Part shown: positions 1 to 64,000 of the stretch, one piece after another
Layout of the letters: the number at the start of each line of letters is the position of its first letter
Position numbering within the stretch: position 1 is the stretch's first letter
IMG/VR virus record: IMGVR_UViG_3300045988_175974
Source: a virus
Length of the DNA: 64,000 nucleotides
Reading direction: 5' to 3' (one strand)
Position numbers and translations under genes: made by a program
The notes under the pieces: generated by a model
Databases searched by the model: none
What the model was told of the DNA's origin: nothing
What the model saw: the letters and a program-made list of their open reading frames with translations, nothing else

Positions 1-3000
1 TGCGACAAACACGAACCTTTTAATACTCCGCTATCCGTGAGGCTCTTGTACGTGATGGTGTGAGAGTTCTTTGTGTCCGTTGCTGTACCGACTACGGTAA
101 ACAAATCATCTACACGGCATCCATTACGCTTGCTGGATGTATCTGAGTCGAACGTCCAGACTGTACCATACGTTCCTGCGTTATTCCATGTACTCTCATT
201 CCAATCAGTTTTGGTTATGCTGGTTACATTTCCTACGCCCTGCTTGCCTGTGTCTCCCTTCGGTGCTTTGTATGCCCACAGAGCTGGAGAAGACCATAAG
301 CCTTGCGAAACATTAGGCGTACCAACCTTACCCTCGTAATACGATACATAGACATAGCGGTTATCGTCTGTCGGAGATGGTGGGTCATCCACCCAGCCGC
401 TTGATAACTTGCCGTTGCTTCTCGATGGCTTGCTAGGTGGTGTGGAAGAGTTGGAGAGATAGAAGACGTACTCGTATCCGTCACCATCTACGCCAGAGAC
501 GTTTGGAAGAATGGTGAGAGTGATGGTATCAGAATAGCTGGCATTATCCAGTTTTCCGCTAACCTTCACCTTAACAACCTTGCTGCTTTTGCCCAGTGCA
601 TAACTCTTTGCATACGATACGTTGATAGTTGTGCCGCTGATACTTACGCCCGAAGGGAGACTATCGGCTGATACCGAGAGGCTAGAGCAAAGCTTGCCAT
701 CTACCACCAGCGTGCAGGATATAGCTTCGGAGAATGCAGCAAGGGAATTTCCTGCACTATCCGTAGGAATCGTCACGATATAATCTGACAGCGTAGCCTT
801 TGCTGCGTGCTTTCCGAAATGCGCATACTCGGCAGGTTCAGAAAATGCTCCCCAATGACCATTGACAGAAACTCGCTTGCTTACCCATTCGTACAGATTC
901 ACGGCATCCACACCAGTTGGGTCATCCGTCCAACCGCTAGGAACGTATTCCTTGTCGGTTCGTAGATACTCTGCATTCGTACTCCAATCGCTAGGAGTTG
1001 GGTTGCTTGGAGGAGTGGAATCCACCGTGCGCTTGAAGATATACTCGATACCCTTTCCATCCTTGCCGAAAGATACGATAGGAACCATCTCCTGATCGAG
1101 AAGTGAACCCTTGTTGTCATAAAGTGCAAAAGTGATTCGAGTGTGGTCGGTGGATGCTGTTGCGCTGCCGCCTAATGCCAATGCCGTATCAGCCGTATCT
1201 CCGTAGCCATATTTTAGCTGATAGCCCGAAGGAAGCGCTGAGAGTGCATATCTCTTGTCATCGCTCGATGTAGCATACACTTTACAGCTTACGCTACTAA
1301 CGTTTAGATTTCCATCCTTATCTACCACTACACTATCCACGGAAGGCACTACATCATAGACAATCATATCTGCCGAACGGAGAATAGTAAGTTCCTTGGT
1401 ATATTCATAGCTTACACCTGCATACACACCAACCACCGTGATAGGGATCTTGATAATCTGTTCGAGAATATCCGATGTGATATTGTCTGCATCAATCGTA
1501 ACCACTTTCTCCTTGTCCTGCAAGCTGACAGAAGCCTTCAAACCGTTTACCGCTCCTACGCTTAAATCGGAAATCTCCCAAGGAGTGTTCTGGTACATCA
1601 AACTTACCTTTGTTGTGATAGGCAGACCGATGTATTTTGCGGTCTTGGTGTTCCAGGCGATAGAAGCATTTTCGTTGCTCAAATCGCACACCATAAATGG
1701 TAGCGAGTCGTGATGAATGCGGACAGGGAACTCCAGGTTCTTTGTTACCTTGCCTTCCAGTTCTACCACGATAGTAATAGAACAGGCGGAAATCTTGCGC
1801 ATAGCATCGTAATCGAAGTCTGCATCATCAGCAGAGCCAGCTACACCATCCTTAATCTTATTAATGCCAGTAAGGAACACCGCACCATTCTCTACCTTTA
1901 CGTCACAACCGTTGCCGATTGCATATACACGATAATGCCCTGCGGTACATTCCATATTCTTCTCATCTTCGAGAAGAAGCAAATTCTCACCCTTATGAGC
2001 AAAGATAGCAGTGGAGATACGGTATTGCTTGACTCCTGCTTCATCGACCGACCACAGACCATTAATCACGTTGCCCAAATCATCCACCGTAATAACGGCG
2101 GCAGGCTGCGACATCGTGACATCATAGGCAGCTACATCGAGTTTCAGGCTATCCAAATCCTTAATCTGAGAGAGCGTAATCACGGCTCCACCGAGATACA
2201 CATTGTTCTGAGCAAAAAGACCATTACCCTTCAGGTTCTCCCAAGTGCCATCAGTCTTCTTCACTCGCAATCCTCCGAGCCAACCATATCTCGTTACTCG
2301 GTTTTCTGCCTGAATCTCCCAAGTATTCACGCCGTCGAGTACCTCGATGTAGCTTCTGCCGCGAGAGCAAAAGTACATACTGCTCTGTCGCTGCTCGTCC
2401 GTGAAGTTACCATATTGAGCGAAATCCATAAAGGCACAAGGATCAGGAGTTCCCTCGGAACGCTTACCGTACTCAAAGACAAACTTGCCTTTCTCTGCCG
2501 TGATAATCTTCTTGACGTAGAAATAGGTCGTGAAGAAACCTCGGTGCATAGTGAAACCGCATTCATCCATCTCACCCTCGTTGTTGGTATCAGAGCCGTA
2601 GGCATTCTCAATATCAGCATAGATACCTCGGCAAATATCACCTACGGACAGAGAACCGTAATCATTCTCTTCTAGTTTCAAATCGATGGTATGGTTGGTT
2701 ACGTCCACACTCTTGATAGTACCATAGCCGTTGGTGTTCCACTGCTCCGCTTTTGTAACGGAAATCTCATTGAAGACGAATTTCGGGGCAGAAATAAACT
2801 GTCGGGCAAAGATGGAATTGGCTTCCATATTGCCGTGCTCGTCAATCTGCGCTCCGTGGCCATACAAACCCTGCTCGAAATTATTGGTAAGGAACTTGAA
2901 TACCGAAAGAACACCTTCTCGTGTCCATTGTCCGGCATTATCGCCAATATCCATACCTGCCAGGAACTTCTGCACCTTTTCAAAGGTAATCGCGCCATGG

Positions 3001-3746
3001 GCTACATCATCCTTGTCTTTCGCCAGGAAATGCTTCACGCCAAACTGACCCAGATATAGAGGAGTAACCACCTTCGTGTTATCCGTCTCCAGGCTGAGAT
3101 CATTGGCTACGCCATTCAACTCGCTACCTCCGAGGGATAGCTTCGTGATTTTTGCAACCTTGGCAGTCAGCGTATCAAAGGTGGCAGAGAGGATGGTTTT
3201 GAGGAAGGAGATGGAATCGGTGACGGAATTATACTTCCACCAGGTGCCATCGATACCGCTCGAAAGGGATTCGTCGGTATTCAGTTTTCCACAATCCACG
3301 TGCTGGAGCCAGTCACGCTTGCGGGTCTTGCCATCTGCATCGGTTCTTACTTCAGAGATGATGCCCTGCAGATAGATGTAGTAGTATCTCTCGTCGCCTA
3401 CCAGCTTGTCGGGATTGGCGATGGAGTAGCCGTATAGATCGATGCGCTCGCTCGGATATACCACCACGGCGGTATTGTTGTCGGCGGTGCTCGTGCGGGG
3501 GATGGCTGCATAGATGTACTTCCGCTCGGAATCAGGGAAGACGGAAGGGTAGGCAGCAAGAGGCCAGCGCTGGTAGTTATGACCGGCATCGTACTCCAGA
3601 CCCGGAATGCCCTGCATATAGCAGAGGATGGATGCGCCGGAGACTACGCTACACTGAATGTAATCTGGCTCACCCATCGCATTAAGCTGGATGTAAAGCG
3701 CACTGCTCGAAATCCAATAATTCGTATTCTTTGCTTCTGTTGCCAT
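1..3746 (-). CDS. Large tail fibre / receptor-binding-type virion protein, cut by the window edge (>=1248 aa)
   Basis: ATG at 3746 (MATEAKNTNYWISSSALYIQLNAMGEPDY...). Hand translation of ~750 nt shows no stop. The ORF track lists no minus-strand ORF in this frame, as expected if it stays open to position 1. Plus-strand ORFs here are antisense shadows. Function is inferred from size and position only. Confidence 0.6.
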   Translation of the reverse strand, partial: MATEAKNTNYWISSSALYIQLNAMGEPDYIQCSVVSGASILCYMQGIPGLEYDAGHNYQRWPLAAYPSVFPDSERKYIYAAIPRTSTADNNTAVVVYPSERIDLYGYSIANPDKLVGDERYYYIYLQGIISEVRTDADGKTRKRDWLQHVDCGKLNTDESLSSGIDGTWWKYNSVTDSISFLKTILSATFDTLTAKVAKITKLSLGGSELNGVANDLSLETDNTKVVTPLYLGQFGVKHFLAKDKDDVAHGAITFEKVQKFLAGMDIGDNAGQWTREGVLSVFKFLTNNFEQGLYGHGAQIDEHGNMEANSIFARQFISAPKFVFNEISVTKAEQWNTNGYGTIKSVDVTNHTIDLKLEENDYGSLSVGDICRGIYADIENAYGSDTNNEGEMDECGFTMHRGFFTTYFYVKKIITAEKGKFVFEYGKRSEGTPDPCAFMDFAQYGNFTDEQRQSSMYFCSRGRSYIEVLDGVNTWEIQAENRVTRYGWLGGLRVKKTDGTWENLKGNGLFAQNNVYLGGAVITLSQIKDLDSLKLDVAAYDVTMSQPAAVITVDDLGNVINGLWSVDEAGVKQYRISTAIFAHKGENLLLLEDEKNMECTAGHYRVYAIGNGCDVKVENGAVFLTGINKIKDGVAGSADDADFDYDAMRKISACSITIVVELEGKVTKNLEFPVRIHHDSLPFMVCDLSNENASIAWNTKTAKYIGLPITTKVSLMYQNTPWEISDLSVGAVNGLKASVSLQDKEKVVTIDADNITSDILEQIIKIPITVVGVYAGVSYEYTKELTILRSADMIVYDVVPSVDSVVVDKDGNLNVSSVSCKVYATSSDDKRYALSALPSGYQLKYGYGDTADTALALGGSATASTDHTRITFALYDNKGSLLDQEMVPIVSFGKDGKGIEYIFKRTVDSTPPSNPTPSDWSTNAEYLRTDKEYVPSGWTDDPTGVDAVNLYEWVSKRVSVNGHWGAFSEPAEYAHFGKHAAKATLSDYIVTIPTDSAGNSLAAFSEAISCTLVVDGKLCSSLSVSADSLPSGVSISGTTINVSYAKSYALGKSSKVVKVKVSGKLDNASYSDTITLTILPNVSGVDGDGYEYVFYLSNSSTPPSKPSRSNGKLSSGWVDDPPSPTDDNRYVYVSYYEGKVGTPNVSQGLWSSPALWAYKAPKGDTGKQGVGNVTSITKTDWNESTWNNAGTYGTVWTFDSDTSSKRNGCRVDDLFTVVGTATDTKNSHTITYKSLTDSGVLKGSCLS

Positions 3747-3778
3747 TTTTTTGTTTGGATTTTTATTCATTTATAGGG

Positions 3779-3815
3779 CAAAGATAAAGGTTTTTGCGGT
3801 TTTAAGGGGGACAAA
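3779..3815 (-). promoter_or_regulatory. Late-type promoter P1 (tail fibre)
   Basis: Minus strand: TTTGTCCCCC-N20-TATCTTTG. The gap between TTTG and TAnnTTTG is exactly 25 nt. Confidence 0.7.
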
Positions 3816-3960
3816 AAAGCTTTTGCCCTTTCAGGGCGCATTGATGCTGCTGCCATTACCCAGGGTGTTACCCTGGGCTAGGAGCTGCTGCCCCTTCAGG
3901 GCGTATAGACGACGATAAGGGCAGCAGGGCGTATAGGCGATGATAGGACTGCAGGGCGTG
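3815..3960 (-). repeat. Triple-hairpin element, copy A (extended with extra CAGGGCGT units)
   Basis: AAAAGCTTTT + GCCCTttcAGGGC (3825-3837) ... CCCAGGGtgttaCCCTGGG (3859-3877) CTAGGAGCTGCTG ccccttcagggcg, then two or three further cagggcgt units up to 3960. Confidence 0.9.
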
Positions 3961-3964
3961 CTGG

Positions 3965-5014
3965 CTAGAGGTAGGGACTTCCGTTGATGTCGAGCTTGGC
4001 TGTGAAGGAAACAGAGTACATATTCTGCGTGGTATTATCGCTGATCGTTATCTCGTCCTCCTGGGTGATGGTGCAGGAGAGCCAGGTATCTTTTACCTTC
4101 AGCCAGACGTGCTCACTCATCAGAAACTCGTGAAGGTACCAGTAGAGCCAGGCGGTATCGAGGGGGTCGCTCTGATAAAGCCACGACTCACGGTTATTCT
4201 GCTTCTTGATAGCGGACCGGGAGAAGGTATTGAAGGTTTCCTGCACGGCTATTGTATAAGGGGTGGTTTCTACCGAAAGCTTCTTGCTGTAGGCTTTCGG
4301 GATATTGATGCTCTCCAGGCAGCCACGGGCATTGATGAAGCGGAAGGTACTGCGGGTTTCGGCTTCCGAGGATGGCAGAGCATAGAGGGCGTGACCGCCA
4401 ATAGTCTGCGAGCCTTCCTTTGTGATTTTCTGTTCGGAAGAGGTAGGAGCGGTGAGTGCGGTGCTGGATGCCAATATCTGTGAAGAGACATAGGAGACTG
4501 GGTAGGAGAAGGATTCGCCTACAACGGTGACTTCGGGGATAGAAGTTGGCTTTCGGGAGAAGTCTTTTACTGCTGGGGATGGATTGGATAGAATGCGCTC
4601 CATATCCGACATGGCTCCTGCTATGCAGCGAAGGTCAGTATCGGTACCTGCGACAGGCTTCTGGGGATAATAGACCTCGCCTACACCGGTATGCACTTCG
4701 CCGTTTTTGTTCATATACTCATCGTAGGCTTTTATGTACCATCTTACGAGCGGGAAGGTTTTTGTGGTGGCGGTGTACGGGAAATTGTCGAGAGGGATGC
4801 GGAGTGCAGAGGAGACATCCAGGGCTACGTTATTGCCTTCGGTGGTGACGGGTACCGTGAGCTTCACGGTTTCGTAGCTTCCTCCGTTATCAAAGTTTAC
4901 TTCTATGATGACACGGTGGAAGGAGGGGCTATCCAGCGTTTCGGGCTGGATGGTGAAGGTGATGGGGTTTCCGGCAAAAATGGAACCCGATGTGAGATTA
5001 ATTTTCTTTGCCAT
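3965..5014 (-). CDS. Hypothetical protein (349 aa), last gene of the KS-ACP operon
   Basis: Track ORF. Its ATG lies 1 nt after the ACP stop, so it is translationally coupled. No catalytic motif recognised. The C-terminus is beta-rich and aromatic-rich. Confidence 0.6.
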   Translation of the reverse strand: MAKKINLTSGSIFAGNPITFTIQPETLDSPSFHRVIIEVNFDNGGSYETVKLTVPVTTEGNNVALDVSSALRIPLDNFPYTATTKTFPLVRWYIKAYDEYMNKNGEVHTGVGEVYYPQKPVAGTDTDLRCIAGAMSDMERILSNPSPAVKDFSRKPTSIPEVTVVGESFSYPVSYVSSQILASSTALTAPTSSEQKITKEGSQTIGGHALYALPSSEAETRSTFRFINARGCLESINIPKAYSKKLSVETTPYTIAVQETFNTFSRSAIKKQNNRESWLYQSDPLDTAWLYWYLHEFLMSEHVWLKVKDTWLSCTITQEDEITISDNTTQNMYSVSFTAKLDINGSPYL

Positions 5015-5015
5015 A

Positions 5016-5261
5016 TTATTCTTTCTTTTTAATTACGAGATTGGCTATATCCGAAACAAGCTTGCAATCTTTCGCCTCTTCGGGGGTAATCTTGATGTGG
5101 AACATCATTTCTACCTGCTGAATGAGATCGAGGAAATCGATGGATTCTAGCTGAACCTCATCACGAAGATTGGAAGAGGGAGTTACCTCGTGGTTGACCC
5201 ATGAGGTTTTCAGTCTGTTTACGATGGCGATAATGCGAGGAGTTATTTCTTCTTTTTTCAT
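5016..5261 (-). CDS. Acyl carrier protein
   Basis: 81 aa and acidic. VQLESIDFLDLIQQVEMMF matches the ACP helix-2 phosphopantetheinyl-serine context (D/E-S-[LI]-D). It starts 2 nt after the KS stop. Confidence 0.8.
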   Translation of the reverse strand: MKKEEITPRIIAIVNRLKTSWVNHEVTPSSNLRDEVQLESIDFLDLIQQVEMMFHIKITPEEAKDCKLVSDIANLVIKKKE

Positions 5262-5263
5262 AA

Positions 5264-6466
5264 CTATGCTTTTGAGATGATAAAGGATGAATTGGTACCG
5301 CCAAAACCGAAGGCGTTACAGAGAATATGGTGAGGTGCATAGAGCTTCGGGCGCATCACCAGATTGAGGGATGGGAAGGCATTCTCCTCGGTCGTTACCG
5401 CGCCAAAGAGACTGCCGTAGGTGAGCATCATCACGGCTTGCACGGCTTGCGATACGCCTGCCATCCAACACTCATGACCGGTTAAGCCTTTCGTGGCTAC
5501 TACGTTCGGACAGATAGGAAAAATCCTTGTGATGGCGTTGGCTTCGGCTTCATCTCCCATTGGGGTACCGGTGGCGTGAGCGAGAACGACATCTATCATA
5601 CCTTCGTCCAATCCTGCGTTCTCAATGGCGTGAAGCATGGATACTTCCTCCTGATAGGTATCGGGGGTAGTGATGGCTTTTCCATTAGACGAGAAACCAT
5701 AGCCGGAAAGAGAAGCGAAGGAATGCACTTTCTCTTCTTTCAGACGAAAGCTATCCGATGGTTCGAGGATGATACAGGCTGCGCCACCTGATGGTGCCAA
5801 TCCGTTTCTACCTTTGCCAAACGGCTGCACCTTATCGGGTGAGAAGACACCGAGGGCATCGAATGCTTCCATGCAGTATTGAGATCCGCATTCCTGCGCG
5901 CCAATCACGATTACCATTTCCGTCTGCTTGCTATTGAGAAGCATCTTGGCAAGACCAATAGCGTGACCTCCTCCGGCACATGCTGCGCTTACGGTAAGCG
6001 ATAAGCCGTGGATATGAAGGATAGATGCCAGGTTCATACTGATAGTGGAGTTGAGCGAACGGAACAATGTTTCTACAGACAATGTTCTGTTATGTACTCC
6101 ATAGCCTATATGATTCACCACCGACCGACTTTCGTAGCATTCAGAATCATTACTTACGATAATAGACACGTTGTGATTTTCAAGAAAATCCTTACTAATT
6201 TTTGCTTCTTTTAAAGCTTCAAATACTGCATCGAGTACATAAAAGCCATGAAGGGGCAGGCATGCTCTCTGCGCACGAGTGAGAATTTCGTTATATTCTT
6301 CTACCCAAACAGGCACATTGCCGCATAAATCGGAATTGTATTTATCGCGGCATTCGTCGTGATGCAATCCGCATTTACCCTTATAAAGGTTCATGGCTAC
6401 TTCTCTGGTACTTCTGCCTAGGGCAGAATGAATACCTGTTCCGGTAATTAATATCTTTTTATCCAT
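5264..6466 (-). CDS. Beta-ketoacyl-ACP synthase, KAS I/II (FabB/FabF) type
   Basis: 400 aa. Active-site Cys in VSAACAGGGHAIG, His in LAHATGTPMGD, second His in KGLTGHECWMAG, and a C-terminal NAFGFGGTNSSFII. Confidence 0.9.
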   Translation of the reverse strand: MDKKILITGTGIHSALGRSTREVAMNLYKGKCGLHHDECRDKYNSDLCGNVPVWVEEYNEILTRAQRACLPLHGFYVLDAVFEALKEAKISKDFLENHNVSIIVSNDSECYESRSVVNHIGYGVHNRTLSVETLFRSLNSTISMNLASILHIHGLSLTVSAACAGGGHAIGLAKMLLNSKQTEMVIVIGAQECGSQYCMEAFDALGVFSPDKVQPFGKGRNGLAPSGGAACIILEPSDSFRLKEEKVHSFASLSGYGFSSNGKAITTPDTYQEEVSMLHAIENAGLDEGMIDVVLAHATGTPMGDEAEANAITRIFPICPNVVATKGLTGHECWMAGVSQAVQAVMMLTYGSLFGAVTTEENAFPSLNLVMRPKLYAPHHILCNAFGFGGTNSSFIISKA

Positions 6467-6509
6467 TTTATTATTCTTTTTATGTTATAAAACATATTTT
6501 TTTTATCTG

Positions 6510-6598
6510 AAAGCTTTTGCCCTTACAGGGCGACATAAACCACATTCCATATACCCAGGGTGTTGCCCTGGGCTAGGAGCTTCTGCCTTTACAGGGCG
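6510..6598 (-). repeat. Triple-hairpin element, copy B
   Basis: AAAGCTTTT + GCCCTtacAGGGC (6519-6531) ... CCCAGGGtgttgCCCTGGG (6554-6572) CTAGGAGCTTCTG cctttacagggcg. It overlaps the last codons of the 949-aa gene. Confidence 0.9.
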
Positions 6599-9438
6599 TA
6601 CACAGTTAACTCTACTTCGCCCATACCCGTCTTGGCATCAATGGTGGTATTCACCTTGTCAATGAGGCATTTCATACCGCCTATGTTCCACCAATCCTGC
6701 CAGTGATTCGGTATATCGGCAACTTGTGCTACGGTGGTGGTGCATCTTACCATGAACTTCTTTCTGTTCAGAAGGAAGTAGGCGTAGGGAAGAATGAAGG
6801 TGTCAAAGAGGCCGCGAGAGCGGATTTTAGTCACTACCTTGCCGTTCTCATCTACTTCATCGGCATTGCAGAGTACCAAATCCTTATACTTCGGATCTTT
6901 TAGCCACGATGGTTCCTTGAAGGCTCGTATCTTCAGAGAAAAACGCTCACCATCACCTACACCTTCCTGCACACCGTTATAATCAAACACGTTGCCCATC
7001 ATATCCAGCGAGTCGCAAGCTAGGGCATACTTACCCGATACGGTGCGCCATTTGGAGGTTCCGAAATGATCGTAGTTGTAATCGTAAGACTGTCGGGTAG
7101 CATCGCTACCACCGCCACGCATCAATGCAACCGCAAAGCCCCATCGTGAATCATCCTGCAACGGAGAATTGCCATCATCGGTATCCGACGGGTCGTAGCT
7201 TTCTACAAGCGATAGGGTTTGCTGCATATAAAAATCGCAGAAAGCAGTGGAAATAGTCTGATTGATAATCTGCTCAACAAACTCATGCTCCATATCCTCA
7301 TCTACATAAGCGCAGAGAATAGGCTGACTATCGGCAATGGTTACACCATATTTCTTGCCGTTATAGGAGTCGATTGCCTCGTGAGAGCCATAGGCAGCCT
7401 CTATCTCTTTGAAATAATTGACATCATTAAACGGAACAGGAGTAAAATCTACCGAAATATCGTGAACGAAATCTTCGTTTTCATCACTGCAATCTCCATA
7501 TTCCACACCCTTGAACTGGCCTACCTCAAAGAGTACCGGTTTCAAGTCGGCTGTCGTGGTTGCATCACTATTCACCTTTACGCGATAAGCGTTGCCAGTC
7601 TTGCGGTCGATATAGCAGTGCTTATCTCCACTACTCAGATTATGGAAGAAATCGATGTAGTCGAGATTATAGACGGTGGAGTTATCGCCACTATCAGGCG
7701 CAGGGTAATCGATGTAATCGTAATCGGTAGAATAACCCATATTCTTGTTTTTGCGGCTATCGAGCACATTCTGCCGCTGATCTTTTGCGTCGCTCTCTGC
7801 CGAATAGCGCATACGTACACCGGTAATCTTTTCGGTCATCGGGACCATGGAGTGGATATTGGCATGGAAAGTTCTCGCCTCGTTGCCGCTCTTGCGTAAC
7901 ACATCACGGGTAAGGTAAGCTGTTACCTTCTTCTGTTCGTAATCATACGAAAACTTGATACCAAAGGCGCTTTCAAGTGAAGAGATAACGGAACTTACGC
8001 TCTCATCAGGGAAATTGCCGCTGTTGGCTACCATATTGAGTACGTTTGCCTGCACCTTGAACTTGCTGATTTTTGCCTCGATGCTGATACCAGTGACCTT
8101 GCCGCCATCATCACGAACCTCGCCAACCTGTATATGCTCGGTGGTGCCTTCGGGTGTGTGGAGTGTTAATTCCTGCACGTCCTTATTCTCTGCCTTCACG
8201 ATGTTTATCTTTCCGCCGCAACCACGGCTTTCCAGCCATGAATTGATATGCTCCTGACTTTGAAAATAACCCGTCTTGATTTCGCCAGCTTTCTTCTTCT
8301 TGGCGATGACTTCGGCATCGTCTTTTCGATAATAAGTGCCATGGTGAGTGTGAAGACCAGGTTGTTTTGCACCCGTAGGGTCTTCCTCGTCGTACTGGTA
8401 GCTGACAGTATCGTAACTGCATACGGTCGTGAAGAAGCAGAGATGCTTCAAATCCTCTATCTCCATCAATGCCTTCTTGTCGAAAGTTACGCCCAGATAG
8501 GCAAAAAGGCAATCGAGGAAATAGAGCACATAGAAGCAGATACCCGACTGCGGACGTTTTGCATCCAATACCCAGTAAGGATAAAGGTCTTCGTTCGTCC
8601 AGGTGCAATCTTTTATGCTGATTACATCACTTGCGGTCTTTCCGTCATCATCTAACCCGTGATGCTTATAGCAGATACGAGCGTTACAATAGGTAGCGGC
8701 TCTGCCTGCACCATCTGTTTCACCATAAGCTGCTGCGGTATTGATATAATTGCCATTGCTGGCAATGACTGGCTCATTTACCTTGTGATTCTGAGGATAA
8801 GAACGCTCTGAAAGCTTCCGTGCATCACCCATATAATGCTGGGTAGATGTAGAAGTGTATTCATTGCAGCTTGCAGGGTAGGAAAAACCTAAGGCTTGCG
8901 GTTCCAAGACCTTGCTTACGCTTACATGGTCTGCCCTAATTTCGTGGTTTTCCGTATGATCATGCTTATGCTTGCCTCCAGTAACAAATACATCTACCTT
9001 TACTACCGGATCACTTTCAATATCCACCCTTACGTTTCCTATCTTCTCGCCGATGATAATCTGGTCCTTCACCGGAATATCTCGGCACTGCAGGTCGCTG
9101 ATAAGCTCGCTGAAACTCTGCGTGCTGGCATCGATATTCATGCTGAGTGAATTGGTTATTTCCTCACCATCCTGCATAACCAGGGTACCGCTGCGGAAAG
9201 GCAGTCCGTCGGCATTGATACGAGTAGGCAGGTGCTCCATGTTGACGGCTCTTACCGCCGCATGCACGTCCTCAATGTTCTTTACCAGCCAACGGTTGCC
9301 GTCTAGCGGAATGGAAAATGGATAGGAGAACATTTCCGTATCGTTGAATACCGGATTCTGATCCTCTATATCTATAGAGAAATCATCGGGCAGAGCCACC
9401 GGCTTATCTTTGATTAATATAGAGAGATGCGAGTTCAT
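6589..9438 (-). CDS. Large virion protein (949 aa), baseplate/tail-tip candidate
   Basis: Track ORF with a 4-nt ATGA overlap with the upstream gene. Function is inferred from size and position only. Confidence 0.5.
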   Translation of the reverse strand: MNSHLSILIKDKPVALPDDFSIDIEDQNPVFNDTEMFSYPFSIPLDGNRWLVKNIEDVHAAVRAVNMEHLPTRINADGLPFRSGTLVMQDGEEITNSLSMNIDASTQSFSELISDLQCRDIPVKDQIIIGEKIGNVRVDIESDPVVKVDVFVTGGKHKHDHTENHEIRADHVSVSKVLEPQALGFSYPASCNEYTSTSTQHYMGDARKLSERSYPQNHKVNEPVIASNGNYINTAAAYGETDGAGRAATYCNARICYKHHGLDDDGKTASDVISIKDCTWTNEDLYPYWVLDAKRPQSGICFYVLYFLDCLFAYLGVTFDKKALMEIEDLKHLCFFTTVCSYDTVSYQYDEEDPTGAKQPGLHTHHGTYYRKDDAEVIAKKKKAGEIKTGYFQSQEHINSWLESRGCGGKINIVKAENKDVQELTLHTPEGTTEHIQVGEVRDDGGKVTGISIEAKISKFKVQANVLNMVANSGNFPDESVSSVISSLESAFGIKFSYDYEQKKVTAYLTRDVLRKSGNEARTFHANIHSMVPMTEKITGVRMRYSAESDAKDQRQNVLDSRKNKNMGYSTDYDYIDYPAPDSGDNSTVYNLDYIDFFHNLSSGDKHCYIDRKTGNAYRVKVNSDATTTADLKPVLFEVGQFKGVEYGDCSDENEDFVHDISVDFTPVPFNDVNYFKEIEAAYGSHEAIDSYNGKKYGVTIADSQPILCAYVDEDMEHEFVEQIINQTISTAFCDFYMQQTLSLVESYDPSDTDDGNSPLQDDSRWGFAVALMRGGGSDATRQSYDYNYDHFGTSKWRTVSGKYALACDSLDMMGNVFDYNGVQEGVGDGERFSLKIRAFKEPSWLKDPKYKDLVLCNADEVDENGKVVTKIRSRGLFDTFILPYAYFLLNRKKFMVRCTTTVAQVADIPNHWQDWWNIGGMKCLIDKVNTTIDAKTGMGEVELTVYAL

Positions 9439-10088
9439 TTTCTGATTTCTATTTTTGCGTTATCGTATAAGTCTATGAGGCGATGGGTAAAGGTGTCGAT
9501 GAGCGCCGTACCAAAGGCATTGATTTTTTGGTGCCCATAGTCGTGAAGGGTGCCATCGGTAATGAAGACTACACTCTGGTCGTAGCTCTCTGCCTCGTTG
9601 CAAGTTACCATGTGGGCATAGTTTCGGGCGATGCCGTAACCTGCCTTGATGGTTGCCTTGCTGCCATTCAACAACTCTATCTTGCAGCCTTCATTCATTA
9701 CGAGGGCGGTAGCGGCATTATGGAGGATGACGTGCGCCTTACCAAGGACGTATATCTTTCGGGAAGAGTAGAGGTGGATTTCCTCGTCGGTATCACCCAC
9801 AAGGACGGTACCTGTAGGCGAGTCTTCATTATAGAAGATTCCACCCAGGTTAATATCTGCCTTAAACTCCGGATATACTGCCCTGAAAGCATCGATTACC
9901 TGCTGCGGTACCTCGGTGATTAAGCCGTGCCAATATTTGCGCCATGCCTCGCACATCTCGGGAATGCTCTGCGTGCTCTTGAAAGCATGCTGGGATTCCT
10001 GGCAGTTGCCACTCTGGGCAAGGATATGGACGCAAAGGGTCTTGAAACGCTGCGTGCGCTGTTCGGGGGTTTCTTTATTCTTTGTCAT
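9435..10088 (-). CDS. Hypothetical protein (217 aa)
   Basis: Track ORF on the coding strand, overlapping its neighbour by 4 nt. Confidence 0.55.
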   Translation of the reverse strand: MTKNKETPEQRTQRFKTLCVHILAQSGNCQESQHAFKSTQSIPEMCEAWRKYWHGLITEVPQQVIDAFRAVYPEFKADINLGGIFYNEDSPTGTVLVGDTDEEIHLYSSRKIYVLGKAHVILHNAATALVMNEGCKIELLNGSKATIKAGYGIARNYAHMVTCNEAESYDQSVVFITDGTLHDYGHQKINAFGTALIDTFTHRLIDLYDNAKIEIRK

Positions 10089-10092
10089 TTTT

Positions 10093-11208
10093 TTATGCTT
10101 CGGCTTCCTCTTTGGCTTCTTCTATAGTTTTTGTGAGAATAGCTTCATAGCCAGCAAGCTCCTCTTCGGTCACGATGTCAGAGTAATCCTGGCGAAGTTG
10201 GTCTATGCGCTCCTTGATGCCTTTCACTCTCGTCTGGGTAGATAGCTTATCCTTGCGAAGGATATACTTGATGCGGGCATCGGCTTCAGCCTTGTGCTTG
10301 GCGGCTGCATCACGGGCTGCTTTTACTTCCGGACGGTCGTTGGCAATCTTCTCGGCTACCTGCTCGGCAAAACGAGGGTCACGAGACAGCGCCTTCTCAA
10401 AGAATGGCTTAAACTGGGTGCGGAGAGTCTGAGGGTCGATGGTGAAGGCCTTCTTTGCGTAAGCGATGTATTCAGGGTCTCCAGTCTTCTCGCTCAGTCT
10501 CAGATAGCATTCGCCCATCTCTCTATCTACAGCCTTAAAGATTTCCGGAAGAATATCGCTTTCGATTTCTACGGCTCTTGTGGCTAGTTCGGCAATCTCA
10601 GCCTCGGTATAGATGGCGCTTTTACCCTGCGAGATAGCTTTCTCGTTGGCTTCTGCCATGGTCTTCGCATGCTCTGCCTTGCTTGCCATTTCACTACGGA
10701 GGTCACGCACGGTGTTCACCTGCTCCTGAAGGGCAGTAGAGAGGAACGGACGCAACTGCATCAGGTTGGGCATGGTAGCAGCGATACTTTCGCCGTTAGG
10801 GTTGGCTACGATACCATTATAGGTAAGCGGCTGTACGGTGGTGTCCGGTTTCAGATTAGGGAAGAGAGACTGCTTCGCCTCTTCCATGGCTTTCTTTTTC
10901 TGAAGTTCGGCATAGGCTTCCTGTTCCTGTTTGGTTGGGCGACCTACACGTCGCTTGTCGGCAGCAGATGATGATGCAGCGTTGGCTTGAGAGCTGCTGT
11001 AGCTATTCAGATAGGCGATCATCTGTCGGGTACGGCGATGATAGTCTTTAAACTTACGTGAGTTCTCGATAAACGAGTGTGCATTACTTGCACCTTCCAG
11101 GAGAGACAATCCCTGCTCATAGGCATCTTTCTGCTCCTGGGTAAGCATTCTTGCACCGATGGCAGGTTTCAAAATGTTGATGATTTCCTGTAATGATAAA
11201 TTTTCCAT
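10093..11208 (-). CDS. Hypothetical coiled-coil protein (371 aa)
   Basis: Track ORF with long Ala/Glu/Lys-rich helical segments. Confidence 0.55.
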   Translation of the reverse strand: MENLSLQEIINILKPAIGARMLTQEQKDAYEQGLSLLEGASNAHSFIENSRKFKDYHRRTRQMIAYLNSYSSSQANAASSSAADKRRVGRPTKQEQEAYAELQKKKAMEEAKQSLFPNLKPDTTVQPLTYNGIVANPNGESIAATMPNLMQLRPFLSTALQEQVNTVRDLRSEMASKAEHAKTMAEANEKAISQGKSAIYTEAEIAELATRAVEIESDILPEIFKAVDREMGECYLRLSEKTGDPEYIAYAKKAFTIDPQTLRTQFKPFFEKALSRDPRFAEQVAEKIANDRPEVKAARDAAAKHKAEADARIKYILRKDKLSTQTRVKGIKERIDQLRQDYSDIVTEEELAGYEAILTKTIEEAKEEAEA

Positions 11209-11250
11209 AAATCCTTATTTTTGTTGTTTATTTGAAAATTACGAATATTT

Positions 11251-12411
11251 TTAGCACAGAATAGGGGTTACGAAGATACGAGAACCTTTTTGGTTGTTGT
11301 CGTAGCCTTCGCTGCCGCCCTTGTCATTCGATGATGAAGCACTGGAGGCGTTACTCGTCGATGAGGAGGAGCCGCCTTCTGTGGCGCTATCAGCTTTGGC
11401 TGCATCGAGTTTCGCTTGCGCTTCGGCTTCCTCTTTCTTCAGCAACCGATGAATGCTTTCCCTTACGGTAATGGCATCATTGTGCGCGGTGGAGCGGGTA
11501 AGCTTATCGAAACTGATAACTGATGTACGCTCCTTGAGATAGGCAGCTACAAGTTGACGTGCCTTCTTCAGCATCTTGTCGTTCTCGTCGGCCTGCAAGA
11601 GACGAGGAATAAAATCTTCGCCAAACGCTTCTTCCAGATATTCGCTCTGAATAAAAAGCATATCAGGGATGAGACGGACGAACTTATCTCTGTTGCCGTA
11701 AATATCGAGATACGGCTGTAAAGACTCGCAAGTAGGGAAAAGCAAATCACGATGGTAGTAGTAGTACTTACTTTCCTGCCAGAGGGTTACGATTTTCTCT
11801 ATCGCCTCATGCTGCTTCTTCTCGGCTTCGGCTGCATCATCTTTGCCGCTATCTGTTCCTTCATCTGTTCCTTCGGATGAGGAACCTTGGTTGCTGCCAT
11901 CTGAAGGAGTACTGCCCTCTGCACCATCGCCCGCTGCCCCGATAGGCATAGGTGTATTCACTTCCTTTGCCCATCCCTCCAAGAGGGAAAGCAGGTTATT
12001 GAGCGAGGTCATTGCCGACTGGCGGTAGCTTTCCTTGCCCTGCGCTATCTGCTTGTCGGTAGCTACGGCATAGTCGTTGCTGGAGGCTACGTTGATACCG
12101 GAGCCATTGACAGAGAGCGCTTGCTTCTCGATGTTCTGCGCCATCGCATCATTTACAATCATGCGCTGGGCATAAAGCAGAAGCTCATTCCAGGGGTCGT
12201 TGACGTAGGTACCATCAGCAACCGCATCGCAGAAGATTAAGGGTTCTATGCTCGCATACTGCTTGCAGAGACGGTCGTATAGGGATGCTCCCAGGCGAGG
12301 CTTCAAGAAGTCCTTTTCGCTATTGTCGAGCATACCCTGCAGGTTGGCTACCTCGTCCACGGCATTGCTGGGGAGGTGGAGCCTGAGTTCTTGATTCGTG
12401 AAGAGTATCAT
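11251..12411 (-). CDS. Hypothetical protein (386 aa) with acidic Ser/Gly-rich insertions
   Basis: Track ORF immediately downstream of the portal candidate. Confidence 0.55.
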   Translation of the reverse strand: MILFTNQELRLHLPSNAVDEVANLQGMLDNSEKDFLKPRLGASLYDRLCKQYASIEPLIFCDAVADGTYVNDPWNELLLYAQRMIVNDAMAQNIEKQALSVNGSGINVASSNDYAVATDKQIAQGKESYRQSAMTSLNNLLSLLEGWAKEVNTPMPIGAAGDGAEGSTPSDGSNQGSSSEGTDEGTDSGKDDAAEAEKKQHEAIEKIVTLWQESKYYYYHRDLLFPTCESLQPYLDIYGNRDKFVRLIPDMLFIQSEYLEEAFGEDFIPRLLQADENDKMLKKARQLVAAYLKERTSVISFDKLTRSTAHNDAITVRESIHRLLKKEEAEAQAKLDAAKADSATEGGSSSSTSNASSASSSNDKGGSEGYDNNQKGSRIFVTPILC

Positions 12412-12440
12412 TTTTTTTGCTTTTACGTTATTATATATGG

Positions 12441-12473
12441 GCCCAGCGATAGAATCGCTGGGAACGGGGGCGG
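12441..12473 (-). repeat. Hairpin element copy 1
   Basis: Plus strand gCCCAGCGATagaATCGCTGGGaacgggggcggg. It starts right after the portal stop and lies 30 nt upstream of the ATG at 12411. Confidence 0.95.
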
Positions 12474-12474
12474 G

Positions 12475-14178
12475 TTAAGAGGCTTCTTGTTTCGCCACTC
12501 CGGTCTTCGAGTTATCGAGGGTGGTTAATACCTCTCGGTCTATCTGCCACACCAGGTGCTCGTCCCAATCGTTGAATCGGCTCAAAACTTCCAATGGGCG
12601 TATCATCAACTGCTGCAATGGGGCAAACTGAATCTGTTTTACCAGGAAACGTTCTCTCAGGTCGGTACCGCCCGATGATGCCGTATCGCCAGGAGTATTA
12701 CCGATGAGCTTTGCATCAAGACCCATGGCAAAGAAAATAATACTACTTATTTCCTGCAACTCGGTTTTGTCGGCATTCGCCTGATCATTTGCCTTGGTTT
12801 CGATTTCCACGATTTCCCAAGCTTTGTGCTCTTTCCCATCGCTGCCCGTGAAGGCAGAGGAAATGAGCGCCTGACCTGCATTATCGGGATTGGCGAGCCA
12901 TGTATTGATAGAGGTGAAGATTTCGTTCTGAATCTCACCATGGGTTTTCTTTTTCTTCTCACCCTGCTGCTGATAGAGCCTGCTAATATAGTCCTGGTGG
13001 ATATAGATGACACGACCGATGATGTTGCTGTTGCGCTTCCGGGTGAGGCGATCATCTACGATGGTGAAGGCATACTCAAAAATGCTGCCGGCAAAGATGG
13101 AGTGCCAAAGGGCATCGGCATAGTATGGACCGCCGAAATCTCTTGGTGACATGATGAAGCGGGTAGGGCGTTTCTTGCGGCTTACCTGCTTCTGACGTGC
13201 CTCACGGATATTGCGCTGCAAATCCTTTACGGCTGATGTGGTAGGGAGATAAGGGATAGCCGCTATCTTGCGGTCTTCCTCTTTCTGCACGCCGACGTAT
13301 TGGGTAGGGTCGAGCCACTGATTGCTGACGTAGGCATAGTTGATGCGGTAGTTCTCGTCCATGCGCTCCAGTCGGGTAGTGAAGATGCTGCGATGCTTCA
13401 GACCGATTACCTTCGGGGTCCATTGGGCAGTAGGAACAGCTTTGCCGCTTTCGTCGAGGGAACGCTGATTGAGCTGAAGTTCTACAAAGCATTGTGACAT
13501 CAAAGCCATATCTCCTGCCAAATCGAGGAAGGTCTGCATCAGGTCGTTGTTTTCGATGAAATCGCGAACCTGGGCATTGGTTTCTTCCCATTTGTGGAGG
13601 GCTTCTTTCAGAGATTTCATCTCCTCGCTTTCCTCTTCCTTGGCTTTCAGGTCAGCTATCTGACCACGGAGCAGGACTCCTGCACTCTCGTAGGGGATAT
13701 ATTTCTCTGTGATGTTGCCGCCAACGTACTGGGTGTAATGATACTTGGCTGCGGGACCGCGACCTACCAGTATTTTCTTGATGTAATCTACTCCTGCTGC
13801 TGTGAAAGGCGACATGCGCGAGAGCATCCAGATAAGGTTTGGCAGTCGGTTGGCCATACCCCATTCCATAAAGCCTAAGCCTTCGGTACCTACGCCTTTT
13901 GGTTTGCCCAGGTTCTCGCCGCCACTTGATGCAAAGATAGTGGAAACCTGCTGCCGTGCTGCGGAACCGCCTGCGTCGCCACCACTTGCCGACATACCGG
14001 CTGTGGTTAGGAGCATGCCGTGAACGTAGTCGTTCCAGGAAAAGACTTTACCGCCGCCATTTTTAAGCGGCGTAAAGGCATCCGGGCGAACGGCTACATA
14101 GCCTGCATCTTTCAGTTCCTCACTACGATTTTGGAGCTGCTGCAGGTTGGTTACTCTGTTTTTGTTTTTGCTTGCCAT
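12475..14178 (-). CDS. Portal protein candidate (567 aa)
   Basis: The size fits. It has its own late promoter. The C-terminal segment LIGNTPGDTASSGGTDLRERFLVKQIQFAPLQQ resembles portal wing/crown regions. Not verifiable without an HMM search. Confidence 0.5.
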   Translation of the reverse strand: MASKNKNRVTNLQQLQNRSEELKDAGYVAVRPDAFTPLKNGGGKVFSWNDYVHGMLLTTAGMSASGGDAGGSAARQQVSTIFASSGGENLGKPKGVGTEGLGFMEWGMANRLPNLIWMLSRMSPFTAAGVDYIKKILVGRGPAAKYHYTQYVGGNITEKYIPYESAGVLLRGQIADLKAKEEESEEMKSLKEALHKWEETNAQVRDFIENNDLMQTFLDLAGDMALMSQCFVELQLNQRSLDESGKAVPTAQWTPKVIGLKHRSIFTTRLERMDENYRINYAYVSNQWLDPTQYVGVQKEEDRKIAAIPYLPTTSAVKDLQRNIREARQKQVSRKKRPTRFIMSPRDFGGPYYADALWHSIFAGSIFEYAFTIVDDRLTRKRNSNIIGRVIYIHQDYISRLYQQQGEKKKKTHGEIQNEIFTSINTWLANPDNAGQALISSAFTGSDGKEHKAWEIVEIETKANDQANADKTELQEISSIIFFAMGLDAKLIGNTPGDTASSGGTDLRERFLVKQIQFAPLQQLMIRPLEVLSRFNDWDEHLVWQIDREVLTTLDNSKTGVAKQEAS

Positions 14179-14272
14179 TTTTGCGTTTCTTTTTATATGT
14201 TATCCTGAATGTGATTGAAAGAGAGAATGGTGGCGATATACGCACACCCGCTTTTTCTCTTGTTTCTGAGTG

Positions 14273-14309
14273 TAAAGTTAGGGCTTTTTATGGTTTTAGT
14301 GGGGACAAA
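14273..14309 (-). promoter_or_regulatory. Late-type promoter P2 (portal)
   Basis: TTTGTCCCCA-N20-TAACTTTA, 25-nt gap. Strongly similar to P1 across the spacer (TAAAACC..AAAAA). Confidence 0.65.
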
Positions 14310-14317
14310 GAGGGGAT

Positions 14318-14350
14318 GGGACCAGCGATAGAATCGCTGGGAACGGATGC
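14318..14350 (-). repeat. Hairpin element copy 2
   Basis: gggaCCAGCGATagaATCGCTGGgaacggatgc. It sits 12 nt upstream of the TTTG of the portal promoter. Confidence 0.95.
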
Positions 14351-14358
14351 TCCTCTTC

Positions 14359-14517
14359 TTATTCATAATTGATAATGATCATAAAATCCTTGGCGATGGA
14401 GGAAATAGCGTTACTGATACTTTCTCCGATTTCAAGCCTTTGGGAGTGAGGGTTGGAGTACCAATCACCATCGGCTCTGCCTCTGCTTGCGCAGGTTCTT
14501 ATTCGTATTGCTGCCAT
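14359..14517 (-). CDS. Small ORF (52 aa)
   Basis: Hand-translated (MAAIRIRTCASRGRADGDWYSNPHSQ...NYE*). It falls below the 60-aa cut-off of the track. Confidence 0.3.
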   Translation of the reverse strand: MAAIRIRTCASRGRADGDWYSNPHSQRLEIGESISNAISSIAKDFMIIINYE

Positions 14518-14550
14518 AAAAGATTATCTTTTGTTACGGTGGAAATGCAG

Positions 14551-14682
14551 TTACTCCAGGGGGTAAGGGCTTGGGCGATGATACTTATCCTTATAACGAC
14601 AACCGCCTCTGTCGCCGTGTATCTTGCGATATGCCTTCGCTTCCTCAGTTCGATAGTGGGTGATGATGGCTTGCTTAATCAT
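14551..14682 (-). CDS. Small ORF (43 aa), MIK-family paralog
   Basis: Hand-translated (MIKQAIITHYRTEEAKAYRKIHGDRGGCRY...). It shares MIK..AI.H..RTE.AK..RK with the next ORF. Confidence 0.4.
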   Translation of the reverse strand: MIKQAIITHYRTEEAKAYRKIHGDRGGCRYKDKYHRPSPYPLE

Positions 14683-14685
14683 ATT

Positions 14686-14862
14686 TTATTCATAACTAAA
14701 GGCAAGGAGATTGTCCTTTGTATGGAAGGTGCCGATACACTGCATCAAGAAGCTGTCACGAAAAAAGATGGTTTTATCCCGATAATCGTTGGTGCCGGTT
14801 TGCTTACGTACTTCCTTGGCGTGCTCTGTTCTCGCCTCGTGAATGGCTAATATCTTAATCAT
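14686..14862 (-). CDS. Small ORF (58 aa), MIK-family paralog
   Basis: Hand-translated (MIKILAIHEARTEHAKEVRKQTGTNDYRDK...SYE*). Confidence 0.4.
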   Translation of the reverse strand: MIKILAIHEARTEHAKEVRKQTGTNDYRDKTIFFRDSFLMQCIGTFHTKDNLLAFSYE

Positions 14863-14956
14863 ATTCTATTAATACGAAAGGTGGCATATCATTAGGATCA
14901 TCCTCCTCCTCTTCGTGAGGAGGAATGCTGCCTTTATCTATTATAACCTTATTCAT
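14855..14956 (-). CDS. Small acidic ORF (33 aa)
   Basis: Hand-translated (MNKVIIDKGSIPPHEEEEDDPNDMPPFVLIEYD*). Its stop overlaps the next start (ATGATTAA). Confidence 0.3.
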   Translation of the reverse strand: MNKVIIDKGSIPPHEEEEDDPNDMPPFVLIEYD

Positions 14957-15092
14957 ACTCTGTTAATATTGCCGCAGCCTTCGTCTGCGAGTTTGTATTT
15001 GGAAGGATATTCGACTCTCCATCCTTGGAGTAGTGAGCCGTGATAACATTCAGAATACCAGGAGGAGTGTTGATTGTTATGATGCTAACCAT
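14949..15092 (-). CDS. Small ORF (47 aa)
   Basis: Hand-translated (MVSIITINTPPGILNVITAHYSKDGESN...EYE*). Its stop overlaps the next start (TATGAATAA). Confidence 0.3.
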   Translation of the reverse strand: MVSIITINTPPGILNVITAHYSKDGESNILPNTNSQTKAAAILTEYE

Positions 15093-15243
15093 ACTTTCTA
15101 ATCATACTCTAATAATATTTTCGGTTTATCTACATCATGCCCTTTGCCCCCTCCACATAGGCATAAAGCGATACCTTTCGGGTGAACAATTATGCCGTTT
15201 TGGGATGGACTATAAGAGCCAAGGATGATAGGACGATTACAAA

Positions 15244-16542
15244 TCATTTCTTCTCCAAAAACTGATGATACATACTTTCCAACTTAGGATTTGAGAACTT
15301 GCCGTTTTCTTTCCAATCGTTGAACAACGTCATTACGTCGGTATGGATGGAAGAAAGCTTTTCCTGCATCTCTTTCGGAGTGTGGTACCAAAGATGCGAC
15401 TCTTTCGTGAAGAGGGTGAGGATGGCTTTCAATGCCATGGCGTTCTCATGGCTCGGCTCTATCTCAAACTGATGGAAGACGCAGGTGTCTTTATCGTTTG
15501 CCTGAAGGAACTTGCTGACGGCTTCATCTTTCAGGAAGAACCTTATATCTACTTCTTCCTGCAACACATCTTCCAACTTTCTCTTCAGCGGAATAGGGTC
15601 TGGGAACTGATAATCGAAGGCTACATCTTTTCTCATTGAGAGACAGAAAACACGGTCACGGTTCTGCGGAACACCATAGTCTTTGGCATTGAGGCGTGCC
15701 CATCGGCTTACGTAGCCGAGAGAAGAGAGTTTATCAAGCCACTTCTGAAAATCGGGCATAAACTTTTCGCTTACCAGGGCTGCCACGTTCTCCTGGAGCA
15801 GATACTTCGGACGCAAAACTTCTACGGCATCGGCTACTCTCCACAATAATGCCGAGCGGGTATCGGAGCCTTCCTTCAAGCCCATCTGCTTGCCGGCTTG
15901 CGATATATCCTGACAAGGTGAGGAATAGGTGAAAAGGTCGATTCCTTGCCCCCCCACATTATTCTTTACCTGTTGCCAGTCGATTTTGGTTATATCGCCC
16001 AAGGCTTTGTCAGCAAACTGCGGAAAGATAAGGTCGTGCATCTGACAGGCGTATTTGTCTATATCGCTCCAGCCTACACATGTCCAACGGAAATCAGGAT
16101 GCTGCTGGGCAAGGACATCGGCTGCCATGAGCTGCGAGTCATAACCGGAGAAGGTGGTGAGAATAAGTTTTTCACCGTGGTTCTTATCTACCGGATAGGG
16201 TGGAAGTTGGTCTTTTGGGAAGAAATCGGCAAAGAAAGAGGTCTGCGTCTCACGCTTTGGCTCTTTCGGATACCAGAGTTGCTGATAGATGGCTGCGAGC
16301 ACATCTACCACGATGGAGTTACCTGCTTGCTTGTATTGCTGACTGGCTGATACTGCCATATCTTCTGCCTTTCCCTTGCTCTTATAGCCAGCTACTCGCT
16401 CGGCTGCCTGGGCATTGGTACTCTGCATCGTGCGAATTACATCATCTCGCACACCCATCAATCGGAAACACTCGAAAGGTGTCAGCTTTCGGATGGCATA
16501 AGACTTAATGGTTTTATCCTTGAAATTGAACTTTGTTATCAT
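15244..16542 (-). CDS. DNA (cytosine-5) methyltransferase, circularly permuted motif order
   Basis: Motif IX (RKLTPFECFRLMG) and motif X (QAGNSIVV) lie at the N-terminus. They are followed by I (TTFSGYDS), IV (SSPCQDIS), VI (QENV) and VIII (VPQNRDRVF). Confidence 0.85.
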   Translation of the reverse strand: MITKFNFKDKTIKSYAIRKLTPFECFRLMGVRDDVIRTMQSTNAQAAERVAGYKSKGKAEDMAVSASQQYKQAGNSIVVDVLAAIYQQLWYPKEPKRETQTSFFADFFPKDQLPPYPVDKNHGEKLILTTFSGYDSQLMAADVLAQQHPDFRWTCVGWSDIDKYACQMHDLIFPQFADKALGDITKIDWQQVKNNVGGQGIDLFTYSSPCQDISQAGKQMGLKEGSDTRSALLWRVADAVEVLRPKYLLQENVAALVSEKFMPDFQKWLDKLSSLGYVSRWARLNAKDYGVPQNRDRVFCLSMRKDVAFDYQFPDPIPLKRKLEDVLQEEVDIRFFLKDEAVSKFLQANDKDTCVFHQFEIEPSHENAMALKAILTLFTKESHLWYHTPKEMQEKLSSIHTDVMTLFNDWKENGKFSNPKLESMYHQFLEKK

Positions 16543-16596
16543 TTTGTTTTGCTCTATAAATCGTTAATCAAAGGCTGTTGTCTAACCATATACAAA

Positions 16597-16968
16597 TCAA
16601 GAGAACGAGTCAGGCTCCAAATTGGCAATATAACAATAACGCTGCACGTCGTTTTCGCTAATGAACATTTGCCAATTCTGTTCGTCGTGGGAGAAATGTT
16701 CATGCACAAAATGAGTGCCATCGCGTCGCCAACAAAGAAGCGACCCTATGCAATGCGGTTTCTCTCTGGCTGGGTGCAACAGTTGAACAATGTTGCGATA
16801 TTCTGCTGTTTCATTCACTTCTTCATCACAAAGGGACACATTTTTGACGCTTATGCCATTTGCTTCATTCTCAAGACAAACTACATCTTCTGTTGTCTGA
16901 CTTTCTATCATTTCAAGAGCCTTTGATGATAAGAATATCACGTTAGGCAGTCTGTTGTTTCTTTCCAT
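16597..16968 (-). CDS. Hypothetical protein (123 aa)
   Basis: Track ORF on the coding strand. Confidence 0.5.
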   Translation of the reverse strand: MERNNRLPNVIFLSSKALEMIESQTTEDVVCLENEANGISVKNVSLCDEEVNETAEYRNIVQLLHPAREKPHCIGSLLCWRRDGTHFVHEHFSHDEQNWQMFISENDVQRYCYIANLEPDSFS

Positions 16969-16990
16969 AATCTTATTGTTTTTATAATCA

Positions 16991-18097
16991 TTATTTCCCT
17001 CTCCTCATCTTTTCCATTTCCTCATTCTCTTTCGACAACCTTTCCAGGTGTTCGAGAACCAGGGAATAGGATTGAGTGTTGACCTGATCTTCTGTTAGGC
17101 CGGCATACTTTTGCATCGTAGCGGTGGTGGCGGTGTAGATTTCCATCGGGGTTTGCAGCTTCTTATTATCTACCTTCTGCACCTTGAATACATGAGGGTA
17201 GCGATGGGCTAGGGTGTGCATGATGCCACTCCACCAGAAGAGGATAACCTGCCAGTTGGCTTCCGGATATTTGACGAAATAACCTGCGTTCTCGGTAAAC
17301 TGCTTTGACTCGTAATGAAAATCGTATTTCGTGATGCCTGTTGTCGGGTCGACGTACTGGGTGGTGGTGTTGAAGATGGTGGCAAGGAACATGTTTCTGG
17401 CACTGGCTACACTCTGGGCTTGCGTCTGGAGTTGTTCCTCGGTGAACTTATTCATCTGCTTCATCTTTACCAGATTATTGCTTAACTTAGTGTAGGTCTG
17501 CATCATATCACTGGCAAAACGGTATTGCTGCCAGGAGAAGCCATCGAGGTCTTGGTGCGGACCTTGGAAGGCTTTTGCACGACGGTACCACTTGGTTTTC
17601 TGCCGGATAGATGGATAGGGGAAGCGGGTGAGGAAATTACCGCTATCTGCATCCAGCCAGTCGAGAAGACCTGCGCCCTGAGCGATGTACTCAGGGGAGG
17701 TCTTATCATCGGTCTTGGCTTTCGAGGAGAGCCAATAGTTGAGCTGCCAGAGATAGAGGGGGAAGGGGATAGCCGATTGGGTACCAGCGATAGAATCGCT
17801 GGGAACAGGGGTACAGATGGTGAGGAGCTTCTTCAGGAGGCTCTTCTTCTGCGGCTCTATGCTTACCAGGTAGTGCTGCTCATTGATGGGCAGACGAGGG
17901 TCGGGGTAGGCATTGATGCTTATCCCCGCAAAAAGGAAGAAAACGGCTATCTTCACCTTCTGCATATCGAAGGGGTGATAGCGGTCTGCCTTGGATTTCT
18001 CTATCTGCTCCAGCATGATGAGGGCAATCTGCTCTAGCTGGGAAGGGGTGCATTGGTTCCAGCCCTTTGGAATTGTAAGATTTATTTGTTCTTGCAT
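16991..18097 (-). CDS. Hypothetical protein (368 aa), carries an in-frame hairpin element
   Basis: Track ORF. Hairpin copy 3 is translated as TPVPSDSIAGT in mid-protein. Confidence 0.55.
   Translation of the reverse strand: MQEQINLTIPKGWNQCTPSQLEQIALIMLEQIEKSKADRYHPFDMQKVKIAVFFLFAGISINAYPDPRLPINEQHYLVSIEPQKKSLLKKLLTICTPVPSDSIAGTQSAIPFPLYLWQLNYWLSSKAKTDDKTSPEYIAQGAGLLDWLDADSGNFLTRFPYPSIRQKTKWYRRAKAFQGPHQDLDGFSWQQYRFASDMMQTYTKLSNNLVKMKQMNKFTEEQLQTQAQSVASARNMFLATIFNTTTQYVDPTTGITKYDFHYESKQFTENAGYFVKYPEANWQVILFWWSGIMHTLAHRYPHVFKVQKVDNKKLQTPMEIYTATTATMQKYAGLTEDQVNTQSYSLVLEHLERLSKENEEMEKMRRGK
17781..17811 (-). repeat. Hairpin element copy 3 (inside a CDS)
   Basis: gtaCCAGCGATagaATCGCTGGgaacagggg, translated as PVPSDSIAG. 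Confidence 0.95.
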
Positions 18098-18116
18098 ATT
18101 CTTAATTTTTAAAGGT

Positions 18117-18208
18117 AAAAAAGCTTTTGCCCTTACAGGGCGACTTACTGATTGCTATTATACCCAGGGTGCTGCCCTGGGCTAGGAGCTTCTGCCCTTT
18201 CAGGGCGT
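18117..18208 (-). repeat. Triple-hairpin element, copy C
   Basis: AAAAAAGCTTTT + GCCCTtacAGGGC (18129-18141) ... CCCAGGGtgctgCCCTGGG (18163-18181) CTAGGAGCTTCTG GCCCTttcAGGGC (18194-18206). Confidence 0.9.
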
Positions 18209-18240
18209 GTGGGGTTAAGGTTCTTTTTACCTTTTTACCT

Positions 18241-18855
18241 TTAGAACGGCAGGTCGCTGTTAGGATCATCGTAACCTGGCATTGATGAGTAATCATTGCC
18301 TCCATCTGCTGGCGGTACATAGGCGGTAGCGTTGCCAGCGGCTCCGTAGGCTTGCTGTGGGTACGTCTGCTGCTGGGCGGTAGGCTGTGGCTGATAGAGG
18401 CTGGCGATACGCTTATTCATGCGGGTGCGGATTGCCTTGAAGAGGTGAGAGTTCTCATCGTTGAAATCCTGATTTACGATGTCAGGGTCTTTCTCCTTAC
18501 TATACTCCTTTACCTGTTCTACGAGTTTCGGGAATGCTTTGGCTACTGCCTTGACGTACTCGGTGGAGAATGATATTTGCATTTCGTGGGTAGGCACACT
18601 TTTTTCGGTGTCGCCACGCTCGATATTACTCTGTCGAATCTTATTCTTGTACGAATCTTTAAAAGGTTCGATGTGAACTCTCAACTTAGCCACCTGTCTG
18701 TTAACATTATCTTTTTGATATGTCTCTATTCGAATTTCGTTTACATCGAGAGGAATGCAAACATAAGGACGCTTTGCATTCTTCTCATCGATACCTACTA
18801 AGACCTTTGCTCCATTCAGAGACAAAAGGTCAACATTTCCATTGTAAGAAGCCAT
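18241..18855 (-). CDS. SSB-like protein (204 aa)
   Basis: A Gln/Pro/Gly-rich linker is followed by an acidic C-terminal tip, DDPNSDLPF, like the bacterial SSB tip DDDIPF. The N-terminal domain was not recognised as a canonical OB fold by eye. Confidence 0.45.
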   Translation of the reverse strand: MASYNGNVDLLSLNGAKVLVGIDEKNAKRPYVCIPLDVNEIRIETYQKDNVNRQVAKLRVHIEPFKDSYKNKIRQSNIERGDTEKSVPTHEMQISFSTEYVKAVAKAFPKLVEQVKEYSKEKDPDIVNQDFNDENSHLFKAIRTRMNKRIASLYQPQPTAQQQTYPQQAYGAAGNATAYVPPADGGNDYSSMPGYDDPNSDLPF

Positions 18856-18874
18856 TTTTTACTTTATTTATTTG

Positions 18875-19429
18875 TTAAAAACTTATTTTCATTCCACCAT
18901 TGGTGATGAGACTGCCGTAACTGATGGCATTGAGGCGACGGAGCCAGCCTGCCTCAAATTCTTTCTGGCTAGGACGCTTGGCGAAGACGCGTGCGATATA
19001 CTGCTTGCGGCGTGCCTTGATGCGCTCGAAGAACTGCTTAGGGGGCTGTGCATTGAGCGCCTTGAGGGTCTTGCTGCCCACGATACCATCGGCGGTTACT
19101 CCTAGCATTGCCTGCACGAGGGTGATGCCTGGGGTACCACTAAGCCATACCCAATCTACCAGGATATTGGCGATGCTCTGGTCTTTGATAGCATCGGCTT
19201 TCCATCGGTTCCAATAACAGCGGCGAAGGATGGAGATAGCATCGGCTTTGGTGATAAGCTTCACGTCCTTTGCGTCTATGCGGCCATCGTTATTCTTGTC
19301 GTAACCTTGGGTCTGCCAGGTTTTGAGGGTTACGCCCATGTTGGTAGGACCGCCCTTATCGTTTGGGTGGTTCACGTAACCTCCCTCGAAGGAGAGAATG
19401 AAATCTGCAAGAGGTTGAATCTTTGCCAT
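18875..19429 (-). CDS. Endolysin, GH108 muramidase with a peptidoglycan-binding domain
   Basis: FEGGYVNHPNDKGGPTNMGVT is the GH108 N-terminal signature. Length is 184 aa. It has its own late promoter. Confidence 0.8.
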   Translation of the reverse strand: MAKIQPLADFILSFEGGYVNHPNDKGGPTNMGVTLKTWQTQGYDKNNDGRIDAKDVKLITKADAISILRRCYWNRWKADAIKDQSIANILVDWVWLSGTPGITLVQAMLGVTADGIVGSKTLKALNAQPPKQFFERIKARRKQYIARVFAKRPSQKEFEAGWLRRLNAISYGSLITNGGMKISF

Positions 19430-19462
19430 ATCTTTTCTGTTTTATCGTTTTTATTCTGATGG

Positions 19463-19499
19463 CAAAGATAGCAAATGCTAAAAAGATGACGGGGACAAA
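19463..19499 (-). promoter_or_regulatory. Late-type promoter P3 (endolysin)
   Basis: TTTGTCCCCG-N20-TATCTTTG, 25-nt gap, immediately after a terminator. Confidence 0.7.
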
Positions 19500-19538
19500 G
19501 AAAGCCTCCCTGCGGCTTTTACAGGCGCAAAGAGGCTT
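19495..19538 (-). terminator. Intrinsic terminator upstream of P3
   Basis: Minus strand AGCCTCtttgcgcctgtaaaagccgcaggGAGGCT followed by TTCTTTG. Confidence 0.6.
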
Positions 19539-19619
19539 CAAAAAATGTTATCCCAATCTTTTTACTTTAAATACTTGCACTCGCTAGTGCGAAATCCATA
19601 TTACCTATATCAAAACAAA

Positions 19620-20120
19620 CTACATCGTAGCGTGAGCGGACATATAGTCCCATATCTTAGTACAATCGTCTTCTTCGGGTTGCCAGTCAGCATCCTGGAA
19701 ATAGAAGAGATAAGCTGCCTTGATGATTTCATCTTCTGTCATATCGCTGCACAGGTCAGCATACATGGCATTAAAGGCAACATATTTATCCCAATCGTTC
19801 ACCTTTTCACGGAACTTCATGCCCTTGGTGGCATTCACTATCTGCGATTTGGTCCAATGCGCTCCGGATCCTACCAACTCACCATTCTCACCTTTCTTGC
19901 TGTACACAAGATGGCAGACATCATGGTTGGCCATTTTCTCACTGTAATGACGATCATAGAACACTGCGTGCTGGTGACGGAGGATGCACCAGTACAATTC
20001 CGGATTTGTTTCCTCCAGGGAGGCGAGGTCGCAGCTCAACTGCTCCATCGCCTCCATCATCTTCTTCTCAGTAGCCACGCCGTGAGCGCGGGCCTGATCT
20101 ATCAACTGAATATACTTCAT
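19620..20120 (-). CDS. Hypothetical protein (166 aa)
   Basis: Track ORF followed by a terminator. Confidence 0.55.
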   Translation of the reverse strand: MKYIQLIDQARAHGVATEKKMMEAMEQLSCDLASLEETNPELYWCILRHQHAVFYDRHYSEKMANHDVCHLVYSKKGENGELVGSGAHWTKSQIVNATKGMKFREKVNDWDKYVAFNAMYADLCSDMTEDEIIKAAYLFYFQDADWQPEEDDCTKIWDYMSAHATM

Positions 20121-20152
20121 CGTCTCTTACCTTTCCTTTTGTTGGTGGATAG

Positions 20153-20575
20153 TCATGCGATGGTGAGTGTTAACGGAGCATCGCACACGAAAGTCTTGCT
20201 GCAGGAGCAGCAGGCTACCTTGACAAGACGGTTTTTCACGCTGCCAAGAGATGTGGTAACGTTCGTGATTGCCGTAGCAGAGAAGACAGGAATGGTGAAA
20301 TCCTGACTTACTACCTGCGAGCGGGTGCAGCAGGAGCCACAGTTGCAAGGCACGTAACTGATAACACCCTCTACATGAATCGTTATGAGATATTGCGAAG
20401 TACCCACGTTGTCAATACTCTTTACAGAGAACTGAGGGTTGAAAACCGGAGTCTCGTCCACACATGAAGGAGCACAGAGCTGCTGCGTGATATTTACATC
20501 ATAATAGGGAGCAGTGGCGGTTGCACCTACTGCAAGCGTAGCCATGATGCAGGCTGGAATTGTTCTTTTGTTCAT
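20153..20575 (-). CDS. Secreted Cys-rich protein (140 aa)
   Basis: N-terminal signal-like segment MNKRTIPACIMATLAVGATATA, and about 13 Cys residues including CNCGSCC and CCSCS. Confidence 0.5.
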   Translation of the reverse strand: MNKRTIPACIMATLAVGATATAPYYDVNITQQLCAPSCVDETPVFNPQFSVKSIDNVGTSQYLITIHVEGVISYVPCNCGSCCTRSQVVSQDFTIPVFSATAITNVTTSLGSVKNRLVKVACCSCSKTFVCDAPLTLTIA

Positions 20576-20616
20576 AGTCTTTTCTGTTTTAATAGAGCGA
20601 CGACTTCACCGCCGCA

Positions 20617-21039
20617 TTAATGTTTCACCTGATAGCCCTGCGTCTTCTCTACCGGAAGGTTCTTCTGAAGAAGGTCGGCGAGTTCGTCAAGATCCTCCTC
20701 GTCAAAGGTTATCACACCCTCCAGGATAGAGAGCGGTCCTTTGTAGCGAAGCTGCTCTACCACATCGTGCGCCATCTGCGGAATGCTCTCTTCGGGAATG
20801 TTCCCGAAATACTTGGCGAGCATCGGGGTGACAAGCGCATTGACCACAGGCTGAATCATCGGTTCTATATCGGCTTGCAGAGAATAGTTGCCGCTCACCA
20901 GTCCCATGCTGCCGATGGTAGCCTGGAGAGACTGGAGCATAGGCAAGTTCATCAGATTGCCAGCCGCTATCTGAGAGATGGCAGGGCGTGCCCATTCGGA
21001 CACCACCGCTGCCAGGATTTGCGAGTTCTTGTAATCCAT
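20617..21039 (-). CDS. Hypothetical protein (140 aa)
   Basis: Track ORF on the coding strand. Confidence 0.5.
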   Translation of the reverse strand: MDYKNSQILAAVVSEWARPAISQIAAGNLMNLPMLQSLQATIGSMGLVSGNYSLQADIEPMIQPVVNALVTPMLAKYFGNIPEESIPQMAHDVVEQLRYKGPLSILEGVITFDEEDLDELADLLQKNLPVEKTQGYQVKH

Positions 21040-21069
21040 ATCGTTTCTTCCTTTTATCCGAAAATACGG

Positions 21070-21582
21070 TTACTGATTACAAGCGCATCCACATCCCATC
21101 TGACAAACATTGCCCGATGGAATCATCAACTTAGTAACATTCAAAAGTGAAGCCACCTGCGATTTCAGCACGTCGATATTGGCGTTGGCAGCGGCATTGT
21201 ATGCCATCTGCTCTGCGTTGACCGCCTGCTGTGCATCCTTGTTGGCATCCACCTTGTTTTCGAGCTGGCGAATCTTACCGTCAAGATACTGAGTAACCTC
21301 TACCATCTTCTTGTCGGTATAGTTCTCACTCTTCTGGATAGCAAGTTCCGTCTTCAATGTAGAGTTCTCCTGAATAAGGTTGGTCTCACTCTTGGTTACA
21401 AAGCGTGCATCCGGATCACTCGGATTGGCAGTCATGCCATTGTTGCCTCTGCCGAGGTTAAACAAGGATGCACCGCCACCCAGCAAACTGGTAGCCAAAC
21501 CTGCGATACCAAGTCCAAGGGCGGTATTACCCAATCCCTTGCTGGCAACATCATAGTTGCCATCATTCGTTTTTACCTGCAT
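21070..21582 (-). CDS. Membrane-anchored coiled-coil protein (170 aa), spanin-like topology
   Basis: Gly-zipper TM segment GLGNTALGLGIAGLATSLLGGGASLF, then a heptad-rich region, then a C-terminal CQMGCGCAC. Confidence 0.4.
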   Translation of the reverse strand: MQVKTNDGNYDVASKGLGNTALGLGIAGLATSLLGGGASLFNLGRGNNGMTANPSDPDARFVTKSETNLIQENSTLKTELAIQKSENYTDKKMVEVTQYLDGKIRQLENKVDANKDAQQAVNAEQMAYNAAANANIDVLKSQVASLLNVTKLMIPSGNVCQMGCGCACNQ

Positions 21583-21770
21583 AGTTTTTTGTGTTTAAAT
21601 TCTTCCAATATCGGAATCGTATGCAAAGGTAATAGGAATGAAGTAAACAGAAAAGTGATTTTCATTAGATGTTCTTGCGGATAAATCATGAAGCAGGAAC
21701 ACTAATAGACAGATAAGAAAAAGTACAAACGTGCAGAAGTACATAAGTACAAATGTACTTTGGTACCAAA

Positions 21771-22675
21771 TTACATGGTTTCTTCCAAAGCCTTGATATA
21801 CGGGATGGCTTCGTCCCTGATAATGTCGAGAAAGAGTTGTGCAGAACGCTTCATAGGTACATCCTTCATCCAGTGGGCATTGCTCATCAGTTCTTCTCCT
21901 ATGCCCTGGATAGGACGAGCTATAAGGGTAGGGTGATTCTTCAGATACAGCTTCGGCATAAAAGTAACCAGGTGAGTATCTTCTATGATGGCAAGGTCTT
22001 CGTCTGGGTCGCTGACGATACACTTTACGCTTAATTGGTGAGATCGTTCTGCAAATATTGCTGAAAAGTGTTGAAAACACGTTCGCCTACATCGGGCATG
22101 ATGACACCGTGCTTCAGCAGGTCATCGTATGTTACCTTATCTTTCCTGGCAAGAGGGTGTGTGTTTCGCATGATGGCGCAAATACTGAATGGGATGCAGG
22201 GCTGGCTCTCGATGCCCTCGTTGGTATAGGCTTCGTTCATCGTAAAAGCGAGATCCAGTATGTGGTCTCGCAACAGGCGGTTCAGGCTCGTTGCCTTGGA
22301 AAATTCGGCATTCACTCTTACGTTAGGGTATCGCTCCATGAATATAAGTGCAGCCATACGGATATAGGGTGCGATAAAGGAACCGACACCGATGCGCAGT
22401 TCTCCGGTCATGCAGTTGTTGAGTGCATTGATATGCTCCTTGCAGTCTTCCGTCAACTTCAGTATTTCCTTGGCACGTGGCAGAAGAGCCTCCCCGTTCT
22501 CGGTGAGCATGATGCTGTGCGATGTGCGTATCAACAGCTTGCAGCCCAGTTCATCCTCCAGAGCCTTGATGTGCTGACTGATGGCGGATTGGGTGACAAA
22601 ACATCGGGTGGCGGCGATGCTAAAAGAAAGCGTCTCTGCCACATACATAAACGAACGCAAATGTCTTAGTTCCAT
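21771..22675 (-). pseudogene. LysR-family transcriptional regulator, interrupted by one frameshift near 22031-22045
   Basis: The N-terminal wHTH is MELRHLRSFMYVAETLSFSIAATRCFVTQSAISQHIKALEDELG. The 214-aa ORF stops at 22031. The third frame continues as LSVKCIVSDPDEDLAIIEDTHLVTF into the 62-aa ORF 21771..21959. Total length would be ~300 aa, as for intact LysR proteins. Confidence 0.8.
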
Positions 22676-22825
22676 AATCTTCTACTCTTTTAGTTACACT
22701 ATATATATTAAAATTTTATGCTGCAAAAATAAGAAAAATATTCTATGCGGAAACGCATTTTGCATAAAAAAATCTAATTATGGGATAAGATATTAAAAAA
22801 TGAAAGATATTTGCAGTTTTAAATG

Positions 22826-22878
22826 CGAAAAGCCCCGGTATCTTGCCTTATTTTACTAAGGATCAATACCGAGGCTTT
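22826..22878 (-). terminator. Long stem-loop terminator ending the head operon
   Basis: Minus strand AGCCTCGGTAT...CCTTAgtaaaaTAAGG...ATACCGGGGCT followed by TTTTCGCATTT. Confidence 0.6.
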
Positions 22879-23040
22879 GATTTATAGAGTGTAAATTGCC
22901 AATGGAACGCATTGGATAGGTGAGCGATTATTCATCATTCTCGCCAAGCATAGCGGTTTCATCATTGATAGATGCTACCTGCTTGCTCCGCTTAGATGAC
23001 TGCCGGGGAGCGGAATTGGTATCGCTCTTGTCAGTTCCGC

Positions 23041-23619
23041 TTACACTTCCCCCGCTGTGCCTGCACCATTGCAGAGAGAATCCCATCCACTTTCTGGTGC
23101 GGCAATCTCATAACGGCCGAAAGTTGTCGGACTGAGGGAACCGCTCAGTGTAACTACACGATCATCTTCTGGTTTTTTGCCCGTGTCTCCTTTAATATTA
23201 CCGGAGTCGTATTTGAAGTCGTGCTGCTTGTCGTAAACGATGATTGATTTATCACCGTCCTCGATGATATAACCACACTTGAGGTTATTGAGACCACGAG
23301 CCACATAAGCAGTATCGGCATTTACGCTCTCAAGAACGTAGTCCAAGGTCTGCTTGAAACCCTTCTGGAAACCGAGGTTCTCCCAGGTGTGACCCTGACC
23401 GCCATCCTGGCACTCAAACTTGTAGAGACCCTTACCTTTCTTGAAGGACGCAGCAGTCAGCGCTGCATAGGTGTTCTTACCTTTCTCTGGTGAGAGAGGA
23501 GCAGCAAGCTCACTCTTGATAAAGACATATACGTTTACGCCAAGACCGCCGAAATTTTCCAAGCAATCGTTCTCGGAAAGCAAATCCTTGATCTCTGGGC
23601 ATGTTACTGTTTCTGCCAT
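23041..23619 (-). CDS. Hypothetical head-module protein (192 aa)
   Basis: Track ORF directly downstream of the capsid gene, followed by a strong terminator. Confidence 0.5.
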   Translation of the reverse strand: MAETVTCPEIKDLLSENDCLENFGGLGVNVYVFIKSELAAPLSPEKGKNTYAALTAASFKKGKGLYKFECQDGGQGHTWENLGFQKGFKQTLDYVLESVNADTAYVARGLNNLKCGYIIEDGDKSIIVYDKQHDFKYDSGNIKGDTGKKPEDDRVVTLSGSLSPTTFGRYEIAAPESGWDSLCNGAGTAGEV

Positions 23620-23640
23620 AATTGTATCTTTTTTGATGAT

Positions 23641-23692
23641 TAAACGAAATGGCGGCGGAAGCCATATCCCGCCAGGTCAAGCGACCGCCGCC
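23641..23692 (-). terminator. GC-rich stem-loop (attenuator-like) after the capsid gene
   Basis: Minus strand GGCGGCGG-N26-CCGCCGCC followed by ATTTCGTTTAAT. It sits between the capsid gene and the next gene. Confidence 0.5.
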
Positions 23693-23725
23693 GAGGATTT
23701 ATAGAGGACTGCCTTTTTGCCTGTT

Positions 23726-23760
23726 GGACCAGCGATGGAATCGCTGGGAACGGGGGCAGG
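23726..23760 (-). repeat. Hairpin element copy 4
   Basis: ggaCCAGCGATggaATCGCTGGgaacgggggcagg, directly after the capsid gene stop. Confidence 0.95.
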
Positions 23761-23768
23761 GGAGGGGG

Positions 23769-25058
23769 TTAACCCTTCTTGAAGAAGGCGGTGATACCCA
23801 TGCTCATACCGGTGGCGGCGAACTGAATCTTCTTCTCCTTGCTGCCAGTGCTCCAGTGAGAGAATACATCGGTAGTGCCCTCTGCCTCCAGGGTAATAAC
23901 CTGGTTAGGAGTTGTGCCTACTGGCTTAGTGTACTCTACGCCGTTTACCTTCACCTTACCATCGGTAACAGGAGAAGCATCCTCCATTGCGGTTGTTACA
24001 ACAAGGTTAGAATTGGTGTAATCACCAGCTACGTACTCTGCTGTTGCAAGGTTGCCGTCTGACATCGCAAAGGCGTATTTGAACGGATTGCGGATACCTG
24101 CGCCCTGAATTGACTGAATCTGGAACTGGATGTCGCGCATATCGTCATCGGTACCCACCTTAACGCCTACGTAAGTCTTGTTACCCTCAGAGTCAACTGC
24201 ATAGACGAAGTTCTTAGGGATGGTAACGTACATACGATCACCCTCACCGAAATCTGCGATAGGGCAGAGTGTTACACGAGAGAGACCTGGAAGCTTGAAG
24301 TTACCGCCGTCCTCGTACTCAACCTTGAAGTTGCCGTGGAACTTGTTAGCGTAACCTGCAGCGATGTACTGAGCTGTCAACTCGCTCATGTAAACGAGAA
24401 CGTTCTGCTTGCGCAGACGGGCATCCCACTTCAGGTGCCATGCCAGGAAGTTGTCGTATGGAGTAGAGTCGTTGTTGTCAGAAGGCTCTGCGATTGACTC
24501 GCAAGGAATCAAGTTGCCATTAGCCTCGCTGATAAGACCATCCTCGATGTCATGCTTGACACAGGTATGGAAACCGTCATACAACGCCATAGCCTGCTGT
24601 GAAGCTGGAGTGCTCTCATCACCCTTGTCAAGACTGATGTCACCATTCCACAAACAAGCGGTAAGGTTATCGGCATAGTTGGCAAGGATAGCAGTAGCAG
24701 CCTCGGTAGCGAGAGGGTACTGACCCTGAGCGTCTGTACCGAATACCGTTTCGCAGTACTTATCGATGTTATCAGTGTAATGATCCCAGGCGAGCTTAAC
24801 TGTGATTGTACGTTCTTTCAGGAATCCTACCTCGCTGTTCACCTTAGTGTGAACGTCCTTACGGCGGGTGGTACCACCCTTGCGGAGCAGAATATGGATG
24901 GTGCGCTTATACTGAACACCGGAAACGATGTCGATACCCAAGCGGTCCATCTCCTCTGCATCGGTGTAACCTGGACCCATGAGGATTTCCTTAGTTACCT
25001 GCTCGGCTACGTGCTGCAAGGCAGTAGTGCCGATAAAATCTTTAGGAAGTGTTGCCAT
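23769..25058 (-). CDS. Major capsid protein candidate (429 aa)
   Basis: It follows the protease/scaffold gene directly. The size fits. An attenuator hairpin lies downstream. No motif-level proof. Confidence 0.65.
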   Translation of the reverse strand: MATLPKDFIGTTALQHVAEQVTKEILMGPGYTDAEEMDRLGIDIVSGVQYKRTIHILLRKGGTTRRKDVHTKVNSEVGFLKERTITVKLAWDHYTDNIDKYCETVFGTDAQGQYPLATEAATAILANYADNLTACLWNGDISLDKGDESTPASQQAMALYDGFHTCVKHDIEDGLISEANGNLIPCESIAEPSDNNDSTPYDNFLAWHLKWDARLRKQNVLVYMSELTAQYIAAGYANKFHGNFKVEYEDGGNFKLPGLSRVTLCPIADFGEGDRMYVTIPKNFVYAVDSEGNKTYVGVKVGTDDDMRDIQFQIQSIQGAGIRNPFKYAFAMSDGNLATAEYVAGDYTNSNLVVTTAMEDASPVTDGKVKVNGVEYTKPVGTTPNQVITLEAEGTTDVFSHWSTGSKEKKIQFAATGMSMGITAFFKKG

Positions 25059-25135
25059 AATTTCAAATAATAATTAAAAAAATGAATAAGAATGTTTTAA
25101 CCTGAATACTTAGTGTTATCCTGATGCTGGAGGGG

Positions 25136-26689
25136 TTACTCCTCGCCTCGCTTGAAACGCTCGAAAGCTGCCTTGCGCTCTGCATTGGTCTTATACTTCG
25201 ATGGGTCAAACTCACGGAGGTTCTGAGCCTTTGCACCCTCACCGTTGTTCTGAGGTGCTGCGCCCTGTGCTGGCTCCTCACCTGGGTTCTCGTTCAACTC
25301 AGCAATCTGAGCGTCCTTGTCGGCGATGGTCTGCTGGGCAGTAGCGAGTGAAGCCTGGGCAGTCTTCAACTCCTCATCTACCTTAGCCTTCTCCTCATCA
25401 GCCTTTGCCTTAGCGTCGTTGAGGGCTTTGATGTCCTCATCTGCCTTAGCCTTTGCCTCTTTCAGATTCTTGATTTCCTCGTCCTTCTGGGCGATGGTCT
25501 CAGCGAGTGCGTCGTGCTTTGCCTGAAGGTCGGCAAGACTCTGCTCTGCTGTGGTGGCTTTCTGCTTTGCATCAGCCACAACCTGCTCCTGCGATGCGAG
25601 ATGAGCTTCGAGGGTGTCGAGCAATGGGGCATTCATGAATGCGCCTTCCTCCTTCACCTCAATCTGCTGACCATCCTGCATACCGCAAGCGGCATTGATC
25701 TTTGGATAATTTGCCATATTGATTTGATTTTTGGTGTTTGTATGTTGATGATTTTCTTGTGTGCGCTTGATAGGCTCGGCTGCGCCGTTGTAAAGGTCGA
25801 AGCAACGCTTTACGCAAGAGAAGAAATCACTCTGATCATCCATCAGGATTCCCTTCACTTCCTCGGCATCGAATACCTTACCATGAAGGTGCTCATCCTT
25901 TGCAGCAGGACAGGCTTTCTTGATGTCAGCTCTGAACTCCACGCCTAACTCGGCAAGTTCTTTTACCAGCTTCTCGCTATCGCCATCATTGGCAATGTCA
26001 CGGAACTCTCGGTTCTTATCGAAACTCTCAGGGTCGTAAAGCTCGTGATAAGTTTCATCGGTAAACTGATTTTTGCTACCATCGGCCTGCGTATAGAAGG
26101 ATGCCATCACACCGATACAACCGATTTCGTCCTTCGGGTGCATGTAGTAACGCTCATCGCAGAGAGATGCGAGATACATACCTGCCGATGCACACATGCC
26201 ATCGATGAAGGCGATGACTGACTGACCCTGCGAACGGGCATAATTGATAGCCTGCTCATAATCGTTCTTTGCCCAAGCGGAACCTCCAGGAGTGTTGATA
26301 ATGAAGATGTGACCTCGACAGAGGGGATGATTGGCCGCATTGATCATCATGTTGCGATGGTCGATAGAACCATATGAGCAACCGCCACCATTTCGGGTGA
26401 TAGGACCATCGACGGTGAGCACAGAAACAAACGGGAAGGTCTGCTCGTTCTCATCCTCCAATGCCCACTGACCTCTCACTTTCTTTCCATCCTCGGAAAT
26501 CTGATATTCCTCCGGGTAATAGATGGAGCCATCGGCTGCCTTCACGGTTACGAAGCCGCAAGTAGGTGCTGGGCGTTCATATACGGCATGCGCATTCAAA
26601 TTCTGCTCCAATGCCTTTCTAATTCCGTGAACAAAGTCAGGCGAAATCATCCACTTCTTTTCGGTCAGAATTTCATAAAGACCTTTCAT
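25136..26689 (-). CDS. Prohead protease (S49/SppA-ClpP fold) fused to a coiled-coil scaffold domain
   Basis: GGSAW...IAFIDGMCASAGMYLASLCDERYYMHPKDEIGCIGV is an S49 Ser-protease core. The C-terminal ~150 aa are an Ala/Lys/Glu/Asp coiled coil (AKAKADEDIKALNDAKAKADEEKAKVDEELK). Confidence 0.8.
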   Translation of the reverse strand: MKGLYEILTEKKWMISPDFVHGIRKALEQNLNAHAVYERPAPTCGFVTVKAADGSIYYPEEYQISEDGKKVRGQWALEDENEQTFPFVSVLTVDGPITRNGGGCSYGSIDHRNMMINAANHPLCRGHIFIINTPGGSAWAKNDYEQAINYARSQGQSVIAFIDGMCASAGMYLASLCDERYYMHPKDEIGCIGVMASFYTQADGSKNQFTDETYHELYDPESFDKNREFRDIANDGDSEKLVKELAELGVEFRADIKKACPAAKDEHLHGKVFDAEEVKGILMDDQSDFFSCVKRCFDLYNGAAEPIKRTQENHQHTNTKNQINMANYPKINAACGMQDGQQIEVKEEGAFMNAPLLDTLEAHLASQEQVVADAKQKATTAEQSLADLQAKHDALAETIAQKDEEIKNLKEAKAKADEDIKALNDAKAKADEEKAKVDEELKTAQASLATAQQTIADKDAQIAELNENPGEEPAQGAAPQNNGEGAKAQNLREFDPSKYKTNAERKAAFERFKRGEE

Positions 26690-26793
26690 TGTGGGTAATA
26701 GAATTTTAAAAATTAATGTATGTTATCGTTATCCTGAAAACAAATCTCCTTACCTTGTTATTATGCTAGAAGACTATTGATATTTTCTGAGGG

Positions 26794-26830
26794 CAAAGGT
26801 AATGGAAATGCGTGGGCGTATAGGGACAAA
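26794..26830 (-). promoter_or_regulatory. Late-type promoter P4 (protease/scaffold-capsid)
   Basis: TTTGTCCCTA-N20-TACCTTTG, 25-nt gap, immediately after a terminator. Confidence 0.65.
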
Positions 26831-26865
26831 ATAAGCCTATATGCCGAAATAGCTATGATTTAGGG

Positions 26866-26903
26866 GAAAATAAAAACCCTGCGATCCTCACGGACGGCAG
26901 GGC
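26866..26903 (-). terminator. Intrinsic terminator upstream of P4
   Basis: Minus strand CCCTGCcgtccgtgaggatcGCAGGG followed by TTTTTATTTT. Confidence 0.75.
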
Positions 26904-26993
26904 TGAAACTCAAATCTAATTTAACATTATTATGAATATAAGTTTTTTTAAAAAAACTAGAAGATAATTAGATACTGATTTTTCTGTAACTAA

Positions 26994-27482
26994 TTAAGAA
27001 ATCGTTATCGGAATAAACTCCGACATCGCCTGACAGATAGCCGTAATACTACGGGTCTCAGCATCGTTCTGACTGGTTACGGAATCGGTGATACCGAAGG
27101 TGCCAGGCAGCGTATGGCACAGATAAAGCGAGTCATCCTGCTTGCGCAAGACTATATAATAGTCCTTTCCGTGCATATTCTTGATGATTTCGGGTATATT
27201 CCCCTTTCCGTCACGGATATTGGCGGTAATCTCGAACTTGAAGACGGTACCGTTGCCACCTTCCTGGGAAGTCTGCTTGGCGGTGATGGCATCTGCCACC
27301 ACGTAATTATCGCCTTCGCTGGTGGCAATATGGAGTGCTTCGCCGGCAAACCTGCAGCCATTCATCTGCAACACCCGCTGCACAATGAACGGGATAGGAA
27401 GGGAACTTTCCCTTGCAGCATAAAAATAAGCATCGGTTACTCCATCAAGAAATAACTCTCTGCAACTATTTGCTTTTTTCAT
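26994..27482 (-). CDS. Hypothetical protein (162 aa)
   Basis: Track ORF followed by a terminator. Confidence 0.5.
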   Translation of the reverse strand: MKKANSCRELFLDGVTDAYFYAARESSLPIPFIVQRVLQMNGCRFAGEALHIATSEGDNYVVADAITAKQTSQEGGNGTVFKFEITANIRDGKGNIPEIIKNMHGKDYYIVLRKQDDSLYLCHTLPGTFGITDSVTSQNDAETRSITAICQAMSEFIPITIS

Positions 27483-27556
27483 ATCTTTTCCTTGATTTAT
27501 CTATTATTTAACGTTTATTATATTATGAATTAACACCTATTATATAAGGTGTAAAA

Positions 27557-28288
27557 TCATAGCCACTGCACTTCATCGATGCGATTGGGCTTATCACGGC
27601 TATCTTTATACTGCATATCCACACAGGAATAGCTCTTGAAGAAGCAGTGCTCCGTGCGGAACCATCTGCCGATGATGCGGCGCAATACGTCTTTCTCTTC
27701 CTCGCTGGCTTCTATACCATATCGCATTAAGTACCGCTCCAGCATGGCATTATGGGAGCGGGCGATAACCCTGCCTTTGGACGTACAAAAGTCGAAGGTG
27801 GATAGCGACCATTCTACGAGGCTGCGCTTGAAATCGTTGTTGAGTGAGACCGCCAGCGCACGCATTCCGTTCATATCGAGTGTAAAGGTAGGCTTTACGG
27901 AATAAACGGTATCGACAATCTCTACTTCGCTGGGTAAGCGGATGCAGAGGTAATCATCATTGGCTCCCTTGCCGTCGGTCAGGCGACCGTTGAGCTGCTG
28001 AACCTCTCGGAAGGTGAGCCAGCTTCCGGCATCACGGCGCATCATCACCTTGCCTCCGGCAGGGTGCCTGCCCGTGAGCATATTGCACCATTGCTGCTGG
28101 GAGAAACAGCCGAGGTCGATACGGCTGCTGCGGGCTGGGGCATTGATGAGGGAGTTGCGCATGATGAAGTGCTCGTGCGAGTAGTTACTGAACACTACCG
28201 GCTCATCCTTTGCCAGGGTGAGCTTGGGATCGCGGTGCCGGAAGAACTGGCAGCGGGAGGTGGGGAGACGGAGATAGATATTTGGCAT
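27557..28288 (-). CDS. Hypothetical protein (243 aa)
   Basis: Track ORF on the coding strand. Confidence 0.55.
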   Translation of the reverse strand: MPNIYLRLPTSRCQFFRHRDPKLTLAKDEPVVFSNYSHEHFIMRNSLINAPARSSRIDLGCFSQQQWCNMLTGRHPAGGKVMMRRDAGSWLTFREVQQLNGRLTDGKGANDDYLCIRLPSEVEIVDTVYSVKPTFTLDMNGMRALAVSLNNDFKRSLVEWSLSTFDFCTSKGRVIARSHNAMLERYLMRYGIEASEEEKDVLRRIIGRWFRTEHCFFKSYSCVDMQYKDSRDKPNRIDEVQWL

Positions 28289-28294
28289 TTTTTA

Positions 28295-29269
28295 CTATTT
28301 TAGAGCGATGCCTTTCTGCTGGGCATAGTAGAGCATGATGGCATCGGTGATGTAGAGAAAGTATTTCTGCATGCTGTTGCCTTCCTTCGGGCGTGGTACC
28401 AGCTTGTCGAGCTTGGCAGTCTGCTCCTCGCTGAGATTAGGGATGAGCTTCATACCGTCGATATAGCAGCCACCTGATTCCGTCTTGGCGATGAAGCTCT
28501 CATTGAACTTCTTGTCTTCTCCGAAGAAGAGGTTGATGGCTTCTATCATCTGATCCTGGGTGAAGCCAGGGAGTTGAGGGTGCAGCTTACGATGCTTGGC
28601 CGAATAGGTCTTCATACGCTTATCCACATAGGCATTGATGCTATCGGCATACTCGCAGTAGAGGTCATTATCCTTACTGTCGATGTCCTTGGTTCTTGCG
28701 AAATTGAAGAACCCCTGCATCTGCTTCAATACCTGCAGAACTCCGTCAAACTGGTTGAACTCGACACTGCCATTAAAGATGATTTTCATATATGACTTCA
28801 CATCTACCACGATACTCTCCAGGGTATCTGTGAGGAAAGTAACCTTATCGAGATTAAGGGCTAGTTGGTCAACTGTCTCCTGCATGCCAGGCTTGCTGTA
28901 ATCTACGTAATAGCGGAGCAACTGACCGAAGTTGAGGAAATCGTAGCTTTCATCACTTCGCACATTTACCTGCACGAGCAGGGAGTACATATTCATTGCC
29001 AGCTTCTTATCCTTCTCCTGGATGGCACGGATGAGCGAAGCCATCTGAGGTGAGTTCTGCGGAACGCGGCTGGCTGCACGGACCAGTTCGTTGCGGTTGC
29101 GCACGGCTTCTGCGAAATCAGGATTGGAGAAAAGACGGTCCAGGGCAGAGGCATATTTCTCTGACGGAACATCCTTGAAGTTGAAAGTATAGATGGTCGG
29201 CAGATTTCTGATCTGCTGCTCACGCTGGGCCAATGCCTGCTGCTGTTGTTTTTTGTTTTTTGTTCCCAT
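28295..29269 (-). CDS. Hypothetical protein (324 aa)
   Basis: Track ORF on the coding strand. Confidence 0.55.
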   Translation of the reverse strand: MGTKNKKQQQQALAQREQQIRNLPTIYTFNFKDVPSEKYASALDRLFSNPDFAEAVRNRNELVRAASRVPQNSPQMASLIRAIQEKDKKLAMNMYSLLVQVNVRSDESYDFLNFGQLLRYYVDYSKPGMQETVDQLALNLDKVTFLTDTLESIVVDVKSYMKIIFNGSVEFNQFDGVLQVLKQMQGFFNFARTKDIDSKDNDLYCEYADSINAYVDKRMKTYSAKHRKLHPQLPGFTQDQMIEAINLFFGEDKKFNESFIAKTESGGCYIDGMKLIPNLSEEQTAKLDKLVPRPKEGNSMQKYFLYITDAIMLYYAQQKGIALK

Positions 29270-29492
29270 TGCGTTTTATTGCTTTTTTACTCTATTAATC
29301 ATAATCTCCCTTAACGGAGATTATTTACTGCTATAATTCTGAAAGCCTTTCAGCCATGATACGGGTGCGGGATTGATGCACGGGAAAGACGTGTTCACGT
29401 TATAGAGCATAGCGTGAAACTCGTCTATCTCTTCGGCTGTAAAAGGGCAATCTTTATGAATGCGACGTGGCATAGACTGATTGCTTACTTTT

Positions 29493-30380
29493 TTATTTGT
29501 TATTAAATGCCTCCATTCTTTCATCAATGATGCGGTTGATCTCGAAGGCTACCTCTTTGGCATTAGGATGCGCCTTGCCGGTGGTTTCTCTGAAGCGGAG
29601 GTCGAGGATATGCTGCCACTCGGTGATGGTGTAGGTGTAAGCTACTACCGTATAGGTATCAAGAGGAAGAATGCCTCTTGCATCCTGTGGCTTCATGCCC
29701 GATTTCAGCAATCGACGATAGAGCCAGTCGGCAATCTTGCAGCCGGTGAGATAGAGGAACTTCTGCCAGCGGGTGCCCTCGTGCAACCAGTGCGGACGGG
29801 CAATCTGCACGCCACCTTTCTTCTCAAGGTTCACATAGCGAGTGCTCTGCTCACTGATGCTGTTAGGCGATGTGCGGTTCAACTCACGGCTGGTGCTGAT
29901 CTGCGTAGTCACCACCAGCGTCATTCGGAGGAGATTGAGTGCTTCCTTGAAATCATATTTCAGCGCCTTCTCAATAAACTCGGCTTCCTTCACATTGAAT
30001 GGGGATAGCATTTCGAATATATTGCCGTGCTCGCAAAGGAACTGCATGTTACTGCTGATCCATACCTTCTTTTCCTGCACTGCATAACTGATGTAAGGCG
30101 ATGCAACGAGGAAAGACCAGAGGTGTTTTGGCAGCCTACTATCGTTCTTCACGAAGAAGTAAAGGGTGCCATGTCGGTACATGGAGCGGTGACCGCTCTC
30201 CCAGAATCGGTTGGCCAACTGCACTGCCTGTTTCTCCAGAAAATCTTCTTTCTTGTCTTCAGGAAGATTCTCGTCAGGCTGCTTACCTTTGCTCTTGTAG
30301 CAAACTCTGCCTACTCGAGCAATCTGTTGAGCGGCGGTCTTCTGAGGCCACCACTCAACACCAGGAATTATCATTTTCAT
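29493..30380 (-). CDS. thyX: ThyX-family (flavin-dependent thymidylate synthase-like) protein with a non-canonical signature
   Basis: ARVGRVCYKS, SGHRSMYRHGTLYFFV, ISTSRELNRTSPNSISEQSTRY (aligns to the ThyX R..RHR.......S.RY motif) and ARGILPLDTYT...WQHILDLR. RHR is replaced by RTS. Confidence 0.7.
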   Translation of the reverse strand: MKMIIPGVEWWPQKTAAQQIARVGRVCYKSKGKQPDENLPEDKKEDFLEKQAVQLANRFWESGHRSMYRHGTLYFFVKNDSRLPKHLWSFLVASPYISYAVQEKKVWISSNMQFLCEHGNIFEMLSPFNVKEAEFIEKALKYDFKEALNLLRMTLVVTTQISTSRELNRTSPNSISEQSTRYVNLEKKGGVQIARPHWLHEGTRWQKFLYLTGCKIADWLYRRLLKSGMKPQDARGILPLDTYTVVAYTYTITEWQHILDLRFRETTGKAHPNAKEVAFEINRIIDERMEAFNNK

Positions 30381-30427
30381 ATTGTTTCTTTATTTGATGT
30401 TTAAAAAACAAAAACAGATAGTTTCTT

Positions 30428-31039
30428 TTAATAGAAGGCGCTAAGAACGCGGATCATGTTTTCTGCTGCCACCCCTCCTTTTTTAAGTTTCTCTTCCGCC
30501 TCTGCTGCCAACTTCTTCGATGGTTCGCCGTTGGAAGGTTGGATGCACCTTACTACATTCAGCGTAGTAGTCAGCAAGCGATAGAGTGATGAATTATTGC
30601 TGATAACGTAATCGAAGGAGTTAATATCCAGCGATACACGATATTCGTCACGGTTGGTTCTTTCAGGAGCGATGCCGCGAGCCTTCAGCGTTTCAGGCTT
30701 GGCTGCCACATAAATACTCATCAGTTCAATATCCGGAAAATGCTCACAGATGCCCAGGAATCCTTTTTCATCAATCACGTAGATGGCGGTATCTTCCACC
30801 TGGGCGAGTTCCGTCCAATATTCGTAGCCACCATATTCGGTGTAGGCAAGCATATCCTCCTTTGGAGTCTTACACTCCTTCACGAAAAAATGCTCCCTAC
30901 CATTTACCTCATCATCTCTCATGGGACGGGTGGTGAAGGAACAAAGCAACGGGATATTCAGGGCGATGGAAAGGATATTTGCCACCGTATCTTTTCCTGC
31001 TCCAGATGGACCCATAATTGCAATAATCTTTTGTTTCAT
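30428..31039 (-). CDS. Guanylate-kinase-family nucleoside/nucleotide monophosphate kinase
   Basis: P-loop IMGPSGAGKDT, SFTTRPMRDDEVNGREHFFV and AYTEYGGYEYWT match GMP-kinase family blocks. Confidence 0.75.
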   Translation of the reverse strand: MKQKIIAIMGPSGAGKDTVANILSIALNIPLLCSFTTRPMRDDEVNGREHFFVKECKTPKEDMLAYTEYGGYEYWTELAQVEDTAIYVIDEKGFLGICEHFPDIELMSIYVAAKPETLKARGIAPERTNRDEYRVSLDINSFDYVISNNSSLYRLLTTTLNVVRCIQPSNGEPSKKLAAEAEEKLKKGGVAAENMIRVLSAFY

Positions 31040-31106
31040 ATCTTTTATTTTGTAATATTATTTATATAATATATAAGGAATAGGTAAAGGACACTGGGGG
31101 GACTCG

Positions 31107-31161
31107 GGAGAATCTTTGGAGAATTTGCGAGGAATCTCCGAAGAACCTCCGAAGAATTTCC
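31107..31161. repeat. Five tandem 11-bp units
   Basis: GGAGAATCTTT GGAGAATTTGC GAGGAATCTCC GAAGAACCTCC GAAGAATTTCC, with an exact 11-bp period. Confidence 0.85.
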
Positions 31162-31260
31162 AAAGTGTCTAACTATTGATTATCAGCCACTTACGAAACT
31201 CCATTTTTCTAAAACTTTCACTACTCAAACGAAGCTTTTGTGTTCCTTTGTAATTTTATT

Positions 31261-31509
31261 TCATCCTCTCAAAACCTTGTTTCCCGTAGGGTAAAACGTG
31301 AGGTTTATCAGGCGTTCCAGCGAAGGGTACTGCCGATTTACTCTATCTCTGAAATCGCTCATATTGCCCATATCTACCGTATATTTTCCCAATGCCATAT
31401 CGAAGTTCATCGGGAACGTCATAGTAATCTGACGGAGGAATTTACCCCCCCCCCAATCATTACATCGAATATTACTTTCATCCATCGCTGACCTTTCTGG
31501 TCGAGCCAT
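31261..31509 (-). CDS. Small ORF (82 aa) containing a G10 homopolymer
   Basis: Track ORF. WGGGK is encoded by the tract at 31445-31454. Coding status is uncertain. Confidence 0.35.
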   Translation of the reverse strand: MARPERSAMDESNIRCNDWGGGKFLRQITMTFPMNFDMALGKYTVDMGNMSDFRDRVNRQYPSLERLINLTFYPTGNKVLRG

Positions 31510-31577
31510 GACCCCTTCGGGATTTTTACATTTCTCTTTGCCATAATTTTTAATCTTTATTGTATTAAAAAGCTTTT

Positions 31578-32705
31578 CTATGTATTCTGATATATCTCTT
31601 TCCAGTCTTCCTTGGTGAGGATGATACCCGAACGCTTGCAGTAGTCGAAGAAAGTTGCCTCAGAAATTTTATTGTAATTGGCAAACTGATTCCATCGCTT
31701 GCGAAAATCCATCTCATTGTGGCCGCAGGTGGAATCAGCAGGACGGAAGCGGGAAACTCTGCGCCATAGGTCGTAGCCCGCTACTCTATCCACGTGATAG
31801 AGCGACATGCCGCATTTAACCCAACCCAGATAACCGCTATTAGCATCCTTTCCGGCACAAATATCTATGCCTTGAGCCTCAATTTTCTCCACCAATCGCA
31901 GAGCTTTGCGGTAGATGATTTCCGGCGTATCTCGTCTATAGGCACCCTGTCCGTTATGCGGATAGTTGCCGCTGAAGCCAGCACCGGTCGGATGACTGCC
32001 ACTGAAATAGGTGTTGGTATAGTTCATCACGGGCATCGGTGTAGGTACGTTAACGGGCAGCCTAGTGTAAAGTACCGCACGTTCATTAATATATATATGC
32101 TGTGGATCATCCCATGAAGCGAAGCGCACACGGCCGATATTTCCACAAGAACCATCGAGCATAATGCCCAGGGAAGAATACTCCTGAAGTAATGCCTTGA
32201 ACTGCTCTTTGTGACGTTCGGGGTAAGCCAGACGGACCAAACCAAACAGTCCTGTTCCGGAGCAGGAACGCATCAGCAGGGCTACCTCAGGGCGAAATGC
32301 CAATACTCTGCGGATATTCTCGAAATCGGCAATACCCTCGTTGTCCTGAAGGTCAATATCTATCGCCAGCCATCCGGTATGCTTCTGCAGATGACTTTCT
32401 CTTCGGGAAACCATCACCCGTTGACCTGGATGGGTAAGGCTATCGTCCTCGTAGGTAGCGAAGAGACCACTCAGCGTGGCACCAGGAAGCATCTTCTTGG
32501 TATCTACGTATTCCGGCATCTTCTTAGCTGCACTGCCATACTGTTGCCGCATGGCTCTCAGCTTCTCTACATACGGCTTCCACCTATCCGTAAGACAGAA
32601 CTCACGGATAGACATCTGCGTGATGCACTCGCCCGTCTCCATATCGACGTATCTTCCGAGTGCATCTTTCGCATCCCGATAGATGGAACATATCTCATCA
32701 AACAT
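31578..32705 (-). CDS. Primase/replication-initiator-like protein (BT4734/VirE N-terminal-type domain)
   Basis: HTGWLAIDIDL...LMRSCSGTGLFGLVRL...DGSCGNIGRVRFASWDDPQHIYIN resembles the BT4734-like primase N-domain pattern (D.D ... SpSG.G ... D.sc.d.sR.cF.SyD). It lies adjacent to the origin-like region. Confidence 0.5.
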   Translation of the reverse strand: MFDEICSIYRDAKDALGRYVDMETGECITQMSIREFCLTDRWKPYVEKLRAMRQQYGSAAKKMPEYVDTKKMLPGATLSGLFATYEDDSLTHPGQRVMVSRRESHLQKHTGWLAIDIDLQDNEGIADFENIRRVLAFRPEVALLMRSCSGTGLFGLVRLAYPERHKEQFKALLQEYSSLGIMLDGSCGNIGRVRFASWDDPQHIYINERAVLYTRLPVNVPTPMPVMNYTNTYFSGSHPTGAGFSGNYPHNGQGAYRRDTPEIIYRKALRLVEKIEAQGIDICAGKDANSGYLGWVKCGMSLYHVDRVAGYDLWRRVSRFRPADSTCGHNEMDFRKRWNQFANYNKISEATFFDYCKRSGIILTKEDWKEIYQNT

Positions 32706-32834
32706 ACCTTACATATATTATATTATATAAAATCTGCTGCAAAGATACAAAAATAAATCGAAAATAGTATAGGTAAGCTATATAATATTTGAAATAAGTT
32801 ATATTTTTAACATTTAATATAGGTTTGAGAGGAA

Positions 32835-32868
32835 GAACCAGCGATGGAATTGCTGGGGACGGGGGCAC
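32835..32868 (-). repeat. Hairpin element copy 5
   Basis: gaaCCAGCGATggaATTGCTGGggacgggggcac (one C>T change in the 3' arm), ~130 nt upstream of the primase-like gene. Confidence 0.9.
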
Positions 32869-32870
32869 AG

Positions 32871-33440
32871 AGGGTGTTTTTCAAAAATGGACCAGTTTTT
32901 GACCATTTCCTTCAAAAAGTTCAAAAACGCATCAAAAAGTCCAAAAATCTAAGGGTAAACAGAAAAATGGGTTGGACCATGTTTTGTTAACAAATATAAA
33001 TTGACCATGCACAGACCTGTTATAGTCCGTTAAAAGGTGATTTTCTATTTTTGCCTAACTTCTGCTGAATCAGTCGATTTGCTACATTTAGATCAAAAAT
33101 TTATTGATTTTCTTCTACTCTATACGTAAGAAATGGTGAAAAAAAAATATTAGAAAAGAGATTTATACGCATTTTTCGCTATTTTTGGGGGATTTCGCTG
33201 CACAGTTGCCTTTCCCTATCCCAATCTAAGTACTTATCAGTCCGATGTTTACGGCAAAGCCGTTGATGCTACCAACTTCTCATTCGGGTTAAAGGGTTTT
33301 TACTTTTTAGGGGAATAAAAAATACACGAAAAATTTGTAGGGTAGTAGTGAAAACGGAGTAGTTTTTGAACTTTTTGCCCTAATTCACCCCTAAAAGTTC
33401 AAAAAATCAGGGAATTAGAGAGAAAAACACCTCAGACCGA
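32871..33440. other. Origin-like non-coding region (phased A-tract iterons plus an inverted repeat)
   Basis: No ORF across 32706-33543. Five [TA][TC]CAAAAA units start at 32880, 32911, 32920, 32931 and 32940. TGGACCA/TTGACCAT occurs four times. A 14-bp inverted repeat pairs GTTTTTGAACTTTT (33362-33375) with AAAAGTTCAAAAAA (33393-33406). Confidence 0.4.
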
Positions 33441-33449
33441 AAAATACGC

Positions 33450-33483
33450 AAAAAGGCTGCCTCGCTTCACAGCGAAACAGCCT
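33450..33483 (-). terminator. Intrinsic terminator after the tape measure gene
   Basis: Minus strand GGCTGTTTCGCTGTGAAGCGAGGCAGCC followed by TTTTTG. Confidence 0.75.
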
Positions 33484-33543
33484 CAATAAACAAATAGCTA
33501 ATTAAACTAAAAACTAATAACTAATAATCAACAAAACCTTCTT

Positions 33544-36500
33544 CTATTTATTCTTCATAAACTGATTAGCCTTATTCAGGCTATCATACAGCTCGCCACG
33601 ACCAAACATATTAATCTTGGCGCTGATAGGCTCATTCAGGCGCTGAATGAGCGCATTCACGGCTTGCAGGAGCGCCGCATTGCTTGCAGCGCTTGCAGCA
33701 AGCAATCCGTCTGCCGCTGACGCGCCAGGCAAAAGATTACCATTGCCTGCTTGCGTGCCTGCTGCAAGAACATCACCCACATTGCCATTGTCAAATGCCC
33801 TTCTTGCTGAGTTTCTTCCTGAATAGTTGCGGTCGTAGTTCACCAGTGCTTTCAGCAAGCCTGGATTGTTCATCATCATCGCATGGGTAGTTTCCCTACC
33901 AATGACGATTTCCGGTCCTCTCTCGGCTATGAGAGACGGCTGCCCGTTCACGGTAGTGGCGGTTGGAGACGTGAGCATCTTCACGCCCTGCATCTGCTTG
34001 CCGTCATCCTCCTTCGCCCAATACACTTCGCCATTATCAGCCATGAACGGTTTTTTACCCATTTCCTTATCATTATCATCAGCCATCCAGTACAATTCGC
34101 CATTGTCATCTACAAATGGCTTCAAGTCTTGAACGTTTCCGGAATCGTAGGTAAGCATACCAGTTACAAGCTTGGTATTGGTATTACTCTTCTTCTTGCC
34201 GCCGCTGAATGCAGAATTGAGTGCCCACTGGAGTAAGCCCATCAAAGTAGCCATTACACCCGCGGCTGCGATAGGACCAGCGATAGGACCTAGGAAATCA
34301 AAACACTTGCCGATGGCACCAGCGATAGAGAAGGTCATTCCTGCTCGCGTGCGGTCAGCATCCGACTCGATAACAGCTTCGTTATTGGCTTGCGTTTTCG
34401 CAAGGTTGGTAGTGAGCGCCGTTTCCGTCATAGCCACACCTGTATTCAAAGCTATCTTTGTACCCTCGGTCTGCTCCTTGTTTCCGGCATCAGTTACGTC
34501 TGTGATGTTCTTGACACCCTGCGTGGTAACCTTCTCACGATCCTTATTGCCCTTCTTTACCTCCTTACTCAGCTCCTTCTGGTGTTTCTTCTCCTTCTTC
34601 AACTGCTCGGCTTTTTCTTTGTCTTCCTTAGATTTGCCGCCGCCAGTCTTGAACTCGGTATTCATCACGCCACCAATGAAAGAACCGCCGATATCGGCTG
34701 CGACATCGGACCAGGAACCGCCACCTGCGATAGCATCGGCTGCTGCCGCACCAGTTTGCGTTGCGGCATCCTGGTAGAACGCATTGGCATTGTCTCGATT
34801 GCGATGTGCCCACGCATGAGGAGCACCGTTTTGCTGCTCTTGTGTACCCTGCTGCTTGGAATCGGTAGGCGCATAAGGCACGACGGGAGCGTTATCAAGC
34901 GCAGCAGGAGATTTACCAGGCATGATAGGCGAGCCGTCAGGATTCCAACCGATAGGCTGCTGCCGTGAACTCATATTCTCGAAACTAGACTGCGGCTGCT
35001 GAGTAAGATAAGATGCGCCCTCATCCACCAGTCGCACATACATCGGGTTAGCCTTCGTGCCGAGATGAGAGAAGTCTTCCTTCACGGCATTGGCATTAGC
35101 ATTGGCTCTTGCTGCATCAATACCAGGCTGGGCTTTCTTCTTGGCTCGCTTGGCACCAGCATCGTTGATAGCCTTCCACATCTGCGTATTCACATCATTG
35201 AGCGCCATATTACCCCACGATTCGAGCATAGACTTCAGAGCGTTCTTGATGCTCTCTTGTGCGCTGCTTACATCGTTGCGCATTTCAGCAAATGCCTTGC
35301 CTACCTCTGCACCGAAGGTTTCGATAGGCTGCACAAGCTGCTGCATCTGAGAGAGGCGGTTCTTCATCGCCGTTGCCATTTGGTTGACATAGGCAAGTTC
35401 TGCCTCCTGCCGAGCCTTGTCAGCTTCATCGAGGAGCTGCTTGTTTTTTGAGTTCTTGAATACAAAGGCATAGTAATCTTCTGCCATCTGCATCTTCATC
35501 TTCATCAGCTCCACCTCTGGGTCGGCGGTAAGATCACCAAGGCCGAGGTTCGACCACATATTGGTTCGCTTGCCGAAGAGCGCACTTTCCTGCTGCATCT
35601 TGCGAAGAGTTTCCTGGTTGGCGAGGTTGCGCTGGTTACGTTTCCACCAGAAATCAGAAATCTTCTTTGCTTCATCGTAATGTTTCTTTTCGGCTTCTGT
35701 ATATTCGTCTGAATACTGTATCAGTTTCCGATAGAACAGTTTGACATTCTCTTCCGTATCATTCAAAAGCGCAAGAAAGACAGAAGGTGTATTTTCGTAA
35801 TTCTCGCCAAAGAGGAATTTCAACAAGTTATCTTTCTTTCCTTCAGTAGCAAAAAGATCAGCCATCTGCGTTCTTGCCTTTTCAAGAACCTTGATGACAT
35901 CGTTCTTATCCTTCTGAAGTGAATCGAGAGATACATCTGCAAAGCGAGATTTTATCAAACCGAGAAAAGAGTTTTCCTGCACCACTTTGGTGTAATCATG
36001 CTCCAGCAACTCTTTGCGACGCTGCTCCATGCGTTCCTGTATGATATTGGCGTTACTGTTTTCGCCCTTTGACGCATCGAGCCACTGACGATCGAGATAT
36101 GCCCTATCCCGCTCATCGGATTTATAGCCAACAACCTTACCTTTCTTGATTTTAGGCAGTTGCTTTAAAAGGTCAGCACGGAGCTTTGACACATCGTAAG
36201 CATTAATCTGCTCCAGCAAGGTACGAGACTGAGACTGGCCAAACTCATCATCCTTCTCCTTGCGGTCTTTATCCATTGTCTTTTTGAAATCATCCCAGGT
36301 TTTCTTACCGAGGACAATAGATTGCTTTGCCGCAGCGAGAGCCGATTTCAGCTTTATATCCAAGTCATTAACAACCTGCTTCTGTATCTCCTTTTCTACA
36401 TTATCCTTTGTCATTTCCTCTACCATTGCCGTCTTCTGGCGTTCGTAGAAGTTCTTGATTTTGGTTATGAACTCGGATATATTATTGCGGGCATCGTCTT

Positions 36501-39500
36501 CAGGAGTTGTAGCAGAGCCTTTACCGCCCTTCCCAGTTTCATCAATATGTTGTGGGGTTCCCGTCTCTTTACCAGTTGCCACATCCAATTCCGCGCCGAA
36601 TCTATCTCTTAACGCGTTTTCCTGCGCAATAACATCGTCCAATCGGCGTTGAGCCTTATCACGAGCACTCTTTGCCGCAGCCCTCTGACCTGCTTGGCCG
36701 ATAGCGCCCTGAACCTGAGAAGGCATCATGGCACCGCCGGAAGTCTGAATATAGGAGCCGTTAGGTGTCTGTACCTTCGAGTTAGCGTAAGCATCTTCTT
36801 TTTTCTGCAAATCAAGAATTGCATCCACCTTCTGCCGACCCAACTCTGCCAGCTTAGAACGGGCACCCTCAAGTTCGTAATACTTCTGCAAGCGGGTAAA
36901 GTTTGCATCCCATGCCTTAGTATTTTCCTTGACTGCACCGGTTTCAGTATTAATCTTTGCGTTGAGTCCAGGAATAGCACTATTCAACTGATTCATCGCA
37001 TCGATTCGCAACTTCATAGAAGCAGAAGTATCTTTCATTACATTATGAAGACGATTCAGTTGCTCCTGCTCTTCCATTGCCCTACGCTTACCTTCCTCCT
37101 GTACTTCGTTCAGTACACGCTGACCGGCTGAAGCCCGATTCAGAGAAGACGTATATTCAGCCAACTTCACAACAAGAATACCTAGCAAGCCGATTATACC
37201 ACCGAAGACACCAGCCTGTTTTACTAATGACAGCTTATTGAAAGTCGAAACCATCTTAGCCCAAACCACACTCAGTGAGGCCGAAGCAGAACTCAGCTTC
37301 TGAGCATAATCAAGTACGTATGCAAACGCACCCGCCAAACCTGCCATACTGAGCATAGATATGAGCGTAGGAAGGATATTCAGCAGCATTTTGACAGAAG
37401 CAAAAATGAGTCCGATGGCTAACTTAACCTCTGTCATAAAACCGAGGCTGCTGGTTAATTCCTGAGTTAACTCAAACCACGCCTTAGCTATATCGTGAAC
37501 GGGACCTGCCGCTGCGCTGGATGAAACAAACTGTTTCTCCCAAAGGTTATTAGCACGCTCCATATAGGCCATAGCGGTTTCCTGCTGCATATTGTACTCT
37601 ACCGTTACAGCCGTACCGTCATTAAAGGCTTTATTTGATTCCTCAACAGCTTTTGTAAGCATACCATTTTTGGCAGCCATCGTAACCATCGTCTTCACGA
37701 GTCGGGCGCCATCAGAACCTAAGTCTTTAAACAATCCGTCAAGAGCAAAGACATTCTTGGTTTCACCCATTTTTCTAAAGATAGTAAGAATAGCATCCAT
37801 ACCTCTTCCGCTCTCGATCATCTTCTTCAAACTTCCGGTAGCGATACCCAGGGATTTTTCTATAGGGCTGGTTCCTTTTCGCAACTCAGTTACCAATTTA
37901 CCAAAAGCGGTTGCTGCCACTTCTGGCTCCAATGCCATACTATCTACCGCAGAACCAAGGGCGAGAATATCAGGCGTGGTAAGGGCAGCCTGTTCACCAA
38001 GGGCGAGCATACGGTTTGAGAAATCCACAATCTTATCGCTGGAAGCGGTGGAAGTAGCAGCCAGACGGAAGATTGCAGAACCAGTCTTCAACATGGCTTT
38101 TTCAACACCATACTTGTCAACCAATCCCATTACCTCAGTAATCTTTGCCAAAGACGTGAGCGCTTCCTCACCCAAATCTTCTTTAAGTGCCACATTTACC
38201 TGGTCGGCAGCACGGACGAAGCCAGCGAGTGCCATAGTTCCTCCCTGCGTCTGAACGCCCAACTTAGCGCCAGCATAAGCGATGCGATTTAGCTCTTCAA
38301 GGCTAGTTCTGGTATCAATTTTTGACAACTCACGAGAAAGATTTGCTATTTCATCCGTAGTAGAAAGCGCAACTTTGCGAATATCTGTCAACTGATCCGC
38401 AAACTTCATGTTCAGACGGAACAAATCAACAAAGTAAGTCTTTACCTGGTTGAATACCGCAAACATACCTACGTATGCCGTAAGGTTCTTTAATGCCGTA
38501 TGCCATGCACCGCCCTGCTTATTGGCTGCACCCGTTGCATCATCAATAACCCTCTTGAGATTCTTCAGTTCCTTCTGTCTGTTTGCAAATGTCTCGCTCT
38601 TGGTGTTGACAAAGTTCAGTTCCTCCTCAAGTTGCTTATAAGCCTGTCTCAGCTCATTGATATTTGCCTTGCCAGTCTTACTGCGGGCAACAATATCATT
38701 GATTTGCGCTTGCGAAAGACGGGTACCTTTCATAGTTTGTTCCAACTGGGCATATTGTCTGCGTAAATCAGATACAGCCTTGCTTCCAGCAGGGAGTTGC
38801 TGAATTTTCTGCTGAATAGCGTCCATTGTGCGCTTAATGTCCTCACCCGAAGCCTTGCCAGGGTTTGATAAAACCTGTCGCATCTGCTGCCAACTGATCG
38901 CTGCCTTCTGAGCCTTGCCCGATACGGCATTCAAACGCTCTTCAATCGTTTGAAGTTCGCGATTATAAGTTTCTATAGCACTTGCGTTACCGATAGGTAC
39001 TCTATCACGAACTTCTGTAATCGTAGCCTTGGCACGGCGCAAATCGGACACAGAAGCATTGCTGTCACTTACTGCTTGGCGAGCTTCCGATATGCCCATC
39101 TTTCCTTTGCGTCTATCCTCCTCTGCCTCCAGTTGCTTTAAGGTACTGAGGTTGTGATGATATGAAGTATCTGTCTTTTCGAGCGAAGCCACAAGCTCTT
39201 TCTGTTGAACAATAGCCTTACTAAGCCATTGGTCAGATTGATTCCTTACGTTCTTCAGTCCTTTTTCAATCTTCACATACTTGCCTTCGAGCAATCGCAC
39301 CTCGTCACCTACTTCCTTCATCAGCGAGCGGATATGTTTTGCTTCTTCCTCCTCTGCTTCAGAAAGGCCTTCCAGCTTGCGCTTGCCTTCACCCAATGCA
39401 CGACGAAGGTTACGGAGCGAAGTATTACCGAGGTTATTAACCACAGCTTCCAGTCGCTCCGTAGTCTTGATGGTCTGAACCTGGGCAGACTGCAGGGCTT

Positions 39501-39654
39501 TCACTTTCGCCTCTGCCTCCTTGTATTCCTCTGTGCCAGGCTTCATCTGCTTCATCTGATCGGTAAGTTCCTTTGCCTTATCGAGAAGGAGTTGCAGCAC
39601 TTTGATAGGCTGCTTGCCGTCCATCGTAATGATGGATTCTATTTTACCTGCCAT
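33544..39654 (-). CDS. Tail tape measure protein (2036 aa)
   Basis: Very long and helical with coiled-coil content. It has a central hydrophobic/TM-like block, a TP901-type core-like region (AYAGAKLGVQTQGGTMALAGFVRAADQVNVAL) and a C-terminal AERGPEIVIG. Confidence 0.85.
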   Translation of the reverse strand: MAGKIESIITMDGKQPIKVLQLLLDKAKELTDQMKQMKPGTEEYKEAEAKVKALQSAQVQTIKTTERLEAVVNNLGNTSLRNLRRALGEGKRKLEGLSEAEEEEAKHIRSLMKEVGDEVRLLEGKYVKIEKGLKNVRNQSDQWLSKAIVQQKELVASLEKTDTSYHHNLSTLKQLEAEEDRRKGKMGISEARQAVSDSNASVSDLRRAKATITEVRDRVPIGNASAIETYNRELQTIEERLNAVSGKAQKAAISWQQMRQVLSNPGKASGEDIKRTMDAIQQKIQQLPAGSKAVSDLRRQYAQLEQTMKGTRLSQAQINDIVARSKTGKANINELRQAYKQLEEELNFVNTKSETFANRQKELKNLKRVIDDATGAANKQGGAWHTALKNLTAYVGMFAVFNQVKTYFVDLFRLNMKFADQLTDIRKVALSTTDEIANLSRELSKIDTRTSLEELNRIAYAGAKLGVQTQGGTMALAGFVRAADQVNVALKEDLGEEALTSLAKITEVMGLVDKYGVEKAMLKTGSAIFRLAATSTASSDKIVDFSNRMLALGEQAALTTPDILALGSAVDSMALEPEVAATAFGKLVTELRKGTSPIEKSLGIATGSLKKMIESGRGMDAILTIFRKMGETKNVFALDGLFKDLGSDGARLVKTMVTMAAKNGMLTKAVEESNKAFNDGTAVTVEYNMQQETAMAYMERANNLWEKQFVSSSAAAGPVHDIAKAWFELTQELTSSLGFMTEVKLAIGLIFASVKMLLNILPTLISMLSMAGLAGAFAYVLDYAQKLSSASASLSVVWAKMVSTFNKLSLVKQAGVFGGIIGLLGILVVKLAEYTSSLNRASAGQRVLNEVQEEGKRRAMEEQEQLNRLHNVMKDTSASMKLRIDAMNQLNSAIPGLNAKINTETGAVKENTKAWDANFTRLQKYYELEGARSKLAELGRQKVDAILDLQKKEDAYANSKVQTPNGSYIQTSGGAMMPSQVQGAIGQAGQRAAAKSARDKAQRRLDDVIAQENALRDRFGAELDVATGKETGTPQHIDETGKGGKGSATTPEDDARNNISEFITKIKNFYERQKTAMVEEMTKDNVEKEIQKQVVNDLDIKLKSALAAAKQSIVLGKKTWDDFKKTMDKDRKEKDDEFGQSQSRTLLEQINAYDVSKLRADLLKQLPKIKKGKVVGYKSDERDRAYLDRQWLDASKGENSNANIIQERMEQRRKELLEHDYTKVVQENSFLGLIKSRFADVSLDSLQKDKNDVIKVLEKARTQMADLFATEGKKDNLLKFLFGENYENTPSVFLALLNDTEENVKLFYRKLIQYSDEYTEAEKKHYDEAKKISDFWWKRNQRNLANQETLRKMQQESALFGKRTNMWSNLGLGDLTADPEVELMKMKMQMAEDYYAFVFKNSKNKQLLDEADKARQEAELAYVNQMATAMKNRLSQMQQLVQPIETFGAEVGKAFAEMRNDVSSAQESIKNALKSMLESWGNMALNDVNTQMWKAINDAGAKRAKKKAQPGIDAARANANANAVKEDFSHLGTKANPMYVRLVDEGASYLTQQPQSSFENMSSRQQPIGWNPDGSPIMPGKSPAALDNAPVVPYAPTDSKQQGTQEQQNGAPHAWAHRNRDNANAFYQDAATQTGAAAADAIAGGGSWSDVAADIGGSFIGGVMNTEFKTGGGKSKEDKEKAEQLKKEKKHQKELSKEVKKGNKDREKVTTQGVKNITDVTDAGNKEQTEGTKIALNTGVAMTETALTTNLAKTQANNEAVIESDADRTRAGMTFSIAGAIGKCFDFLGPIAGPIAAAGVMATLMGLLQWALNSAFSGGKKKSNTNTKLVTGMLTYDSGNVQDLKPFVDDNGELYWMADDNDKEMGKKPFMADNGEVYWAKEDDGKQMQGVKMLTSPTATTVNGQPSLIAERGPEIVIGRETTHAMMMNNPGLLKALVNYDRNYSGRNSARRAFDNGNVGDVLAAGTQAGNGNLLPGASAADGLLAASAASNAALLQAVNALIQRLNEPISAKINMFGRGELYDSLNKANQFMKNK

Positions 39655-39674
39655 AATCTTTTTCTTTTAAAATA

Positions 39675-40238
39675 TTATTCTCTCTTGATTCCGTCATCCT
39701 CCAGCGCCTTCGCTATCTGCATGATAGCCTGCCAGCCGTAGTAATCGGCAAGATGGTTCTCGTATCTCGTTTTCAGTCTGCGAATGGTTCGCATGATAGC
39801 CGGACGGTGAGATTTACCTTCCCTTCTATCCCACTTTCTGATATATCGGGTGTTGTACTTCGCCTTCCTTGCTCGGTCCACCTTGTCAGCCGTGATATGA
39901 GCTTCTGGGTCGTGAGGATTTCCGGTCAAACCTACACCAATATCCACGAACTTCAGATAATCGTTGTAGCGAATACCTACGGTGAGTTCACCCGTCTCCT
40001 CATTAGCCTGATATACTGTACCCTCGAAGGATTTTGCACCATCGCCTCTTGACCACCACATGTGGTGCTTTCTCCGGTACTGATTCACCTTCTCATAGCC
40101 GCGATATACCTCTGTAGGGTAGATACGCTGCTTCTGAAAGTTCAACTGAATATCGAGCAAAGCCTGCTTGAGATAGATTCCTGCTACATCTTTTAAAGGT
40201 GCAAAAGGCGATTGGATGGGTTTAGTCTTGATTCCCAT
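39675..40238 (-). CDS. Hypothetical tail-module protein (187 aa)
   Basis: Track ORF immediately upstream of the tape measure gene, in the position of a chaperone. Confidence 0.5.
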   Translation of the reverse strand: MGIKTKPIQSPFAPLKDVAGIYLKQALLDIQLNFQKQRIYPTEVYRGYEKVNQYRRKHHMWWSRGDGAKSFEGTVYQANEETGELTVGIRYNDYLKFVDIGVGLTGNPHDPEAHITADKVDRARKAKYNTRYIRKWDRREGKSHRPAIMRTIRRLKTRYENHLADYYGWQAIMQIAKALEDDGIKRE

Positions 40239-40252
40239 AAGCCGTTTCCTTT

Positions 40253-40840
40253 CTATTTAGTTGATGCAGGAATGATATATTTCTGCTCCTTTTCACATTG
40301 GAAGTTATAGAGCGGACGGATGGTCTGCCAATAGCAATCGGCAAGGAGCCAGCTCGGTCCACGGAAAAGAGGGTTTACACCATAGGCGAAACTCTCTATA
40401 TCGACAGATGATAACTCGATGCCCAATTTAGGCTCTTCCGTCTTGAAGTTTCTGCCAGTGATAGGACAGATACCTGTGCGGCGAAGCTGAGTGAGATAAG
40501 AGGCGAGGTCTTCGCAATACTCCATCAGATCATCCGATGCAGCCTGCAATTTGCTACCATCATATCTGCCCAATGTAGCAGAGGAATCTTTCAGTCGGGT
40601 AAGGAAACAGACCTGATAAGTAATCAGGGCTTGCTTATCCGATTTCAACTCTCCGGAGTTCACTACACGATAGAGCATACAGGGAGAGTGAATGATATTG
40701 GCGTTTCGGGAAAAGATATTTTCCTCATCAATATCACGAATGCGAAAGAAACTCTGATCCTCCAGCTTCTTGCTTGTCGGGTCATGGGATAAGGGCTTGT
40801 ATATCGTAGCCCAATGTTCCAAAACATCTGATATTGTCAT
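40253..40840 (-). CDS. Hypothetical tail-module protein (195 aa)
   Basis: Track ORF. Positional candidate for the tail tube protein. Confidence 0.5.
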   Translation of the reverse strand: MTISDVLEHWATIYKPLSHDPTSKKLEDQSFFRIRDIDEENIFSRNANIIHSPCMLYRVVNSGELKSDKQALITYQVCFLTRLKDSSATLGRYDGSKLQAASDDLMEYCEDLASYLTQLRRTGICPITGRNFKTEEPKLGIELSSVDIESFAYGVNPLFRGPSWLLADCYWQTIRPLYNFQCEKEQKYIIPASTK

Positions 40841-40904
40841 AATTCAAAGAGATTTTAACACATTATTAACTGATAGCGTACAGAAATTAAGAGATATTGG
40901 CACA

Positions 40905-41504
40905 TTACATGCCCATTACTGGGTCAGCAGGTTTCTGCGGAATCCAGTCGTCATTATCATCTTCTTTCTTCTTATCCTCTTCCGGAGTAGCCTCTTCCTT
41001 GTTGCCCTCTTCTTCTTCCTTCATCAAGTCTTTCAGCTTCACATTGAAGTGCCTTTCGGTTTTATCAGCCACAATCTTCTGCATCACTCTTGCCCAGGGT
41101 GCCCCATTGCAGGTACTCTCGTTTTCGAGGATGCTCACGAGCTGTACACCGCAGTAGATAGCAGCAAGATAGTTGGCGAGATGGAGAGGGTTCTGAAAAT
41201 CGAGTATCACGGTATCTACCATCGTAGCCAAGAATATCGCAAGGATGAGGACGGAGAAATCTTTCACCATCTTTGCCATTTTCTTAGATTTCAGTTTGCC
41301 GTCGATTTTACATCGAGGGTCTTTCTTGATTGCCTCCCGATAGCGGGAATAGATGCGGCAGTTGCACCGCCACGCCGTATAGCAGTCGCAGATAAGGGCG
41401 AAGAAGCATACGGCGATGTAATTAAGAGATGGTTCCAGGGTACACCACACTAAGCCGATAATGGCTGCAAGAAACCTGGTAAGGGTCGGAATTAAACTTT
41501 GCAT
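40905..41504 (-). CDS. Holin-like membrane protein (199 aa)
   Basis: Three predicted TM segments. GVQLVSILENESTCNGAPW resembles the SIlENl..g.P block of the phage_holin_4_1 family. The C-terminal tail is highly charged. Confidence 0.5.
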   Translation of the reverse strand: MQSLIPTLTRFLAAIIGLVWCTLEPSLNYIAVCFFALICDCYTAWRCNCRIYSRYREAIKKDPRCKIDGKLKSKKMAKMVKDFSVLILAIFLATMVDTVILDFQNPLHLANYLAAIYCGVQLVSILENESTCNGAPWARVMQKIVADKTERHFNVKLKDLMKEEEEGNKEEATPEEDKKKEDDNDDWIPQKPADPVMGM

Positions 41505-41550
41505 TTCTTTTTTCTTTTTAATGTTATCCTATGTTGTCTTAATACTATTG

Positions 41551-41587
41551 CAAAAGTATCGGTTTTTAATTGAGAGATGGGGACAAA
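41551..41587 (-). promoter_or_regulatory. Late-type promoter P5 (holin-tail-tape measure operon)
   Basis: TTTGTCCCCA-N20-TACTTTTG, 25-nt gap. Confidence 0.7.
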
Positions 41588-41595
41588 GGGATTTT

Positions 41596-41632
41596 CTTGT
41601 CCCAATCATTTAGGAGCGATTTCGTAATTTTG
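41596..41632 (+). promoter_or_regulatory. Late-type promoter P6 (packaging operon), back-to-back with P5
   Basis: Plus strand: CTTGTCCCAA-N20-TAATTTTG, 25-nt gap. Confidence 0.6.
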
Positions 41633-41682
41633 CAATCAGATGTACGGATGGTATATAGACTTCCGTGGTCCGGGGTTTTTGA

Positions 41683-41708
41683 ACACGAATGACACGAATG
41701 ACACGAAT
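41683..41708 (+). repeat. Three tandem 9-bp units in the leader of the packaging operon
   Basis: ACACGAATG ACACGAATG ACACGAAT, located between P6 and the ATG at 41765. Confidence 0.9.
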
Positions 41709-41764
41709 TTCGTTTTTCGATGCCCCACCAATTATACATTTTATACATTAAACATTAATAAGGA

Positions 41765-42550
41765 ATGAGCCAATTAACGCAAAACACCCTGCAGAGGATA
41801 GACAAATGGCTATCAAATGGTCTCAGCATGGAGACGATGTTCCCCAAACTGGAACAGCGGTACCGCATGCAGATTTGTGCCGAGTTCTACAAGCGATGGG
41901 TGCAGAACAACGATATAGACCCTCGTACCACCTGCCGCAATATCGCACGGCGCGATTATACGCTCTTCGTGAACCAAGCAGGACAGGGCAACAAGGAGGC
42001 GCAGGAAATGGTGATGGCGCTGCATATTGATATTGACGAGGAAGGCAATATCAAACCCCGAACGGTTACGGAACTGAATAATGATGTGGCGGTATGCAAC
42101 CACATTATCCGTTTTTTTCAGACCGATGAAAGCCCTCGCCACAAGGCGATGTATCTGAGCAGCGCTGAATGGCTCATCCGCACGGGCAAGCAGCAGAACA
42201 ACGACCGCGCGGTGGATAAGGGTATGCAAGCCCTGGCTAATGTATATGGTAACTTCGTGGAGGATAAGGATGCTACGGATGAGATGCCAGATATGAGCCG
42301 CATTGCCATTACCCAGGATGTGAGCATCGTGAAGCACGACCGCATCAACTATACCGATGAGTATAAGCGCAAGATGGCTCGCAAGTACGGTTTGACGGTG
42401 AAGGATATGCAGCAGATAGCCGATGAGGAGAGTCTGAATGCTACTCCGGAAAAAGCTCCTGATTACTTCGACTACATGGAAGAGGTGATGGAAGAGAAGG
42501 AGGCTGACAAAAAGGCTAAAGAAATGAAGGAGGAACCAGCCGATGAGTAA
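41765..42550 (+). CDS. Hypothetical protein (261 aa), positional small-terminase candidate
   Basis: First gene of the plus-strand packaging operon. No motif recognised. Confidence 0.35.
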   Translation: MSQLTQNTLQRIDKWLSNGLSMETMFPKLEQRYRMQICAEFYKRWVQNNDIDPRTTCRNIARRDYTLFVNQAGQGNKEAQEMVMALHIDIDEEGNIKPRTVTELNNDVAVCNHIIRFFQTDESPRHKAMYLSSAEWLIRTGKQQNNDRAVDKGMQALANVYGNFVEDKDATDEMPDMSRIAITQDVSIVKHDRINYTDEYKRKMARKYGLTVKDMQQIADEESLNATPEKAPDYFDYMEEVMEEKEADKKAKEMKEEPADE

Positions 42551-42782
42551 GCGATACGGAAATCATCATCCCAACAAGATACCTCCCTTCCGTCCTGATC
42601 CGGAACACTGGACGAGGAAAAGCAGCCACGGTTGGAAAGCCAAGGTTGCCTACGAGAGTGAGGATGAAGCCTGCGAGTTCCTGCACCTGCACCCTAAAAT
42701 CATGGCTGCCGGATATACGGCTTATCAGTGCAAGGTTTGCTCGAAATGGCACATTGGGAAATTAAGAGTTGATAGTTTATAA
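42543..42782 (+). CDS. Small protein (79 aa) with a C-terminal CxxC
   Basis: Track ORF overlapping the upstream gene by 8 nt. Contains YQCKVCSKWH. Confidence 0.45.
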   Translation: MSKRYGNHHPNKIPPFRPDPEHWTRKSSHGWKAKVAYESEDEACEFLHLHPKIMAAGYTAYQCKVCSKWHIGKLRVDSL

Positions 42783-42799
42783 TTTATAGTTTATAGAGG

Positions 42800-43569
42800 A
42801 TGGAGTTAAATAAGATATATAATGAAGATTGCCTGGTAGGAATGAAAAAGATTCCGAACGCAAGCGTGGATTGCATTATCTGCGATTTGCCGTATGGCGT
42901 TCTCAATAAAAAGAGTGAGGGCGGTGGCTGGGATAGCATTATCCCGCTTGAGCCATTATGGAAGGAATATCTGCGCATAACCAAACCCAATGCAGCGATT
43001 ATTCTTTTCTGCCAGGGTATGTTTACCGCACAACTTATGATGTCACAGCCGAAACTCTGGAAATATAATCTTATTTGGAGCAAGCAGCGGGTAACAGGCT
43101 TTCTGAATGCCAACAAGATGCCTCTGCGCTCGCATGAGGATATTGCAGTATTCTATCGGAAACAACCTATCTACAATCCTCAGATGGTTAAATGTGCTCC
43201 ACATCAAAGGAACCATCGAAGGGGCGATGGCTCTCATAGTTTGAAGCGAGGTTGTTATGGCGATCATAAAGAAGTGCCTACTATCGTATCAGATGAAAAA
43301 TTCCCTAAGAGCATTATCTGCTTTGATAAAGAACATTCTGCCGATACCTTCCACCCCACTCAAAAGCCAGTAGCTCTTATCCAGTATCTTATATGTACTT
43401 ATACCAATGTGGGGGGTGCGTTCTTGATAACTGCATGGGCAGCGGCACTACCGCCATCGCCTGTATCAGGGAAAAGAGGAACTTCATCGGATTTGAATTA
43501 AACAAAGAATATTACGACAAGGCTTGTAAGCGCATTCAGCTTGAAATGATGCAGCCTTCTCTGTTTTAA
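42800..43569 (+). pseudogene. N6-adenine/N4-cytosine DNA methyltransferase (beta class), frameshifted at a G6 tract
   Basis: DCIICDLPYGV (motif IV) and HPTQKPVALIQYLI are in the frame of the track ORF. After GGGGGG (43411-43416) the -1 frame reads VLDNCMGSGTTAIACIREKRNFIGFELNKEYYDKACKRI (motif I) down to the TAA at 43567-43569. One extra G would give an intact 256-aa enzyme. Confidence 0.85.
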
Positions 43570-43604
43570 AATCAACATACATTCAGGATAACATTTTTAT
43601 TATT

Positions 43605-45605
43605 ATGCAACAACCACATTTGATATACCTAACCAAATTCCAGCAGCAGTCATTATATATGGCTGCGAAGGATGAAAGGGTGATTGCCGCAAGACGTGTG
43701 GGTAAAACCGACGGTCTTGTGGCTCCATACGTCTGGATGGCTTCTAACTCTATGCCCGGTATGCTGGGAGCCTGGGTAGCCGTATCACGACAGCAGGGAT
43801 TCGGCAAAACTATTCCTGGTACCATGGCTGCCATGAAACGAATGTTCGGCTTTACGCAGGGCATTCATTTCGGTTGGGGACGACCACCGAAGCACGCTCG
43901 TGAGGCTATCTTTAAGCCGAAAAACTATGACAATATCATTTGGTTTGCCAATGGTGCCCAGTGGGTGCTCATCTCCCTCTCGCAGACCGCAAGTGCCAAC
44001 AGCTACACTTTTTCGGCGATGGTAGGTGACGAGGCAAGATTCTTCCCTTACAAGAAAGTAACCGATGAGTTGATGCCGGCGTTATCAGGCCAGACTCACC
44101 CTTTGGGCAACATCAACTTTACTGATTACAACCCGCTCTATAAATCGACGAGATTCCTATCTGATGCTTCGCTTACCACCAAGGGTAGTTGGTTGGAGCG
44201 TGAGGAGGAGAAGCTTGACCTTACAATAGAATCAGGTAAATTTCAAGGCAAGACTTACAGATGGGTGCAGGAGCAGTTGGAAGACTATGCAAACAAGATT
44301 ATCCGTTACAACGACCTTATTTATAATGCCAAAAAGACCGGGCATATCCCTCATGCCGTGCCACCCGATTTGAGATTGATGATACGTGCCATCGCCCTCA
44401 AGATGATTAAGCACGAGGGACAGTTTAAGATTCTGCCGAACCACGGCAACCAGCTCACAAAGAACATGGTGGATATGGCGGTAAACTATAAGCTGGTGGA
44501 TACAGCGGATGCGGAACTCATCTATGATTACGAATATCTAGTAACTGATGAAGAATGGTGGGAGATGCAGATGTTCGACAAATCAAAAGAGTTTCGGGAA
44601 GACGAACTGAGAGAGCTTCGCCGCTCGGCATTCCTCGTTCGCCGTGCCTCTACTCTCTCTAATGTGGACTTATTGAGTGAGGATTACATCCGACAGATGC
44701 GCAGAGATTTGCCTAATTACACCTTCATGGTCAGTATTTTGAACGTAAAAATCAAGAAATCGAACGATGGTTTCTATTCTAATCTGGATATAGATCATGT
44801 TCATGGTTACACCTGCGATGAGATAGACCCCCTTTCACAAGCCAACTGGAGCACTCAGAAGGCTACGGGCATCATCGGCGGTAAGAAGATTACTTCAGAA
44901 AGTTATCAGCCGGATTTGAAGGAGCTGTCCGAAAGAAACGATTGTCGTATGGATGCCGACTGTGTGAACGACCTTCCTCTCTATCTCGCATTTGATTATA
45001 ATGCGAATATCAACACCCTGGTGGTAGGTCAAGTATATCAGCGTGACGGAGTGGAGGCAGTGAATGTAATCAAAAGCTTCTATGTGAAGAACGAGCGCAA
45101 GCTGAGAGAGTTGGTAGATGATTTCTCGCATTACTATGCTCCGAAGAGATCCGTGAACCGTGATGTGGTTTACTTCTACGATGCCACCGCCAAGCAAGGT
45201 GCCTCGTATGCACTGACTGATGAGAGATTCTATCAGGCTGTAATTAAAGAGTTGGAGCGTAATGGATGGAATGTTACGGCAATAGATATGGGTGTGCCGG
45301 AGAAGCACGAGGTGAAGCATCGCATCATCAATAATGGTCTTGCCGGCATAGAATATCCTGCCATCCGTATCAATCAGCCCAACAATCCCGACCTGATTAT
45401 TGCCCTGCAGCTTTGTGAAGTTAGCATCGGCTACCAGGGATTCCGAAAGGATAAGAGCCAGGAGAAGAAAGCGGAGACTGAAGACAACCTGCCGTTGCAG
45501 CAGCGTACCGACTTCACTGATGCCTTCGACTCGCTATATCTGGGATGCAAATTCTGGCGAGGAAATATCGGTTGGTTCGTACTGCCGGACGGAAGGAACG
45601 TTTAA
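43605..45605 (+). CDS. terL: Terminase large subunit
   Basis: 666 aa. Walker A-like AARRVGKTDG, Walker B-like MVGDEARFF. It is followed by a strong terminator. Confidence 0.8.
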   Translation: MQQPHLIYLTKFQQQSLYMAAKDERVIAARRVGKTDGLVAPYVWMASNSMPGMLGAWVAVSRQQGFGKTIPGTMAAMKRMFGFTQGIHFGWGRPPKHAREAIFKPKNYDNIIWFANGAQWVLISLSQTASANSYTFSAMVGDEARFFPYKKVTDELMPALSGQTHPLGNINFTDYNPLYKSTRFLSDASLTTKGSWLEREEEKLDLTIESGKFQGKTYRWVQEQLEDYANKIIRYNDLIYNAKKTGHIPHAVPPDLRLMIRAIALKMIKHEGQFKILPNHGNQLTKNMVDMAVNYKLVDTADAELIYDYEYLVTDEEWWEMQMFDKSKEFREDELRELRRSAFLVRRASTLSNVDLLSEDYIRQMRRDLPNYTFMVSILNVKIKKSNDGFYSNLDIDHVHGYTCDEIDPLSQANWSTQKATGIIGGKKITSESYQPDLKELSERNDCRMDADCVNDLPLYLAFDYNANINTLVVGQVYQRDGVEAVNVIKSFYVKNERKLRELVDDFSHYYAPKRSVNRDVVYFYDATAKQGASYALTDERFYQAVIKELERNGWNVTAIDMGVPEKHEVKHRIINNGLAGIEYPAIRINQPNNPDLIIALQLCEVSIGYQGFRKDKSQEKKAETEDNLPLQQRTDFTDAFDSLYLGCKFWRGNIGWFVLPDGRNV

Positions 45606-45635
45606 CTAAATGTTGAATGCTGAATGTTTATAGAT

Positions 45636-45678
45636 AAAAGGGCGGATGTCATCACGACACCCGCCCTTCTGCGTTTTT
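45636..45678. terminator. Bidirectional intrinsic terminator (terminase operon / minus-strand spacer transcript)
   Basis: AAAAGGGCGGatgtcatcacgacaCCCGCCCTTCTGCGTTTTT: a GC stem flanked by an A-run and a T-run. Confidence 0.8.
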
Positions 45679-45699
45679 GGAAATTAATACATTATCTAT

Positions 45700-45892
45700 A
45701 TATATAAGAAATATCTAAAAAGTAAATGGGAAAAGGCTCCCCCGCTTCGCAGTGAAGAAGCCCTATAATCATTATGAATACTTAAACAGTAAATTGCTGT
45801 TTATGAACGGCTGCAACTCCTTGCAGTCTGGTAATTACACAAACCTAATAACTCATTAAATATTTAGAATGAAAAACAAAATTATTTATTTC
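45700..45892 (-). ncRNA. Candidate small non-coding transcript downstream of P7
   Basis: There is a promoter but no ORF longer than 26 codons. Internal hairpins are CTGCAAggagTTGCAG and GGCTTCTTCACTGCGAAGCGGGGGAGCC followed by TTTTCCC. A second, stronger terminator lies at 45636-45678. The ends given are estimates. Confidence 0.25.
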
Positions 45893-45898
45893 TGCTTG

Positions 45899-45935
45899 CA
45901 AAGTTACGAAATTATTTTTAGGTGGCGGGGACAAG
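45899..45935 (-). promoter_or_regulatory. Late-type promoter P7, orphan (no ORF downstream)
   Basis: CTTGTCCCCG-N20-TAACTTTG, 25-nt gap. It points into the ORF-free 45.6-45.9 kb spacer. Confidence 0.5.
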
Positions 45936-45943
45936 GTATCGCC

Positions 45944-46303
45944 TCAAAGCCTCTTTACCAGCAGCAGCGGACCGCCTATGCCACAAGCCGTCACCACGTA
46001 GCCAAGGCGCTTATACCACTGGAGAACGAAAGACTCACTCTCCTTGTCATATTCCAACTGCACAGACTTGCATCCTAATTTCTTGGCTTCCTTCTCCGCA
46101 GTCTCCATCAGAAGGCGTGCCACACCCTGCTTGCGATATTTCTCATCCACCCAAAGGTTATAGATGGCGCAATCGGCATGCTGATAATATTTATCCTTAT
46201 ACTCTCCAGGCTTCGGTATCTCCACCTGCACGGTGCCATGATTGATTTCATCCACGGCCACGATTTTCTTGTCACATTTCCAATCTTGAATCTGTATCAT
46301 CAT
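45944..46303 (-). CDS. GNAT-family N-acetyltransferase (119 aa)
   Basis: VDEKYRKQGVARLLMETAEKEAKKLGCKSVQL is GNAT motif A (R/Q-x-x-G-x-A/G). Confidence 0.75.
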   Translation of the reverse strand: MMIQIQDWKCDKKIVAVDEINHGTVQVEIPKPGEYKDKYYQHADCAIYNLWVDEKYRKQGVARLLMETAEKEAKKLGCKSVQLEYDKESESFVLQWYKRLGYVVTACGIGGPLLLVKRL

Positions 46304-46350
46304 ATCTGTTTGATTTAGAAAATTTCTTCTACCATATTATTCACTTTTTA

Positions 46351-46380
46351 GGACCAGCGATAGAATCGCTGGGGACGGGA
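46351..46380 (-). repeat. Hairpin element copy 6
   Basis: ggaCCAGCGATagaATCGCTGGggacggga. It abuts the stop at 46381 and lies 49 nt upstream of the GNAT ATG. Confidence 0.95.
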
Positions 46381-47574
46381 CTAGGCGAGCTTAGGCATCT
46401 TTTCGATGTTAAAGCCGTAGTCTCTTATCAATTTCATGCAGGTATCTTCTGTAAGGTTCTGCCAATCGATGCTATCTTCGTCTAGGAATAGCGGTTTCGG
46501 GAGAGAATCCTTTATCTTCATAAACAAATCCTGTACTCGCTCTACTGTGCCGCAAGAACGATAGTATGCCTTGTAATCGAAATAGCCGAATACCAGACTT
46601 TCAAAAACCTTATAATTACGAGCAGGGTTAACGATACGCACCCATCTGAGCATAGGGAAATGAGTTTTTTCTACTGCCAATAGAGCATGATAACGCTCCA
46701 GCGCGATGGCTTTTGCCTTTTCACGACTGATGGCCGAAACAAAGAACGAGAAATATATACAATCTTTTTCCTCCTTCGTGAACTTTACTGCATCAAAATA
46801 CGTGAATCCAAGATTACGGGCAGAAACTCCCTTTACTTCCGAAGATGCCCCTATGGAAATATCAACCTCATACCAGTCTTTGCGCATAAGCATCTGCTCA
46901 TCGTCAAAGCTGTATAGCTCAATGCTTCTATCCCCATCCTTATCAGCAAATATCTCGGCTTTTTTCTTATCTGAAAATACGCCATCGATATGATAATCGC
47001 TATAGCAGCCCGATGTTACTACATAGGCGGTTTTAGGTTCACCAACGGGTGCTGTAAATAGGGCATAGATGGATGTTGCAGGAACCCAGTTTAGATTAAC
47101 GATATACTCGACTTTGTATAGTTCAGGATGTTTCACTGCAAAATCCCTACATAGTTTAGGAGTTCCTTCGTATGCCGGATCACCATTCGGATCGAAACTG
47201 AAATGATCAATTACCTTTGGTCCGATTTCATCCATAACAAACAAGTCCGGTCTTTCTCTATTACCCTTCACGTCCTCTAGATACTTTCCTTCTGCCCATT
47301 CTATCGCCTGGTAGAACTCATCATCGAGATACATATAGCCTAAATAAAATTCTCGAAATGCCTCTTTGCCTTCTTCAGACAAGGCTTGCGCCTTGACATC
47401 ATAGAAGCGGTCTTCGTCCAGATAGTAAAACATATCTGGCAAATCTTTCACGATGAAGAGAGAAGCATCATCGCAGCAAACGATAAACGGTTTGCTGAAG
47501 TCAATATCAAAATCCTCATCGGTAATAGGATGCCAAAGGGATTTCACCTTTTCTTGTTTTGTATATAAACTCAT
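46381..47574 (-). CDS. Hypothetical protein (397 aa)
   Basis: Track ORF on the coding strand. Confidence 0.55.
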   Translation of the reverse strand: MSLYTKQEKVKSLWHPITDEDFDIDFSKPFIVCCDDASLFIVKDLPDMFYYLDEDRFYDVKAQALSEEGKEAFREFYLGYMYLDDEFYQAIEWAEGKYLEDVKGNRERPDLFVMDEIGPKVIDHFSFDPNGDPAYEGTPKLCRDFAVKHPELYKVEYIVNLNWVPATSIYALFTAPVGEPKTAYVVTSGCYSDYHIDGVFSDKKKAEIFADKDGDRSIELYSFDDEQMLMRKDWYEVDISIGASSEVKGVSARNLGFTYFDAVKFTKEEKDCIYFSFFVSAISREKAKAIALERYHALLAVEKTHFPMLRWVRIVNPARNYKVFESLVFGYFDYKAYYRSCGTVERVQDLFMKIKDSLPKPLFLDEDSIDWQNLTEDTCMKLIRDYGFNIEKMPKLA

Positions 47575-47596
47575 ATTTTTTATTGTTTTAAAATAA

Positions 47597-48244
47597 TCAG
47601 TTGGCGATTAAATGAATAAGTTTTTCTGAATCCGTCATGATATTTATCGGACGGAAATGCTTATTCAAGTATTCCTCCGGAACATCATTCAGATAACCCT
47701 GCCATGCAGATTGTATATAGTTATCAGGGGCAAGCCAATCTATACTGACCTGACAATACTCATCGAGAATAGTGCCCACGAGGTCGCCTATCTTTAATGA
47801 TGACGGATGCAAACGACATTCTTCCTTTTTATTTTTTACAGGCGGTATCTGCACTATCTTTTCGCCGATAAGATAAGGAGTAACGATACTCACATGTTTG
47901 CTACCATCGGCATTGAAGCCATTATGCTTAATGGTGAAAGCATTTGCTTTTCCTATTAAGTCGAGGGGCATTGTCTGAATCGCTTCTGCAAGACTTGGCT
48001 TAAAAAGCATCGGATGGTCATAGGTATGTTCTGCTTCAAAAGAAGGAAATACCTGTCTTACTTCTTTCTTGCGACAATAATCTTCAGACGGATCATTCCA
48101 TACACACGACTGGTGAAAGATATTCACTTTCGGATATTCAAAAAGCGCATACTCTTTTGTCTTCAAATCAAAACGGAAGCAGATAACGCTGATGCCTTCA
48201 GCTATCTTTTTTATCTGTTCCTTTGTAAATTCAATCTTTTCCAT
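47597..48244 (-). CDS. Hypothetical protein (215 aa)
   Basis: Track ORF on the coding strand. Confidence 0.55.
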   Translation of the reverse strand: MEKIEFTKEQIKKIAEGISVICFRFDLKTKEYALFEYPKVNIFHQSCVWNDPSEDYCRKKEVRQVFPSFEAEHTYDHPMLFKPSLAEAIQTMPLDLIGKANAFTIKHNGFNADGSKHVSIVTPYLIGEKIVQIPPVKNKKEECRLHPSSLKIGDLVGTILDEYCQVSIDWLAPDNYIQSAWQGYLNDVPEEYLNKHFRPINIMTDSEKLIHLIAN

Positions 48245-48277
48245 AATCTATTTTTTATCTGATGCCTTGCTTTGATT

Positions 48278-48607
48278 CTAGAACTTTTCTTTTATCTCTA
48301 TATCTCCATTTGCTGCGAGCCTTACGGTACATGGACCGGACGCATACCAAAAAGATGAGTAGTCAAAGGTGAGAATTTTATCTTTCCTTGATTTCATAAA
48401 AACCTTATCTGATAATAACTCATCTTTCGATACAGGTATCTCGTATCGGCTGAAACGAAGATGGTCTTTTATCTGATCATCCCATCGCGGTGCCGTAAGC
48501 CAGGTATAATAAAGCTCGTTGAGATAACGGGCTGGGGAGAAGTAAATCAATGCCTCTCCCTTCGCCTTCTGGAATGCCGGGCTGGATAATAATTCTTGTT
48601 TTGTCAT
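48278..48607 (-). CDS. Hypothetical protein (109 aa)
   Basis: Track ORF on the coding strand. Confidence 0.5.
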   Translation of the reverse strand: MTKQELLSSPAFQKAKGEALIYFSPARYLNELYYTWLTAPRWDDQIKDHLRFSRYEIPVSKDELLSDKVFMKSRKDKILTFDYSSFWYASGPCTVRLAANGDIEIKEKF

Positions 48608-48615
48608 TCCATTTA

Positions 48616-49335
48616 CTACTTATGAATACGAATAAGACTAGGGATGCAGCAATCGTAAGTTTTATACACTGGCTCCACGTAGCTGACTTCGGGATTTGTA
48701 TCACGCATAGTGTTTATTTCATCCAGGGAATAAGACCACAAACTGTAGGATTGAGTGAAACCTATGTAAAGAATAGAACCTTCATTGTCATAGCCAGCAA
48801 GACGGCCGAGAAAATTTCCCTTCGCCTTACCAGCCGTAATCAGAACTTGACGACCGTGATAGAGATGATAAATCTCTTTAACCGTCAATCCGGAAATATC
48901 CTCGAACTCGGAATCACCAAGCGCAGGCGTATTCTTCTGCTCTGCCATATCCACTTTAGGCTCTACTCTACCTTTTGCAGGATCTACACCCATAGCAAAA
49001 AAAATTTTAGAGGCTATTTTTTCTTCTTCACGTTTACATCGATGCCTTAACTTTAAAGCCATAAGCTTTGTCTTTCTCCAGCTATCAGCCCAGGAGAGAA
49101 ACCAAAAACCTACGGAGAAACCAGCCAATACCACGATGGTTGCCTCTAGGCAGCAATCGTATATCTCCTGCGATAAAACGCAAGGATGAGTATAGATATT
49201 CTTCAACTTGCCGAGACCATAGATAAGGACAACGGCTAAAACGGGTACCAAAAATGCCAACAGGTTAACACCGATAACCTGAGCGTAATACTTCAATTTA
49301 CTTTTCATAATTTTATTCTTTACTTTTTGTTGCAT
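48616..49335 (-). CDS. Membrane protein (239 aa)
   Basis: Two N-terminal hydrophobic segments (NLLAFLVPVLAVVLIYGL and ATIVVLAGFSVGFWFLSW). Confidence 0.5.
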   Translation of the reverse strand: MQQKVKNKIMKSKLKYYAQVIGVNLLAFLVPVLAVVLIYGLGKLKNIYTHPCVLSQEIYDCCLEATIVVLAGFSVGFWFLSWADSWRKTKLMALKLRHRCKREEEKIASKIFFAMGVDPAKGRVEPKVDMAEQKNTPALGDSEFEDISGLTVKEIYHLYHGRQVLITAGKAKGNFLGRLAGYDNEGSILYIGFTQSYSLWSYSLDEINTMRDTNPEVSYVEPVYKTYDCCIPSLIRIHK

Positions 49336-50290
49336 AAATTTCTCTTATCTCATCGAGTTTTGCGATACACATATCTCTGTACGTATCCTCGAAGTTTTCA
49401 GCTTGTTTATACATGCTATCCTTCACCATAAAACGGCAAGGGAGGTCGCGTGCCAGAAACTTAACCGCAGTCATGAAACCGAAAAACTCGTTAGGATCAT
49501 ATCTATCTTTCTTGATAGGCGACTGAGCACCGATACGTATCTCATCCGTAATCTGATATGTTTTCTTAATTACTTCCGATGCGGTATGAATGCTCGTTAT
49601 CGGCTCCAAAGACACAAAGGTCTTAACCAGGTATTTATCGCGCAACTCACGTAAAGCTTCGATGCGCTCCTCAGTAGAAGGAGCACCAGGCTCCAACTTA
49701 TCTTTACCAGTGATAGTAAAACCGATGGTGAGGTGGCGGGCTATATCCTTATAATCTGTTGTAAGGTCTCGAAGTGTACACTTCCACAAATCAGTCTGCG
49801 ACCAATTTACGTTTTTTGTTAATATCGTGACCGGAATACGGTCGAATAGTAAATATAAAACCGTCTGCTGCAGGATAAGCATATCTGCCTCTATATCGAA
49901 TGGGTCGCAGGTGAAAGAGAAAAAGATACCGCCATCTTGACGTATTCTATCTATTCCTATCTTCTCTAGATCCTTCGAGATAAGATCACGGGCAGCAACA
50001 AGACTTTCATGGTTTACAACACCTTTCTTAATAGCATCATGTGCAGTCATATTGTTTTTCTTCAGATATTCATTGAGCAACTTATCTCGCTGCTTGATGA
50101 TAGGTGCTGCCAGTTCCGGCTTATCACCGAAGACATGGCTCAACACCCCTCTGCGGTTATAACAATACGTACAGCCATTAGAGCAACCATGGTATAGATT
50201 GATTGCCCACTTGGCATATTCACCAGCCGCACCCTGCGGCTGATAAATCAATGCTCCCTTTACAGGAGTTTCTTTCGTTTCTGTTTCCAT
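49313..50290 (-). CDS. Radical SAM protein (SplB/COG1533-like)
   Basis: NLYHGCSNGCTYCYN contains the CxxxCxxC cluster motif in the context typical of the photoproduct-lyase-like group. Confidence 0.65.
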   Translation of the reverse strand: METETKETPVKGALIYQPQGAAGEYAKWAINLYHGCSNGCTYCYNRRGVLSHVFGDKPELAAPIIKQRDKLLNEYLKKNNMTAHDAIKKGVVNHESLVAARDLISKDLEKIGIDRIRQDGGIFFSFTCDPFDIEADMLILQQTVLYLLFDRIPVTILTKNVNWSQTDLWKCTLRDLTTDYKDIARHLTIGFTITGKDKLEPGAPSTEERIEALRELRDKYLVKTFVSLEPITSIHTASEVIKKTYQITDEIRIGAQSPIKKDRYDPNEFFGFMTAVKFLARDLPCRFMVKDSMYKQAENFEDTYRDMCIAKLDEIREIYATKSKE

Positions 50291-50293
50291 ACG

Positions 50294-51088
50294 CTATTCT
50301 TTTTTATCTTCTGGCTTTTCAATCAAAAATCCGATACCAGCGTGGATATTACCAAGCTTATACCACTTCTGGCTGAGAGTCATCACATAGCTGCTGAAGG
50401 CATTCTCTTCGATATCCAACTCGAAGGCTTCGTCAGTATCAGGCTCACCGTGTCTGATATAACCTTTACCTGGGGTATAAATGAGACGATAGTAAACGCC
50501 ATCTTTACAGAGATAAAGACCGCTGTTCTCGCAATCAGAACTCCACCATTTCGGGTTTCTTACATAGCAAAGCATTACATCGCCATCGTAGATAGGAATA
50601 TATGATTTCTTGCCATTATTCTCGCCTACGTAATCTTTGGCATCAACATTATCTACCTGGCGGGCGGTAGCCGTTAGCGTATAGCCGTTCTTTATCATTT
50701 CGGCTATATCAAGATATGCAACCTGCCATTGCAAATTAAACTCCTGCTGAAAACGCTCATCACCTCTTTTAAAGAATGCAAGGATATTTGGCTTTCTATC
50801 CTCGCCAATGGCTGCGGTATCTTTGATGAGAGAGTTTAAGACTTGAATCTTGCTAGCTTCCACCGCCATGTTTATCATGGAATAAAGATACCCGTCCTTC
50901 TTATCTTTGATACTCCAATACTGACCCGAAGATATCTTACGTAGATCACCGTACATATCCATCGCTTCACGCTCCTGAATATTATGCAGATGACAGACAA
51001 ACTTGTATTGGTCGGGATAAACGCATTCCACCATATTACTAAACTTTAGCATATTCTTGATGATGCTTACATAATCTTCTGTTTCCAT
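50294..51088 (-). CDS. Hypothetical protein (264 aa)
   Basis: Track ORF joined to both neighbours by TAGCGTATG junctions. Confidence 0.55.
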   Translation of the reverse strand: METEDYVSIIKNMLKFSNMVECVYPDQYKFVCHLHNIQEREAMDMYGDLRKISSGQYWSIKDKKDGYLYSMINMAVEASKIQVLNSLIKDTAAIGEDRKPNILAFFKRGDERFQQEFNLQWQVAYLDIAEMIKNGYTLTATARQVDNVDAKDYVGENNGKKSYIPIYDGDVMLCYVRNPKWWSSDCENSGLYLCKDGVYYRLIYTPGKGYIRHGEPDTDEAFELDIEENAFSSYVMTLSQKWYKLGNIHAGIGFLIEKPEDKKE

Positions 51089-51091
51089 ACG

Positions 51092-51556
51092 CTATTTTTG
51101 TTTATTTTCTAAATCTTCACTCTGTTCAAAATTCTTATTCCAGCAGATGATGGTATTATTTTCAGGTATTCTACATACGAAACCTGGGCAGCACCAGCAT
51201 TCAATGGAATCTGTTCTGATAAGGCAATCGTTATATTCAGCCTTTTCTCCGTGAGGGCACGGGGCATTCGTAGGGTACTCCGTAGCTACGACTTTCACCT
51301 TATCATAAATAGAACGAAGTCTGGTATTTAAAGTGCTAATTCTCTTATACAACTCTCTATTCTCTTTTTCCAAATCGTTGTTGCGTTTGTATATCCTATA
51401 AGCGGCATTTCCCTCCCATCGTTCGTACTGCTTACGGAAGCGATGGTTGGTGTACTTACGGAAGAACTTAGACTTACTACCCGATTCTATGATAAGGTCA
51501 AAGATAAAGCCTGCAATCTTCTCCTTCACCTGTTTCATATTTATCTTCATATACAA
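51092..51556 (-). CDS. Hypothetical Cys-rich protein (154 aa)
   Basis: Track ORF with a C-terminal CPHG...C...CWCCPGFVC...C. Confidence 0.5.
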   Translation of the reverse strand: MYMKINMKQVKEKIAGFIFDLIIESGSKSKFFRKYTNHRFRKQYERWEGNAAYRIYKRNNDLEKENRELYKRISTLNTRLRSIYDKVKVVATEYPTNAPCPHGEKAEYNDCLIRTDSIECWCCPGFVCRIPENNTIICWNKNFEQSEDLENKQK

Positions 51557-51562
51557 TCGTTT

Positions 51563-52132
51563 TTAATATCTATCAACTAATCTTTTGTGCATCATATAAT
51601 AATGAAATGGGCGAGGGTCGTTTGGCTTGTCTTGGTGATAGCCCATGCCGGCAAGCCACTTATCTGCCCACGTCTCGGGTTTTGGCTTAATATCCCAATT
51701 TACAAACAGAATATGCACGCCATAACCTCTCGCTCTAGCCTCTAATGTTTTTATCATTAGAGAGCCAATGCCCTTCTGCCGATATTCCTCGCTAACGATG
51801 AAGCTATTGATGTAGCCACACACCGGATCTTTTCTTATCGGGTTATAGGCAGGATCAAACTCCATTAAGGCGAAAGCGGTACCAGTTAGATTTGTAAGGG
51901 TAAGAACATTTTCTTTCCAAGAACCATCGTGAGCATTCCAACATTTAATCTCTTTAAGATATGATATAAAAACGAACTCCGGTTCTCTGGCTTCATTATC
52001 TGATAAAATTGCAGTTTTAACTTCTGCCTCATGAATGAGATTATCTGCAATTCCATCAAGATAATTTTTCTCAGTCGCTAACAAAAATGCCTTCAATCTC
52101 GCCGCCAAGGCTGCACGCTCTTCTTTTTCCAT
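51563..52132 (-). CDS. GNAT-family N-acetyltransferase (189 aa)
   Basis: FIVSEEYRQKGIGSLMIKTLEARARGYGV is GNAT motif A. Confidence 0.75.
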   Translation of the reverse strand: MEKEERAALAARLKAFLLATEKNYLDGIADNLIHEAEVKTAILSDNEAREPEFVFISYLKEIKCWNAHDGSWKENVLTLTNLTGTAFALMEFDPAYNPIRKDPVCGYINSFIVSEEYRQKGIGSLMIKTLEARARGYGVHILFVNWDIKPKPETWADKWLAGMGYHQDKPNDPRPFHYYMMHKRLVDRY

Positions 52133-52143
52133 ACGCTATTTCT

Positions 52144-52761
52144 TTAATTTAACAATATAGGTAATCTTCTCCACACCCCGCCATTAGGCTGGAACTTGTT
52201 CTGCCAATCACGATACTCTACGTCGAAACGAACCCCAAGGTCTATGAATTGTTGGAGATTCAATGTAGAAAGAAGCTCGTCATTTTTCTCCTTGCGGTCC
52301 ATCAAGATAAGCCTACAGCTTTTCATTGATGCGAAGATATGAAAGAAGCAATCGAGTGCATTCTTCCCTAACATACCTTGTATAGCCCAACGTTCGCGGT
52401 TGGTTCCTTTAGGCGAAATATTCACGCCATCAATATCGGTATAAACCTTGTTTTTGTTCCATTGCTCTACGTTGTGGTACATAGAATATCCCGAAGTATA
52501 AACATAAAGGTTTTCTATGTTTTTATATTGACCTCGCAGATTTTGCACGAAATCAGCAAAGTAGGGAATCTTGAAAGGTTCACCACCTGTCAGCAACACC
52601 GTTTTAGCGTTGTTAAGTTCCTCTACCGTTACAACCGGAACAGAATCTAAAAAGTATTGGTCATTACAGCATAACATGCAATGATTATCACAATTTGTAT
52701 TTAACATCAGATGGATAACGGAATGATCCGCATTTTCTTCGTCTTCATATACTCTTATCAT
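52144..52761 (-). CDS. Small radical SAM protein (QueE/NrdG-activase-like, 205 aa)
   Basis: LNTNCDNHCMLCCN (CxxxCxxC) and LLTGGEP. Confidence 0.65.
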   Translation of the reverse strand: MIRVYEDEENADHSVIHLMLNTNCDNHCMLCCNDQYFLDSVPVVTVEELNNAKTVLLTGGEPFKIPYFADFVQNLRGQYKNIENLYVYTSGYSMYHNVEQWNKNKVYTDIDGVNISPKGTNRERWAIQGMLGKNALDCFFHIFASMKSCRLILMDRKEKNDELLSTLNLQQFIDLGVRFDVEYRDWQNKFQPNGGVWRRLPILLN

Positions 52762-52764
52762 ACG

Positions 52765-52899
52765 CTACTTCTTTTTTTTCTTATTACGTTTATTTAGTAA
52801 ATACTGCCCGTAGTCTTTTGGGGTAGGAATCATCATAAATGATTTATCCGCCATTGTAAATTCCGGGTGATAATAATAATCTCTAAGACTTTCTTTCAT
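52765..52899 (-). CDS. Small basic ORF (44 aa)
   Basis: Hand-translated (MKESLRDYYYHPEFTMADKSF...NKRNKKKKK*). Flanked by TAGCGTATG junctions on both sides. Confidence 0.4.
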   Translation of the reverse strand: MKESLRDYYYHPEFTMADKSFMMIPTPKDYGQYLLNKRNKKKKK

Positions 52900-52902
52900 A
52901 CG

Positions 52903-53166
52903 CTATTTTCCCTTTTCTTCCTGTTGAACATCTTCTTTTTTATCCTCCACATATTTCTTGCCGCAGAAAGGGCAATACTGGGGGAGGATATTTATCTGGT
53001 TCCACTTTTCACAGAAGGAACCATCCTTCTTCTGCTTATGGAATAGACCATAGATGTTTACCATCGCAATGCCCGATGGGACACCGATACTTGTATCAAG
53101 GCAACCGCTCTCGTTAGTCTTTGCCTTAACCAATTTCTCTACTCTGCTAATACAATCACATGCCAT
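52903..53166 (-). CDS. Zinc-ribbon-like small protein (87 aa)
   Basis: MACDC at the N-terminus and CPFCGKKY near the C-terminus. Confidence 0.5.
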   Translation of the reverse strand: MACDCISRVEKLVKAKTNESGCLDTSIGVPSGIAMVNIYGLFHKQKKDGSFCEKWNQINILPQYCPFCGKKYVEDKKEDVQQEEKGK

Positions 53167-53206
53167 AATCTTTAATGTTTTTATTTGTTTTTAAACTCTT
53201 TGCTCT

Positions 53207-53662
53207 TTATCCAAACAGAACCCCCGGAAGCAGAGGTGCAATGTCGATCTTTCTCATTTCATCATCTATAAACATATAGCCCAAACTGCGAAGGTTGTCT
53301 AGGACATCCTTTACTTGATCTTGACTAGGAATATAGAAATTATAATCATCATATCGCATTAAACCTATATCTTTATATATAGCATTGGCGCAACGTGAAG
53401 ACGCAACGCTTTGGTAATTCTTTGCGTGAGGGTCTGAAATATGAACCGTCATTCCTGCTCGCTCAATATAAATACCAAAATGCAATACAATACCACCATC
53501 AGAAGGAAGAACCTGCTTTACGCAAACATACGCTCTCAGAAATCTTGTCTCAGCTCTCGGCGTTTCAATAAGGTATATTCTACCTTCTGCCAGCTTATCC
53601 GCATCTACACGCTCGGTGTAGGTATCATGAGGATATGACTTAATATAATCTTCTTCTTTCAT
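53207..53662 (-). CDS. Hypothetical protein (151 aa)
   Basis: Track ORF on the coding strand. Confidence 0.5.
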   Translation of the reverse strand: MKEEDYIKSYPHDTYTERVDADKLAEGRIYLIETPRAETRFLRAYVCVKQVLPSDGGIVLHFGIYIERAGMTVHISDPHAKNYQSVASSRCANAIYKDIGLMRYDDYNFYIPSQDQVKDVLDNLRSLGYMFIDDEMRKIDIAPLLPGVLFG

Positions 53663-53669
53663 ACGCTAT

Positions 53670-53813
53670 CTAAAATTTATGTTTATTGCAAACTTTGAAA
53701 CACGAGGTTTCGCATTTTCGTTCTGCGCACCAGCCACTAGCTTGATAGTCTTTATCAACATCGTACCAATGGCAGTTGCCACAGAATCTATATACATATA
53801 CTTCGTCGGGCAT
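53670..53813 (-). CDS. Cys-rich mini-protein (47 aa), paralog A
   Basis: Hand-translated: MPDEVYVYRFCGNCHWYDVDKDYQASGWCAERKCETSCFKVCNKHKF*. Confidence 0.5.
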   Translation of the reverse strand: MPDEVYVYRFCGNCHWYDVDKDYQASGWCAERKCETSCFKVCNKHKF

Positions 53814-53816
53814 ACA

Positions 53817-53957
53817 CTATTTATTTAAATGATTACCGCAAATGCTGCTGCATAATGTTTCGCACTGCTCATCAATGCACCAGCCTTGGCCGTAGGCATC
53901 CTCATTGTCGAACCAGAAACAGTTGCCACAACATTTCTTTTCCTTCTTTTCTGCCAT
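53817..53957 (-). CDS. Cys-rich mini-protein (46 aa), paralog B
   Basis: Hand-translated: MAEKKEKKCCGNCFWFDNEDAYGQGWCIDEQCETLCSSICGNHLNK*. Confidence 0.5.
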   Translation of the reverse strand: MAEKKEKKCCGNCFWFDNEDAYGQGWCIDEQCETLCSSICGNHLNK

Positions 53958-53985
53958 ATTACTTGTATATTTTTTACAAGATGAC

Positions 53986-54117
53986 TTATCTTTTTAATTT
54001 TAATACACCTAGTTTGGGGCGAGTATCAACATATTCGATTGCGGCACTCACAGCATCGTATATCTCTTTATCACCTATTACAAAATCATCAGCAGTAATT
54101 GTTCTTTGTTTTTTCAT
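53986..54117 (-). CDS. Small ORF (43 aa)
   Basis: Hand-translated (MKKQRTITADDFVIGDKEIYDAVSAAIEYVDTRPKLGVLKLKR*). Preceded by TAGTGTATG. Confidence 0.35.
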   Translation of the reverse strand: MKKQRTITADDFVIGDKEIYDAVSAAIEYVDTRPKLGVLKLKR

Positions 54118-54187
54118 ACACTACTTCTTTTTACTCTTGCGTTTTGTATAGATCTTTTTTATTTCTTCGTACTTTTCTTCTGTCATA

Positions 54188-54646
54188 TTATATATTCTTT
54201 GGACCAGCGATGGAATCGTTGGGAACGGGGGAAAGAAAGGTATCGGGGCTGAGGATGCCGAGCTGTCCGATGTTGTACGTATTGCGCTTAAAAATGACCG
54301 GAGCCCTAAAAGGCAGACGCTTTTTACACATTTCTACCCGGAATGGCGATATGCTGGACACTGGCAATACCGAAGACGCAAGCTTCGTTGCATTGTAATG
54401 CTTACTTCCCCAAACCTCATTATCAAGAATTACCTCCATCCTGAGATTTCTTTCTGCATCTCTCCTTCCGAAATTATCCGGAACATCATACAGCCAGGAA
54501 TCTGCCGTACACACACTGCCGGAATAGTCTATCTTTACCGTCAGTGTTTCCGGTGGCATTAAGGATGCTCCGTCTTTACTTACCTTCACCTTTATTGCAT
54601 CTGGTAGCAAATCACTTTTCTTGAGCTTAATATCTTCTTGTTTCAT
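54188..54646 (-). CDS. Hypothetical protein (152 aa)
   Basis: Track ORF. Its last 14 codons read through hairpin copy 7 (SPVPNDSIAGPKNI*). Confidence 0.5.
   Translation of the reverse strand: MKQEDIKLKKSDLLPDAIKVKVSKDGASLMPPETLTVKIDYSGSVCTADSWLYDVPDNFGRRDAERNLRMEVILDNEVWGSKHYNATKLASSVLPVSSISPFRVEMCKKRLPFRAPVIFKRNTYNIGQLGILSPDTFLSPVPNDSIAGPKNI
54201..54231 (-). repeat. Hairpin element copy 7 (at the end of a CDS)
   Basis: ggaCCAGCGATggaATCGTTGGgaacggggg (one C>T change in the 3' arm). Confidence 0.9.
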
Positions 54647-54648
54647 AA

Positions 54649-55062
54649 CTATTCCTCCACTTTTATACCAAATGGAGTGCCGTCTGCAAAGGTGTAACCC
54701 TCCATAGCTTCTTTGAAAGATATTACAAAAGCATCATCAACAAATGATGGAACTTCAATACTTTCATCGTCACAGATTGCAATAGAACGATAGGTATCTT
54801 CATCCACTAGCCACCCAAACGGCAAATGGTTTTGCATCTCAGCCCAGCACTCTTTTTTGTTCTTAAAAGGACGATACTTTGCTCCCGGCTTAATGCGGTA
54901 GCATTCGGGGCACGTTATGAGCGTAGAAGCATTTACTCCTTCCCCGCCAAAATCTATATCCATCCAATCGTCTCCAGACTCGACTTGAATAGTCTTGCCT
55001 TCAGCTATTGCCTGAAACAAAGGATTTAACTTCTGGATTGTTTCTTTATTTATTTTCATCAT
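54649..55062 (-). CDS. Hypothetical protein (137 aa)
   Basis: Track ORF on the coding strand. Confidence 0.5.
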   Translation of the reverse strand: MMKINKETIQKLNPLFQAIAEGKTIQVESGDDWMDIDFGGEGVNASTLITCPECYRIKPGAKYRPFKNKKECWAEMQNHLPFGWLVDEDTYRSIAICDDESIEVPSFVDDAFVISFKEAMEGYTFADGTPFGIKVEE

Positions 55063-55637
55063 ATTCTCTTCTTTTTATTCTCTCCCTGTTGACCAGCGAT
55101 TGAATCACTGGTCAGCAGGGGGTTATATTCATAATTGCCAAACTCTTGCGCTATTTCTAGCCTTTCAAACAACTGCTCTTCTTCAGATTTCTCAGAAAAG
55201 GAATGAGAGAAGAGATTTCTCATTGCCGCATAGAAGAAGTTATGACGGTTGCGATACAGCGTTGTGTAGCCATCAGCCAATCGAAATGGAAGGTGAGGGG
55301 GAGTTACGGGAAACAGCGACTTACCGAATACCGGCAGTACGCAGACTACCAACATCTGAGCATTATAACGTTCCTCCTGCTTATCTACTATAGTGAAAGA
55401 ACACCGGAAACTTCTTTTTGGTTCTTCTGCCAGGGTTGTCGTATCACTGGTGAGATCAACCGGAATGAAATGAGACTTGTCACCTACCAAAATACTTCCG
55501 TCATTAATCAAATTCTGACCAAACGTTTTTTCGATGTCTTCCTTTTTAATGAAAAAGCACTTATCAGATAAACCAGCCAGACGGTCTAAACCGTCCTCAC
55601 CTAGCGTTTCTTTTAACATATTCATTTTATTATCCAT
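55059..55637 (-). CDS. Hypothetical protein (192 aa)
   Basis: Track ORF. Its C-terminus reads through variant hairpin copy 8 (LLTSDSIAGQQGENKKKRI*). Confidence 0.5.
   Translation of the reverse strand: MDNKMNMLKETLGEDGLDRLAGLSDKCFFIKKEDIEKTFGQNLINDGSILVGDKSHFIPVDLTSDTTTLAEEPKRSFRCSFTIVDKQEERYNAQMLVVCVLPVFGKSLFPVTPPHLPFRLADGYTTLYRNRHNFFYAAMRNLFSHSFSEKSEEEQLFERLEIAQEFGNYEYNPLLTSDSIAGQQGENKKKRI
55089..55121 (-). repeat. Hairpin element copy 8, variant (at the end of a CDS)
   Basis: tTGACCAGCGATtgaATCACTGGTCAgcaggggg. The stem is extended, there is one mismatch, and GCAGGGGG replaces GAACGGGGG. Confidence 0.8.
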
Positions 55638-55643
55638 ACGCTG

Positions 55644-64000: not shown

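Follow-up and report, generated by a model that had tools for sequence, protein, structure and literature searches.

Why would a bacteriophage carry a ketosynthase (KS) and an acyl carrier protein (ACP) among the genes of its tail region, and what could it do with them? The question is posed by a 64,000-nucleotide stretch of viral DNA (hereafter, the window; IMG/VR record IMGVR_UViG_3300045988_175974), which stems from a Bacteroidota-type phage of the human gut that is ~105 kb long and uncultured. A sequence-only reading of the window had described the KS, the ACP and the 349-aa open reading frame (ORF) that follows them as a cassette of three genes bracketed by a hairpin repeat, and had suggested that the phage may build or lengthen acyl chains on a carrier of its own, possibly for lipidation of a virion or tail protein. 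All genes of this region are on the minus strand; the features discussed below, including the large flanking genes (p949 and TF), the 349-aa protein (p349) and the repeat (D3), are collected in Table 1.

Table 1. Features of the KS-ACP region and copies of the D3 repeat in the window
Feature	Positions	Strand	Basis or remark
TF, N-terminal part, at least 1248-1256 aa	1-3770	minus	translation; open at window start
Bacteroidetes-type -7 box TAtcTTTG, conserved	3786-3779		upstream of TF start
Second copy of D3, in the p349/TF gap	3815-3918	minus	fold z-score -3.1
28-nt tandem repeat, 2.3 copies	3897-3959	minus	from D3 left end (TACGCCCTG...)
p349, 349 aa	3965-5014	minus	AlphaFold2 model, BFVD matches, occurrence apart from KS-ACP
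ACP, 81 aa	5016-5261	minus	PF00550, phrog_5934, Ser alignment, dN/dS
KS, 400 aa	5264-6466	minus	Pfam, PDB alignment, invariant residues, phylogeny
D3 copy, ~95-nt multi-hairpin	6500-6598	minus	fold z-score -2.0
p949, 949 aa, large conserved gene	6589-9438	minus	upstream of KS-ACP; homologues in L499 and L500
Third D3 copy, unrelated intergenic gap	18115-18210	minus	fold z-score -2.6

The KS and the ACP

The KS had been read as catalytically intact, and this is borne out: PF00109 (E 1.5e-24) and PF02801 (E 3.3e-19) both exceed the Pfam gathering score, Cys163, His297, Lys326, His331 and the GFGG loop match up with FabB structures in an alignment to PDB entries (4xox, 1.4e-37; 1dd8, 3.2e-35), and these residues are invariant across 19 diverse members of the family. 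The description of the enzyme as FabF/FabB-type stands at the level of the superfamily but not otherwise, as the protein falls under every NCBIfam cut-off and its nearest cellular KSs are of the aryl-polyene (APE)/flexirubin kind. The top NCBIfam model, FabB, gives 161.6 bits against a cut-off of 630, the FabF model gives 158 bits against 493.75, and there is no NCBIfam KS model whose curated cut-off is reached. On the FabB model, six subfamily members from loci with no apparent phage context reach 335-420 bits, compared with 161 bits for the phage KS; the phage enzyme is thus very divergent, and a changed or non-canonical activity is possible. Solved FabBs score higher against the phage KS (124-133 bits) than does ApeR, which was represented in the sequence comparison by 4EWG, a solved proteobacterial homologue (82 bits; PMC8358021). 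A search of PHROGs returned no match to the KS at E<=0.01. The dN/dS of the KS is 0.085, indicating purifying selection, and the values for the KS and the ACP (0.12) are similar to those of neighbouring genes (0.05-0.10, with p949 at 0.05). On sequence, the KS appears to be a FabB-like elongating enzyme of a distinct subfamily with the motif 'TGHECWM'.

The ACP scores 28.5 bits with PF00550, above the Pfam cut-off of 20.8, and matches phrog_5934 ('acyl carrier protein'), while its 42 bits miss the NCBIfam ACP cut-offs (66 bits). Its phosphopantetheine-site serine, Ser40, lies within 'LESIDF' and aligns in all ACPs shown from phages and APE clusters, confirming the intact serine site that had been claimed. 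By manual count, the net charge of the protein is about -2; because it is only weakly acidic, host AcpS and FabD might not recognize it. The tight spacing reported for the three genes is also correct: the ACP starts 2 nt past the KS stop codon and p349 starts 1 nt past that of the ACP, so p349 is probably co-transcribed with the ACP.

The insertion site and p349

The KS and ACP do lie among large tail-region genes, as had been stated. For the upstream gene, p949, earlier labelled a virion protein, sequence searches of Pfam, PHROGs, NCBIfam and PDB gave no family or structure match to back that label, and its homologues include those of L499 and L500 (E 1e-252 and 1e-262). TF, whose start codon is at 3770 or 3746, reaches 1925-2311 aa in near relatives and is variable in length across other loci; it matches only PHROGs of unknown function, and its size, position and length variability are the grounds for presuming a tail fibre or receptor-binding protein. 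In L499, the gene order is p217-p949-p349-TF, with 15 nt from p949 to p349 and no KS-ACP between them (an 'empty site'). The KS-ACP is an insertion between p949 and p349 that is absent at the same site in L499. The spacing from p949 to the KS is 17-19 nt in relatives, the other edge of the insert is the 1-nt junction of ACP and p349 with neither repeat nor gap, and a scan for consensus signals, other than promoters of Bacteroidetes type, gave no terminator.

Membership of the 349-aa ORF in the cassette does not hold. Homologues of p349 are present in L079, L499 and L500, where the KS-ACP sits elsewhere or not between p949 and p349, and the structure prediction that had been proposed for this protein points to the virion: the AlphaFold2 model (pLDDT 90.3) is all-beta, has BFVD matches with E from 1e-16 to 1e-9 that include a 'structural protein' of Cellulophaga phage phiST, and has weak Ig-like and tail-tube-like matches in PDB. 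An enzyme-like fold was not found when the model was searched against PDB and BFVD. On the model, p349 is predicted to be a conserved structural (tail-region) protein of Bacteroidota phages; it is no functional partner of the KS-ACP, and the insert consists of two genes, KS and ACP, rather than of three.

The flanking repeat

Copies of D3 are present on both sides of the three genes, as had been seen, and the p949 stop codon is inside the first hairpin of the upstream copy (TACGCCCTGTAA). The proposal that the repeat marks a moron or recombination boundary is not supported. Among relatives with the order p949-KS-ACP-p349-TF, 20 loci have D3 upstream alone, 6 have it downstream alone, 3 besides the window have it on both sides and 32 have none, and the true downstream edge is the repeat-free ACP/p349 junction; this comparison of relatives shows that D3 is no marker of the cassette. 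At the p349/TF junction, 9 of 61 relatives have a copy, and other repeat types sit at the same junctions in relatives. The third copy in the window occupies an unrelated gap, so D3 is not specific to the cassette. Overall, the count came to 113 copies, of 46 distinct sequences, spread over several sites, in intergenic gaps only and at ~1-3 per genome, and the exact core motif is almost confined to contigs of the same phage lineage. At its two ends D3 has the same small hairpin in direct orientation (CGCCCTGNAAGGGCA), and L030 retains one fused hairpin, which fits gain or loss of D3 by recombination between the direct ends. The 28-nt tandem repeat derived from the left end of D3 is present in 1 to 4 copies in relatives. 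D3 has no Rfam match and, by a simple scan, does not qualify as a canonical intrinsic terminator. It is an intergenic element in its own right, specific to the lineage and gained or lost at several junctions.

Distribution among phages and cellular relatives

A relative of the phage KS is encoded by 244 IMG/VR contigs. Gene order is identical in all 64 loci with a KS of at least 59% identity, many of them from ~100-kb viral contigs, and recurs across independent samples and assemblers; for one of these relatives the genome is complete, its ends overlapping. Over the loci examined, which extend to 34% KS identity, the KS and ACP genes almost always neighbour each other, in either order, and their position in the genome varies. 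In distant relatives, the pair is beside replication and nucleotide-metabolism genes, as where ACP-KS is found between a tape measure gene and a primase gene; the link to the tail is thus specific to the lineage of the window. Timing of expression also appears to depend on lineage, with a late tail operon here and a neighbourhood of replication genes elsewhere. In neighbor-joining (NJ) trees, the phage KSs are monophyletic (83 of 100 bootstraps) and a 'HECWM' superclade is set apart from FabB (85 of 100 bootstraps). These patterns indicate that phages of Bacteroidota type, as a large group, have passed the KS-ACP on by inheritance.

The phylogenetic placement that had been suggested as a check, against KSs including those of polyketide synthases (PKSs), groups the phage KS with those of APE/flexirubin clusters. 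The closest cellular KSs are 35-41% identical and nearly all from Bacteroidota (Alistipes, Prevotella, Bacteroides fragilis, Bacteroidaceae), and none above 41% was found in bacterial genomes of 185,579 species. These nearest KSs are usually beside or near an ACP. By Pfam, a Dyadobacter cluster (L109) combines an aromatic-amino-acid lyase, ketoreductase (KR), KS, ACP, a lipid-A-type acyltransferase, a thioesterase and further KS/CLF, and a metagenome relative (L010) has ApeP, ApeI, MMPL and LolA as neighbours. The motif 'TGHECWM' is common to the phage KS and to the KSs of flexirubin/APE clusters. Sequence comparison hence identifies the KS-ACP pairs of Bacteroidota flexirubin/APE clusters, and not housekeeping FabF, as the nearest cellular kin. 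As the NJ tree places the phage clade beside the Bacteroidota APE clade, as its sister and not within it, origin from an APE pathway is likely but not proven.

Partner enzymes

The claim that the window encodes no partner enzymes stands for those of the fatty acid synthase (FAS)/PKS type. A Pfam scan at E<=1e-3 or 1e-2 of 65 window ORFs of at least 45 aa, the partial TF apart, found no FabD-type acyltransferase, KR, dehydratase (DH), thioesterase (TE) or phosphopantetheinyl transferase (PPTase). The same partners are absent by Pfam from the remaining 43 kb of the related complete genome (106.5 kb), and no other FAS/PKS domain was found among the scanned neighbours of the KS-ACP in nine loci of distant phages. 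The claim fails for acyltransferases in general, as the window encodes two GNAT acetyltransferases (one at 51563-52132). Since no PPTase was found in these scans, host AcpS would be required for formation of holo-ACP. APE systems use a FabB-like homodimeric KS (ApeR), and their in vitro reconstitution employs the FabD of FAS (PMC8358021); by analogy, the missing acyltransferase and PPTase would be normal for an APE-type cluster.

Discussion

Our results suggest, somewhat in favour of rather than against, that the KS and ACP form an auxiliary metabolic pair that relies on the AcpS, FabD and reductive enzymes of the host. The pair likely shares its KS lineage, as judged from the phylogeny, with the KS-ACP of Bacteroidota flexirubin/APE type II clusters. 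In the proposed mechanism, host AcpS would modify the phage ACP with phosphopantetheine at Ser40 and host FabD would load malonate onto this carrier; the phage KS, probably a homodimer, would take an acyl primer on Cys163 and condense it with malonyl-ACP, and a host ketoreductase and dehydratase, from FAS or from a host APE cluster, would complete each round. The contribution of the phage would be the committed condensation and a carrier of its own, from genes probably transcribed with p949 and p349, and the infected cell's synthesis of acyl or polyenoyl chains would be raised or redirected.

It is possible, if rather doubtful, that the pair plugs into an APE/flexirubin-like pathway of the host, where it would supplement or take the place of the FabB-like KS and its ACP, giving more, or altered, outer-membrane polyene lipid in an infected or lysogenic cell. 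APEs have an antioxidant role. Such a function is consistent with the nearest cellular homologues lying, as KS-ACP pairs, in APE/flexirubin clusters of Bacteroidota, with the shared motif and an often conserved KS-then-ACP adjacency, and with the carriage of such KSs by gut Bacteroidales. The related complete genome encodes ParA, Rep3 and a Cro/C1-type HTH protein, hinting at long-term carriage, and genes for tolerance of reactive oxygen have been reported in gut phages (PMC8008677). However, identity to the cellular enzymes is low (35-41%), the phage clade falls not inside the APE clade but next to it as its sister, and none of the other APE genes (aryl-starter enzymes, ApeI/P, KS-CLF, acyltransferase, exporter) is present in any phage locus examined. 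We would therefore propose only tentatively that the phage reprogrammes outer-membrane polyene lipid synthesis in the infected or carrier cell for protection against oxidative stress or remodelling of the cell surface. If true, a large and abundant group of Bacteroidota phages, including ~100-kb human-gut phages, would long have carried a component of a type II polyketide pathway of their own, and they would be the first viruses seen to manipulate a pigment pathway of the type II PKS kind.

Alternatively, the pair may boost general type II FAS, an extra condensing enzyme and ACP maintaining the membrane-lipid supply during infection; we regard this as unlikely. FabB and FabF are the best solved matches of the KS and FabB its top NCBIfam model, in PHROGs a family of phage ACPs is filed under auxiliary metabolic genes, and predicted roseobacter prophages carry fabG-acpP-fabF in a study that also cites cyanophage lipid desaturases (PMC8224337). 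Against this, the KS is not nearest to housekeeping FabF, all of its scores are far under the curated cut-offs and its clade groups with the KSs of pigment clusters. Furthermore, housekeeping fatty acid synthesis in Bacteroidota uses FabF and not FabB-type enzymes.

A role in which catalysis is secondary, with the pair as a decoy or inhibitor of ACP-dependent host enzymes or as a counter-defence factor, seems very unlikely. The neighbourhoods of the KS-ACP in distant phages include a Tad2-like anti-Thoeris domain, NAPRTase and MazG, and the phage ACP is atypically non-acidic, which would fit such a role; however, the strict conservation of the catalytic set and carrier serine over deep divergence and the way KS and ACP constantly occur together argue for real condensation chemistry. 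More improbable still is the proposal that an acyl chain made on the phage's own carrier lipidates a virion or tail protein, with p349 as transferase or acceptor. In its favour is the setting of the pair in the lineage of the window, embedded in a tail-region operon 1 nt from p349 and next to a giant fibre-like ORF, but p349 has no enzyme-like fold and resembles phage structural proteins, p949 and p349 are also found with no KS-ACP between them, distant relatives keep the pair among replication and nucleotide-metabolism genes, and Pfam scans of the window and of the remainder of the complete relative detected no protein acyltransferase of the HlyC or Lgt/Lnt type. Finally, an artefact, whereby host fab genes entered the contig through misassembly or a miscalled prophage boundary, has nothing in its favour and is effectively refuted by the recurrent gene order in 64 loci from independent samples and assemblers, the complete relative with overlapping ends and the phage-specific KS clade, which has no counterpart above 41% identity in any of the 185,579 bacterial species.

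Comparison with known systems

D3 is similar to REP/MITE-like or terminator-like phage repeats in being short, hairpin-rich, intergenic and polymorphic for presence or absence; it differs from MITE-like elements in that no terminal inverted repeats, target-site duplication or transposase were seen for it. As a candidate auxiliary metabolic pair dependent on the host, the KS-ACP most resembles the KS-ACP of flexirubin/APE clusters, with which it shares the motif, the Cys-His-His-Lys set, a small ACP with a (D/E)S(L/I)D motif and the closeness of KS and ACP. Those clusters likewise have no dedicated malonyl transferase or PPTase and borrow FabD (PMC8358021). Unlike them, the phage has KS and ACP alone, with the aryl lyase/ligase, KR, ApeI/P, KS-CLF, thioesterase, acyltransferase and LolA/MMPL all missing, and its KS clade is strongly diverged from APE/flexirubin KSs and phage-specific. 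The FabB/FabF enzymes (KAS I/II) are like the phage KS in fold, catalytic residues and length (PDB matches from 1e-37 to 1e-27), but the phage KS has 'GHECWMAG' where housekeeping enzymes have 'GHxLGAAG' after the second histidine; compared with FAS II, moreover, the KS is outside any fab operon and the ACP is not strongly acidic. Other lipid auxiliary genes of phages, such as the ACPs of PHROG 5934 and fabG-acpP-fabF, are likewise host-derived and dependent on a host pathway. By contrast, the KS described here belongs to an old, monophyletic phage clade, is not a recent copy of a host operon and, with its ACP, has its kin in a pigment/polyketide pathway and not in the housekeeping operon.

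Results

All genes of this region lie on the minus strand and are transcribed in the order p949, ketosynthase (KS), acyl carrier protein (ACP), p349 and TF, where numbered names give protein length in amino acids and TF is a giant open reading frame for a presumed tail fibre or receptor-binding protein. Both ketoacyl-synthase domains are present in the KS (Pfam; E values of 1.5e-24 and 3.3e-19), which can be aligned over its whole length to solved FabB structures, with the active-site Cys, both His residues, the Lys and the GFGG loop in register; the catalytic residues are invariant across 19 diverse family members. The ACP exceeds its Pfam threshold (28.5 bits) and also matches the phage ACP family phrog_5934, and its carrier Ser, found in the motif LESIDF, is aligned in all of the ACPs displayed, from phages and aryl-polyene (APE) clusters alike. 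An intact KS, an ACP with its Ser site and spacers of only 2 nt (KS to ACP) and 1 nt (ACP to p349) had been proposed by the sequence-only reading, and the coordinates, gaps, KS domains and residues, and ACP matches confirm this description. Sequence searches of PHROGs, Pfam, NCBIfam and the PDB gave no informative match for p349, p949 or the giant ORF, so that homology lends no support to two labels of the sequence-only reading, 'virion protein' for p949 and 'tail fibre' for the giant ORF. Neither Rfam nor tRNA scanning produced a match in the window.

Coordinates of genes and other features in the window
Feature	Position	Strand	Size or content
p949	6589-9438	minus	949 aa
KS	5264-6466	minus	400 aa
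ACP	5016-5261	minus	81 aa
p349	3965-5014	minus	349 aa
Giant ORF (TF)	from 3770 or 3746, off window start	minus	at least 1248-1256 aa
Tandem repeat from D3 left end	3897-3959		28-nt unit, 2.3 copies
CCCAGCGATTCTATCGCTGGG hairpin sites	12441-12480, 14320-14359, 17782-17821, 23727-23766, 32836-32875, 46352-46391, 54202-54241, 56123-56162, 56932-56971, 59153-59192, 63748-63787	coding	11 intergenic sites
Tape-measure/primase gap	32706-33543		840 nt, non-coding
Low-GC block	48616-52761		GC 0.385-0.41
Radical-SAM ORFs of low-GC block	49313-50290; 52144-52761
GNAT acetyltransferase of low-GC block	51563-52132
Repeated gene-start motif of low-GC block	50279, 51077, 52121

The order p371-p217-p949-KS-ACP-p349-TF is identical between independent assemblies and recurs in 64 of 64 IMG/VR and metagenome loci with a KS at least 59% identical. 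The window's phage lineage is frequent in metagenomes of the human gut, with more than 120 KS protein clusters at 91-100% identity, many on contigs of ~100-107 kb, and an IMG/VR scan found 244 contigs encoding a relative of the window KS. The ends of one record, IMGVR_UViG_3300030040_000151 (106,503 bp; KS 95% identical), overlap, which makes it a complete genome. The phage is distant from every cultured phage, and its terminase is ~30% identical to the Polaribacter phage Leef_1 counterpart. Among GenBank phages, a DNA search with the region matched solely the ~90-nt repeat, in six unannotated fecal contigs, and tblastn with the KS gave one fecal contig at 37% and, for the most part, fab genes resembling those of hosts, from records that are poorly curated. 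Comparison with relatives gave dN/dS values of 0.085 for KS and 0.12 for ACP (0.19, 0.05, 0.08 and 0.10 for the neighbouring p349, p949, p217 and p371), and these low values indicate that both genes are under purifying selection, like those around them.

The sequence-only reading grouped p349 with KS and ACP in one cassette, but p349 proved separable: in one relative (L079) ~7 kb lies between the p349 homologue and ACP-KS, and another (L499) has an empty site, p217-p949-p349-TF, with 15 nt from p949 to p349 and KS-ACP absent. Hence, the insertion in this tail-region operon comprises two genes, KS and ACP, and its downstream edge is the 1-nt ACP/p349 junction. Homologues of p349 form a large family of ~340-370 aa. 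A structural model from a 63-sequence alignment is confident and all-beta (pLDDT of 90.3, pTM of 0.84; pLDDT was 51 with 25 close sequences) and resembles many uncharacterised phage proteins (E values of 1e-16 to 1e-9), among them one named 'structural protein' in Cellulophaga phage phiST and others from phages of Flavobacterium, Nonlabens and Polaribacter. Matches to this model in the PDB were just weak Ig-like and tail-tube-like ones, with no enzyme fold among them. A role of p349 as an enzyme partner of KS-ACP was rejected.

D3, the ~95-nt multi-hairpin intergenic repeat flanking KS-ACP-p349, is present in three copies in the window and has no Rfam match. Its left hairpin (CGCCCTG-N-AAGGGCA) is followed by a central one, invariant and of 7 bp (CCCAGGG-loop-CCCTGGG), then by ~20 variable nt, by a second, right-hand copy of the small hairpin and by AAAAGCTTTT. 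Its RNA folds slightly better than shuffled sequence (z of -2.0 to -3.1); a canonical terminator was rejected, as a simple terminator scan found none at the repeats. The exact core motif occurs in 50 IMG/VR stretches, nearly all from the window's lineage. The flanking copies had been taken for a moron or recombination boundary of the cassette, a view that does not survive a survey of 61 relatives sharing the order p949-KS-ACP-p349-TF: 32 loci have D3 on neither side and 26 on one side (20 before KS only, 6 after p349 only), leaving 3, plus the window, with both. This pattern implies that D3 brackets the genes by coincidence, at two intergenic hot spots; moreover, the downstream copy lies past p349, itself outside the insert. 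The p949/KS gap is 120-205 nt with D3 as against mostly 17-87 nt without it. At this site the p949 stop codon falls within the first D3 hairpin (TACGCCCTGTAA), and in relatives without D3 p949 ends in TATGCTTTATAA, coding for an identical Tyr-Ala-Leu. One relative (L030) retains a lone fused hairpin, which suggests gain or loss of D3 through recombination between its direct ends. At the same junctions in other relatives lie hairpins of a different family (CCCAGCGATTCTATCGCTGGG plus a T-run), arrays of (AAAGGTAAA)n or a further palindromic element. This second hairpin family also has intergenic sites throughout the window (see table), often followed by a T-run and terminator-like. The tandem repeat derived from the D3 left end varies from 1 to 4 copies in relatives (L016, L014, L042).

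Synonymous divergence of window positions 1-11208 from loci L001-L071 climbs in the direction of the giant ORF (0.35 for p371, 0.42 for p217, 0.73 for p949, 1.04 for KS, 1.02 for ACP and 1.30 for p349), and the length of this ORF varies among close relatives, e.g., 1925 versus 2310 aa. Both observations are consistent with a hot spot of recombination or diversification at the receptor-binding end. At L001:19903-21201 and L172:10001-11620, the gene following the giant ORF shares its first 433 aa, at 96% identity, with a different and very abundant phage group; a neighbouring gene in the contig of that group matches more than 600 IMG/VR stretches. The likeness suggests that unrelated gut phages have exchanged a tail-fibre module.

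Elsewhere the pair occupies other positions. Phages of the same broad family, which share homologous genes for the tape measure, primase, p295 and methylase, have a KS 38-45% identical and mostly the order ACP-KS, with the pair sited between tape measure and primase; at two of these loci the pair sits downstream of a DNA methylase gene. In phages of 160-175 kb (KS 34-36% identical), the order is KS-ACP, amid replication and nucleotide-metabolism genes. The pair moves between phages as one unit. No lipid-related partner was detected by Pfam among its neighbours in nine distant loci. The window's own tape-measure/primase gap, where distant relatives hold the pair, contains no KS or ACP relic; it carries repeated TTTTTGAACTTTT-like motifs and is possibly an origin or regulatory region. 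Within ~6 kb of KS-ACP, phages of 100-175 kb (L084, L085, L073-L083, L007) encode a Tad2-like anti-Thoeris domain, NAPRTase/NAMPT, MazG, a clamp loader, gyrase B and endonuclease VII, a setting of metabolic and counter-defence genes.

The KS scores below every NCBIfam cut-off (best model FabB, 161.6 bits, with its cut-off at 630), and its family is marked by a TGHECWM motif following the second His. In one genome per species for 185,579 species, no KS was more than 41% identical, and matches at 35-41% were almost all from Bacteroidota, including Chryseobacterium, Flavobacterium, Dyadobacter, Chitinophagaceae, Alistipes, Prevotella, Bacteroides fragilis and Bacteroidaceae. These cellular relatives lie in a recurring cluster, usually with an ACP adjoining or close. 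A Dyadobacter locus (L109) encodes, in order, an aromatic-amino-acid lyase, ketoreductase, KS, ACP, lipid-A-type acyltransferase, 4HBT thioesterase, KS-like protein, ACP, KS and CLF-like protein, assigned by Pfam except for the second ACP, which is taken from the neighbouring Dyadobacter locus L114, where phmmer found the similarity to the phage ACP. The gene content of L109 identifies it as a flexirubin/aryl-polyene type II PKS cluster. A metagenome KS relative has ApeP-like, ApeI-like, MMPL, KR, LolA and thioesterase neighbours. In neighbour-joining trees (100 replicates, fast distances), phage KSs form a single clade (83/100), sister to the Bacteroidota cluster clade and not nested within it, and phage and cluster KSs together are split from FabB (85/100). 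By sequence, the KS is closer to solved FabBs than to 4EWG, the solved proteobacterial ApeR homologue.

The absence of partner enzymes, also noted by the sequence-only reading, holds on a wider survey: Pfam detected no FabD, KR, DH, ER, TE or PPTase among 65 window ORFs (partial downstream ORF excluded) and no FAS/PKS domain in 40 ORFs from the complete relative's 43 kb outside the window. The window ORFs include a C5 methylase, head protease, tape measure protein, primase, DNA polymerase III beta subunit, ThyX, GH108 lysin, holin, LysR-type regulator, guanylate kinase, two radical-SAM proteins and two GNAT acetyltransferases. An N6/N4 DNA methylase is also encoded in the window; the LysR regulator matches HTH_1 and LysR_substrate, and such a regulator is unusual for a phage. 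The low-GC block lies ~43 kb away from the KS and is a possible small cluster for modification or biosynthesis. The relative's 43 kb encodes ParA, Rep3_C, a Cro/C1 HTH protein, DUF4942 and an exonuclease. The first three (L447/L381, ~2.2-38 kb of IMGVR_UViG_3300030040_000151), a ParA-type ATPase (AAA_31/CbiA), a Rep3_C initiator-like protein and a Cro/C1 HTH protein, suggest a plasmid-like maintenance or a temperate, extrachromosomal lifestyle.

Discussion

Our results show that KS-ACP is an intact and constrained condensing enzyme with its own carrier, paired across a deep phage clade, and sequence comparison relates it to the pigment-cluster KS-ACP pairs of the host phylum. The position of the pair in the window's lineage implies co-transcription with late tail genes. 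APE clusters include a FabB-like homodimeric KS, ApeR, and in vitro reconstitution of this pathway relied on the fatty-acid FabD to load malonate (PMC8358021); hence, the missing acyltransferase and PPTase are a family trait and not a phage oddity. We consider it somewhat probable that the phage pair works with host AcpS, FabD, KR and DH. Host AcpS would convert the phage ACP to holo-ACP, FabD would place malonate on it and the phage KS would join an acyl primer to the malonyl-ACP, while KR and DH, from fatty-acid synthesis or a host aryl-polyene cluster, would finish the cycles. The net effect would be increased or redirected synthesis of acyl or polyenoyl chains in the infected cell. Within this model, the aryl-polyene pathway is slightly favoured because of homology; a contribution to general fatty-acid supply, consistent with the FabB-like features of the KS, comes second.

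Other accounts fare less well. A decoy or counter-defence role for the pair is improbable. Still less likely is lipidation of a virion protein, as the three-gene unit originally envisaged reduces to KS and ACP, with p349 resembling a structural protein. Host contamination was rejected as the source of KS-ACP, and the chance of an artefact is negligible; the feature is real and widespread.

If the module is active, gut Bacteroidales could undergo a change of lipid chemistry in the membrane or outer membrane during infection, with possible consequences for stress tolerance, surface properties and host interaction. A minimal natural 'orphan' KS-ACP pair also provides material for studying how partners are borrowed. 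Our results further undo the tempting inference that flanking repeats are the ends of a mobile cassette.

Phage auxiliary metabolic genes are well known, and phage ACPs are already a known family (PHROG 5934); the KS has no PHROG match at an E value of 0.01 or below. A fabG-acpP-fabF trio occurs in predicted roseobacter prophages (PMC8224337), where lipid desaturases of cyanophages are also cited, and the study naming the gut phage families Flandersviridae, Quimbyviridae and Gratiaviridae makes no mention of acyl, ketoacyl or ACP genes (PMC8008677). We found no description in the literature of a phage KS of this type or of such a KS-ACP pair. What appears to be new is a phage KS-ACP pair from the type II PKS pigment-cluster KS lineage that has long been resident in phages. 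It differs from known phage metabolic genes in its pairing across a deep clade, in the strong purifying selection acting on it and in a kinship to pigment-cluster rather than housekeeping enzymes.

Follow-up and report, generated by a model that had tools for sequence, protein, structure and literature searches.

Introduction

REP/BIME elements of Enterobacteria and Pseudomonas are short GC-rich palindromic units of 20-40 nt that are dispersed in many copies over the 3′ spacers of co-directional or convergent genes, frequently occur as inverted pairs, are transcribed together with the upstream gene and conserve both their sequence and their hairpin. They bind gyrase and IHF. In Streptococcus pneumoniae, BOX elements (boxA-boxB-boxC) combine conserved end modules with a variable middle in which the number of boxB modules differs; they are intergenic and dispersed, have stable predicted folds and are without a known transposase. 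T4-type phages possess PeSLs (promoter-early stem-loop cassettes), i.e., conserved intergenic stem-loops that are repeated along the phage genome, act as the phages' own composite promoter-terminator signals and offer homology patches for the modular shuffling of adjoining genes (PMC2839356, PMC4122927). Finally, a survey of MITE-like repeats that viruses have in common with their hosts ('vMITEs'; bioRxiv 10.1101/2024.01.18.576219) lists Prevotella phages among its cases. These repeats, e.g., the Correia elements of Neisseria, are small and non-coding, near-identical in host chromosome and phage and present in several copies per phage, and since they are genus-specific they can be used for host assignment.

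The element analyzed here occurs in three copies in a 64-kb stretch of viral DNA (the window, by which we mean this whole stretch) and resembles REP/BIME, BOX, ERIC or Correia/MITE elements in kind. With REP/BIME elements it shares the many dispersed copies of short GC-rich palindromic units, the place in the 3′ spacers of co-directional or convergent genes, the inverted pairs (39 in the host loci, all tail-to-tail), the conservation of both sequence and hairpin and a presumed transcription with the upstream gene. It differs in that three hairpins make up a module of 92 nt, to which the host copies add 25-30 nt at the 5′ end, instead of a single palindrome of 20-40 nt; it also lacks a GTAG-type 5′ tetranucleotide and is found in Bacteroidota, and no RAYT, transposase or other mobilizing gene has so far been linked to it. 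The modular layout and the other general properties of BOX elements recur as well, but the sequences are unrelated, the middle segments differ in class instead of module number, and the element can collapse to a single unit. All the traits named for vMITEs apply and, as in MITEs, there is presence/absence polymorphism at orthologous sites, seen here among phage genomes. A single copy is, however, devoid of terminal inverted repeats, MITE-like inverted ends being confined to the tail-to-tail pairs of the host, and target-site duplications are absent in two comparisons of filled with empty sites, so that we do not call the element a MITE in the strict sense. With PeSLs it has the repeated intergenic stem-loops and the role as homology patch in common, but it is a host-derived repeat without an element-specific promoter match that is optional and has only three copies in 64 kb. 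A different, phage-specific hairpin, CCGTTCCCAGCGATTCTATCGCTGGTCC, is located at about ten junctions of the window, and a PeSL-like role in this phage fits that hairpin better.

Anatomy of the element and its copies in the window

A covariance model was built from related copies and the full 64-kb window was scanned with filters off. Three copies were retrieved, all on the minus strand, at 3816-3907 (copy A, 101.2 bits), 6510-6602 (copy B, 101.5 bits) and 18120-18211 (copy C, 105.6 bits), with E-values of about 1e-28. The next match reached 12.7 bits, and a fourth copy is not present in the window. The first-pass annotation of this DNA had placed minus-strand copies at these three sites, and this is confirmed not only by the model but also by exact matches to the core GCTCCTAGCCCAGGG-N5-CCCTGGGTA at 3857-3885, 6552-6580 and 18161-18189 (0 expected from 100 shuffles) and by the flanking unit CGCCCTGNAAGGGCA, which is found six times, twice per copy, against an expectation of 0.35.

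All three copies represent the long form of the element, in which two GCCCU/AGGGC hairpins surround one CCCAGGG/CCCUGGG hairpin within about 92 nt. Its basic unit is a hairpin with a linker, CGCCCUGNAAGGGCARAAGCU. One such unit is followed by CCUAG, the 7-bp hairpin CCCAGGG-N5-CCCUGGG and UA, then by a segment of 18-25 nt and by a second unit that ends in GGGCAAAAGCUUU; a single copy has the palindromic unit at either end, repeated in direct orientation. This 92-nt composite is commoner than the short form, a lone basic unit made up of a 13-nt hairpin and AAAAGCTTT. The segment in front of hairpin 3 had been described as a spacer of 17-22 nt that is free to vary. The spacer does exist and measures 18-19 nt in the three window copies, but it is not free, as only a few recurrent classes are found across about 250 copies.

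In copy C, which is situated between a 204-aa ORF (18241..18855) and a 368-aa ORF (16991..18097), hairpin 1 occupies positions 18194-18206, the linker and hairpin 2 positions 18161-18189 (stem-loop 18163-18181), the variable segment 18143-18160, hairpin 3 18129-18141 and the tail AAAAGCTTTT 18119-18128. Copy A is flanked by a 349-aa ORF (3965..5014) and a giant downstream ORF and consists of a hairpin-1 unit at 3889-3903, the core at 3857-3885 and a hairpin-3 unit at 3824-3838. Here, the closing pair of hairpin 1 is U.G and the loop of hairpin 3 is GAA, not GUA. Extra units had been noticed at this copy, and indeed it is lengthened upstream by a minus-strand tandem array (3897-3959, 2.3 copies) with two 27/28-nt units that each begin with ACGCCCTG. 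The array duplicates the 5′ half of hairpin 1 and, in the predicted fold, pairs into an alternative hairpin of greater length (CUGCUGCCC...GGGGCAGCAG). Copy B comprises a hairpin-1 unit at 6584-6598, the core at 6552-6580 and a hairpin-3 unit at 6518-6532; its hairpin 1 is damaged (GCCCTGTAAAGGC), its end reads AAAAGCTTTC, and it stops 43 nt ahead of the position at which the KS gene begins (6466). As originally proposed, it overlaps the 3′ end of the 949-aa ORF (6589..9438, ...VYAL*): the hairpin-1 unit contributes the final codons of this ORF together with its TAA stop, which sits in the loop of hairpin 1.

Neither a tRNA nor a tmRNA was found. A tRNA was also considered for megablast matches at query positions 15117-15210 and discarded, as the matching faecal phage fragments, which are unannotated, contain the element itself at this place. 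PHROGs and Pfam provided almost no names for the neighboring phage genes. Rfam (release 15) gave no match at the gathering threshold for the whole window. The best sub-threshold match, Acido-Lenti-1 (RF01687, 27.4 bits compared to a gathering threshold of 37, E-value 1e-4 in a 171-nt search), resembles the opposite strand of the element in having a 7-bp hairpin, CUA, a linker of about 12 nt and a 5-bp hairpin, but it belongs to other phyla and matches the strand that is disfavored by the distribution of G.U pairs described below.

Conservation of the hairpins

The hairpins are conserved. In the alignment of copies, which was fitted to the model and in which palindromic protein sites would co-vary likewise, pairing holds for 98.8% of the stem cells. 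In place of GCCCU/AGGGC, hairpin 1 has GGGCU/AGCCC in 31 copies and GGCCU/AGGCC or GCCCC/GGGGC in others, and hairpin 2 switches from CCCAGGG/CCCUGGG to CCUAGGG/CCCUAGG, CAUAGGG/CCCUAUG or CCCAUGG/CCAUGGG. RNAalifold independently recovers hairpins 1 and 2. The compensatory changes sought in further homologues are present for hairpins 1 and 2 of the host copies, which keep these stems through two-sided changes, and the original suggestion that the stems matter has thus held up. Two additional pairings were rejected. A long-range pairing of the linker (AGAAGCU) with the tail (AGCUUUU) shows 0 compensatory changes and 6-10 broken cells at two pairs, and the cross-pairing of hairpin 1 with hairpin 3 that appears in the minimum-free-energy fold of copy C is incompatible with those copies in which the stem of hairpin 1 has changed to GGGC/GCCC but that of hairpin 3 is still GCCC/GGGC.

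Could the conserved blocks be double-stranded DNA sites, so that the RNA fold is irrelevant and a dimeric protein of the host or the phage (e.g., a recombinase, a nucleoid protein, a restriction-modification enzyme or, as at BIMEs, gyrase) binds to the three palindromes and the AAGCTT tail? All conserved blocks are perfect or near-perfect palindromes, paired changes in half-sites would mimic covariation, the sequence itself is conserved beyond pairing and the binding of gyrase and IHF to REP/BIME elements offers a precedent. However, on the sense strand the stems contain 35 G.U but only 3 A.C combinations (12 and 3, respectively, when the closing pair of hairpin 1 is omitted), a disparity that is meaningless for duplex DNA. 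The orientation bias with transcription also speaks against such a site, as does the lack of a candidate binding protein, and we consider it quite improbable. The element rather appears to fold single-stranded in the sense orientation, either as RNA or as single-stranded DNA. Folding energies alone are not decisive, with z-scores for the three copies of -3.3, -1.4 and -2.7 in the sense and -0.8, -2.6 and -1.2 in the antisense orientation. The unpaired stretches AAGC...YAG, GGGUA and GGGCAAAAGC are conserved beyond the needs of a selfish repeat, which may indicate a specific partner, be it a protein or an RNA.

Occurrence in Prevotellaceae chromosomes

The element is not phage-specific. Its unit pattern occurs in at least 120 stretches of Prevotellaceae genomes, and the covariance model identified 169 copies in 100 host loci, with several copies per complete chromosome of Segatella (Prevotella) copri. 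A REP-like unit had been among the options put forward in the first-pass annotation, together with a check of the host genome, and the same unit is in fact dispersed over the chromosomes of S. copri and other Prevotella. The window copies are identical in kind to these repeats: copy C shares 94.6% identity with a chromosomal copy (L180:6947-7038) and 84-86% with copies A and B, and none of the window copies is closer to its two siblings than to the most similar host copy. The repeat is not mentioned in an S. copri transcriptome preprint.

In the host, the flanking genes have housekeeping functions (sigma-70 factor, histidine kinase, sigma-54 activator, MFS transporter, NUDIX, DnaJ, UDP-glucose dehydrogenase) and are co-directional or convergent, without a single divergent case among about 64 sites. 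The element is present as a single copy or as a pair. All 39 pairs are tail-to-tail, mostly with a spacer of 25 nt, and they are located at convergent gene ends (e.g., L003) but also between co-directional genes (L036, L077). Among the 25 single copies in co-directional contexts, 19 are sense and 6 antisense.

This distribution already largely refutes the notion of a phage-encoded regulatory RNA, be it a nut/put-like antitermination signal with boxB-like hairpins (GCCCUGAAAGGGC) or a leader for downstream genes including KS-ACP. The three window copies are all sense and just upstream of genes, the GCUCCUAG linker after the hairpin recalls boxA, and hairpins 1 and 3 share their GCCCU/AGGGC stem with lambda nutR boxB (GCCCUGAAAAAGGGC). 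The loop, however, has 3 nt, GAA/GUA (or is UGAAA), and not the GAAAA pentaloop that defines boxB, and the resemblance to lambda boxB was rejected on the grounds of loop size and distribution. Most copies are chromosomal, at gene 3′ ends and often in inverted pairs, whereas in phages the element is dispensable and even antisense at one locus, and about ten junctions of the window carry another, truly phage-specific hairpin. A regulatory RNA of phage origin is therefore very unlikely.

Optional presence and recombination in related phages

Among related gut phages of about 100 kb the element is optional. The same junctions of near-identical phages are empty or occupied by the one-hairpin short form, the long form or a different hairpin of the phages' own, and one site displays the series of empty, short and long states. 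At the copy C junction, where the 368-aa gene is more than 90% identical, there is either nothing, another hairpin, another inverted-repeat element or the element itself; the copy B junction (P949/KS) is empty in related phages or contains the short form or a different hairpin, and the copy A junction is filled in 8 of 58 related loci. At neither the 204-aa/368-aa nor the P949/KS junction did a comparison of filled with empty sites reveal a target-site duplication.

Copies B and A bracket KS-ACP-P349 in the window, an arrangement in line with the earlier suggestion of a recombination boundary for the KS-ACP cassette. That the copies delimit a mobile cassette of these genes is already refuted, and we deem it extremely improbable: 34 of the 58 loci with the gene order P949-KS-ACP-P349 are without the element, while 15 have it at the left junction only and 5 at the right junction only. 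Furthermore, P349 adjoins P949 in the 19 phages that are devoid of KS-ACP, and the right edge of the cassette therefore lies between ACP and P349, where there is no element. In the general sense of a crossover point between phages, on the other hand, the term 'recombination boundary' is supported. Related phages share an upstream flank but differ in the downstream one, or agree in both flanks and differ in the variable segment, and truncated copies have their breakpoints inside hairpins. Flanks and variable segment thus reassort across the element.

Several aspects of this arrangement would suit a host-type terminator or attenuator that punctuates phage operons and makes the polymerase stop or pause at hairpin 3 or at the three-hairpin fold. 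The element always follows a gene end and is never found between divergent genes, it is mostly oriented with the upstream gene (19 versus 6 host singles; of 107 phage instances, 56 have the same orientation as both flanking genes and 15 that of the upstream gene only), tail-to-tail pairs occur at convergent gene ends and, in the short form, a GC hairpin precedes AAAAGCUUUU. A canonical terminator, one of the possibilities raised in the annotation, is nevertheless not supported: no stem has a U tract within 0-2 nt, six bases, AAAAGC, separate hairpin 3 from the T run, which has 3-6 and often only 3 residues, and a consensus scan, in which the counts of sigma-70 promoters and intrinsic terminators equal the shuffled expectation, does not call the element. 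In addition, tail-to-tail pairs also occur between co-directional genes, and the sequence is conserved far beyond what a terminator requires. Empty junctions in near-identical phages are evidence against this role and, together with an antisense orientation at one type of phage locus, also speak against an obligatory phage leader or antiterminator. We regard a terminator or attenuator of this kind as unlikely.

Discussion

The observations are best explained by a structured, dispersed intergenic repeat that is native to the chromosomes of the S. copri complex and other Prevotellaceae and is carried by the phage as an optional substrate for recombination, and we consider this explanation probable. 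In host chromosomes it occupies gene 3′ spacers, either alone or in tail-to-tail pairs. The lineage of approximately 100-kb phages would have acquired host copies on more than one occasion, and these copies are optional passengers in intercistronic spacers that are tolerated at gene 3′ ends. The conserved blocks are nearly identical and would for this reason act as crossover points, such that recombination between copies would swap flanking genes along with the variable segment, and an exchange between the two direct repeats within a copy would collapse it to the one-hairpin short form. At the RNA level, the element may act at 3′ ends in the manner of REP-type elements, as a barrier or an attenuator and not as a terminator of the classical kind, and it may spread by a hairpin-recognizing or recombinational route that does not involve target duplication.

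A more far-reaching version, which is tentative and in our opinion rather unlikely, would see the element as a functional single-stranded module of Prevotellaceae with three hairpins and invariant unpaired AAGC..YAG, GGGUA and GGGCAAAAGC that are bound by a dedicated putative protein. This could possibly take the form of hairpin-specific (HUH-type) transposition into replicating phage DNA during infection, or else of a 3′-UTR RNA-processing or protection system whose host signal the phage copies. If such a module existed, the phage copies would both record and mediate direct DNA exchange between S. copri and its large phages.

The assignment of the repeat to a host family has a direct consequence for an uncultured lineage of about 100-kb gut phages, most of whose proteins have no family: it most likely infects S. 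copri, and the S. copri complex can be assigned as its host. At the same time, a highly structured repeat family in a much-studied human gut commensal has apparently gone undescribed. Annotators should be cautious not to mistake such copies for phage regulatory signals. As a host repeat in phage genomes, the element gives rise to optional insertions, to altered gene ends, as in the 949-aa gene at copy B, and to crossover points for mosaicism, and its copies mark places of recombination among related phages.

Copies and architecture of the element

The first-pass annotation described a triple-hairpin element in three copies, and the sequence was indeed seen at all three places on the minus strand, its consensus needing only minor corrections. 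Copy A (3816-3907) lies between the genes for a 349-aa protein (P349) and a giant protein, copy B (6510-6602) at the junction of the genes for a 949-aa protein (P949) and a beta-ketoacyl synthase (KS), and copy C (18120-18211) between genes for 204-aa and 368-aa proteins. Their alignment shows long invariant runs; the core GCTCCTAGCCCAGGG-N5-CCCTGGGTA has exactly three matches in the 64 kb versus none expected, and the flanking unit CGCCCTGNAAGGGCA has six versus 0.35 expected. A covariance model (R1), built from 58 distinct copies in related contigs (alignment A2) and run over the window with filters off, retrieved the three copies, with scores of 101-106 bits, and no others; the next match reached 12.7 bits. 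The neighboring genes are all located on the minus strand and the three copies are therefore in sense orientation. The P949 gene takes its final codons (…VYAL) and its TAA stop from copy B. Upstream, copy A is lengthened by an array of 27/28-nt tandem units (2.3 copies), each starting with ACGCCCTG. The triple-hairpin element includes CCWGG and AAGCTT sites.

The two outer hairpins each reside within a 21-nt direct repeat, CGCCCTGNAAGGGCARAAGCT, so that the long form reads unit, CCTAG, hairpin 2, TA, an 18-25-nt variable segment and second unit. Short forms with a single unit consist of one hairpin plus AAAAGCTTT (loci L036, L049, L317 and L318); such a form is what would remain after the two direct repeats had recombined with each other. 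A hairpin-1 variant with a loop insertion of ~31 nt, GCCCTGA-ACCAACGGTCACCGGCCGAAGGGAAAGGTAA-AGGGC, is common to host (L178 1038-1160, L134 5459-5550) and phage copies (L051, L057, L083, L085 and L069).

Distribution in host chromosomes and related phages

One-genome-per-species bacterial contigs were scanned with the unit pattern GCCCTGNAAGGGCARAAGCT, which yielded at least 120 stretches. Among the matches listed, nearly all stem from Segatella copri, other Segatella or Prevotella, or Prevotellaceae metagenome-assembled genomes, each complete S. copri chromosome is represented by several loci, and R1 detects at least 169 copies in 100 loci. The suggestion that the host genome might carry the same REP-like unit is thus supported: Prevotellaceae chromosomes carry it at many loci. 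These loci are not prophages, because the flanking reading frames are ordinary chromosomal genes (for a sigma-70 factor, a histidine kinase, a sigma-54 activator, an MFS transporter, a NUDIX protein, a DnaJ-like protein and UDP-glucose dehydrogenase). The elements are situated 20-100 nt from gene ends and, on a crude ORF map, between co-directional or convergent gene pairs, with no divergent pair among them. Where a single copy lies in a co-directional context, it is sense in 19 cases and antisense in 6. Paired copies are invariably tail-to-tail (39/39), with a spacer of 25 nt in most. As a 'class 2' variable segment never occurs in both arms, the host pair is an asymmetric composite. Conserved host sequence runs 25-30 nt further upstream of hairpin 1 (…GAAGTTTCGCAAGT…CCACAC). 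S. copri DSM 18205 has the element at four places on a 167-kb replicon, none of them under an annotated gene.

The window itself is a phage, with genes for a prohead-protease-like protein, a weak terminase match, a DNA methyltransferase, a sliding-clamp-like protein and an acyl carrier protein (ACP)/KS pair, most of its proteins having no family. The methyltransferase is a 432-aa cytosine-type enzyme (15244-16542, minus strand; PHROG 116, E 4e-64). In IMG/VR the core pattern was found in 98 stretches, with one to three copies per contig, on contigs that are mostly 50-110 kb in size and originate from human gut samples. In the GenBank phage collection the element is confined to seven unannotated faecal fragments. 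About a dozen different gene junctions hold the element across related phages, and its orientation mostly follows the upstream gene (same/same 56/107, same/opposite 15/107). In one locus type with 17 instances (L088 1352-1444 plus 16 others like it, e.g., L060 and L074) it is antisense to the genes. Here, a 594-aa reading frame ends within the reverse complement of the element, which provides its final ~24 residues and TAG stop; the repeat has therefore replaced the C-terminus of that protein. Tail-to-tail pairs occur at convergent gene ends (L003) and also between co-directional genes (L036, L077).

Optional presence at phage junctions

For the junction of copy C, we inspected, in 80 loci carrying a homologue of the 368-aa gene, the 230 nt that precede it. 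Phages in which this gene is 90-96% identical exhibit four states of the upstream spacer: it is virtually absent (TAG AAT ATG in L265), or contains a different hairpin (CCAGCGATTCCATCGCTGG), an unrelated long inverted-repeat element (TGTTGAATGTTGA…) or the triple hairpin, at times directly after the CCAGCG hairpin. The inverted-repeat insert (L249, L241, L224, L232 and others) lies ~120 nt before the homologue of the 368-aa gene and has TGTTGAATGTTGA units around a GC-rich center (…GGCTAGCGCCCTTGAGTCCGTGAGGC…).

The 949-aa gene loci were treated likewise, and the KS, ACP, P349 and giant genes were mapped by tblastn. In the window, KS (400 aa, Pfam ketoacyl-synt N and C domains) is followed by ACP (81 aa; 5016-6466, minus strand). 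In 58 loci the genes retain the order P949-KS-ACP-P349-giant. The element occupies just the first junction in 15 loci, just the second in 5, both in 3 (the arrangement of the window) and neither in 34; one further, truncated locus shows P949-KS only. In 19 more distant phages KS-ACP is absent and P349 is kept beside P949. The KS-ACP cassette is therefore not bounded by the elements, contrary to one of the options raised initially. The P949/KS junction forms a series of empty (…TATGCTTTATAA-CATAAAAA), short-form (…TACGCCCTGTAAGGGCAAAAGCTTTT), long-form and phage-own-hairpin sites, across which the Y-A-L-stop end of P949 is maintained via synonymous codons. Comparison of filled with empty sites revealed no target-site duplication at either the 368-aa or the P949/KS junction.

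Origin and recombination

Copy C shares 94.6% identity with a host copy but only 84-86% with copies A and B. The latter two match host copies at 87% and one another at 83%, and are thus at least as close to the host as to each other. These identities agree better with repeated acquisition from the pool of host copies than with duplication inside the phage. When flanks and variable segments were clustered, reassortment was evident: four upstream types and two variable-segment types are found with the start region of the 368-aa gene, two downstream types follow one and the same upstream type, and the same flanks are found with different variable segments. Truncated copies have their breakpoints inside hairpins. 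The element thus acts as a homology patch for phage-phage exchange, and it is in this sense, not for the KS-ACP cassette, that the idea of a recombination boundary was borne out.

Evidence for selected structure

Phage copies are too alike to judge selection on structure, and host copies are more informative. In the latter, the anticipated conservation of stems by compensatory changes is seen at hairpins 1 and 2. Hairpin 1 is mostly GCCCU/AGGGC, with GGGCU/AGCCC in 31 copies and GGCCU/AGGCC or GCCCC/GGGGC in others; two-sided changes in hairpin 2 comprise CCUAGGG/CCCUAGG, CAUAGGG/CCCUAUG and CCCAUGG/CCAUGGG. Across the host copies, 98.8% of stem cells are paired and double changes occur in 13 of 18 pairs, with shuffle and slid controls all far below, in an alignment that is fitted to the model and a hairpin 3 that is partly fixed by the search pattern. 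RNAalifold recovers hairpins 1 and 2 unaided. A linker-tail helix was dropped for want of compensatory change, as was pairing of hairpin 1 with hairpin 3, since hairpin 1 can switch to GGGC/GCCC and hairpin 3 does not. One-sided stem changes on the sense strand are G.U in 35 versus A.C in 3 cases (12 versus 3 without the closing pair of hairpin 1), an excess that mildly favors sense-strand folding, as RNA or single-stranded DNA, over a protein site in duplex DNA. Because unpaired motifs (AAGC…YAG, GGGUA, GGGCAAAAGC) are conserved too, a partner that reads sequence is likely.

Other intergenic motifs of the lineage

A second, much commoner hairpin, CC(C)CGTTCCCAGCGATTCTATCGCTGGTCC, is present in 10-11 copies in the window, all on the gene strand (minus) and most right after stop codons (12441-12480, 14320-14359, 17782-17821, 23727-23766, 32836-32875, 46352-46391, 54202-54241, 56123-56162, 56932-56971, 59153-59192 and 63748-63787). 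Two copies (17784-17803, 59155-59174) lie inside reading frames and read ...PVPSDSIAG.... With 102 occurrences in 880 kb of related phage loci versus 2 in 857 kb of host loci, this hairpin looks like the phage's own intergenic signal. In related phages it is found at the same junctions as the triple hairpin or directly upstream of it. Tandem AAGGTAAAAAG / AGTAAAAAG units directly 3' of stop codons at several junctions (window 18212-18240, minus strand; L312, L315, L323, L341, L345, L278, L289) also occur in phages whose neighboring protein is only 58-80% identical, and are another recurring intergenic motif of the lineage.

Nature of the element

Of the functions initially considered, that of a canonical terminator does not apply. 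The stem of lambda boxB is the same as the element's hairpin stem; an antiterminator of the nut-site type was rejected, the loop being too short and the distribution wrong. Nor is the element a sigma-70 promoter. Neither a tRNA nor an Rfam family was found for it, the best sub-threshold Rfam match being Acido-Lenti-1 on the opposite strand, and the literature searched gave no description of the family. The PeSL motifs of T4-type phages play the same homology-patch role (PMC2839356, PMC4122927). In its behavior the element most resembles REP/BIME elements and the MITE-like repeats common to viruses and hosts, which a 2024 preprint surveyed across prokaryotes, Prevotella phages among them (bioRxiv 10.1101/2024.01.18.576219). 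It is larger and more complex than REP and, by strict MITE criteria, lacks terminal inverted repeats and target-site duplication. We file it as a host-derived, structured, dispersed repeat and an optional passenger of the phage, whose value is that of a host marker and a recombination patch.
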